From a virus (Duplodnaviria > Caudoviricetes): a DNA stretch of 38,407 bases. Made by a program: the position numbers and the translations under genes. The number at the start of each line of letters is the position of its first letter. Within the stretch, counting starts at the first letter, position 1. Shown one piece after another: positions 1 through 38,407 of the stretch. Below the pieces are notes generated by a model that was not told the DNA's origin, searched no databases, and saw only the letters and a program-made list of their open reading frames with translations. Location of the stretch: positions 1 through 38,407 of IMG/VR virus record IMGVR_UViG_3300031578_000150. One strand, 5' to 3'.

Positions 1-666
1 AAGTGCGATGAGTTAAGGGGCTTCGTGTTTGAGCCGTTGAGAATGTGGTTTGTTCAAGAAAAAGAAAGGGCAAGTTTATCTAATTATCAAGTGAATGTTG
101 CTCTGGGTACAGCGACTAATGGCAGCGGTATGGCTGGGCATTATTTTAAGCCAAGCGGTGCTGTTCAGTGGGATTTACCTACTCTTGAACACTATACCAA
201 ACTTCAACAAGCCTTTACTGGATATTTTACCCGCCCTTACGAAGACCTCCGGGCCGAGTACGAATACCTGCGGGCCGAGTACGAAGACCTGCGGCGGCCC
301 TTCAACCTGACCGCCGATGTACCGTACACCGACGTTTGGGATTTCCCCACGGTGAGCGCCTATCCCGGAAAGCACCCATGTGAAAAACCGCAAGAGCTAC
401 TAAAGCACATCATTCAGGTTAGTTCACGGCCGGGTGCGCTGGTGCTGGACACCTTCGCGGGCTGTGGTTCGGCGGGGCGGGCCTGCGTAGAGTTGGGCCG
501 CCGGTTCATCGGATTTGAGTTGAGCCCGGTCTATTGCCGCCGGTGCGCGTGGTGGGCCGAGCACGGGGCCGCCGGGCTGGACCCCGCCGTGGTGCTCGCC
601 GAGGGCCAGGCCCGTGACGAAGAGCGCGCCGCCGGTCAACTGGAAATGCTGGAGGTGGACGAGTGA
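1..666 (+). CDS. DNA methyltransferase, N6/N4 (beta-class) type, 5'-truncated by the window edge
   Basis: Frame is open from base 1. It contains DVWDF...HPCEKP..LL..II..SS.PG..VLD.FAGCGS (SAM-binding FxGxG) and GRRFIGFEL, plus the YEDLRAEYE heptad insert seen in phage methylases. Confidence 0.9.
   Translation, partial: KCDELRGFVFEPLRMWFVQEKERASLSNYQVNVALGTATNGSGMAGHYFKPSGAVQWDLPTLEHYTKLQQAFTGYFTRPYEDLRAEYEYLRAEYEDLRRPFNLTADVPYTDVWDFPTVSAYPGKHPCEKPQELLKHIIQVSSRPGALVLDTFAGCGSAGRACVELGRRFIGFELSPVYCRRCAWWAEHGAAGLDPAVVLAEGQARDEERAAGQLEMLEVDE
238..297 (+). repeat. 21-bp tandem repeat, about 3 copies (TACGAA[G/T]ACCT[C/G]CGG...), encoding YEDLRAE heptads
   Basis: Units at 238-258, 259-279 and 280-297 (partial), read directly from the sequence. 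Confidence 0.9.
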
Positions 667-874
667 ACGCTGTGCTCCGTGCCGATGGGGTGAGACTCCC
701 CGCCGCGTTCGGTTCATGCCCGGTAAACGGAGCCGAGGTGGCCGGCCCTCGACGGGGTGATACTCCTCCCCCAAGCCGGCCCTAGAATGCCCTACTTGCC
801 CGAAAACAACCGTATTTTACGGTGAAAACTGGAGGAAAAAGTTGAACGAGGGTAAACCCACAGGGAGAGGTCCG

Positions 875-1456
875 ATGAGGTACAGGGACTTGCTCAGGGT
901 GATGTTGGCGGCGGTGGTCGGGATTGTCCTCGGCCCGTGCCGGGCGGTGGCGGTTGAACTGTCCTGGGATGACGACACAAGTCAGGAGGTCGTTGTCGAG
1001 GGGTACAACTTGGCCGTGCTCTTCTGTGATGCCCCCGAAGGGACGCCGGGGGATACTGGCGGGCAGCCTGGGATTGTGTCGAGCTTCAAGGTCCTGTTCG
1101 ACTGGTTTAACCCGGTGTACCGGCCCGAACTTTATATCTACTCGGTAGATGGGGACCCAGGGGAACCGCTGGCTGGCCCGTTGAACTATACCGACTCTGA
1201 GTGGCGCACCTGGCTAGTTTTAACGCTCGACGAGCCGGTGGAGGTTCCCGGGGAGTTCTACATCCTGGTGAAGCCGGGGAGCAGCCGGTTGACGAAGGAC
1301 GGGACGCTTGACTGGGGTATCCATCATAGCCGGTACTACGAAGCCGGAGCCTGGCGGCAGTGGGATGATGATTTGCGTATCCGGGTCGAGTGGACCCCGC
1401 AGGAGCCACAGGTCGAGGCGGTGTCCTGGGGGATGATAAAGGCGGGGAGCCTGTGA
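875..1456 (+). CDS. Secreted host-like protein (moron) with signal peptide and C-terminal VExxSWGxIKA motif
   Basis: ATG at 875 follows GGGAGAGG. MRYRDLLRVMLAAVVGIVLGPCRAVA resembles a signal peptide; the protein ends VEAVSWGMIKAGSL. Confidence 0.75.
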   Translation: MRYRDLLRVMLAAVVGIVLGPCRAVAVELSWDDDTSQEVVVEGYNLAVLFCDAPEGTPGDTGGQPGIVSSFKVLFDWFNPVYRPELYIYSVDGDPGEPLAGPLNYTDSEWRTWLVLTLDEPVEVPGEFYILVKPGSSRLTKDGTLDWGIHHSRYYEAGAWRQWDDDLRIRVEWTPQEPQVEAVSWGMIKAGSL

Positions 1457-1575
1457 GCTTCGTCCTCGACCAGATAATTCACGGCGACGCGCTGGAGGTC
1501 CTGAGGACGCTCCCCGGCGGGCTGGTCCACACCTGCAACAGGAGTGTCTTTTTTAGAAGGAGAGAATCATGTTGA
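1453..1575 (+). pseudogene. N-terminal stub of a DNA methyltransferase
   Basis: GTGA overlap with the upstream stop. MSFVLDQIIHGDALEVLRTLPGGLVHTC is a typical MTase start that breaks off just before the expected TSPPY motif. Confidence 0.7.
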
Positions 1576-1958
1576 GACTACCATCAAAACCAAAGATGCC
1601 CGTTAGGGATTGTCCTTTTTGTGGGGCATACGGTGATTCATGGATGATTGGTCTTTGGGGAGGCCCGGATGGCGCACACATTAGCTGCTCCAGATGTGGA
1701 GCTGAAGGACCACTCGCTCAAAACGATGATAAAGTCGAAGAGGAGAGTCTTGCCCTTGAAGGATGGAATCATCGGGGCATCAGAGATGACTTCCCAATCC
1801 CGCCGCACGAGCTTCTTGAGGATGGGGGCGAAGAGCCAGCGATGAAAAACAAGATAATCAACGAAATCTTGGACGACATAGAAGCGAAGCGACGGAAAAG
1901 GGGATTTCCTGTTTTCCAAAAGCGGCCCCGTTACCTTTCTTACGATGATGAGGAGTAA
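1569..1958 (+). CDS. Lar-like restriction-alleviation zinc-finger protein
   Basis: CPFCG ... CSRCGAEGP ... ALEGWNHR pattern; RBS AAGGAGAG upstream. Confidence 0.7.
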   Translation: MLRLPSKPKMPVRDCPFCGAYGDSWMIGLWGGPDGAHISCSRCGAEGPLAQNDDKVEEESLALEGWNHRGIRDDFPIPPHELLEDGGEEPAMKNKIINEILDDIEAKRRKRGFPVFQKRPRYLSYDDEE

Positions 1959-1960
1959 CG

Positions 1961-2224
1961 ATGGAACGGTTTTACTTGTGCTTGGTGGATGGAACGCCGA
2001 GCTGTCAACATCATCACGCTACACTCGCGGAGGCGAGGGCAGAAGCCGAACGGCTGGCGATACAGACGGGGAAGGGCGTAACCGTCCTGGCTGCGATTGA
2101 GCGTTGCAAGCCAGCCCGGGTCACATGGGAGAAGATAGAAAATCCCATCGTTTTCGGTGGGCTTCGGTCGGCGCTTGACGATTTAACATCCCCCGAGATG
2201 GGAACGGCAAACATTGGCGACTGA
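1961..2224 (+). CDS. Hypothetical phage protein
   Basis: RBS GAGGAG and tight packing; HxTxxxAxxEAERLA pattern common in small phage proteins. Confidence 0.75.
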   Translation: MERFYLCLVDGTPSCQHHHATLAEARAEAERLAIQTGKGVTVLAAIERCKPARVTWEKIENPIVFGGLRSALDDLTSPEMGTANIGD

Positions 2225-3278
2225 CCTCTGCACCATAGACCCGGACTGGCCGTCGGATTACCAGCTCAAGGTCGAGCTTCTGGCGAACCAGTTGGGTTAT
2301 CGCATCTGCGGGTTCCCGACCAGGGCGGGGACGCCTTGTCGTGTTCGGCCGAAGAAGGGATGCGTCCGCTGTTCGGTGCATCTCACGGTCAGGACGACGT
2401 TCTCGCCGGCCGACCCGGCCATCACGGGAGGGAACCTCCTCGTCGGCTCGCGCGAGCTTGCGAAGAGCGCCGAAATCTTCAACCTCCGGCCGGCAATCGC
2501 AACGGCCAAGTGGCTCCTCGCCCGAGAAGAGGAAGCGTTCCAGGAGCACTTTCGCCAGCTCCAGGAGTTGAAGGGCGAGGTAACGGCGCCGGCGCGCAAG
2601 CGGCAAATCGAACGCCGCCTCTTCCCCCTCCTCGAAAAGACCAACCAGGAATACATCACGAAAATAGGAGATGGCGGAACACCGCAAGAGAGCATCACGG
2701 ACTGGTACATCGGATGGCTCTACAAAAGATTGGACGGCCTGCGTAAAACGCTCGAATACCAGGCGAACAATCTTGCCAACGTCACGAAGCGCGCAGCCGA
2801 GACGGAAACGCTTACAAAGGACCTCATCTCACGCACGGACGCCGACGCCGTTCTCATGGCGATGGCAACAGGCTACGCGAACGCCGTCCGCGAGTCGCTA
2901 CCGCCAGACCAGGCAGAAGAACTCCTGCAAAAAATCGAGTTCTCGATTAACAGACAACTTAGACCGCTCATGGAGAAGGAAATCGTCAATGAGCCGGAAC
3001 CTGTCAACGGGGAGACAGCCGGAGGCGGAAAACGTAAAATAAGCATGAAGGCAAAAAAGCCGGAGAGCCGCGAGGATAAAGAACGGGCCAAAGCCGTCAA
3101 GCGCGGAAAAGCGGCCCAGGCGAAGACGGCGACCAAAGAGGGCCAAGCCAAAGGGAAAAAGAAGACCGCCAAACCCGCACCCCGCAAGGGTAAGGCTGGC
3201 GCGAATAAACGCGGTCCCGGCAGACCCAAGAATAGTTCCAAACTTTCCGCGCACAATAAGAAACCAGCATCCGAATAG
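2214..3278 (+). CDS. Putative terminase small subunit with N-terminal Cys/His knuckle and Lys-rich C-terminal tail
   Basis: Lies immediately upstream of TerL. ICGFPTRAGTPCRVRPKKGCVRCSVH resembles the CxAxTRxGxPC...RCxxHG knuckle of many TerS-like proteins. Helical middle; TTG start is uncertain. Confidence 0.55.
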   Translation: MATDLCTIDPDWPSDYQLKVELLANQLGYRICGFPTRAGTPCRVRPKKGCVRCSVHLTVRTTFSPADPAITGGNLLVGSRELAKSAEIFNLRPAIATAKWLLAREEEAFQEHFRQLQELKGEVTAPARKRQIERRLFPLLEKTNQEYITKIGDGGTPQESITDWYIGWLYKRLDGLRKTLEYQANNLANVTKRAAETETLTKDLISRTDADAVLMAMATGYANAVRESLPPDQAEELLQKIEFSINRQLRPLMEKEIVNEPEPVNGETAGGGKRKISMKAKKPESREDKERAKAVKRGKAAQAKTATKEGQAKGKKKTAKPAPRKGKAGANKRGPGRPKNSSKLSAHNKKPASE

Positions 3279-3326
3279 GGGTCAACGAGATATGGGTTAT
3301 TCGGCAAACTATTAGCGCACAATAAG
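3238..3326 (-). repeat. Two copies of CTTATTGTGCGC(GGA/TAAT)AGTTT-type motif on the minus strand, upstream of terL
   Basis: Plus strand reads CCAAACTTTCCGCGCACAATAAG (3238-3260) and CAAACTATTAGCGCACAATAAG (3305-3326). These are reverse complements of the motif at 5346-5479. Confidence 0.85.
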
Positions 3327-3347
3327 GGGTGGGGCCTTCCTCCCCCC

Positions 3348-3377
3348 TTGAAGGGCTGTGTTGACCTGTGCTATCCT
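3348..3377 (+). promoter_or_regulatory. Possible sigma70-type promoter for terL
   Basis: TTGAAG-18 nt-TATCCT with an extended -10 TG; weak match. Confidence 0.3.
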
Positions 3378-3425
3378 GTGGAGGGAAATCGTCGTAAGTC
3401 GTTGACTCTTTATCGAGCGTAGACA

Positions 3426-5345
3426 ATGCCGTTAAAAAGATTCGAGCGTATCAACGGGGGAATCGTCTCGGACGTGAGCGAGTTTTCCCGCGTCGCCCTG
3501 GATGCGGCGAGAGAGCAAGTGCAGAGCCGGCCATCAGACCGGCTCTCTTTTATTGAATGGGTACATGAGCATTGGGTGATAAACCAAAAATCTTTCACCT
3601 TGGAGCAGCACCCGCACATGAGGGCCATCTACGAGGACGATGCCGAGGAAATCATCATAATGAAGTCCGCCCAGTGTGGGGCGAGCGAGTGGGCCATCGC
3701 CCGGGCGATTTATTTGGCAGAGGCTCAGTCCCAGTCCATCATCTACTTTTTCCCGGCGGGTGAGCAGCTTGGGGACCACGTTCGCCAGAGGGTTGACCCG
3801 CGACTCCTTGAGAGCCCCTATTTGGCCTCCAAGATGCAGCAGCCGAACAACGTGGGGCAGAAGAGGATAGGGAATGGGTTCGTGCATTTCCGTGGCGCTC
3901 AGACGCGCAGGCAGGTAATCAGCGTGACGGCCGACGCGATAATTGCGGATGAACTGGATGAGTTCAGTCCGAGCGTGGTGGAGACCCTGGAGAAACGAAC
4001 CGGGGCGGCCGAGGCGCCGAGGTACTACAAACTTTCGACGCCGACATTCCCGGACTACGGGATTCACGCGGAGTACGCGACGAGGAGCGACGGCCGCAAA
4101 TACATCCAGAAGTGCCCCCACTGCGGCAAGACCTTTGCCATGACCGATATTGACTGGGAGACGGGCATACACATGAAGTGCGCCGGCTGTGGCAAGTCGG
4201 CGGCGGTAATTGACTGGAAGGAGCACCGTGTCCTGAAGGCGGGGGGATACGCCTACAACTGCCCGGACTGCCGTGAGTCCAACTACGTCAAGAAGGTCGA
4301 GCGGGGATTCTGGATAGCCTGTCCGCACTGCTTCAGGGAGTTGGACCGCTGGGCGCCCGGGAAGTGGGTGCCACAGTTTAAGGGGCGGGCGGCGCATGGA
4401 TACCACATCAACAAGCTCATGGTCCCGACGGCGCCCTTGGGCTCGCTCGTCCACGACCTCCTCCACGCGCGGAACCGGCAGGAGTTCTACAACTCGGACA
4501 TGGGGCTGCCGAAGGTTCCCGAGGGGAACCGGGTGACGCTGGACGACCTAAAACGGGCCTCCGACCGGGACACGCAGTACGAAACGACTCCGCCGCACGT
4601 CTCGCCTCCGATGACTACCTTCGGCGGCGTTGACGTGGGGAGTAGCCTACACTGCCACGCGCTCGGACTCGATGACAAGGTTTACGGCGCAAAGGATTTC
4701 CCCATCGGCCAAGAGGCGGAGGCGATTACCTGGCTCAAGGACATGCGGTGCGATGGGCTCGTGATTGACGCGCTCCCTGAACAGCGCCTTGCCAAAGCCG
4801 TCGTTGAGGCGTTCCCGGAGGGCCGGGCGTATCGGATTTTCTGGAACACGAACGAGAAAGCGACGATAGACGTTTACATAGACGACGACAACCGGGCGCT
4901 CAAGGTCAAGCGCAACGGGGCCTTCGACGAGGTGTACCAGTTCGTCCGCGACCAGCTCGTCCTACCGAACGACTGGCGGGAGATGGGGCATGGCGAGCTG
5001 GCGGCCCACTACCAAGCGAACATCCGCACCGTGGCGATAGAGGAGGAGACCGGGCAACGGACGGTATCCTTCACGCCCGCCGGCAAGCCGGACCACTACT
5101 ACCTCGCCCTGATTTACGCATACATAGCGCGGAAGGTCATCGGCGAGATGGGGTTGTCTCACTTCTTCGAGATTGGCCGGGACGAGGGGGAGGACCAAGC
5201 GCAGAAGCTCGTGGACGCGGGGCTCATGGAGGGGGACCGGGTGCCGGAGGAGGCCATTAAAAAACAGCAGGAGATTCTTGACCGCCTGGACGACCTCGGG
5301 CCGGGCGAAATCGAGCCCCTGGATGACGGCTCTCGACTCTGGTAA
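3426..5345 (+). CDS. terL: Terminase large subunit (lambda GpA-like / SPO1-Twort type)
   Basis: Walker A-like MKSAQCGASE, Walker B IIADELDE, coupling motif LSTPT, CxxC zinc region, GYHINKL, nuclease motifs GGVDVG, VIDALP and DHY. Confidence 0.95.
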   Translation: MPLKRFERINGGIVSDVSEFSRVALDAAREQVQSRPSDRLSFIEWVHEHWVINQKSFTLEQHPHMRAIYEDDAEEIIIMKSAQCGASEWAIARAIYLAEAQSQSIIYFFPAGEQLGDHVRQRVDPRLLESPYLASKMQQPNNVGQKRIGNGFVHFRGAQTRRQVISVTADAIIADELDEFSPSVVETLEKRTGAAEAPRYYKLSTPTFPDYGIHAEYATRSDGRKYIQKCPHCGKTFAMTDIDWETGIHMKCAGCGKSAAVIDWKEHRVLKAGGYAYNCPDCRESNYVKKVERGFWIACPHCFRELDRWAPGKWVPQFKGRAAHGYHINKLMVPTAPLGSLVHDLLHARNRQEFYNSDMGLPKVPEGNRVTLDDLKRASDRDTQYETTPPHVSPPMTTFGGVDVGSSLHCHALGLDDKVYGAKDFPIGQEAEAITWLKDMRCDGLVIDALPEQRLAKAVVEAFPEGRAYRIFWNTNEKATIDVYIDDDNRALKVKRNGAFDEVYQFVRDQLVLPNDWREMGHGELAAHYQANIRTVAIEEETGQRTVSFTPAGKPDHYYLALIYAYIARKVIGEMGLSHFFEIGRDEGEDQAQKLVDAGLMEGDRVPEEAIKKQQEILDRLDDLGPGEIEPLDDGSRLW

Positions 5346-5479
5346 TTGTGCGTTATTTCGTGCGCTTTTCCGTGCGCTAAAAGTTTGGGCAACTATAATT
5401 TAACCCCTTAATAATCAATGCGATATAATTACCTTATTGTGCGCTTTTTCCTGCGCTTTTTCGTGCGCTAAAAGTTTGG
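5346..5479 (+). repeat. Two triplets of 12-bp GTGCGCTwwwwn direct repeats flanking an AT-rich spacer
   Basis: Units at 5348, 5360, 5372 and at 5439, 5451, 5463. Both triplets end CGTGCGCTAAAAGTTTGG. The ~45-bp core (5391-5436) is AT-rich. Confidence 0.9.
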
Positions 5480-5487
5480 AGTATCCG

Positions 5488-5733
5488 ATGATAACCGACA
5501 TCACCGTGACCTTCGAGCATGATACGGGATTCTACAAGGCCATCATGTTCAAGGACGGCCGCCGACACGCCTTCGCCGGCGCCACGGCCAAGGAGGCATT
5601 GGCGGAACTGGTAGACAAGATGGGGCTCCTATCCCCCGACGTGATTCTCACCGACATGCCGGACCTTACTATCCTGCGGGGGATTCTCTCCCTGTTTGGG
5701 GACAGTATCTACCGAATAAAATGGGAACTGTAA
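5488..5733 (+). CDS. Hypothetical protein (weakly HicB-like N-terminal pattern)
   Basis: ATG at 5488 follows GGAG. The beta-beta-AGATAKEALAEL pattern recalls the HicB G-x-T-x-x-E-A motif. Confidence 0.6.
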   Translation: MITDITVTFEHDTGFYKAIMFKDGRRHAFAGATAKEALAELVDKMGLLSPDVILTDMPDLTILRGILSLFGDSIYRIKWEL

Positions 5734-5761
5734 ACTCCAACTACCGCATGGGAGTCGTGAC

Positions 5762-6211
5762 ATGGAAGCAGATACGAAAGAGGTCGCCAGTCGGCACCCA
5801 AGCCTCCGGGTTTACATCGTCGGGTGTGACTTCGACGGGACCGTCACGGAGACGAATGAGTTCCCGCGCATTGGGAAGCTCCGACCGGGCATCAAAGAAC
5901 TGCTTCTGCGGATAAAGGCGGCCGGCCACGATGTAGTCCTGACTACCTGCCGGAACGGTTCCTATCTTACCTCCGCGATTCGGTTCATCGAGCAGAACGG
6001 GTTCGGTTGCGTTTTCTCCGCTTACAACGCACAATCGCGGTTTGCGCCTCCAGGACTCTCGGGTAAAGTTTACGCCCATTTCCTGCTCGACGACAGCGCC
6101 ACGCCCGGGGAGTTTGACGTGGGGGCGTGGGAGGGCTACTTTGAGCGCCTTGGGGTGATTCCACCCATCACTGCCAAGAGAGGCAGACAAACCAAAAATC
6201 GGAGGGAATAA
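5762..6211 (+). CDS. Small HAD-superfamily hydrolase
   Basis: Motif I VGCDFDGT, motif II VLTTCR, K..A..LLDD motifs III/IV. Confidence 0.85.
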   Translation: MEADTKEVASRHPSLRVYIVGCDFDGTVTETNEFPRIGKLRPGIKELLLRIKAAGHDVVLTTCRNGSYLTSAIRFIEQNGFGCVFSAYNAQSRFAPPGLSGKVYAHFLLDDSATPGEFDVGAWEGYFERLGVIPPITAKRGRQTKNRRE

Positions 6212-6213
6212 GC

Positions 6214-6546
6214 ATGAACACCCATCTTCTCTGCATCCTTGTATTTCTCGCTCTCGTGGGGCTCACCATGTTCTGCGGCTGGCAGATACCAGACCTCGTG
6301 GTGGTGGCTCCGCTCATCGCCCTTTTCCTGTACGTCGTGGCCGACGTGTCCTTCATGGTCCGTAAGGTGTACCACGGCCACAGGGAGATGAACAGGAAGG
6401 CGATACTGGACGCGGGAGCCGAAATACAGGCCACAGTGGAGTTGACCAAGACTCGCAACAAGCTCGCAAAGCAGCAGGCCCAGCACGCGAAGAAGCGCGC
6501 CAAGGCCGAGCCGATTGAAGGACAAGAAAATCCGGGCCATCCGTAG
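6214..6546 (+). CDS. Small membrane protein with two TM helices and a charged tail
   Basis: Two N-terminal hydrophobic stretches; RBS GGAGGG. Confidence 0.75.
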   Translation: MNTHLLCILVFLALVGLTMFCGWQIPDLVVVAPLIALFLYVVADVSFMVRKVYHGHREMNRKAILDAGAEIQATVELTKTRNKLAKQQAQHAKKRAKAEPIEGQENPGHP

Positions 6547-6553
6547 GCCCCCC

Positions 6554-6583
6554 TTGACATCCTGTGTTATGGTGTTATATCAT
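6554..6583 (+). promoter_or_regulatory. Sigma70-type promoter of the moron at 6609
   Basis: TTGACA (6554-6559), then TGTTATATCAT giving a -10 at 16-18 nt spacing; RBS GGGAGGA follows. Confidence 0.65.
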
Positions 6584-6608
6584 ACACTGTCGTTACGGGA
6601 GGAAACCG

Positions 6609-6986
6609 ATGCGAAAGCTACTCGTTCTGGCCTCTCTACTCATGGCCGTTGCCACGTTCGCCTTCCGGGTGGACAACAACGAGCCGCCGACCGCGACCTT
6701 GGGCGCCGTGGACCCCGAGGTCGCCGGCGACATCTCCATCCCCTACACCCTCTCCGACCGGGAGGGCGACATCCTCACCATCCTCTGCGAGTATTCGACG
6801 GACGGCGGGGAGACCTGGGCGGCTGCCACGGTCAAGAACCCCACCGCCGACCTCGGACCGGACCGGTACTCAGGCGAGGTCGTCTGGGATTCGGTCGCCG
6901 ACCTGGACGGTCACGACGAGGCCGATGTTCAGTTCCGGGTCACACCATCCGACAACGACGTGGGCGAAGCCGGGGCGACCGGTTAA
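6609..6986 (+). CDS. Secreted single Ig-like/beta-sandwich repeat protein (moron)
   Basis: MRKLLVLASLLMAVATFA signal peptide; NNEPP...YTLSDREGD...EYSTDGGETW...VVWDS...FRVTPSD is typical of bacterial surface-protein repeats. Confidence 0.8.
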   Translation: MRKLLVLASLLMAVATFAFRVDNNEPPTATLGAVDPEVAGDISIPYTLSDREGDILTILCEYSTDGGETWAAATVKNPTADLGPDRYSGEVVWDSVADLDGHDEADVQFRVTPSDNDVGEAGATG

Positions 6987-7001
6987 TCCACCGGCGGCCA
7001 A

Positions 7002-7047
7002 GCGGAGGGGGACAATTAACCACGCAAGCGAGCCTTTCCCCCTCCGC
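7002..7047. terminator. GC-rich inverted repeat downstream of the moron (terminator or stabilising hairpin)
   Basis: GCGGAGGGGGA (7002-7012) pairs with TCCCCCTCCGC (7037-7047). Long loop and no U-tract on the plus strand. Confidence 0.4.
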
Positions 7048-7071
7048 GCGGCCCCAAAAAGGAATTAAGCT

Positions 7072-7341
7072 ATGCGAATAGACTTCCTCCCGGCCAATCC
7101 AACCAAGAAGCAGGTGCGGCGGTATTATTATCGGCAACTCCGTAAGGACATGAGCCGCTGGAAAGCGAAAAGAGGGGCCAAGTTGACAGCCGCAATGTTT
7201 TTTCCGCTTCAGAGTCTGCAATTACAGATAGGTCAATGCACAAAAGACATATTCGATACCTTCTGCGACATGCTTGAAGCCACGAAAGAAAAAATACCGG
7301 GATTCAAGGAACTACTTGGGGGTGATTTGGGTTCGACGTAG
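7072..7341 (+). CDS. Hypothetical basic protein; last 24 nt overlap the tmRNA 5' end
   Basis: RBS AAGGA; 89-aa ORF filling the gap. Confidence 0.6.
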   Translation: MRIDFLPANPTKKQVRRYYYRQLRKDMSRWKAKRGAKLTAAMFFPLQSLQLQIGQCTKDIFDTFCDMLEATKEKIPGFKELLGGDLGST

Positions 7342-7632
7342 TTGGGAACCATGCCGAGGCGTTCCGTGGTCGCCGCAGGCCACGTTAAAAAGGCGGCAAA
7401 CAAACAGACGCCGAGACTCCGTTACTCAAGGCGGCTTGACCGCCAGCCCCCACGGTGAACCCCGGATAACCGTGTAAGGGTTCAAAACCCGGGCGGTGCG
7501 GAGAGTCGGCCCGACTCCAAACTGTAAAAGGGCCATGTGTGAGGAAAGTGCGAACGGCCCGTGGGGCATGAACGTATCTTCGGCTTGGATTCGCTTCTGC
7601 GGACGGGGGTTCGATTCCCCCCACCTCCACCA
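7318..7632 (+). ncRNA. ssrA: tmRNA (315 nt), predicted tag (A)AETPLLKAA*
   Basis: 5' GGGGGTGATTTGGGTTCGAC and 3' GGACGGGGGTTCGATTCCCCCCACCTCCACCA. Acceptor stem GGGGGTG/CACCTCC has the G3:U alanine wobble and an encoded CCA. PK1-like pairings are CGTGGT/GCCACG and GCCGC/GCGGC. Tag frame GCC GAG ACT CCG TTA CTC AAG GCG GCT TGA at 7410-7439. Confidence 0.95.
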
Positions 7633-7643
7633 AAGTTTTTATC

Positions 7644-8003
7644 ATGGGCAAGCTCCACCAGCTCCGCAAGGCAATCGAGGCCGACCCCTATGCGTTCTAT
7701 ACGGGCGATGAGGGTGTGCCGAGACCTTGCGATGAAGCCTACGGGGCGGTGTGCAAAAAGGGGAAGTGGCAGCCGGCAGGATGGCCGATGTCTTGTCGAA
7801 AAAGCTACGAGGGCTTTGTGCGTCATGTCCTCATCGAATTGGGTTACATGATGCCAAGGCGGTCGGCCAAGCGGCTTTTGCAGAAAAGGGCGAGGCGCGC
7901 AAGACGCGAGGAGCTTGAGGCCATAAGAAGGCCGCCGCCATTATTTAGTTCAGACCCGATAAGGGGGGCGTTTTTAAGACGGCGTAGCAAAAAGGAGATG
8001 TAA
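7644..8003 (+). CDS. Hypothetical protein, Arg-rich C-terminus
   Basis: 119-aa ORF directly after the tmRNA; its stop abuts the next ATG. Confidence 0.6.
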   Translation: MGKLHQLRKAIEADPYAFYTGDEGVPRPCDEAYGAVCKKGKWQPAGWPMSCRKSYEGFVRHVLIELGYMMPRRSAKRLLQKRARRARREELEAIRRPPPLFSSDPIRGAFLRRRSKKEM

Positions 8004-8186
8004 ATGCTAGTAGACTTGGAGCTTAGAGGTTACAAATGTGCCATCCAAATCCCCGATGTGTGTCCTAAATGTGGGCATAAAAGCCTTCTCATTGAAGATA
8101 AAATCCATAAAGGACAAGTTTGCGGAAAAGTAATAACATGCAAAGACTGTGATTTTATTAGGGTGAGTGGTCTGGTCGTTTTTTAG
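8004..8186 (+). CDS. Small AT-rich zinc-ribbon protein
   Basis: CPKCG...CKDC; RBS AAGGAG. Confidence 0.7.
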   Translation: MLVDLELRGYKCAIQIPDVCPKCGHKSLLIEDKIHKGQVCGKVITCKDCDFIRVSGLVVF

Positions 8187-8227
8187 GAGAGACGGCGTAG
8201 CAAAACCTGAATGCGCGGGAGGGAACC

Positions 8228-8572
8228 GTGACGGGCATACAAATGTATCAGCCGGGTAGCGATGATTTATTCCCAATCATTACGAACTTTAGGACGAGAG
8301 AAGACGGTAGCGCAGTAATTCCCGATGGGATGTTGCTCGTCCAGTATGCTGGGGCTCGTGGCCTTGTCCATGAGCAATCGTGTAGGGCATGGATGAAACG
8401 CAATCCCGAGCGGGCGAACGAAGTGGAAATTCTAAAGGGGTTTGCTTATTTGCTGGACGTGAACGCGATGGAAGCTGAAAGACGAAATCAAATAGCTCTT
8501 GCGAATAGATTTGCGACTCGTTTCAAGCGGTGGATTAAGAGTCTGTTTTTAGGACGGCGTAGCAAAACCTGA
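8228..8572 (+). CDS. Hypothetical protein
   Basis: RBS GGGAGGG before GTG; the stop lies within the third repeat copy. Confidence 0.65.
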   Translation: MTGIQMYQPGSDDLFPIITNFRTREDGSAVIPDGMLLVQYAGARGLVHEQSCRAWMKRNPERANEVEILKGFAYLLDVNAMEAERRNQIALANRFATRFKRWIKSLFLGRRSKT

Positions 8573-8723
8573 ACCGGTCGAAGCTGACGCGCGCATCGGC
8601 AGTGGGGCCGGGATAAAGGCAACGCGATAGACAGCGGCGAGCCTCCAGAACTCGCCATGCCGGGTGGCTCCGGCTGAATGCAGGTGCGACACCTGCCGCC
8701 GTAACCAAACTTTAGGAGGAAAG

Positions 8724-8903
8724 ATGCCCGAGATGACGACGGCCACACTGATTAAGGCACTCCAGGAGAAGGACCCGACGGGGGACCACATCGTTTTCGT
8801 GGACGCCGAACACGGAGACGGCACCGACATCGAGGTCATGGATGCCGAGGAATACGGCGGCGACGTGGAAGACAATAACATCATCATCTTCGTGAACGGC
8901 TAG
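8724..8903 (+). CDS. Small acidic hypothetical phage protein
   Basis: RBS AGGAGG before ATG at 8724; MTxxxLIxxLQxxDP start is common in small phage proteins. Confidence 0.75.
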   Translation: MPEMTTATLIKALQEKDPTGDHIVFVDAEHGDGTDIEVMDAEEYGGDVEDNNIIIFVNG

Positions 8904-8998
8904 GTTCTCATGGCGGCCAGTCCGTAGGGATACAAAACCTCCGGTCTGGGTTTAGGGGCGGGCTGGCCGTCGCCCATTAAAAACGGAAGAGAGGAAAG

Positions 8999-9250
8999 AT
9001 GCCAGAAGTCGCAGGTAGTGAAAAGAGGGTCGAAGGCGTGCTTCTTGAGTCGGCGAAGATTGAAGATGCTCGAATCGTAAGAAGCACTTCCTTTTACCAC
9101 AAAAAGACAGGCGAACTGCAACTCGAAGTCGTACTAGATACCTGGCACAAAACGTTGACTTTTACCATACCGAACAACGACGGGAGCCGGTCCTGCGCGC
9201 AACTGTCTTTGGATGAGACGAGCCGCCTTATGGGCAGCATCTTTCTTTAG
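8999..9250 (+). CDS. Hypothetical protein
   Basis: RBS GAGGA; 83 aa. Confidence 0.65.
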   Translation: MPEVAGSEKRVEGVLLESAKIEDARIVRSTSFYHKKTGELQLEVVLDTWHKTLTFTIPNNDGSRSCAQLSLDETSRLMGSIFL

Positions 9251-9313
9251 GCGGTAAGCAAGGCTGGATGCCGAAGGCACCTGCTACCGCATGGAGAGCT
9301 TCGGCCGCCTAAT

Positions 9314-9338
9314 AAAAGCCCCATTCCGGGGCTTTTTT
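9314..9338 (+). terminator. Rho-independent terminator (possibly bidirectional)
   Basis: AAAAGCCCC-ATTCC-GGGGCTTTTTT. Confidence 0.85.
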
Positions 9339-9351
9339 GATACCGCGCCCT

Positions 9352-9386
9352 AATTAAATTGACAGATTTTCGATTTCCGTTAAACT
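9352..9386 (+). promoter_or_regulatory. Conserved 35-bp promoter, copy 1 (portal operon)
   Basis: AATTAAATTGACAGATTTTCGATTTCCGTTAAACT contains TTGACA-16 nt-TAAACT; identical to 24966-25000. Confidence 0.85.
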
Positions 9387-9393
9387 CGAACGC

Positions 9394-9654
9394 ATGGATG
9401 GTGCCGAAGAGCCAAGGGCAAAAAGATGGGACTACTATACGCTGGTGCGTTGTCCCGAGTGCGGTTCCGCCCTTACTGAGTTAGTCGCAGGGGCGGTTCG
9501 TTGTCTATGCCGGCGGTGCAACGCCCGGTACAAAGTGGTTCTCGTTAAAGACGGGGACTACTTACCCAGGCACCTCAAAGAGCAGATGGAAGCCGAGCTT
9601 CGGGATGCCCCGGGGGAAGGTGAGCGCGAGCAGGACGCGGCCGAACCAGCGTAA
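9394..9654 (+). CDS. Com-like zinc-ribbon protein
   Basis: VRCPECGSAL...VRCLCRRCN resembles the Mu Com-family spacing; first gene after the promoter. Confidence 0.6.
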   Translation: MDGAEEPRAKRWDYYTLVRCPECGSALTELVAGAVRCLCRRCNARYKVVLVKDGDYLPRHLKEQMEAELRDAPGEGEREQDAAEPA

Positions 9655-9725
9655 ACTTTAGACGTTGGGATGGCCCGGGCGATTGTGCTTATCCGGCGTG
9701 TCAGACGCCGTAACAGAGGGCGAGC

Positions 9726-11603
9726 ATGGGCATCATCAAGAAGGTTCTTGACGACGCTTTAGGTTATGTAGACGCGATTCTGGGACGCACTAACCTAAGA
9801 GACAGGGTATCCGAGACGGCGAGCAAGCCCGCGCCGTCCACCTACGAAGAAAAGATTCAGGAGGCGTTGGAGGCCGGCGACCTACAGTCTGCGGGCCTTT
9901 TGCAACTCGCCCATGAAATCTACTCCCCGCTGGGCGGTGTCGGGGACGTATTTTCAAATACGGCCCGCGAGGATACCGAACTTGTCAAGTCTCTCTACGG
10001 TGACACGCCGGGCCACGGTGAAATCTACCTGCCCGACAACGTGGGGAGCTACCAGGGCCTCCGCTGGTATGGCCAGGAGCGCAAATACAAACTTCTCCGC
10101 TCCGCCGCCCGCCGCGACCCCATCATGTCGTCCATTCTGCAACTGCGGACCGACCAGATAAGCCGGTTCGCCCGCCGCCCCAAGGACAAGGCCGACAACT
10201 CGCAGAAGGGCCTCGTCGTTCGCAAAGAGGACAAGGACGCCCAAGAAGAGGACCGGTTCGCCGACCTGCTTCTGGACTTCCTGCTGGGGCTGGGCGACAT
10301 CGAGAACCCCTACGACGAAGACCTCGGCACAGTCCTGGAGATGGCGACACGCGACCTCATCACGCTCGATAAAATTACGGTTGAACTCATGCAATCCCGT
10401 GGCAAGGGACCGCGAGGCGTCAAATACCTCGACCCGGCCACGATTTTTTACTACGAGAAAGACTCGCCCGAGTTCAGCCAGGGATACCGATTCTGTCAAG
10501 TGCTTTGGGAGGGCCGGGGAAGGGTAAGCCCGACGCAATGGCCGAAGTTCCGTGGGGACGAACTGGTCGCTGGGGTATCGAACCCCATCTCGGACATCAT
10601 GCGCCGTGGGGAAGGCATCTCGGTCGTCGAAATGCTCTCTTCGGTCATGGCGACCATGATACGTGGCCTGAACTACAATAGCCGCGCCTTCACCGAGGGG
10701 AGCGTGCCGCCCGGCATACTAAACCTATCAGGCAATTACTCAAACCAAGTGCTCCGCCAGTTCGTCAACCGCATCAAAGCTAATGCGGCCGGTCAGAACT
10801 TCAAAATCCCCGTTATCTCCACGAAGGAAGGTACGGCCCAGTTTATTCCATTCGGCCAGACGAACAAGGACCTGGAATACAACCAGCTCCTCCAACTCCT
10901 CATCACGATTGAGTGCAGTGCCGCCCAGGTGGACCCCTCCGAGATAGGCTTCTCGGTCCAGTATGGGGGGTCTGCATCGGTCTTCGGGCGCCAGAATGAG
11001 CAGACGCGCATCGAGGAGGGCAAGGACCGGGGCCTGAGTGGCCTGCTGGAGTTCCTGGCGAAGTGGCTTACCCGGGTAATCCACAAGTTCCCCAAGGGGA
11101 AGGATTACATCGCCGAGTTCACCGGGCATACCTCGCAGGACACGGAAAAAGAGGCGCAGATACAGGCCGCGCTTCTCCAGGCGGGGATATCCCTGCCCTA
11201 CGAGTCACGGAAGGCGATGGGTCTGCCGCCTATCCCCGAACTGCCGGAAGAGGCCGAAGAGGAATACGACCCATCGTGGGTGTTCGCGCCGGTCAACGCA
11301 GGCTCGCAACAGATTTGGATGCAGGCCAACATGGAGGAAGAGGGCGGCATGGGGGGTGCCGGCGTTCCGACCGGGGACGAGGAGTACGACTCCATGATGG
11401 CCCAGGCGCTCGGCGGCCAAGGGCAGCAACCAGAGCAGGGTCAACTACCACCCGGTCAGGGACAACAGTTGGCTCTACCGCCCGGCCAAGGCGGCGCACC
11501 TCCAGGGCAGCCGGGACAACCACCGGTACAGGTCCAGAAGGCGGTCGGTGAAGGCGGCCGGACTCTCAAAGTTTACGAAATCACGTTACCGGATGGTGAT
11601 TAA
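9726..11603 (+). CDS. Portal protein (SPO1/Twort-like) with Gln/Gly/Pro-rich C-terminal tail
   Basis: YLDPATI, GEGISVVE, YNSRAFTEGSVPPGIL, KDLEYNQLL, DPSEIGF and KDRGLSGLL motifs; position in the head module. Confidence 0.93.
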   Translation: MGIIKKVLDDALGYVDAILGRTNLRDRVSETASKPAPSTYEEKIQEALEAGDLQSAGLLQLAHEIYSPLGGVGDVFSNTAREDTELVKSLYGDTPGHGEIYLPDNVGSYQGLRWYGQERKYKLLRSAARRDPIMSSILQLRTDQISRFARRPKDKADNSQKGLVVRKEDKDAQEEDRFADLLLDFLLGLGDIENPYDEDLGTVLEMATRDLITLDKITVELMQSRGKGPRGVKYLDPATIFYYEKDSPEFSQGYRFCQVLWEGRGRVSPTQWPKFRGDELVAGVSNPISDIMRRGEGISVVEMLSSVMATMIRGLNYNSRAFTEGSVPPGILNLSGNYSNQVLRQFVNRIKANAAGQNFKIPVISTKEGTAQFIPFGQTNKDLEYNQLLQLLITIECSAAQVDPSEIGFSVQYGGSASVFGRQNEQTRIEEGKDRGLSGLLEFLAKWLTRVIHKFPKGKDYIAEFTGHTSQDTEKEAQIQAALLQAGISLPYESRKAMGLPPIPELPEEAEEEYDPSWVFAPVNAGSQQIWMQANMEEEGGMGGAGVPTGDEEYDSMMAQALGGQGQQPEQGQLPPGQGQQLALPPGQGGAPPGQPGQPPVQVQKAVGEGGRTLKVYEITLPDGD

Positions 11604-11723
11604 ATGACGACCATCCATGATGTCGTCGAACTCGACAGCCCGATAACGACTTCGATTGAACTGGAATCGCCGATAACGACCAGCATTGAGCTGGTCTCGG
11701 CGATTGACTTGGAGAACTCCTAA
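11604..11723 (+). CDS. 39-aa acidic repeat peptide MTTIHDVVELDSPITTSIELESPITTSIELVSAIDLENS (absent from the ORF track)
   Basis: ATG directly follows the portal TAA; its TAA overlaps the next ATG. The 30-bp repeats vary largely at third codon positions. Confidence 0.7.
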   Translation: MTTIHDVVELDSPITTSIELESPITTSIELVSAIDLENS

Positions 11724-12016
11724 TGTCCACGCCAGCGCGCGTCCATGTTGGAGACACGAAAACCGAGATAATCTTGGATTGTGGTACGGATGTCAGCAGC
11801 CTCACCTCGGCCAAGATTCTGTACCAGAAACCGAACGGTGTGACCGGTTCCTGGACGGCGACGAAAAAGACCGGGGCGCCGACCAAGATTCATTACATCA
11901 CGGGAGCGAGCGACCTTGATGTGGCCGGCGTCTGGATTCTGCAAGCCTACGTCGTGATGCCCGCCTGGAGCGGCCACGGCGAAGAGGTCACGATGCGGGT
12001 TTACTCTACCCAATAA
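11723..12016 (+). CDS. Small Ig-like virion protein (BppU N-terminal-like)
   Basis: VGDT...D.S.......Y.KP.G....W.A......I.Y.T...DLD.AG.W.LQ pattern. Confidence 0.65.
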   Translation: MSTPARVHVGDTKTEIILDCGTDVSSLTSAKILYQKPNGVTGSWTATKKTGAPTKIHYITGASDLDVAGVWILQAYVVMPAWSGHGEEVTMRVYSTQ

Positions 12017-12026
12017 GGGGGAAGAG

Positions 12027-12692
12027 ATGCCATTAAGAGATAAGACGGGGCCTGGCGGAGCCGGCCCAAAAACCGGAATGGGCGCCGGTGGGTGCTCACC
12101 GGAAGAGGATGAGGTCGAAAAGAGCCTTGCCATCAAAAAGCTCTACCGGGACGCGGGCTTCACGCCGCCGAAGGGGAAGGGTATCCACACGGAGAAGTTC
12201 CACCGCTGCGTCGTGGACGTGAAAAAGAAAATCCGCGATGGGAAGATGGGGGAGGGTTCAGACCCCTACGCCATCTGTATGAACAGCCTCGGGGCGGCGG
12301 GCGCGGTCAAGCCCGAGCACCAGCGGAGCAAGGTGGCGAAGGCTCTGGTCGCGGATTCCATGACAGTCCGTGGGCGCCGGTCGGTACGGCAATCGAGAAT
12401 TGACATGCTCTTGGCAGGACTAGCAGAACGGATGAAGACCCTCCGGGATGAGCGGGACTACTACATCGCGGAGATTTACGGATACGCCGATGCCATGAAG
12501 CGCGGCGACTGGCAGAACAAGTACGCGCTCAAGCTCATCGAACACGCGAACGAACTGGCGACCATCCTTGACGAGATGGCGACCAACGAGGCCCGGCAGA
12601 CCGAACTCCGGGCGGAGCTTCAGTTGCAGTCGTTGAGAGATAAAGTTTCACCACCTACCATCGGCGAGGTCGAGGCCAAGGAAGGGCCATAG
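12027..12692 (+). CDS. Modular hypothetical protein: DUF5320-like N-terminal motif, Cys-pair domain, coiled coil
   Basis: MPLRDKTGPGGAGPKTGMGAGGC; KFHRCV...DPYAIC; segments are separated by VEKS and VAKA. Confidence 0.75.
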   Translation: MPLRDKTGPGGAGPKTGMGAGGCSPEEDEVEKSLAIKKLYRDAGFTPPKGKGIHTEKFHRCVVDVKKKIRDGKMGEGSDPYAICMNSLGAAGAVKPEHQRSKVAKALVADSMTVRGRRSVRQSRIDMLLAGLAERMKTLRDERDYYIAEIYGYADAMKRGDWQNKYALKLIEHANELATILDEMATNEARQTELRAELQLQSLRDKVSPPTIGEVEAKEGP

Positions 12693-12731
12693 GCGAAGCC
12701 GGCGACCCTTGGGAGCCAAAAGGAGGGTTCA

Positions 12732-13127
12732 ATGCCTCAAGAACGAGTAAGGGCACACCGTCGTCGAACGTCCGGCGGGAAAGTCTCGCAGGTAAAGGAA
12801 CACGCAAGGCGAGGGCGGCCAAAGAAAAATGAAGGCATCGCTGCCCGTCAGTCGGTGGGCGCTTTACTAAGCGCCCGTTACCCTACCACCTATGATGAAC
12901 ACAACGGGAAATGGTACGTGGGGGGGACCGTACCTTTTACGGCCCGTTTCCTTTACGACGGACAGTTAATTACTGACGAGAACATTGAAGAGGCGGCCAA
13001 GCGATACGCTTACGAGCGCACGGGGCAACCTGGCATGAAACGGCGCATAACCCCAAGACCCTATAAAACAAAAGCGGAGGCCCAAGCGACTGTTGCCACC
13101 GCCTACGAAGAGGCGGAAAGGGGATAA
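12732..13127 (+). CDS. Putative head-cargo protein 1 with N-terminal basic tag
   Basis: RBS AAGGAGG; starts MPQERVRAHRRRTSGGKVSQVKEHARR. Confidence 0.8.
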   Translation: MPQERVRAHRRRTSGGKVSQVKEHARRGRPKKNEGIAARQSVGALLSARYPTTYDEHNGKWYVGGTVPFTARFLYDGQLITDENIEEAAKRYAYERTGQPGMKRRITPRPYKTKAEAQATVATAYEEAERG

Positions 13128-13129
13128 GA

Positions 13130-13588
13130 ATGCCACGGGGACGAGTACGGTCACACACACGCCGGACGGCCAAGGGTAAGGTCTCCAGCGTGCGCGAGCA
13201 TGGGCGGAAGGTAAAGCCGGAACAGGCAGGAAGACCGACAACCCCAAAAGCGCGCGGAAACATCGAGGATGAGACGATGGTTCTTCCATACGCCTGCGCC
13301 GATGGTGTTCTCCACGAGGTCGAGGTTTATCTGCAAAAAAAGGGCTTAGGGGACAAGTTCGGGAAGAAGCTCCAAGAGGAATTGGGGGCATATCTTGAAG
13401 ACCACGCCCAACGTAGCTACAAATCCGAATCCAACACGCGATGGGCGAAGGAATTAAAAGGGGAAAGCGGTCCGGCAATCCTTCGCCAGTTCATGCGGCA
13501 TTGGCTTTCTGGTGAGCTTGGTCGAAAGCACCCGGAAATCCTACGGGCTCTCCCCGAGGGATTCAAGAACGGCGAGTCCATACTTTAG
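13130..13588 (+). CDS. Putative head-cargo protein 2 with N-terminal basic tag
   Basis: Starts MPRGRVRSHTRRTAKGKVSSVREHGRK. Confidence 0.8.
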   Translation: MPRGRVRSHTRRTAKGKVSSVREHGRKVKPEQAGRPTTPKARGNIEDETMVLPYACADGVLHEVEVYLQKKGLGDKFGKKLQEELGAYLEDHAQRSYKSESNTRWAKELKGESGPAILRQFMRHWLSGELGRKHPEILRALPEGFKNGESIL

Positions 13589-13594
13589 GAGCCC

Positions 13595-14368
13595 ATGCCT
13601 GACGACTCGAAAGCCGCGATTGCCAAGGAATACGGCGCGACCTCTTTAGAGGCGATGCTGCACGATGGGCGGACGCCTTACCTCCACATGGAGCGCCAGG
13701 TTCCGCTCGAATCACCCATCAGTATCCGCCAGTTCCGGCGGGAGTGGTTCGCGGCAGTTAAGCTACTTCTGGGAAAGAGCCTTAAACCGCAAGACCTGGG
13801 CGTTGATGCTACCGGGGCTCGGTCATATTGGGCGAGGGTTGAGAGCGGAATTACAAACCTTGATGAAAGAAAATGGGGATACCGTCTCAAAGTTTCAAGG
13901 CTTGCTCTGCTTGCCCCAGCCGTAAATCGAATTGAGATAATTGCTCACGAAGCGGCTCACCTGCTTGATTATTACAACAAATATGTAAGCAAGGGCAAGC
14001 TCCCTAGCCGTGGGGACATTATAATTTCTGCGAGGTTTGATTTTATTGACCACGGCGATGACTGGCAGGCCATTTACAAGCGATTCTACAAAAAGCTGAA
14101 AGCCGCCCACATCGTCGAGGCCGATTCCGACTACGAAAAACACGCCGCACTACTTCTGGAGAAACGCCGCCAAGCCTGGGCCGACCCGGAATGGCAGGAT
14201 GGTTACAAGGCCAGAATCAAGGACGGTCATGCGAGGGCGGCGAAGAAGAGGCACCCGGCCAAGGCTAAACCGACATCCACTGGCCGGGTGAAAGCACACC
14301 ACCGGCGGACGGAAAAGGGGAAGTCGGTCGCGGTCCACGGATACCGGCGCAAACCACGGAGGGATTAG
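13595..14368 (+). CDS. SprT-like zincin metallopeptidase with C-terminal basic tag (cargo 3)
   Basis: IIAHEAAHL (HExxH) and downstream HGDDW; ends GRVKAHHRRTEKGKSVAVHGYRRKPRRD. Confidence 0.8.
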   Translation: MPDDSKAAIAKEYGATSLEAMLHDGRTPYLHMERQVPLESPISIRQFRREWFAAVKLLLGKSLKPQDLGVDATGARSYWARVESGITNLDERKWGYRLKVSRLALLAPAVNRIEIIAHEAAHLLDYYNKYVSKGKLPSRGDIIISARFDFIDHGDDWQAIYKRFYKKLKAAHIVEADSDYEKHAALLLEKRRQAWADPEWQDGYKARIKDGHARAAKKRHPAKAKPTSTGRVKAHHRRTEKGKSVAVHGYRRKPRRD

Positions 14369-14369
14369 G

Positions 14370-14855
14370 ATGGGAACCACACGGCGTAAAGCCCACGTCC
14401 GCCGGACGAAGGGTGGGAAGGTCGAGCAAGTCAGGGAACACCAACTACGTTTTCAGGAAAAGATAAAGGGTGGGACTGCGGGTGGCCGCAACTTGTCGCT
14501 GAATGAGGCCGGAGTTGACCAGATGAGGGGGACTATGGAAACCTTTGCGCGCTTACGAACCATTAACAATGACCACGCAATCATGGCCGCCCTACTCAAT
14601 AAGCACCAAGCGTGGGCCGAGTTTTTTACCGCATTTGGTGGGTTCCAAAGTCTTAGTGGCCTTAAAGACTCATGTGCGGCCCCCCTCTGCCCGTTCAAGG
14701 GGGGCGTTTACAAGCGGACACTCGCTGAACCCCCATCAGCCGAGCGGACCGCCATTCTTGCAGAACTAATTTTCAACGCTTATATGGCCCGACTCGTAAT
14801 TGGCTGGATGGGTTGGACAGACATCCCCGACTGTGGCGTCATCCCAAACAAATAA
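14370..14855 (+). CDS. Putative head-cargo protein 4 with N-terminal basic tag
   Basis: Starts MGTTRRKAHVRRTKGGKVEQVREHQLR. Confidence 0.8.
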   Translation: MGTTRRKAHVRRTKGGKVEQVREHQLRFQEKIKGGTAGGRNLSLNEAGVDQMRGTMETFARLRTINNDHAIMAALLNKHQAWAEFFTAFGGFQSLSGLKDSCAAPLCPFKGGVYKRTLAEPPSAERTAILAELIFNAYMARLVIGWMGWTDIPDCGVIPNK

Positions 14856-16030
14856 TGAAGCTCCAAATCACAGCACCGCCCGAGGTTGAACGCGCCGCGT
14901 TGAGCGCCGCGTTGGTCGAGGCCGCCGAACTTTTGGATGCGGAGGCTTTCCAGAAGGCCCTTGACGGCGAGACCGGCCAGCGCGAGAGCAACATCTGGCT
15001 GCCGAACCCCGAACCGCTCATCTCATTCTGCGAGGAGACTTGGTACAACGAGGTCAACGGATGGCTGGAGCGCATCTTCGAGGAGGCGAGCCAGATGCTC
15101 CTCGGAGAACCGCTGCGGCTGCAAAAGGCGATTGACGAATCCTACCTGGAAAGTTTGGAAAAGCTCATCGCCTTCCACTTCGGCAAGGCGAAGCGGAGCG
15201 CGGAGGCGGCGGTCGTCCGGGCGCACATCTCCGGCCTGTTCCGCGCGGCTGAGGGAGAGGAAAAGGGTGCCGTCCCGGACTTCGGCAAGCCGACCTCGTG
15301 GCCCGAGACCGTTCAGGAACTCGCTCGCATCATCCGTAAAAAGGACACCTGGCATGGGAAGGAAAGTTTCAGTCGGCTCCAGGTCGCGGCCGACCTCGCC
15401 GCCGACGAAATCACTGGCATCAGTGAGGACGCCCGGGCGGGGATGCGAAAACTTATCTACCAGGCCGAATTGAATCAGTGGGGGCCGAACCTTCTGGAAC
15501 GGGAGCTTTACCACAACTTCGGGGCCTTGCAGCGGGATTGGCGACGCATCGCACTCACCGAAACGGCCATGAATAGCAATAATGCGTATCTTCTTCGGGT
15601 CGGTGAAGGCGGATACGTGACATGCCCCCAAGTCGCCGGCGCCTGCCGCTGGTGCGCGGCGAACCTCGAACACAAGGTCTTCCGGGTCGTGACCGACGCG
15701 ATGGCCGACGACCACATCGAGGGCGACCATTACGCGGAGCGGGCCGTCTGGGTCGGCAAGACGAACGTGGGGCGCTACCTCTCGGCTCGGGAGCGGGGCG
15801 GCCGAATGAGAGAAGCGGATGAACTGTGGTGGCCGTGTTGCCCTGGGCACCCGCACTGCCGGCACGTATTCATTAAACACAACCCCATGTACGGGCCGCC
15901 CGGGCCGAGGCTGCCGATGAGCGAGGCCGAGATTATGGCATCCCCGAACAAGCCGAGTTGGCTGATTGGAATTGACGTAACGCCGGATTCCGAACGCGGG
16001 GCCGAGAGCCCGCAGACCGTAGGGGTTTAA
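14855..16030 (+). CDS. Minor head / head morphogenesis protein (SPP1 gp7 / Mu gpF-like)
   Basis: ATG in a TAATG overlap; RDWRRIALTET, ACRWC and GHPHCR motifs. Confidence 0.85.
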   Translation: MKLQITAPPEVERAALSAALVEAAELLDAEAFQKALDGETGQRESNIWLPNPEPLISFCEETWYNEVNGWLERIFEEASQMLLGEPLRLQKAIDESYLESLEKLIAFHFGKAKRSAEAAVVRAHISGLFRAAEGEEKGAVPDFGKPTSWPETVQELARIIRKKDTWHGKESFSRLQVAADLAADEITGISEDARAGMRKLIYQAELNQWGPNLLERELYHNFGALQRDWRRIALTETAMNSNNAYLLRVGEGGYVTCPQVAGACRWCAANLEHKVFRVVTDAMADDHIEGDHYAERAVWVGKTNVGRYLSARERGGRMREADELWWPCCPGHPHCRHVFIKHNPMYGPPGPRLPMSEAEIMASPNKPSWLIGIDVTPDSERGAESPQTVGV

Positions 16031-16031
16031 G

Positions 16032-16367
16032 ATGGGAACCACGAGGCGTCGGTCTCACGTCCGCCGGACCAAGACCGGTAAAATCGAACGTGTCCGGGAG
16101 CATCAACTAAATACGGGAGATAAAGAACCTTATCAGATGACGCGAAAAGAGTATGAAAACGCATTCGGAACAACGAGGACAAATGTAACAGTTACTGGCG
16201 GTTTTTCTCGCCATAAAGAGCAAGTAATGGAAGCTCTAAACAGAGGATTAACGGTTCCAGATAGAGTATTAAACGACTACCCGGAACTAAAAGAGTATGC
16301 TGAGAAATTAAAAATAAGGAATGAAGCGATTGCAAAATACCGAAATAAGCAGAGGATGAGCCGATGA
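16032..16367 (+). CDS. Putative head-cargo protein 5 with N-terminal basic tag
   Basis: Starts MGTTRRRSHVRRTKTGKIERVREHQLN; AT-rich payload PYQMTRKEY...HKEQVMEALNRGLTVPDRVLNDYPEL. Confidence 0.8.
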   Translation: MGTTRRRSHVRRTKTGKIERVREHQLNTGDKEPYQMTRKEYENAFGTTRTNVTVTGGFSRHKEQVMEALNRGLTVPDRVLNDYPELKEYAEKLKIRNEAIAKYRNKQRMSR

Positions 16368-19300
16368 TTCAGTTCTACGCAGAGTTGGAAATCAAAGGCC
16401 GGACCGAGCCGACGGTGCTCTGGATGTTCGAGGGGGAGGAAATCCGAGCCCTCACCTATCCGGTGCTGGCGTCCCGGCCCATCTGGAAGTCCATCTGCGA
16501 AAGTTTGGACGCCCAGGGCACCTCGCACGCCCGGTTCACGAAGGCGCTCTTCTCATCGCTCAGGGATGAACTGCGAAGCAAGGCGTTCAAGGCGGTCACG
16601 GCAGAAGAGGGCGAGCGGTGGATTACCGTTCACCCGGGCGGCGACCCCAGCGCCACAGGCGTCCACGTCCTGATAAAGCAGCGCAAGGACGGGTCATACT
16701 CGGTCATCGGCGGTGCCGGAGGCAAGCTCAACCACCTCCGGTTGACCTCGATTAAGTCGCCGGAGGAGTACCGGGAGACGGCGAAGACCAAGGCCAAGCA
16801 ACAGGCCGAGGAACGGAAAAAGAAGCTCGCGGAGATGACCCCGGCGGAGCGCGAAGCCTTCGACATTCGCATGGGTGAGCACGTCCAGCATATCCAAACA
16901 GCCGAGAAAAACCTGCGGGAGAAGGCCAAGGAGGTCTTCGAGCGGAGCGGTCTGGAAGCGCCGGAGGCGGAAAAAATCTCAATCTCTGCGGCCCTTCAGA
17001 ATCAATGGAAAAAGGAAGCTAAGGAGAAGGGCATCAAAGGCGAGCGTGATGTTGAGGCGTATGCCAATCAAAAGGAAAATGAGAAGGTCAAGGACATCCG
17101 AAAAGAGGCGCGGAAGGACCGGGAACTGGCAGTAGAGGCCGCCCGCGACGTGCTTGCCGAGAAGATGGGAACGGACAGGGCGGCGGACATCTTCGGGGAC
17201 ACAAAAAACCTCCAGGACCGGATTGCCGCCGCCTTGAGCCCCGAGGACGAGGAGAAGCGTCAGGCGCTCCGGGACACCTTCGATAAAGACCCGGAACTGG
17301 CCGAGGAGTTATACAGGCTTGAGCTTGAGCGCCGGAGGCTGAAGTCCGCGAAGACCCGCGAGGAGAAGTCAGCCGAGAACGTCATGGAGGGGACCAGCAT
17401 CGGGGCCTGGGACGTGCCGGCAACCGAACTCACCCGTGAGCAGGTTCAGCAGCTCGCCTTGGAGGAAGCGGAGGAGGAAGCCAGTGTAAACGTCAACCGC
17501 GCCCTGATTGCAGAATCCGAGGGCGAGGGCGCGCTTCACACCCGTTCCCAACGCAAGCTGGCGTCCTACATGATGAATGGTGCCTCCGAGGGTGTCCATG
17601 CCATCACCGCGAAGTACGCGGGCGGCCAGATACTTGACGAGGATTCCATCCGGGCTCTCGGGCTCCAGAACTCCGCGCTATTCGCAGCTCATTACCTGGA
17701 ACGCGAGGGACGCTCTGAGACGGCCCAGGAGGGCCTAACGGAGTTTGCAATGGGTGAGGCCAAGGTGAGGGCGAAAAAGGCGCTCTCGAAGGCACAGGAG
17801 TACGCCAGAATTGCCGCAGATTTCAGGCGGCAGTCCAAGGGTCCGACCGCGATGACGGAGGCTCGTCGGGGGTCGGGTTACGCTGCCGGGCAGATAAACA
17901 AGGGCATCCGTATCTTGGGCAACGCCTTGGGGAGTCTGGAGGCGATGGCGAGCGTCAACTGGGCGCTCACGAACAAGAAAATCCCGGAGAGCGTTGTAAT
18001 CCAGTATGCCAGCCGTGAAAACCTGAAACGGAAGCTGCGGATGCTCGGGCTCAAGCCGGATGACGTGCTCATAAAAGACCCGACCACCGTTTCGGGCGAG
18101 TTCGAGATTCCGCGCGCACAGTGGGACAAGGTTTACCGCTACCGTTCACAGAGTGCTCTTGACCCTGAAGTCCAGGCCATCAAGAAGGGCGAGCGGAACG
18201 TCGAGGGGTGGAGGCCGGCCGGGATAAAGGACTTCATCAAGGACGACAACGGCAATCTTCGCAAGGTCGAACTCTTCCCGGAGCAGCAGTCCGGCATCCG
18301 GTTCGCCCTGAAACAGAAGCGGGCCTTCCTAAACTTTGAGGCCGGCCTTGGCAAAACACTGACGGCGCTGGGGACAATCGCCGAGGGAATCAGCACGAAG
18401 AAGTTTGAGCGCGCCTTGGTCGTCATGCCAGCATCCGTCCAGGCGCAGTTTGCGGACGAGGTGCGGAAGTTCAGTGACCTCAATGTCTCCTACGTGGGCG
18501 AGAAGGGTTCGGCCAAGGGATTCGACTGGGGCGATAAAAACAACCAAATCGTCATCACCTCACGGGACAAGCTCGCGCCCTACAAGGATAAGATTGACGC
18601 CGCAGGGTTCAAATGCGTCGTCCTGGACGAAGCCCACTTGGTCAAGCAGCGTATCGGCGCCGAAAAGTCGGCCATGAGTGATGCGTATGCCGACTTGGCC
18701 GCGAAACCGGAGTACCTGCTGGAAATGACCGGTACGCCGGTTCCGAACGACCTGAGCGAACTGTGGTATCACCTCAACATCCTTGACCCGGCCAAGTTCC
18801 CGGACAAAAGTGAGTTCATGTCGCAGTTCGGCAGGACGCCGACCTCGGGCTCCATCATGCGAGAGGAGAGCGCCGCCGCCTTGCGGGCCTACATTGACGA
18901 CCGGGTTTACACCGAGAAGATGGGGCCGGAGAAACTGGAAGGCTATCAGAAACTGGAAAAGGAAGTCGAGGTCGAGCCGACCGACGAGCAGAAGGCACTT
19001 TACAGGAAGTCCGAGGACATCTACGCCCCGGGCATGTCCACGAGAAAGAAGGCAGGCTGGGCTTTCGCCCGGGATGCCGCGAACAGTGCGGCACTTTATA
19101 AGGCACCGGCCAAGGAAAATGCCGTAACGCAGGCCCTCGGCGACCAGTGGGAAGCCCACATCAAAGAGCGGGAGGCCAAGGGCCAGAACCCGAAAATCAT
19201 CATTTTCACCGACCACTACGACACCATGAAGCCCATCATGGACATGCTGAAGGAGCGGTTTGGTTATGGCAAGGCCAACATCTTGACGAATAAAAGGGGC

Positions 19301-19597
19301 CAGACGCCGAAGGCCACGCGCACGCTCGCGCAGAAGTTCAACAAGGACAAAAGCGCCAGGGTGCTCATCGCCACCTCGATGATGGGAACGGGGCTCAACA
19401 TGCAGGGGGCCACGGCGGTTTGCTTCTACCACGAGAGCCAGACGGCATCCGACGAGATTCAGAAGTGGCACCGCGCCTACCGGAAAAACGTCAAGCATGA
19501 TGTGGACGTAATTAGACTCCACGCCAAGGCGCCATCGGCCGTGATGGCTCGACAGCGCCTTGAGACGAAACAGGCCACGCACGAGATGGTTGGGTAA
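16364..19597 (+). CDS. Large SWI2/SNF2-family helicase-like protein (polyvalent/DarB-like virion protein candidate)
   Basis: Motif I FEAGLGKT, Ia VVMPAS, II VLDEAH, III MTGTPVPN, IV IIIFT, V GTGLNMQ, divergent VI QKWHRAYR; ~600-aa helical N-terminal region. Confidence 0.9.
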   Translation: MIQFYAELEIKGRTEPTVLWMFEGEEIRALTYPVLASRPIWKSICESLDAQGTSHARFTKALFSSLRDELRSKAFKAVTAEEGERWITVHPGGDPSATGVHVLIKQRKDGSYSVIGGAGGKLNHLRLTSIKSPEEYRETAKTKAKQQAEERKKKLAEMTPAEREAFDIRMGEHVQHIQTAEKNLREKAKEVFERSGLEAPEAEKISISAALQNQWKKEAKEKGIKGERDVEAYANQKENEKVKDIRKEARKDRELAVEAARDVLAEKMGTDRAADIFGDTKNLQDRIAAALSPEDEEKRQALRDTFDKDPELAEELYRLELERRRLKSAKTREEKSAENVMEGTSIGAWDVPATELTREQVQQLALEEAEEEASVNVNRALIAESEGEGALHTRSQRKLASYMMNGASEGVHAITAKYAGGQILDEDSIRALGLQNSALFAAHYLEREGRSETAQEGLTEFAMGEAKVRAKKALSKAQEYARIAADFRRQSKGPTAMTEARRGSGYAAGQINKGIRILGNALGSLEAMASVNWALTNKKIPESVVIQYASRENLKRKLRMLGLKPDDVLIKDPTTVSGEFEIPRAQWDKVYRYRSQSALDPEVQAIKKGERNVEGWRPAGIKDFIKDDNGNLRKVELFPEQQSGIRFALKQKRAFLNFEAGLGKTLTALGTIAEGISTKKFERALVVMPASVQAQFADEVRKFSDLNVSYVGEKGSAKGFDWGDKNNQIVITSRDKLAPYKDKIDAAGFKCVVLDEAHLVKQRIGAEKSAMSDAYADLAAKPEYLLEMTGTPVPNDLSELWYHLNILDPAKFPDKSEFMSQFGRTPTSGSIMREESAAALRAYIDDRVYTEKMGPEKLEGYQKLEKEVEVEPTDEQKALYRKSEDIYAPGMSTRKKAGWAFARDAANSAALYKAPAKENAVTQALGDQWEAHIKEREAKGQNPKIIIFTDHYDTMKPIMDMLKERFGYGKANILTNKRGQTPKATRTLAQKFNKDKSARVLIATSMMGTGLNMQGATAVCFYHESQTASDEIQKWHRAYRKNVKHDVDVIRLHAKAPSAVMARQRLETKQATHEMVG

Positions 19598-19600
19598 CGC

Positions 19601-21601
19601 ATGACGCGCGTTAGAACCTACAGGCGCAGAACGAAGAAGGGCGGAACGGCCATCGTGCGTGAGCACGAGCGCAAGGACGACCTTCACGCGAAGCTGGGCG
19701 AAGAGGCCGAGGAGAACCCGAGCCAGCTTCTTTTGACCGAGGCGCCGAAGCCCAAGAGACGGCGTGGGGTCAGTCGCAGACGGCGCCCAACGGAAGCCAA
19801 GGCCCAGGTCAAGGCACAACGGAAGCCCGCCCATGTTCGCCGGACCAGAAAAGTTGCCCCGCCGGTTGAGGCACCCGCGCCGGTAGTTAAAGTTTCGCGC
19901 GGCCGGGACATCTTCGGGAACACGCCGAACCCATACGCTTATGCCGATGCGATGAAGGCATATTACTGGGTGATGGGGCAGGACGAAGCCAGAGATAATT
20001 TCGATATTCTAAAGGAAAAAGGCTCGGACCTTGAATTGAAGGGCAATTCATTTCAAGAAGTTCTGAATAATCTCTCGAATTGGTTTAAGCAAATAGCGGC
20101 AAAAGGCGGTAAGTACGGTGCCTTTGCTGCCAATCTCACAACACAAGAATCCAAGAACCTTTTCGTTTACAAGACGCTGCTAGGTGAGAGGCTTGTTAAT
20201 ACGTTACGTGAATACCAGGGGCAGGGTAAGTTTGTGCTTAAATACGTTCAGGAGGGATTTGCCCAAGGACTAAAGGATGAAAAGTGGAAAAAGAAGAATG
20301 TTAAGAGAATTAACGCCGCCACAAAACGCTTGCAGCGCCGAGTTACAGTCAAAGGCAATTTGACCCAGCGCGCATTAAATAAAATAATTCATTCTGGTAC
20401 GTTCAAGGCTTGGTTCGGCGATTGGGAATCGGCGACTCGAAGCGCATCTCATGTCGTTGACGAAATGAGGAAACCCAAGGAGCAGAGGGAGATTGTCGTG
20501 CCATCTGTGGTTTATCATGGGACACCACAGAAGAAAGGCTTTACTTGGTTCGACCCGGAGAAGGGCAAGTCAGGTAACTTTTTTGGGCCAGGACTCTATT
20601 TTACGTCCGACTTTGAAGTCGCTAAAGGTTACGCGGAGAATTACTTAAAAATAAAGCACTCATCTGGAACACCTAAACCGAGAATAAAATCTTTGCGTGA
20701 CGCAGAAAAGATAAAAGAAATAGCAGCAGAACTAAAAAGGCGAGGTGAAGGCGCGCTTGCGAAAGGTAGAATAGAAAAAAAGGATTTGGATTGGCTTCAG
20801 CTTAGGATAAATGATTTCACCAACGATGCCAAAAAAGACCGTTGGATGGATGAGTTTGGCAATACAAACAGGATATATGCGTTAGCGAGCCAAAAGGTAA
20901 GGGATGCAATAGACATGGAAAACTATTTTATTGCAGAGGGGCAAAAACCATATTTAGGCGCTATTTATACTGTGTTTCTTAACATTCGCAATCCCTATAA
21001 TCTTGACGAAGTTGTGGATGACAAGGAAATTGATGAAATCTTAAAAACTGGCTTGGAGACTGGAAAGGATTACAATGAGTTTTATCTGAAGCACCTCTGG
21101 GATAATGTTACGTCTAAGGGCCTAAAAGAGTTTGAAAAATGGATGATTAGTTCTGGCCGCCGCGATAAAATGATGAATAAATATGGCGTAAGTGAGGGCC
21201 GCGGTGGACTCTCTGATGTGGAAACGGTTCGCAAGGTATGGGAGATATTAAATAAATACTACGAAGGCACCTGGAACCCGGCGGCGGGGAAACATGAGAA
21301 AACTCCATTAAAGCAATTCAAGCCCGGCGGTAAAAGCGGTGTCCTGACCCGCCAGATGCTTTTCCGAATGCTGTCCGACTGGGGAAGCAGCGACCGTGGA
21401 GCAAATCTCTATACGAACTACATCAAGTCGAAAGGCTACGACGGCATCACGCACACCGGCGGTTGGAACATCGGCACGAAGGACCACAAAGTTTGGATAG
21501 CCTTCGAGCCCGAGCAGGTGAAGTCAACCTTGAACGAGGGCACTTTCAACCCGGATGACCCGGATATGTTTAAGGGCGTAAGCCATGCCAGAAGGACTTA
21601 A
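19601..21601 (+). CDS. ADP-ribosyltransferase-like protein (polyvalent-protein ART type) with N-terminal basic tag (cargo 6)
   Basis: FKAWFGDW, VVYHGT, FGPGLYFT, VFLNIRNP, GYDGI, AFEPEQVKS..N.GTF; starts MTRVRTYRRRTKKGGTAIVREHERK. Confidence 0.8.
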   Translation: MTRVRTYRRRTKKGGTAIVREHERKDDLHAKLGEEAEENPSQLLLTEAPKPKRRRGVSRRRRPTEAKAQVKAQRKPAHVRRTRKVAPPVEAPAPVVKVSRGRDIFGNTPNPYAYADAMKAYYWVMGQDEARDNFDILKEKGSDLELKGNSFQEVLNNLSNWFKQIAAKGGKYGAFAANLTTQESKNLFVYKTLLGERLVNTLREYQGQGKFVLKYVQEGFAQGLKDEKWKKKNVKRINAATKRLQRRVTVKGNLTQRALNKIIHSGTFKAWFGDWESATRSASHVVDEMRKPKEQREIVVPSVVYHGTPQKKGFTWFDPEKGKSGNFFGPGLYFTSDFEVAKGYAENYLKIKHSSGTPKPRIKSLRDAEKIKEIAAELKRRGEGALAKGRIEKKDLDWLQLRINDFTNDAKKDRWMDEFGNTNRIYALASQKVRDAIDMENYFIAEGQKPYLGAIYTVFLNIRNPYNLDEVVDDKEIDEILKTGLETGKDYNEFYLKHLWDNVTSKGLKEFEKWMISSGRRDKMMNKYGVSEGRGGLSDVETVRKVWEILNKYYEGTWNPAAGKHEKTPLKQFKPGGKSGVLTRQMLFRMLSDWGSSDRGANLYTNYIKSKGYDGITHTGGWNIGTKDHKVWIAFEPEQVKSTLNEGTFNPDDPDMFKGVSHARRT

Positions 21602-22148
21602 AGAGGCCAAGGCCGAAGACAGACCGGACTTCCCGGCCAAGCTCCGCGACATCCCCGAGGGCCGCGCGCTCGAAGCCGAGTACGCGAAGCTGATGGCGAT
21701 GGGGAAGGAACTCATGCCGGACCTCCAGCGCGAGTACGACGAGCTTGAGGGCGAGATGGAGAAGACCTACGACCTCGCCGATGCCGCCGTGAAAAGGCTC
21801 GCCCAGGGGTTCCAGAAGTTCTACCCCGAGGACCTGGACGGTTTGGACATCCCGTTCGCCGCCTCCATCATCGCCCGGGCGCGCACGAAGCGCAAGAAGT
21901 ACGAGCGGGGCCAGGGTGAAGAGGCCAAGGAGAAGTTCCCGCCCGAGCTGGAAACCCTCGAAGTCAAGGCCCTCAAACTTTGCCGTGATTACCTGAAGGC
22001 TCACGACCTGGCCGGCCGCACGTACAAGGAAATGATGGAACTGAAGCACAACATCAACCCGAATGAGCGGGAGCGGCAGCACATGGAGCGCAGCCGGCGC
22101 CGGATTCGGGGAAAGAAGGAGGCCCAAAGTGGCGAAGGTAAGGCGTAA
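21585..22148 (+). CDS. Hypothetical helical protein (untagged)
   Basis: 187-aa ORF with high-GC3 codon usage, overlapping both neighbours. Confidence 0.75.
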   Translation: MPEGLKEAKAEDRPDFPAKLRDIPEGRALEAEYAKLMAMGKELMPDLQREYDELEGEMEKTYDLADAAVKRLAQGFQKFYPEDLDGLDIPFAASIIARARTKRKKYERGQGEEAKEKFPPELETLEVKALKLCRDYLKAHDLAGRTYKEMMELKHNINPNERERQHMERSRRRIRGKKEAQSGEGKA

Positions 22149-22482
22149 AGCCCATGTCCGCCGGACCAAGGGTGGTAAGGTCGAGAACGTCCGCGAACAT
22201 CAGATGGAGACGCGGCGGTCAAAAACACGGTCGGTAATAGGGGCCGGAATAAGGCACTTGACGACCAAGATACCCTGCGCCGTCTTTAATACGTCAGAGG
22301 AGGCAAGGGCTTACCTAAAAAAAGAAAGCCGAGATGATGGGCTTGAAATAAGGACGCTGCGAACCATCAACGGTGAAAGCCAAATTGAACCAGGTGAGGG
22401 GTTTGCAAGAAGTGACAAGGAAACAGTTCAGTTCGTGGTTATGGCTAAAAGCCCACAGGTGCTATTCGTAAAGGATGAATAG
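22129..22482 (+). CDS. Putative head-cargo protein 7 with N-terminal basic tag
   Basis: GTG at 22129 follows AAGGAGG; starts MAKVRRKAHVRRTKGGKVENVREHQME. Confidence 0.8.
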   Translation: MAKVRRKAHVRRTKGGKVENVREHQMETRRSKTRSVIGAGIRHLTTKIPCAVFNTSEEARAYLKKESRDDGLEIRTLRTINGESQIEPGEGFARSDKETVQFVVMAKSPQVLFVKDE

Positions 22483-22488
22483 GCAAAC

Positions 22489-23700
22489 ATGCCTAAAACC
22501 ACCCGCCACTCTCATGTCAGGCGAACCGCGCGCGGCCGGTCCGTCGCGGTACATCAGCATCTCCTCACGACGAAACGGCACAAGCCGGAGGAGAGGCCGA
22601 CGCCGCAGCTTGGTCTTCTCGAACGCGACCGGGTTCAGCCGCTCAAGGTCAACGACATCGCCCCGGACCCCGACCAGCCGCGCAAAACCTTTGACAAGGA
22701 AGGCATCGAAAGTTTGGCGGAGAGCATCGCCGCCGAAGGGCTCATCCATCCCATCGTGGTTCGGAGCGTCCCCGGTCAGCCGGGCAAGTACCAGATAATC
22801 GCCGGGGAGCGGCGCTGGCGGGCGCATAAATACCTTCAGGACAAGGGCAAGCAGGCCAAGGGCGTCGGCCCGGGCGAGGTGCAGGCCATCGTCCGGGACG
22901 ACCTCAACGAAGACGAGCGGGTGCGGCTGCAATTCATGGAGAACTACGGGCGCACGGAGATGGACGTAATCGAGACCGCCGCCGGCATGTTTCGGATGTA
23001 TTCCACCTTCAAGGGCACGGACGCGGAGAAAATCACCCAGCTCGCCGAGAGCTTGGGTTTTGACCCGGCGAGGAAGCGGTCGGCCCTGGAAAACTACATT
23101 GCCCTCCACACCAAGCTCGACCCGGAGATAAGAGAGCACGCGCGCAAGCTGCTCCATTCCGAAGACCCGGGCACGCGGGAGGTCATCGGCCGGGGCTTGG
23201 ACGCTAAACTTTACGTCATCTCCCGGCTGGACCCGCCAGAGCAAAAGGCACTCTGGAAGATGATACAGACGCGGCAGATGACGATTGGGGAGGTCAAGGC
23301 CCAGGCGGCGCGTTTCAAAGCGGCCCGCGAACAGGGCATGTTCGGGCTCGGCGAAGCCGGTGCCATGAACAAGGCCGAGATTGAGAGGGCCAAGGAGAAC
23401 AAGGGCGCGAACGCCGTCAAACATGAGCGGGATGCGATTGAGCGATTCGAGCGGGAGATGGCCCATTTCTTCGGCGAAGTCATGGACGAAGACGGCGTTG
23501 CGATTCTGCCCGAGGTGACGCGCGGGAAGTGCCGGCCTTTCATTGAACTGATGGATGCGATGCAAAAAGAGGCCCGGCGGGTTTCAACGCTTGCCCGTGT
23601 GACATGCGGCGGAAGCGTAGAAAAGGGAATCCGAAGCCACAGGAGACGCACCCGGAACGGCCGCAGCCTTGAGTTTCATCAAACGGTGAGGTTTCAATGA
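22489..23700 (+). CDS. ParB/Spo0J-like protein with basic tags at both termini (cargo 8)
   Basis: PDPDQPRKTFD..L.ESI...GLIHPIVVR and YQIIAGERRWRA (GxxRxxA), EN..R; N-terminal RHSHVRRTARGRSVAVHQH and C-terminal IRSHRRRTRNGRS. Confidence 0.9.
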   Translation: MPKTTRHSHVRRTARGRSVAVHQHLLTTKRHKPEERPTPQLGLLERDRVQPLKVNDIAPDPDQPRKTFDKEGIESLAESIAAEGLIHPIVVRSVPGQPGKYQIIAGERRWRAHKYLQDKGKQAKGVGPGEVQAIVRDDLNEDERVRLQFMENYGRTEMDVIETAAGMFRMYSTFKGTDAEKITQLAESLGFDPARKRSALENYIALHTKLDPEIREHARKLLHSEDPGTREVIGRGLDAKLYVISRLDPPEQKALWKMIQTRQMTIGEVKAQAARFKAAREQGMFGLGEAGAMNKAEIERAKENKGANAVKHERDAIERFEREMAHFFGEVMDEDGVAILPEVTRGKCRPFIELMDAMQKEARRVSTLARVTCGGSVEKGIRSHRRRTRNGRSLEFHQTVRFQ

Positions 23701-24971
23701 GAGTCAAGGGATACCGCCGGAAGACGAAAAGTGGCAAAACCGCCCAGGTCCGCGAGTTTGAGCGGCGGGGCATGGCCGCGCGCAAAAAGCAGGCCGCAGG
23801 GAAGCGGCCGGCCGGAGCCGAGGGCGGGGGCGGAGGTCAGCCCGACGCGGCCCATTACGTTAAGAAGGCCGCCGGAATGGTGATGAGCGCACTGATTCAT
23901 CAGGGCCTGAAGAAGACGGCGAATGGCTGGGCCGGGTTCGAGAAGATTGACTACCGGAAGGCCGCCAGAAAAATCAAGGCGAGGGCCAAGGGCATGACCC
24001 CGGATGACCCGCGCTTCCAAGCTGTCCAGCGTGTCCTGAAGGACCTCAAGGCACTGAATGACCGCTACGGTGACGGGCGCGGCCTGAAGGAACCGGCGCC
24101 GCCGCCGGTGCAGGCCCCTCCCCAGCAGGGGGGACAACCGGCCGGACAGGTGCCGCCCCAAACCGGCAACGCGGTTCCGCCGATACAGGCGACCAAGGCC
24201 GTTGAGGACGACGAACCGAACAAAGAGGAGGACGTAGGGGAAGAAGAAGAGCCGAGCCAGGAGGAGACCGACGAAGGGGAGCCCGGGAAGCCCCAGGTTG
24301 ACCCCGAGGAGTACGTGAAAGAGTTCCAGGACCATGTTGTCGCTGTCCAGCGGCGCAAGTACGAGAGCTTCGTGTCCCACAAGGCGGAGAAGTTCGGGGA
24401 TAATCTCATCGCGGAAGGCGTCAACGACTACATCATAGCCAAGGCAGACCTGGTATCCGCGCTCTTCTCGGAAGACCCGACGGTCGCCTACATGATACGG
24501 GCGGAATACGACAGGCATGGCGAAAACATCCTGCAACGTGTTCTGTCTCGAATCGGCGCGGTTCCCTACATGGTCGAGCCGATTGCCATGACAATCAAGG
24601 GTGCGAAAGGCCACATCAATGAGGAGGTCGAGGCCGGAGAAGCCAAGGCGCCCGTCGGTCGGCGATACATGTTTTGCCTTGGGTTCAAACCGGAATCGGA
24701 CCTACAGGCCAAGGCGCTCATGCGGGCTCTGGTGCAGGCGGCGAAGGTCGGAACCGGACGTGAGGTAGACGGACAGGCGGCGAAAAAGCCGTTCATCATC
24801 AGCAATGTAATTGATACGCTGCCAGGTGCCGTGAAGCTGAAGATATACGCCCACTCGGTCGGCGGGCAGATGGTGATGAGTGTAAACAAAGGTAAGGAAC
24901 AGGATTGGGACCGCGAGGACGCCGCCCTTGTTTATACCGGTGGCCCACTTTCGGTTGAGAAATCCAATTAA
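23697..24971 (+). CDS. Putative head-cargo protein 9 with N-terminal basic tag, Pro/Gln and acidic linker
   Basis: Starts MRVKGYRRKTKSGKTAQVREFERR; ATGA overlap with the upstream gene. Confidence 0.8.
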   Translation: MRVKGYRRKTKSGKTAQVREFERRGMAARKKQAAGKRPAGAEGGGGGQPDAAHYVKKAAGMVMSALIHQGLKKTANGWAGFEKIDYRKAARKIKARAKGMTPDDPRFQAVQRVLKDLKALNDRYGDGRGLKEPAPPPVQAPPQQGGQPAGQVPPQTGNAVPPIQATKAVEDDEPNKEEDVGEEEEPSQEETDEGEPGKPQVDPEEYVKEFQDHVVAVQRRKYESFVSHKAEKFGDNLIAEGVNDYIIAKADLVSALFSEDPTVAYMIRAEYDRHGENILQRVLSRIGAVPYMVEPIAMTIKGAKGHINEEVEAGEAKAPVGRRYMFCLGFKPESDLQAKALMRALVQAAKVGTGREVDGQAAKKPFIISNVIDTLPGAVKLKIYAHSVGGQMVMSVNKGKEQDWDREDAALVYTGGPLSVEKSN

Positions 24972-25000
24972 ATTGACAGATTTTCGATTTCCGTTAAACT
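24966..25000 (+). promoter_or_regulatory. Conserved 35-bp promoter, copy 2 (protease-scaffold-capsid operon)
   Basis: Identical to 9352-9386. Confidence 0.85.
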
Positions 25001-25022
25001 AAAAAACGTCTCGGGGGACCAA

Positions 25023-25817
25023 ATGGAACAGTCCGAGGTCGTAAGATTCGAGCTGAACATCGAAAAGGCCATCGCCGAGGACGGCCAGCGTGTTATTTAT
25101 TTGCACGCGCATACCGAGAAACCGGACCTCCAGGAAGAGACTATCGCCACGAACGCTTTAAGGGAATCGTCCGATTACTTCCTTCAAAACGGCTTCCTTG
25201 ACTACCATCACGCGGGGGAACGCAACAAGGACGTTCCCGACCCGAAGGACATCATCGGATACCCTCTGGAATTAAAGTTCCGGGGGAACGATGCCTACGT
25301 GAGGGCGGTCTTGCACCAGGGCGACAAGCTCGCGGACGACCTCTGGGATGGGCTGCACTGCAATCCACCCAAGCGGTTCAGAGCCTCTATCGCGGGCAAG
25401 CGCATCAAGACCTTCCAGAAGGAGAATGGTGTCTACACTACAAAAATCATCTGGACCTCACTCGCGGTAACTCCAAGTCCGGTAAACTCGGACACAAACA
25501 TTTCAGCCACAGACAGCTTCTCCGCTTTTCTCAAGGCCCTTTCTTCATCTGCGGAAACCGATTTAGCCCAGGTGAAGGGGGGCCAGGCATTGTCCGGTGT
25601 CGAGGAACACGATGAGCCCGCGCGGATTATTGCCAAGGACTGCGGCTCCTGGTGCGACGAGAGCGGCGCATTCAAGAAGGGGCTGCAAAAGAAGGACATC
25701 GTAACTTACGTCACCCGCTACTTAGGTTTGGGTGGTGAGAAGGCCAAATCGGCGTGTAAGACGCTTTGGCTGGCTTACAACCCGACCACAGGCGCGAAAG
25801 GTAGGGATAATGCCTGA
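25023..25817 (+). CDS. Prohead protease (HK97/SPO1-Twort fold)
   Basis: TEKPDLQEE, GFLDYHH, IIGYP, ASIAG (catalytic Ser candidate), LAVTPSPVN; upstream of scaffold and capsid. Confidence 0.88.
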   Translation: MEQSEVVRFELNIEKAIAEDGQRVIYLHAHTEKPDLQEETIATNALRESSDYFLQNGFLDYHHAGERNKDVPDPKDIIGYPLELKFRGNDAYVRAVLHQGDKLADDLWDGLHCNPPKRFRASIAGKRIKTFQKENGVYTTKIIWTSLAVTPSPVNSDTNISATDSFSAFLKALSSSAETDLAQVKGGQALSGVEEHDEPARIIAKDCGSWCDESGAFKKGLQKKDIVTYVTRYLGLGGEKAKSACKTLWLAYNPTTGAKGRDNA

Positions 25818-26583
25818 GAAAAACGACGGTCTCTCGGAGCTCGAGCAGGACTTGTTCAAGAGCCTTGACGAGCTGAACGAGGACATAGACCGCAGCACCG
25901 AGGAGCTTGAGGAGCATCTGGACGACTTCGACCCCGACGGTTTCCTGAAGGGCGTCAGCCATGAGGACACCTGGGGCGAGGGAGACGACGAGGACGAAGA
26001 CTTCGACCTCGGCGAAGAGGGCGAGGGTGAAGAGGAGGAGGAAGAGGAAGAGGGAAAAAAGAAAAAGAAGCGTTCCAAGGTAAAAAAGGAGATGGGTGGT
26101 TGGAATTCCAGTTCGTCAACGGGCGGCATTGCCGAGGCCCGTATGGAAAAGGGTCTCCGGGTCAGGCCCGACCCTCGCCTCAAGAAAATCATGCAGAACC
26201 AAGTCGTCATGGGCCGGCTGCTGAAAAGCCTCTGCGAGACGGTCTCTCCGGGCATGAGGCAGATTGCCAACCTCGCCGACGCACAGGGGCTCAAGCCGAG
26301 AGGGGGGCAAGATACCGGCCGAATCGGCGGGCAGGTTAATCCCCCCACCGGTTTGCCCGAGGAAATTACGAAGGCCATTGTCGAGGTCTCCTTCATCGGC
26401 GACGACAAGCAACGCGAGGCGGCCATTGACCAAGCCTTCGCCAAGGGCCTGTTGCCTGCTGGCCTGACGGACCTCGGGGCCTCCGCCCTCTACCGTGAGG
26501 ACAAGGCTGAGTTCGTTAAAACCGTTGCTCCCGTACTCGTCCAGATGCACCGCGATGCCAAAGGGCAAGCGGACCCGAAGTAG
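25810..26583 (+). CDS. Scaffold-like acidic protein
   Basis: Lies between protease and MCP; long D/E run followed by KKKKKR; many hydrophobic-x-K-[SAG] sites. Confidence 0.7.
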   Translation: MPEKNDGLSELEQDLFKSLDELNEDIDRSTEELEEHLDDFDPDGFLKGVSHEDTWGEGDDEDEDFDLGEEGEGEEEEEEEEGKKKKKRSKVKKEMGGWNSSSSTGGIAEARMEKGLRVRPDPRLKKIMQNQVVMGRLLKSLCETVSPGMRQIANLADAQGLKPRGGQDTGRIGGQVNPPTGLPEEITKAIVEVSFIGDDKQREAAIDQAFAKGLLPAGLTDLGASALYREDKAEFVKTVAPVLVQMHRDAKGQADPK

Positions 26584-26633
26584 GGCGGGCATGGGTTTGA
26601 ATCTTCAACACATGAACTTTGAGAGGAGGGGCA

Positions 26634-28052
26634 ATGCCTCACGGGTATGACGCCCTCGGGGGACTCTTTCCGGGTCTCGACATGGAAGACGCGGAGTCCC
26701 TGCAAACTTTGGCGAAGGCCCTTTACGCCGGCGCGGAAACCGACCTTTCGACTCTGGCTGGCGGCCAGGCGTTCGCCACAGTGGACATCTCGGCCAACAT
26801 GGCGCGGGTTGTCCAGAGAAAGAAAGACCACTTCTGGATGTGGGACGGCATCCAGAAGATTCCGATGAAGAACATCATCACCTACTGGCCGGAGCAAACC
26901 GGTGTGGGTTCCAAACAGGGACTCTTCACCGGCCAGGACGCTCTCGCGCAGCAATCGTCCGGCACCTACGGACTCAAGAACGCCGTCGCCAAGATGATGA
27001 GCACGAGGCGCGACGTTACCTACGTCAAGAGCATCGAGTCCAACGTCGGCAACATCCAAGCCGTAGCCGAGGAAGAGGCCAACGGGATTCTGGAAATCCT
27101 GACCGAAGTGAGCCGTGGGCTCTATTTCGCCGATGAGGCGATAAACGACTACGAGTTCAACGGTCTCCATTCGGTGATGGCAAGCCGCGCGCCCAACAAC
27201 ATCATAGACTGCGAGGGCGACTATCCCACGATTGACAAGATTCGGGAAGCCTCGCAGGTCATCTCCTCCTGGGGCGCCTTCGGCAAGCCGACCGACATGG
27301 CGGTCTGCCTCACCACGAAGAGCCTGATGAACCGCTACCTCGACCCGGCCGTCCGTTGGACCGTGGACAACAACCCGCAGTATATGGTTCTGGGCTCGGA
27401 CGTGAGCGCGATTCAGACGGCCTTCGGGGCGGTCAAAGTCAAGTACGACCTGCACCTGCGTCCGTTCTGCCGCTCCGAGACCGGCGCCCCGGCTGGCGAC
27501 AAAACCACGAACCCGGCGCCGCCCACGTCAGTCACGGGGACACCGGGCGGAAGCGATGGGGACATCCCGGCCGGTGACTACTACTACCGCGTCGAGTCCT
27601 ACAATCACCGGGGATACTCCACGTCCACCGCGTCCGCATCCATCACCGTCACCGCCGGCCAGCACGTAAGCCTCGCCATCGTGGCGAGTGCCGAAGACTC
27701 CGAGACTGGCTACATCATCTACCGGTCGAAGACCGACGGGACGGCAACGGCCGCCGACATGCGCTTCGTCACCCGCGTCGCCAAGACAGCCGGCGGGACC
27801 ACCACCTACGTTGACATCAACCAGTACCGCCCCGGCTGCATCAGCGCGTTCATGTTCTCGATGACCCCGGGTGAGCAGAGCTTGGAGTTCGGGCAATACA
27901 TCCCGATTTCCAAGTTCAACCTCTATCCGGCTGCGTCGGCCGTGATTCCGTTCCTGGAGATGCTGATGGGTACGCCCATAGTGAAATATCCCACCAGGAA
28001 CATCGAGTTCAAGAACACCCCCTACGACGCCGCGTGGCTCGGGCTCACCTAA
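26634..28052 (+). CDS. Major capsid protein (SPO1/Twort-like) with FN3/Ig-like insertion
   Basis: RBS GAGGAGG; N-terminal LAKALYAG..TD.....GGQAF, E..LYFAD, EFNGL, FGKPTD; PAPPTSVT...YYYRV..YN..GYS insertion. Confidence 0.92.
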   Translation: MPHGYDALGGLFPGLDMEDAESLQTLAKALYAGAETDLSTLAGGQAFATVDISANMARVVQRKKDHFWMWDGIQKIPMKNIITYWPEQTGVGSKQGLFTGQDALAQQSSGTYGLKNAVAKMMSTRRDVTYVKSIESNVGNIQAVAEEEANGILEILTEVSRGLYFADEAINDYEFNGLHSVMASRAPNNIIDCEGDYPTIDKIREASQVISSWGAFGKPTDMAVCLTTKSLMNRYLDPAVRWTVDNNPQYMVLGSDVSAIQTAFGAVKVKYDLHLRPFCRSETGAPAGDKTTNPAPPTSVTGTPGGSDGDIPAGDYYYRVESYNHRGYSTSTASASITVTAGQHVSLAIVASAEDSETGYIIYRSKTDGTATAADMRFVTRVAKTAGGTTTYVDINQYRPGCISAFMFSMTPGEQSLEFGQYIPISKFNLYPAASAVIPFLEMLMGTPIVKYPTRNIEFKNTPYDAAWLGLT

Positions 28053-28065
28053 CCTTGAGTGAAAA

Positions 28066-28095
28066 CCCCGGCCCGGCCTTGTAACCGGGCCGGGG
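28066..28095. terminator. Perfect 11-bp GC hairpin after the MCP gene
   Basis: CCCCGGCCCGG-CCTTGTAA-CCGGGCCGGGG. No U-tract on the plus strand, so it may be an attenuating or stabilising stem. Confidence 0.6.
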
Positions 28096-28117
28096 ATAGG
28101 AACCGAAAGGACAAAAC

Positions 28118-28564
28118 ATGACAAGGTTAAGGGTCCGAAACAAGAAGCCGGACGAAACGACGCTCGTTACCTACAAAGAGGAAGGGGCTGAGAAACAGTA
28201 TCTCGTCACCTTCGAGGCAAGCGATGAACCCGGCATCTGCACGGTATCCGTGCCCGAGGTCGTGGCTTGTGCGCTTCTTCAGGGTTCGCTCTACACACGG
28301 ATGGAACAAACACAGAAGGGCGCAAAGCCACAGGAAGGCAAGGGACCAAAGGTTGCTGGTGCCAAAGTGGAGGGCGGGGTCGAGGACGAATTGACCCAAC
28401 TTCACGGTGTAGGCCCGAAAATCGCTCAGAAGCTACGCGACGCCGGGTTCTGTTCCATAGCGGAACTGGCGGAGGCCCAAGTGAACGTGCTGGTTCAAGA
28501 CTGCGACCTGAGCGAAACTTTCGCGGAAAAACTGGTCGCAACCGCAAAGGAAATGCTGTCATAG
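28118..28564 (+). CDS. Protein with C-terminal helix-hairpin-helix domain
   Basis: LTQLHGVGPKIAQKLRDAGF.SI.ELA.A. Confidence 0.8.
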   Translation: MTRLRVRNKKPDETTLVTYKEEGAEKQYLVTFEASDEPGICTVSVPEVVACALLQGSLYTRMEQTQKGAKPQEGKGPKVAGAKVEGGVEDELTQLHGVGPKIAQKLRDAGFCSIAELAEAQVNVLVQDCDLSETFAEKLVATAKEMLS

Positions 28565-28596
28565 GGACAGCTCAACACTTTCTTCCGGGAGGATAA

Positions 28597-28953
28597 ATGG
28601 ACTTCAACGCGCAAATCCCGCCCACGACCGCACGGGACGCCCAGGTGGCCGATGTGGTCGCCGAGGGTGTTGTCGAAGGCGGCGGCGTGCTCGGCTCCGC
28701 CGGTCGCGTGACCACCCTCAAGCTGAACATGATAAAGTGCGTCGAACTGGAGTGCGGCGGTTCGGGGACCACGACGGCGGTTTTATTCGCAGACCTTGAC
28801 CTGCCCGACATGCTGGACACCGACTTCTTCGTGGTTGGGGGAGCCGCAGTCGCCACGATTTCCTCGAAAGCGACGACCGGCTTCACCTTCGCTCACACTT
28901 CCAGTGCGACCGCGAAGTTCGACGTAGCTATCATCGGCAACTGGGACGAGTAG
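28597..28953 (+). CDS. Putative capsid decoration/fibre protein, paralog A
   Basis: RBS GGAGG; small Thr/Gly/Ala-rich protein, paralogous to the next gene. Confidence 0.7.
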   Translation: MDFNAQIPPTTARDAQVADVVAEGVVEGGGVLGSAGRVTTLKLNMIKCVELECGGSGTTTAVLFADLDLPDMLDTDFFVVGGAAVATISSKATTGFTFAHTSSATAKFDVAIIGNWDE

Positions 28954-28987
28954 GTCTCCTAAACTTTACACAGAGAGGAGGCCGTAA

Positions 28988-29341
28988 TTGGCTTTCAACA
29001 CGCAAATCCCCGTGGAGCGGTTTGCCGCGATTGTCGGGCGGACGCTTGCGACCGGCCCGCAGGAGGACGGCACGAAGCTCACGGACGACCTGTACGCGAT
29101 GGCCCTGAAACTCAACATGGAGAAGGCCGTCACGTTGACCTGCGATGGAGCCGGAACTTCAACCGACATTCTGTTCGACACCCTTGATTTGCCCGACATG
29201 CTGGACACCGACTTCTTGGTCATTGGCCTGGCGGAAGCTAACGTCGTCTCATCCAAGGCGACAACGGGGTTCACTTTCGCACACGGAGACGGCGCGACGG
29301 AAACGATTGACGTGAAAATCGTCGGTAACTGGGCGGAGTAA
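28988..29341 (+). CDS. Putative capsid decoration/fibre protein, paralog B
   Basis: TTG start follows GAGGAG; shares FNxQIP, LKLNM, LDLPDMLDTDF, SKATTGFTFAH and GNW with paralog A. Confidence 0.7.
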   Translation: MAFNTQIPVERFAAIVGRTLATGPQEDGTKLTDDLYAMALKLNMEKAVTLTCDGAGTSTDILFDTLDLPDMLDTDFLVIGLAEANVVSSKATTGFTFAHGDGATETIDVKIVGNWAE

Positions 29342-29343
29342 AC

Positions 29344-29763
29344 ATGGGACTCAACCCCCCGGTATTCAAGCGGGCCGATGACGAGGATTTCCACGGCGGC
29401 TCATCGCCCGACATCAAAAGACAGCAGTATGACGCTATCCAGCGCGGAGCACTTCGCGTGATTGATGTTGGGGCGTCGGATGTCGAGCACTTCAACGGGA
29501 CAATTACCGACACGCCGGCCGAGGTTTCTTTCACCAGGCGAAGTTCGCACATCTACGTCTACAACTCTGATTCGACGCACGACCTGACCGTGAGCTTCGA
29601 TGGTGGAACGACCTACTTCACGCTCGCCCAGGGGTCGGACCGGCTCGACCTGCCGGTAGCGGTGGAATCCGTTTACCTGGCGGGGGATGCGCTAGGCACA
29701 GACTACCAAATCCTTGTCATCCTCGACCCGATTCCGCAGCGAGAGTCGGACCCGCCGGCCTAG
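29344..29763 (+). CDS. Small beta-rich putative virion protein
   Basis: Position in the structural operon; beta-strand pattern (IYVYN.D....L.VSFDG). Confidence 0.7.
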   Translation: MGLNPPVFKRADDEDFHGGSSPDIKRQQYDAIQRGALRVIDVGASDVEHFNGTITDTPAEVSFTRRSSHIYVYNSDSTHDLTVSFDGGTTYFTLAQGSDRLDLPVAVESVYLAGDALGTDYQILVILDPIPQRESDPPA

Positions 29764-29818
29764 CAGGCCGTCGGTAGCCGCTGAAACCGAAAGTGGCGGG
29801 GGGCGCCTTCCGCCCCCC
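29752..29818. other. Cluster of GC-rich hairpins between head and neck genes
   Basis: CCGCCGGCC-TAGCA-GGCCGTCGG (29752-29774) and GGGGGGCG-CCTTC-CGCCCCCC (29798-29818). Confidence 0.45.
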
Positions 29819-29837
29819 TCACAGCATAAGGGCTGAC

Positions 29838-30626
29838 ATGACACTAAAAAGCGGCCTTACAGCAGACATCATCCGCTCTCGGTATTTGTCCGCCATACCC
29901 AATGTGACTTCCGTGCTCGAAAATGAGGACATTGAGTTTTTCATCCAATCGGCGGAGTCCTTTATAGAAGCGCAGTTCCATACGTTGTTGGTTTCCGGGC
30001 GCGTCATAACCGACGATTCAATCTTTTCTGGCGCATACGATAAGATGGACGAGCCCTACGACCTCGAACCGCGAGAGGTTCAAGGCTGGTTTTTCATTCA
30101 GCTTCGATACCAGCCGATTCTTGCCATCAACTCGTTGAAGTTGCTCAACCCTTACGATAACACCGTAATCTATACGGCGGACTCCAACCAACTTCGGCTC
30201 AAGAAGCAGATGGGCGGCGTTCAGATTGCCCCGTTCTTCTTTAACGTCGGCATGGCCTTTGCCGAGACGGGCGGTGTGACGCCGTTCCCATTCATCTTTG
30301 GCGGAAGCCACGACGACCGGCTACTCAATACTCTTCCAAACTGTTTCCAAATTGACTACCAGGTCGGCTGGGAAACGGTTGACAAGATTCCGACCGAGAT
30401 TGTGGACCTCATCGGCCGCAAGACCGCGATGGAGATTCTGGTCAACCTGAGTCCGGGCGCGAATGAAAACTTTGCCTCCAGCTACAGCACATCGGTTGAC
30501 GGTGTGAGCGAGTCGGTTTCCACCGGCGGGTTCGAGCGCATCATAGACATGCACAAAAAGCTACTGGATGAACTGATAGAGCAATGCAGGTTCCGCTACT
30601 TCCCGATAGAAATGGCGATTCTTTAA
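29838..30626 (+). CDS. Head-tail adaptor (neck protein)
   Basis: FIQSAESFIE, FIQLRYQPI, IDYQVG, SYSTSVDGVSES motifs typical of myovirus adaptors; ATG at 29838. Confidence 0.8.
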   Translation: MTLKSGLTADIIRSRYLSAIPNVTSVLENEDIEFFIQSAESFIEAQFHTLLVSGRVITDDSIFSGAYDKMDEPYDLEPREVQGWFFIQLRYQPILAINSLKLLNPYDNTVIYTADSNQLRLKKQMGGVQIAPFFFNVGMAFAETGGVTPFPFIFGGSHDDRLLNTLPNCFQIDYQVGWETVDKIPTEIVDLIGRKTAMEILVNLSPGANENFASSYSTSVDGVSESVSTGGFERIIDMHKKLLDELIEQCRFRYFPIEMAIL

Positions 30627-31264
30627 TGGTTTTCTTTCACCCCAGCCACAACGTAGAACGGCTTGACTCGTTCATCAACGTGCGGGGGGAGACCATTACG
30701 TTCTATCCCGGCCGAGCCTGTGACTGCGTGGCGCATGGACATCCGAGCCCGGCTTGCCCCTACTGCTTCGGCACCGGCTTCGCCATCGGCACGGGAGCGG
30801 AGACGACCTTCCTGATTACGGGCGTCAAGAGCCACTTAAAGTTTGTGGAGGCGGGGATTTTGGAGGCTGGCGACCTCGTGGCGACCGTGGCAACAGACAA
30901 CACTTACCTCGAAATTGTAAAGCCGGGAGACCGCCTCAAATTGAATCTGAGGCGCGAAACCCGCGAGGAGGTAATAGCCAGGGGTTCCGCCGAAAAGGAC
31001 GTTCTCCGTGAGCCTCACGTCGTCTCGGTGGATTCTATCGTGCAGGGAGCGACGACTTATGTTGAGGGCACGGACTATACGGTCTCGGGGAATGAGATAA
31101 CCTGGCTTCACGAGGAAGGCGAGCCGTTGGAGGGTTCTAACTACACCGTCACCTACAAATACAACCCGGTTTACGTGGTCTTCAGCGACCTTCCGTTCAC
31201 CCGGACCTCCAAGGGCGTCACGCTTCCCCGGCGTCTTGGGCTTAGAAGGCTGGAGTTGAGATGA
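30626..31264 (+). CDS. Head-closure / neck protein
   Basis: CDC......CPYCFGTG N-terminal zinc motif; Y..GTDYTV...ITW.....P..G..YTV.Y.Y.P.Y.V; TAATG overlap. Confidence 0.75.
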   Translation: MVFFHPSHNVERLDSFINVRGETITFYPGRACDCVAHGHPSPACPYCFGTGFAIGTGAETTFLITGVKSHLKFVEAGILEAGDLVATVATDNTYLEIVKPGDRLKLNLRRETREEVIARGSAEKDVLREPHVVSVDSIVQGATTYVEGTDYTVSGNEITWLHEEGEPLEGSNYTVTYKYNPVYVVFSDLPFTRTSKGVTLPRRLGLRRLELR

Positions 31265-31572
31265 CCGATGCAAGCGAGGGAAACGGTGGGTCTATAAAGG
31301 TTCGCGTTTCACATCTTGAGGGTCGTGCAGATAAAGCGGAGGAAAACGTGGAGGAACTTTGGAAAAGCTACAACGATGACCGTCTGTTTCGCGCTGAATG
31401 GCGCGGAAAACTGGACGGAACTCTTGAGGGCTTAAAAAAGGATATGGCAGACCTCGTGTTGAGTTTTGGCCGACGCAAAAGCGACCGGGTGAAAATCTGG
31501 GTTGCATTCATCGTGTCTGCGAGCGCCTTGGTAACGGCTCTATTGACGGCCCTGATTGGAAAGTTTAGCTGA
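31261..31572 (+). CDS. Coiled-coil protein with C-terminal TM helix (XhlA/holin-like architecture)
   Basis: RVSHLE coiled coil and hydrophobic IWVAFIVSASALVTALLTALIG. Confidence 0.6.
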   Translation: MTDASEGNGGSIKVRVSHLEGRADKAEENVEELWKSYNDDRLFRAEWRGKLDGTLEGLKKDMADLVLSFGRRKSDRVKIWVAFIVSASALVTALLTALIGKFS

Positions 31573-32456
31573 TGGACGCTCAAGGAAACCTCGACCTAAT
31601 AGTTGAGTTGGGCGCGCTAAAAAGCGCGGTCAATCTCGGAATGCAAATCGTCCGGCGAACCGGCGAGGATGTGCCGGAGATAACGGAACTCATGCCGGCC
31701 ATGCTGGACCGGTTGAGGGGACACATCATCGAATCGCTTGGTCAGAGCGGAATAAAATCATCTGGAACCGTCATCGAAGCCATTCAGAACGCGGAGACGG
31801 AATATGACCCCGCAGAACCTTTCATCGGTTATTTAATAATAAAGGGGGCGGCTGTCAGGGCCTTGGAGTTCGGCTCAAATCCCTTCGACATGAAGCCTGG
31901 ACTTCTGGCGGGACCAAAGGCAAGAACCGCGAAGGATGGGGGCCGGTACAACATAATCCGGTTCCGGCATGGTACGGAATCAACGGCGGGAACGGGAACA
32001 GGTCTTACGGGAGGCGCCTACACACCGAGGATGCCGACCGAGATAAAAAGGGCAGCGCAGGGAGCGGATGGCAGTTCAATCAGCCCGATGACGCCCTGGG
32101 GGCAGCGGTCGTCACTGAACATTCAACGGCTGGCGAGGGCGAACAAGGCGCAGTGGAAGGCCGCAACGGGACAGAAGATTTACAGGGGCCTTGGAACTAT
32201 TGCCAAGGGCTACACCTGGAAATCTTCGCCTTGGGCGGGACTGCGGCGAGAAGGAGAAGGGCATCACGCAAGTTACGCCACTTACCGGGCCGTGAGCGAT
32301 AAAAGCGACCCGTACAGTTGGATTCACCCAGGAACTACCGGAAAGCACTTTATCCACAGGGCGCTCGACGCCTTCCGGCCGGAAGCGGCCATGATGACCT
32401 CGATGGCGATTTCTGCGTTCTTCACCCGAATCACGGACCAGTATGGCGGTTCCTAA
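31572..32456 (+). CDS. Neck / tail-completion protein
   Basis: LEFG..PFDMKPGLL..K....GGRY.II.FRH and TYR.VSDKSDP.SWIHPG motifs of SPO1/Twort-like neck proteins. Confidence 0.75.
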   Translation: MDAQGNLDLIVELGALKSAVNLGMQIVRRTGEDVPEITELMPAMLDRLRGHIIESLGQSGIKSSGTVIEAIQNAETEYDPAEPFIGYLIIKGAAVRALEFGSNPFDMKPGLLAGPKARTAKDGGRYNIIRFRHGTESTAGTGTGLTGGAYTPRMPTEIKRAAQGADGSSISPMTPWGQRSSLNIQRLARANKAQWKAATGQKIYRGLGTIAKGYTWKSSPWAGLRREGEGHHASYATYRAVSDKSDPYSWIHPGTTGKHFIHRALDAFRPEAAMMTSMAISAFFTRITDQYGGS

Positions 32457-33372
32457 TCCACTACGGTCGTTGACCCTTGCTTCGCACCCCGACGGTGGCG
32501 CGATTACGGCGAGCTGGCAGTTGCCGGCCGACCGTACCAGCCTCATCGCGGTCAGGGTGGTCGGGAAAAAGACAGACGACATCTCGGGACCGGATGACCC
32601 GGACGCAGTTCTGCTTTACGACCGACCCGTGGAAGCCAGAGTACGCAAGGCCCCGCCGGAGTACGAGGGCTTTACGCTCGTCCATGAAGAGATGGGGCCG
32701 GATGATACGTGGTACATCGCGGCTTACACCTTCGGGTTATCCGGCACACCGCCCGCCGTAACGCGCGATTATGCGGTTGCGGTTGAGGGCAGCATTACCT
32801 TGGCGGCCACGGCGGCGCTCAAACATGCGTTCAACCTCAAGGTTGATACCATGCACGCCCTCAAATCTATCCTGCCGACCTTCTTTACCGCCCAGGGGTT
32901 GACCGCTCCGATTCTCATTTACGCCTTCCCGCCCCAGGACCAGGTGGATGCGAATGTCTACGTGCAGCGAACGGGTGGAAGCGAGATAGAACCCAAGTTG
33001 AACAAACACGCTGGATACACGCAAGACCCGGAAACGGGCAAGCTCTACGAGTTCTTCGAGCAGCGGGTTCAGTCGTCGGTTCGCATTTGTGTCCGCACCC
33101 CGAACATTGAAACCTACGAAAAGATGTTGATTGCCCTGACGGCGGCTGTGGCGGTCATCGCCAGTGAAGATGGCCTTTTGACCGCCCTCGGATACATGAT
33201 GCCGTCAATTCGCCAGGAGGCCGACCGGGTTCTCACCTCCTCGGACGAGGGAAAGTTTCAGTTTGAGGGCGGCGTAGTGCTGACCATGATGAACGCGCTT
33301 TACATCCGTCGGGATACAAGCCTGGAAACTTTAACTTACGCCCTCGGCGACGTTGAGCCGAGTTCAACATAG
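32443..33372 (+). CDS. Putative tail terminator protein with N-terminal FN3-like domain
   Basis: Position before the sheath; N-terminal ITASWQLP...WYIAAY pattern. Confidence 0.55.
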   Translation: MAVPNPLRSLTLASHPDGGAITASWQLPADRTSLIAVRVVGKKTDDISGPDDPDAVLLYDRPVEARVRKAPPEYEGFTLVHEEMGPDDTWYIAAYTFGLSGTPPAVTRDYAVAVEGSITLAATAALKHAFNLKVDTMHALKSILPTFFTAQGLTAPILIYAFPPQDQVDANVYVQRTGGSEIEPKLNKHAGYTQDPETGKLYEFFEQRVQSSVRICVRTPNIETYEKMLIALTAAVAVIASEDGLLTALGYMMPSIRQEADRVLTSSDEGKFQFEGGVVLTMMNALYIRRDTSLETLTYALGDVEPSST

Positions 33373-33380
33373 GAGTGAGC

Positions 33381-33794
33381 ATGGGAAAGAAAAAGGCCGC
33401 AGAGGGGCATCTGCAAGAGCCAGAGATGGCCGATGCGACAGAGCCGGAGACTGCCGTTGAGCCGGAGGAAGAAGAGGCGGAGCAGGAAGAGCCGGTCGCC
33501 AAAGTGGAACCGGCCACCTCAGCCGAACCCCGCATCTCCTTGCGCGAGTTCATCGGGACTTACGGCAAGAACACAAAAATCATGGCCCGGATAAAGGCCC
33601 TCAAGCTCATCATGGGAGTTGACTGGCTTTCCGCGAACAAGACAACGGCGGAGTGGCTTCGCTTTTGCGACATCGTGGGGGCGGCACCGGTCAACGAGAT
33701 TAAACTTTCCGAGTGGATAAAACTCGTCACCGATGGCGGCACGAAGGAGCAAAAAGCTCAATATGCCGGCATCCTCAAGCAACTGGAGGTGTAA
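33381..33794 (+). CDS. Hypothetical protein with acidic N-terminal region
   Basis: RBS AGGAG; directly before the sheath gene. Confidence 0.7.
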   Translation: MGKKKAAEGHLQEPEMADATEPETAVEPEEEEAEQEEPVAKVEPATSAEPRISLREFIGTYGKNTKIMARIKALKLIMGVDWLSANKTTAEWLRFCDIVGAAPVNEIKLSEWIKLVTDGGTKEQKAQYAGILKQLEV

Positions 33795-33797
33795 GAG

Positions 33798-35528
33798 ATG
33801 GGTGCCGTAAACTTCGGTGGTCGAACGCTGAAAATCCCCCAAGCCGCAGTTGACGCTATCTCAGGGTTCGGCTTGGCTGTTGTTCTGGGTGCCGTGAACA
33901 ACATCGTGGCTATCGGTGAATGCACGAAGGGGGCTCCGGCAAGTGTCGGATATTACCGCGTCAAGGGTTACGAGGAAGCCAAGCGCATCCTCGGCAGCGG
34001 CCCTCTCGTGGACGGACTGCGGAACCTCTACTATCCCGGCGGGGAGAAAAGGGGAGCCTCTGTCGTTTACGCGATGAGGGTAAACCCGGCCACGCAGTCA
34101 TCGACGACGCTCGTTGAGGCCGGGGACGACGACTCGATAGACCTGACTTCGGTGGATTACGGATTGCTGACGACAGGTATCCGCTACAAAGTCGAGGAGA
34201 GCACCAACGGCGGGGCTGACGCCAGCAAGCTCACCATCCACGACACGAACGACGATGTGTACGAAGTCGGGGATGACCTCGGCATCGCCTGCTCAATCAC
34301 CTACACGGGGGCGGGCGACCCGGCGACCCTGACCATTGCCAGCAATACCCTGACGACATCCTGCACCGGCGCGACCGAGGATAACTTAGATATTGACCTG
34401 ACGGCACCGGCATACAACACGATTCAGAAGCTCGTAAACGCCATCAACGACCACGCGAACTACACCTGCACGCTTTGGGCGTATTTGCCGACCACCTCGC
34501 GGACGCTGGCGAGCACCACGCTTGACGACCAGACGGCCATCAGCATCCTCACTGCAAAGTACCTGACCGCTTATCAGGCAATCGTTGTGGACTGGGTAAA
34601 TAACTACAGCGATTACGTCACCGCCGAAATCAACACCGCTCGGGATACGATTCTGAAGGTGGTAGGTTACACCTATCTCGCCGGCGGCATAGAGGGCGTC
34701 ACGACCACGACGCATTATGAGGATGCGCTGGCCCAGGTGAACAACGAGGATGTCCAGTTGGAGTGGGTTGATTCGACTTCGGCGGCCGTCTGGGCTGTTG
34801 TTGACGAGAACTGCATCACCTACAGGCGGGTCGGATTCACCGGCGTTGCTTACGGAACGGCGCTGGCGACCGTGGAAAACAACGCGACGGTCCTGAACTC
34901 CGACAGAATCGCCCATTGCTACCCTGGCTTCACGGCATACAACGACGCGGGTGTGGCGACGAACTACGGCAGCAACATGCTGGCCGCGAAAGTTTGCGGC
35001 GTCGCAGCCGGCCTGCCCGAGATGGAGCCCCTGACTCGGAAACTCGTCGGCAAAATCATCGAACTGGAGTACGCGCTGACCGAGGCCGAGCAAGAGGACT
35101 GCATTGACAACGGCGTTCTCGCTGTCGTGAAGAAACCCGGCGGAACCACCTACCGCGTCGTCCAGGGACTCTCGACGCTTCAGTTCGCCGGCCAGTGGAC
35201 GGAGACCGCCCAGACGCCGGAGATTTCGCTGCGGCGCACCCTCGACTACATCCTGCGTGACCAAATCCTCACGATGGACCAATACATCGGAACTCACACA
35301 GGCAAACTGGGGGCCTCAGAACTGTTTGAGACTCTGACCAGCTTCCTCAAAACCCAAGTGAGCCTTGGGCGTCTGGTCGAAGACTACGGGGACGACGAAC
35401 GCGACCCCGTTCCGGCCTTCACGGTGTCCAACATGCACCGTGTCGCGGACGCTTGGTACAACGACGAAAGCCTAAACCTACCGGGGCCGGTCAACTTCAT
35501 CCTGTCTAACGTACAGGTAAGTTCCTAG
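33798..35528 (+). CDS. Tail sheath protein
   Basis: VAIGECTKG, EAKRILGSGPL.D, AMRVNPATQS, YLAGG.EG, EPLTRK, RVVQGLST; SPO1/Twort-like sheath. Confidence 0.93.
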   Translation: MGAVNFGGRTLKIPQAAVDAISGFGLAVVLGAVNNIVAIGECTKGAPASVGYYRVKGYEEAKRILGSGPLVDGLRNLYYPGGEKRGASVVYAMRVNPATQSSTTLVEAGDDDSIDLTSVDYGLLTTGIRYKVEESTNGGADASKLTIHDTNDDVYEVGDDLGIACSITYTGAGDPATLTIASNTLTTSCTGATEDNLDIDLTAPAYNTIQKLVNAINDHANYTCTLWAYLPTTSRTLASTTLDDQTAISILTAKYLTAYQAIVVDWVNNYSDYVTAEINTARDTILKVVGYTYLAGGIEGVTTTTHYEDALAQVNNEDVQLEWVDSTSAAVWAVVDENCITYRRVGFTGVAYGTALATVENNATVLNSDRIAHCYPGFTAYNDAGVATNYGSNMLAAKVCGVAAGLPEMEPLTRKLVGKIIELEYALTEAEQEDCIDNGVLAVVKKPGGTTYRVVQGLSTLQFAGQWTETAQTPEISLRRTLDYILRDQILTMDQYIGTHTGKLGASELFETLTSFLKTQVSLGRLVEDYGDDERDPVPAFTVSNMHRVADAWYNDESLNLPGPVNFILSNVQVSS

Positions 35529-35555
35529 CCTCCGAGTTCAAATTAAGGAGGAGAG

Positions 35556-36026
35556 ATGGAGATTACGCCCCGATGGGATGGCAAAAACCCCACGATTGCC
35601 GCGCCGCATGTGATTCTCAAGCTCGGCGGCCGACCGATAGGCCGTGGGGCGACCTGCAATGTCTCGGTAGACCTCGGGATTCAACCAGTTCCCGAGATTG
35701 GCGAGCAGGGTCCGCAGGAGTTCATCCCGGCGGACTACCGATGCACGGCCGACCTCGAAATGGCGCGCATCTTCAACGAGCCGATTGACGACATGGTGGA
35801 TTCCGTCACCGGCCGGCCGATTTTCCCGGACCGCGAACAGGTACTCTACAGCGGTTACACGGACATTGGCCTTTACGCCAACGAGAAGGCTTACGGCGAG
35901 GAGAAGTCCATCGGAATCGTTCGGAGCGCGCGCGTCGGGCGCTGGAACATGCGCGTGTCACCGGGCAGCCTGGTCGGCATGAGCATGAACTTCTTCGCCC
36001 TGGGATTCTACAACGGCGAAGTCTAA
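35556..36026 (+). CDS. Tail tube protein
   Basis: Follows the sheath; IGR......D.G.QPV.EIG...PQE motif. Confidence 0.88.
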   Translation: MEITPRWDGKNPTIAAPHVILKLGGRPIGRGATCNVSVDLGIQPVPEIGEQGPQEFIPADYRCTADLEMARIFNEPIDDMVDSVTGRPIFPDREQVLYSGYTDIGLYANEKAYGEEKSIGIVRSARVGRWNMRVSPGSLVGMSMNFFALGFYNGEV

Positions 36027-36058
36027 GAGACAGAAAAAACAAAAAAAACAGGATTACC

Positions 36059-36778
36059 ATGAAAACCGAGACTTTCACTTTCACCTTTGAGGGGAATAGC
36101 TTCGAGGCCCGCGTTCTGACGTGGCGCGAGGAGACCGTGAGCCGCAAGACGCGGGCCTCGGAGTTGATGCACGGGCGCCTTCGTGATGTTCACTTCGTTT
36201 ACCAGAACATCGCCCTAATTAGGGCGACCTTGGAGTTTGCTGTCACAAAGTGGCCGCAGACGAACGATGGCGGACCGGGCAACTTCGACACCTACTTCGG
36301 CGGCTGGACCGTCGCGGATGACGCCAAGAACATCGTCATCGAGGTCAACGGCAAGACCTACACCTTCCGGCCTCTCTCCTGGTGGGAGGAGTTCGTGACC
36401 AAAGTGGCCTTCGCCGCCACGCTTGCCAGTGACGAGGGGGGAACCCTTGCCGACCTAGACCGGGAAGCAGAGGCAATCTTGGAGTGTCAGGCGCTTCTGG
36501 AACTGGCAGCCGTGAGCTGGCCGAAGGATTGCCAGGGCTTCCACGACTCGTTTTCTTCCCAGACGGAACTCCTGCATGTAACCAACGCATACCAGAAGGC
36601 CCTCCAAGATGTCGAAAACGTCCGCTGCAAACGGGATGACGCCCGTTCGGCGGAGCGCATGGCAGACCGGATAATCACCCTCTGGAAAGCCTACGAGGTG
36701 GGAGCCAAACCCTTTCGTCCCGACGAAAGCCTGGTATCGGGAGACGATGCCGGGGGAAGCCCGGAGCCTGGCGCATAG
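36059..36778 (+). CDS. Tail assembly chaperone (internally duplicated)
   Basis: Between tube and tape measure; two similar halves; ends near KPFR. Confidence 0.75.
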   Translation: MKTETFTFTFEGNSFEARVLTWREETVSRKTRASELMHGRLRDVHFVYQNIALIRATLEFAVTKWPQTNDGGPGNFDTYFGGWTVADDAKNIVIEVNGKTYTFRPLSWWEEFVTKVAFAATLASDEGGTLADLDREAEAILECQALLELAAVSWPKDCQGFHDSFSSQTELLHVTNAYQKALQDVENVRCKRDDARSAERMADRIITLWKAYEVGAKPFRPDESLVSGDDAGGSPEPGA

Positions 36779-37190
36779 CATCGAATACTGGTACAGGGAC
36801 AAGTACGGCTTCACGCGGGACGACCCAAAGTTTACGGCGACCTACACAGAGATGATAACCGAGTTTTACGCCGAGCAGGTCAAGCTCGGGGCCTGTTATT
36901 GCAAGGCATGTGGGACTTGGTTCAAAGGTGACTTCTGCCACGAGTGCGGCGCGCCGAATGAATGGAGGTCCAAGCCGAGGACCTGCCTGAACCCTGAGTG
37001 TAAGCACCAGCAGGTCTACGGCGTTTTCTGTGCCGAGTGTGGGATGCAGTTGCCCGAGCCGGAGGGCGGGTCGGAGAACATCCCCAGGCTGGACTTCGGA
37101 GTCGTTGACGCCCCGGTAATCGAGGAAGACGAGATTATCTCGTGGCGTAAGCAGGACGAGGGGGAGCCGGATGAGCCCGGACCCGTCTAG
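36747..37190 (+). CDS. Second tail chaperone ORF / frameshift extension with double zinc ribbon
   Basis: YWYRDKYGFTRDDPKF...T..E motif; CxxC clusters. Overlaps the upstream gene in the +1 frame. Confidence 0.7.
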   Translation: MPGEARSLAHSIEYWYRDKYGFTRDDPKFTATYTEMITEFYAEQVKLGACYCKACGTWFKGDFCHECGAPNEWRSKPRTCLNPECKHQQVYGVFCAECGMQLPEPEGGSENIPRLDFGVVDAPVIEEDEIISWRKQDEGEPDEPGPV

Positions 37191-38407
37191 TTTATTCGGC
37201 GGCAACCTTTCGCCTGAAGCGCGTGAGACCCTGGGGCAGCCCACCTCATTTGGAGGTGCGGCCCCAAACTTCTCACGGACTGCGAACGCTCCCGGAACGA
37301 GCGGCCAGGAATCGGCCACTCGAACTGTGGAGCGTTTAATTACCGATTACGAGAAGGTTGAGGCCAACGTGGCGACCGTTCGTGGGCGGTCGCTCAAGGA
37401 GGGCCTTAGCATTATAAAACAGCGCGTCCAGGCTGGAGTCCTGAAGCGTGATATTACGAACTTGGCGCGCAAGGTTGACACACAGGCAGACAAGGTAACG
37501 ACCTGGGACCAGATACGTTTTAACATCCCAAAAGAAGTGGAGGATGCCCCAGAAGCATATAAGGCCGCCTTTGAGGAACGCAAAAAGATGTTTGAGGAGA
37601 ACACGGGCGTTCTCGGCGCGACATCTCGCACAATCGAGCGGAGAACCAAGGAATCCGGGGAGATGGAGCGCACCTTGGGGCAGCGGGCATGGGACGCGAT
37701 AAAGAGGAGGGAGGACTTTTCTGTAGGTCAGCGGATGGGCCGTGGGGTGGGGATGGCTGGTGTCGCCGCCCTATCCGGGTCAGCCGCTGGTGTGTTCGGG
37801 GCAGCCGGCGGTCTGGCGGGTGGTGCTGTCCGGGCGGTAAGCATGGGATTGGCTGCCGCCACGCGCGAGGCTGCGACCCTGGGTGGTTCAATTCTCGGTG
37901 GTGTGCTCGGTGCTCTCGGTGGCGCCATCGTCGGCCTGCTGACGGCTGGGCCAGCCGGAGTCATCGCCGGTGCCGCAAAGGGTATCGGAATAGGCTCGGC
38001 GATTGGAGGTGAGGTCGGTGCCGGCATAGGTGAAATCGGCGCGACTGCAATCCAAGCCGCAGGCGGGGCCATCGCCGAGATGACCACGGCCGTTGCGACC
38101 ATGACCGGTGCCGCGATTGACGCGGCGGTTCCGGTCTATTACCAGTTCGAGAAGCAGCACACGCGGATGTCGGCCTTGCTTCGCGGTGGAATGCAACGCA
38201 CTCTCGGCCAGAATCTAATGTTCGGTTACAGCCACGGCCAGACAATGCAAATCATGGAGCAGTATGCCCGCGTGACGGGAACAACGGAGGGTAGCCAACA
38301 TGCGATGCGCTATTCCCGCATGTACGGCGTTGACCCCGAGAAGGCCATCGAGGTCGCCACAATCGCCCGCCGAGCCGGCGTGCTCCAAGGCTACCGTGGA
38401 ATCCTTC
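37171..38407 (+). CDS. Tape measure protein, N-terminal part (runs off the window; absent from the ORF track)
   Basis: ATG at 37171 follows GAGGGGGAG. The frame (MSPDPSSLFGGNL...) appears open to the end of the window, with a long Gly/Ala-rich hydrophobic stretch; position after the chaperones. Confidence 0.85.
   Translation, partial: MSPDPSSLFGGNLSPEARETLGQPTSFGGAAPNFSRTANAPGTSGQESATRTVERLITDYEKVEANVATVRGRSLKEGLSIIKQRVQAGVLKRDITNLARKVDTQADKVTTWDQIRFNIPKEVEDAPEAYKAAFEERKKMFEENTGVLGATSRTIERRTKESGEMERTLGQRAWDAIKRREDFSVGQRMGRGVGMAGVAALSGSAAGVFGAAGGLAGGAVRAVSMGLAAATREAATLGGSILGGVLGALGGAIVGLLTAGPAGVIAGAAKGIGIGSAIGGEVGAGIGEIGATAIQAAGGAIAEMTTAVATMTGAAIDAAVPVYYQFEKQHTRMSALLRGGMQRTLGQNLMFGYSHGQTMQIMEQYARVTGTTEGSQHAMRYSRMYGVDPEKAIEVATIARRAGVLQGYRGIL

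Follow-up and report, generated by a model that had tools for sequence, protein, structure and literature searches.

In bacteriophage T4, the internal proteins IPI-III and Alt carry a capsid-targeting sequence that is cut by gp21, and this signal is a removed propeptide of 10-19 residues (PMC9026906). Cargo of the polyvalent type has likewise been described as head-packaged (PMC5512222, PMC9503650). How proteins are chosen for packing and injection in phages other than T4 is largely open.

Here we analyzed a stretch of viral DNA of 38,407 nucleotides (hereafter the window), for which a preliminary description had proposed that unrelated proteins share a short terminal tag acting as a capsid address label. 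As described there, ten tag copies are located in nine genes between the portal and prohead protease genes, eight being N-terminal and two C-terminal. All are on the + strand, and the head is of the SPO1 type. In the lists below, a K site is a predicted prohead-protease site of the pattern Phi-x-K↓[SAG], which was defined after inspecting these proteins.

12747..12809, + strand: tag copy 1, N-terminal (gene 12732-13127, 131 aa, body of no assigned family)
13145..13207, + strand: tag copy 2, N-terminal (gene 13130-13588, 152 aa, body of no assigned family; orthologues P0021 and P0032 tagged too)
14288..14350, + strand: tag copy 3, C-terminal (gene 13595-14368, 257 aa, HExxH; C-terminal tag kept in orthologue P0038)
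14385..14447, + strand: tag copy 4, N-terminal (gene 14370-14855, 161 aa)
16047..16109, + strand: tag copy 5, N-terminal (gene 16032-16367, 111 aa, body 39% GC)
19610..19672, + strand: tag copy 6, N-terminal (gene 19601-21601, 666 aa, ART-PolyVal PF18760)
19823..19849, + strand: half copy, first strand only, within the ART gene
21575..21598, + strand: half copy, first strand only, at the ART C-terminus directly after a predicted K↓G site
22144..22206, + strand: tag copy 7, N-terminal (gene 22129-22482, 117 aa, GTG start)
22504..22566, + strand: tag copy 8, N-terminal (gene 22489-23700, 403 aa, ParB PF02195)
23629..23691, + strand: tag copy 9, a degenerate C-terminal copy in the same ParB protein, preceded by a predicted K↓G site
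23703..23765, + strand: tag copy 10, N-terminal (gene 23697-24971, 424 aa, body of no assigned family; predicted K↓S site at its end)

The pattern [HY]xR[RK]TxxG[KRG] gives 10 six-frame matches in the window compared to a mean of 0.04 and a maximum of 1 in 100 triplet shuffles. A broader 51-row profile recovers nine of the ten copies, the one missed being the degenerate ParB C-terminal copy, of which orthologue P0037 keeps the K↓G site and a tag remnant. In agreement with the preliminary description, motif and profile searches find no copy outside 12732-24971, an absence limited to these 38 kb since the record is a fragment that is about 24% complete. DNA identity between copies ranges from 29 to 80% and identical residues use varying codons; the tag is therefore conserved at the protein level, and a DNA repeat or RNA element is ruled out. 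Judged by its sequence, the tag is a very basic portable peptide of about 21 residues with invariant R, T, G and V plus a His/Tyr pair, and ribbon-bearing proteins have a net charge of +6 to +10 over their first 30 residues. Pfam offers nothing usable for it (NUMOD4 at E 0.058 in 2/10 copies), nor does NCBIfam (ribosomal L34e at E 0.048 and RPE5, each in 1/51), while the two rows from PDB sequences are partial (E 0.46 and 0.99), ESM Atlas gives no feature match, and phrog_10678, a PHROG of unassigned function, overlaps the motif in two proteins. A literature search retrieved neither a description of the motif nor a paper on fHe-Yen8-01, and the available portions of PMC3601020 and PMC9503643 hold nothing further on the tag question.

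The bodies of the nine tagged proteins are mutually unrelated, the best of 36 pairwise comparisons having E 0.010, as had been noted from the sequence, with at most one recognised domain per tagged window gene. The earlier domain calls stand for the ART-like domain (PF18760) and for ParB (PF02195), whereas the zincin call for the HExxH protein (gene 13595) stays a motif-only assignment with no family match. Close relatives hold the tag in its gene slot while exchanging the body. At the copy-4 slot, an unrelated body follows the same tag (24/26 aa) in relative L165, and at the copy-5 slot two other bodies stand behind the same tag (in L162/L166 and in L164). Tag and body are thereby shown, at the level of sequence, to be exchanged independently. 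Sequence identity in same-slot pairs ends directly after the tag, and with a GC content as low as 39%, compared to 55-63% for core genes, the bodies look recently acquired. These two features would also suit late intracellular DNA-binding proteins that are not packaged at all, the tag aiming enzymes at replicating phage or host DNA and its DNA serving as the crossover point for body swaps. We regard this as improbable, given that even same-slot pairs differ at 15/78 tag bases and that the cargo types match those described as head-packaged (PMC5512222, PMC9503650).

The expectation that the tag would be fused to diverse domains was borne out in relatives, in which it is kept through cargo swaps and accompanies polyvalent-type cargo (LPD1, InPase, ART, SNF2, ParB and methylase), partly in multi-domain polypeptides (P0007, P0068, P0072 and P0074). 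The likeness to polyvalent proteins (Iyer et al. 2017, PMC5512222; PMC9503650) lies in ART-PolyVal, SNF2, ParB and HExxH, with LPD1, InPase and methylase in relatives, and in the MuF and portal context with predicted co-injection. Characteristic domains are present in the window (PF18760, PF00176 and PF02195; zincin by motif only) and are encoded among head genes (portal, MuF). In contrast, the window modules are separate single-cargo genes, the 2-15 disparate domains per polypeptide of polyvalent proteins being found in relatives and not in the window, and the text available from PMC5512222 and PMC9503650 names no common hairpin or inter-module Lys site.

Five genes within the interval are untagged, namely 11723, 12027, 14855 (MuF-like), 16364 (SNF2) and 21585; four of them are listed with the neighbouring head genes.

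9726..11603, + strand: portal protein (phrog_12, PF04860; net charge -23, two predicted K sites)
12027..12692, + strand: 221-aa protein without the tag, containing two predicted K sites
14855..16030, + strand: MuF-like minor head protein, untagged (net -14, two predicted K sites)
16364..19597, + strand: SNF2 helicase, untagged (PF00176; predicted K sites near the N-terminus)
21585..22148, + strand: untagged 187-aa protein overlapping the ART end, of no assigned family
25023..25817, + strand: prohead protease (phrog_1028)
25810..26583, + strand: probable scaffold on the basis of its position, a net charge of -23 and six predicted K sites (matching no family)
26634..28052, + strand: major capsid protein of the SPO1 gp6.1 type (phrog_752; 9vel_C at E 5e-27; predicted K↓A site at residue 28)

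The 12027 protein contains a small basic domain (about aa 34-100) common to Bacteroides-type tag-bearing phages, and the MuF-like 14855 protein, with no match in Pfam, matches a protein of Morganella phage Mecenats66 annotated 'putative minor head protein' (E 1e-12).

SPO1-type prohead proteases are taken here to cut after Lys; a literature search returned no passage on Lys-specific SPO1-type proteases. The K-site pattern occurs 23 times in the window head proteins versus 6.5 after shuffling (0/2000), as compared to 5 versus 4.5 in the rest of the window, and the motif aligns with its counterpart in SPO1 gp6.1. A C-terminal K site is present in 3/9 tagged proteins (0.22 expected, 10/5000). Of the 156 eligible copies among relatives in other phages, 65 follow a Phi-x-K↓[SAG] site at a spacing of exactly 5 residues, against a per-position background of 0.7%, and ParB follows such a site-plus-tag inside polyproteins in 3/6 non-orthologue matches. 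In leaderless copies the His/Tyr falls at residue 5-12; the N-terminal copies of the window phage are of this form, with a predicted K site in the first 50 residues in 0/8. Lying past the predicted cut, the tag would not be lost from the cargo at maturation and is likely retained. Five small tagged window proteins have no predicted protease site, as proteins that are never packaged would, but in SPN3US many head proteins go uncleaved (PMC10052503), and the relatives' tag stands at a fixed spacing from a motif confined to head proteins.

These results bear on the proposed likeness to T4. As with the T4 internal proteins and Alt, unrelated basic proteins of a myophage have a common short terminal peptide, ART is among the cargo, and head-protease sites are predicted, also at C-termini as in Alt; furthermore, the very basic tagged proteins of Bacteroides-type phages resemble the basic internal proteins of T4 (PMC9026906). 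Unlike the T4 signal, the window tag is basic, predicted to be folded and past the predicted cut, it can be N-terminal, C-terminal or an insert, and it also occurs outside phages. An arrangement of N-terminal propeptide followed by prohead-protease site was not found, two copies being C-terminal and the site preceding the tag in relatives. A dedicated T4-type capsid address label, as had been suggested, is not supported, the tag probably being retained and serving two unrelated head types.

Profile searches agree with the anticipated link to head modules. In 55 of 70 tag-bearing viral contigs, the tag has a same-strand head gene no more than 10 kb away, although 40 of the 55 represent one redundant clade; 7 more are tail-completion inserts. 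Scatter outside head modules, which had been named as evidence against a packaging tag, is observed in part, in tail-completion proteins, in secreted-type bacterial proteins and as solo ORFs of 33-38 residues. The tag is found with SPO1-type (phrog_752) and Bacteroides-type (phrog_1357) heads. In the latter no protease was recognised, and the tagged proteins are strongly basic, their net charges running from +9 to +62. A small-terminase assignment for Bacteroides-type genes before TerL was dropped (lengths of 111 to 461 aa, no family matches). Cultured Bacteroides phage BS162P1, with tagged genes WAX08793 and WAX08794, has the same leaderless form and was the only match when cultured phages were searched with the tag by tblastn. 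In six cultured phages with SPO1-type heads the long-form profile had no match; they have the short form or none. Aeromonas phage ST4 is an example of a cultured SPO1-type-head phage with the short form. In a cultured phage record, one of the proteins that the depositors labelled as particle-associated begins with a short sister hairpin; the label is a liberal one, covering 52/136 genes of that record, primase and terminase included. Viral-contig queries with the protease and capsid returned the window's own phage and one weak match.

The two head types also bear on whether the hairpin is a specific address, docking in a defined scaffold, portal, MuF or inner-capsid site and loading cargo as the T4 signal does with the gp22 core. 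The leaderless window genes have no other common addressing feature, the invariant residues and His/Tyr pair suggest shape recognition, and the tag is positioned strictly among head genes. However, one tag serves heads with unrelated capsid families, it is present where scaffold does not exist, its ribbon length varies within one protein family, and it would persist after maturation, unlike the T4 signal; we consider such docking unlikely.

Among cellular copies, 17/31 genome loci encode secreted-type proteins, 50/99 short-variant copies follow a signal-like stretch, and some copies are C-terminal to SH3, Excalibur or YARHG domains. An Arg-rich hairpin that binds cell-envelope polyanions, or aids inner-membrane crossing of ejected cargo, would account for these associations, including the tag on secreted bacterial proteins. 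We nevertheless deem it very improbable, as the tiny solo ORFs and the tail-completion insert are without signal peptide, and secreted proteins may equally bind extracellular DNA. On secreted-type bacterial proteins, DNA is not the obvious ligand.

The portable basic beta-hairpin of the preliminary description is backed by modelling, in that the homologous insert in a tail-completion protein is predicted as a hairpin with pLDDT 88-89; a good model was obtained only within this protein, a single-sequence tandem-repeat model reaching pLDDT 49. The predicted hairpin has one bulge per strand, with V-[KR]-x-[HY]-x-R flanking the T-x-x-G-K turn on both sides, giving a ribbon of predicted two-fold symmetry. 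The insert-bearing hosts are tail-completion proteins by phrog_26 and PF05069 profile, and the model matches 9mu2_P at Z 7.7 (the tool's bar being 8; rmsd 3.8, 107/109 aligned, next row 3.1), while sequence alignment to 80alpha gp51 alone is not significant (probability 0.25%). The insert directly follows the residue aligned with R87 of gp51, which touches the DNA end (10.1101/2024.12.10.627806). In the tag subfamily the insert adjoins the loop capping the DNA end in gp51 (PDB 9mu2), itself without insert. In T5, the tail-completion protein is located at the tip of the tail and not where the DNA ends (10.1101/2024.10.16.618446).

No solved structure containing the hairpin was found. By eye, the tag shares its register, two bulged strands round a turn, with the HU/IHF arm, but it is without the helical dimer body, its turn is one residue shorter and the tip Pro is mostly absent. 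The hhalign probability is 2.4%, a score reached by 7/200 and 1/200 column shuffles; Foldseek rows for the double-bulged ribbon are weak (4dky_B at E 1.9, 1p51_A at E 3.6), PF00216 has no match on the tagged window proteins or 97 relatives, and none of the eight VIA rows reaching Z 2 is HU, a result that speaks neither for nor against the likeness. Homology to the HU arm is unsupported, the profile similarity not being significant, and we use the arm as an analogy only.

Overall, we lean towards a generic basic beta-ribbon that grips polyanions, first the acidic prohead core and then DNA, and thereby holds cargo in the head for co-ejection. The tagged genes form part of the head operon, with tag and body traded separately, as the slot comparisons show, and the tag is predicted to fold as a double-bulged hairpin. 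During prohead assembly, charge attraction may let the ribbon co-assemble with the acidic core (scaffold and portal, -23 each; MuF, -14); upon cleavage of the scaffold at Lys sites by the prohead protease, it would pass to the incoming DNA, and the cargo (ART, ParB, the HExxH protein and others) would be ejected and act early in the host. In relatives, the modules are joined in polyproteins and would be freed by a cut just ahead of each ribbon, whereas in the window phage they are separate genes starting where the relatives' cut would fall. Since the tag serves two unrelated head types, a universal ligand is favoured, and comparison across all tag contexts suggests DNA as the best-fitting ligand among scaffold, portal and DNA. 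The portal passes naked DNA, and DNA binding alone therefore cannot account for cargo entry. A broader reading, which we find doubtful, is an unnamed superfamily of free-standing DNA-gripping beta-ribbons in phages, bacteria, archaea and a giant virus, alone sufficient for loading any protein into unrelated heads and for its delivery; if true, the leaderless slot-swapping genes would be natural proof that a protease leader is unneeded.

The window phage splits the protease site from the hairpin, and which part is the address is therefore directly testable. With the 21-residue marker, probable injected anti-defence and takeover proteins can be picked out from hypothetical genes by sequence, tag positions mark the points at which polyvalent proteins would be split into modules, and the tag could serve as a handle for protein loading into capsids.

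A frameshift fusing the ART half copy with gene 21585 was dropped, the second strand being absent downstream, and the GTG start of gene 22129 is accompanied by a ribosome-binding site.

The tag, a basic peptide of about 21 residues, follows the motif V-[KR]-x-[HY]-x-R-[RK]-T-x-x-G-K-x-x-x-V-[RK]-x-H, in which the first strand is repeated in the second, and is conserved as protein, not as DNA. As the preliminary description stated, ten copies are present in nine genes; six-frame translation of the window gave 10 matches to the tag pattern, against 0.04 expected (100 shuffles). Likewise, no copy was found outside 12732-24971 in this 38-kb window, a whole virus record of 38,407 bases that is about 24% complete. 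Five genes within the interval lack the tag, and the ART gene (19601-21601) holds two half copies. The protein parts behind the tag (bodies) are unrelated, as had been claimed, the best E value among 36 pairs being 0.010. The surrounding features are as follows.

25-666 and 1569-1958: before the terminase gene, a fragment of a DNA methyltransferase and a Lar-like restriction-alleviation gene
In the window: terminase, by family match
5437-9654: terminase-portal gap, about 4 kb of small genes without assigned function, one HAD-like, none tagged
9726: portal
25023: prohead protease
25810: probable scaffold
26634: major capsid protein (phrog_752)
28118-28564: helix-hairpin-helix protein (PF14520), directly 3' of the capsid gene
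In the window: tail sheath, by family match

SPO1 gp6.1 is a homologue of this capsid protein (9vel, E 5e-27), which shares 26-32% identity with its counterparts in 25 listed cultured myophages.

Four other close relatives of the window phage were found, their MuF-like minor head protein (14855..16030 in the window) being 85-97% identical. In the gene position after MuF, the window encodes a body of 111 aa, L162 and L166 a common body of 385-389 aa and L164 one of 210 aa; these three body types lack significant similarity to one another, whereas the tags of this set (L162, L166, L164) share 24, 20 and 19 of 26 residues with the window tag. In the position before MuF, the L165 gene has a body of unrelated sequence, with 24 of the 26 tag residues unchanged. 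The GC content of bodies in these two slots is 39-55%, compared to 55-63% for core genes. Since relatives keep the tag in the same slot while the body differs, the tag is a portable module, and this slot swapping is our strongest direct result.

A profile built from the ten window copies and searched against 1.84 billion representatives matched 101 proteins, four of them the window's own, and two DNA patterns retrieved 17 and 99 viral loci. Counting 77 flanked contigs, from which the window's own phage and 18 loci spanning only 648 bases were excluded, we found a tag copy of at least 18 bits in 70. In 55 of the 70, a head gene is found no more than 10 kb away, in every case on the same strand; in seven the tag is an insert in tail-completion proteins, in one the capsid gene is 22 kb away, and seven are unplaced, including a giant-virus bin. 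The copy in that bin lies in a small basic ORF (L081, 9962-10252, minus strand). Heads related to those of the window or its cultured relatives account for 15 of the 55; here the tag lies downstream of the portal gene, in the neighbourhood of MuF and SNF2. The remaining 40 belong to a single redundant clade resembling Bacteroides phage BS162P1 (capsid family phrog_1357; no protease recognised), whose tagged proteins are leaderless, very basic and placed beside terminase, capsid and neck genes. Among 97 scanned relatives, cargo includes LPD1, InPase, ART, SNF2, ParB, methylase, zeta-type and SAM-lyase domains, and most have no Pfam match. The expected link of such a profile to head genes and diverse domains was thus borne out, but not exclusively, as tail-completion, secreted and solo contexts also occur.

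Classed by reading ORFs, 31 cellular-genome loci comprise five signal-peptide proteins with tandem copies, 12 with a single copy at the C-terminus (most of them Bacteroidota proteins of secreted type, a few also containing SH3, Excalibur or YARHG domains), four solo ORFs, three tail-completion inserts, six phage-type polyproteins and one unplaced locus. Small signal-peptide proteins make up 14 of the 101 representatives (15 were flagged, one being a polyprotein). Armatimonadota-type small proteins (L117, L124, L135, L138, L145; P0010, P0016, P0048, P0080) contain nothing beyond a signal peptide and 2-4 hairpins in tandem, and gave no family match; the solo ORFs (L118, L123, L127, L131; 33-38 aa) contain the hairpin only, one of them in an archaeal bin.

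A short form, four residues less, is commoner than the long one: 120 viral loci yielded 99 distinct copies, 50 of them behind a signal-like stretch, 10 behind a Lys site and 33 at the C-terminus. Because the long-versus-short profile score was reached by only 3 of 200 shuffles, ribbon length differs among tail-completion orthologues and L219 bears both forms in tandem, the two look like one family. Such secreted contexts would also suit an envelope or entry handle, a reading that we hold to be very improbable. Separately, 32 of the 99 copies (L175-L294) belong to a signal-peptide family on viral contigs with a downstream N-x-N-P-x-T-G motif.

SPO1-type prohead proteases probably cut after Lys, a specificity for which no statement was found in the literature searched. 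The motif Phi-x-K|[ASG]-Phi, a pattern written after inspecting the same proteins, occurs 23 times in 18 head-region proteins against 6.5 expected (0 of 2000 shuffles), compared to 5 against 4.5 in 30 other window proteins. The scaffold accounts for six of these sites; another, close to the N-terminus of the capsid protein, is matched by an aligned copy of the motif in SPO1 gp6.1. We read the motif as a predicted prohead protease site. Among 165 tag copies, such a site precedes 75 (in three of these the start Met serves as hydrophobic residue); 37 are N-terminal without a leader, 16 C-terminal and 37 other. As the site precedes the tag at one exact spacing in 65 of 156 eligible copies, the tag would, if the predicted cut occurs, stand at the start of the mature module and not be lost.

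The tagged window genes begin where this cut would fall, and three of the nine proteins end in a predicted site (10 of 5000 shuffles), two of these sites then carrying a tag remnant. ParB (22489-23700 in the window) comes after site-plus-tag within polyproteins in three of six non-orthologue matches. We infer a polyprotein split into genes, or the reverse direction. In P0004, P0033 and P0092 the tag is preceded by LxE|A-like, L|S and L|A candidate cut motifs instead of K|S, which suggests that the hairpin pairs with proteases whose specificity differs.

Among five cultured phages, four (fHe-Yen8-01, ST4, phiT5282EW, Mecenats66) have cargo that begins with the short form after K|A, and in PHB04 it heads cargo twice, once directly. 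The fHe-Yen8-01 NUDIX protein bearing it is labelled particle-associated in GenBank, but the label is a liberal one, given to 52 of 136 genes there.

An AlphaFold2 model (108 sequences) of an insert-bearing tail-completion protein predicts strands at 117-122, 125-128, 134-137 and 140-145 (pLDDT 88-89 for residues 121-140), which form a hairpin with one bulge per strand. The protein aligns with 80alpha gp51 (9mu2_P, Z 7.7, rmsd 3.8, 107/109 residues; next row 3.1). In a sequence alignment that is not significant alone, Y102/V105/K111, just after which the insert begins, pair with gp51 Y78/F81/R87, described as capping the DNA end and holding its last phosphate (10.1101/2024.12.10.627806). It counts against generalising from this that the T5 tail-completion protein is located at the tail tip (10.1101/2024.10.16.618446). 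That of SPP1 is reported to route DNA to the cytoplasm (PMC11099176). HU arms gave weak Foldseek rows and a register like the tag by eye; profile similarity between tag and HU arm was not significant.

Because the tag is found with two head types that are unrelated, in a neck-lumen protein, as solo peptides and on secreted proteins, its ligand is more likely a polyanion than a scaffold pocket. A specific address, for which the head linkage could speak, is accordingly unlikely, and we therefore prefer, at somewhat better than even chances, a retained DNA-gripping ribbon. It would load by charge on the acidic prohead core and pass from there to DNA. That tagged products are late DNA-binding proteins left outside the particle appears quite unlikely to us. 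The copies, their portability, their surroundings and the site counts are observed and the fold is predicted, while binding, cutting, loading and ejection are inferences.

Tagged cargo would work much as in the T4 internal-protein system. However, the T4 targeting sequence is a 10-19-residue propeptide that is removed (PMC9026906), whereas the tag is predicted to stay on, so the T4-like capsid label first proposed does not fit. Uncleaved head cargo has a precedent in SPN3US (PMC10052503), and the cargo belongs to the domain world of polyvalent proteins, the available text on which names no such hairpin (PMC5512222, PMC9503650). No Pfam, NCBIfam, PDB or Atlas family covering the tag was found, nor a description of the motif in the literature searched, which covered few subscription papers. 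The locus adds tagged genes without a leader, the exchange of cargo within fixed slots, and contexts pointing to DNA over a private address.

Two further modules were observed. A small basic domain (12027-12692, about aa 34-100) also occurs in Bacteroides-type phages (L116 18582-18917; L056, L022, L027), there between capsid and neck genes; it is a second module without annotation that the two tag-bearing clades share. In the SNF2 helicase (16364-19597), residues about 80-135 carry a predicted K|A site followed by another conserved short motif (WITVHP..G); this region, which has 56-57% identity to its equivalents in the cultured phages PHB04 and Mecenats66, is probably a second kind of leader module.
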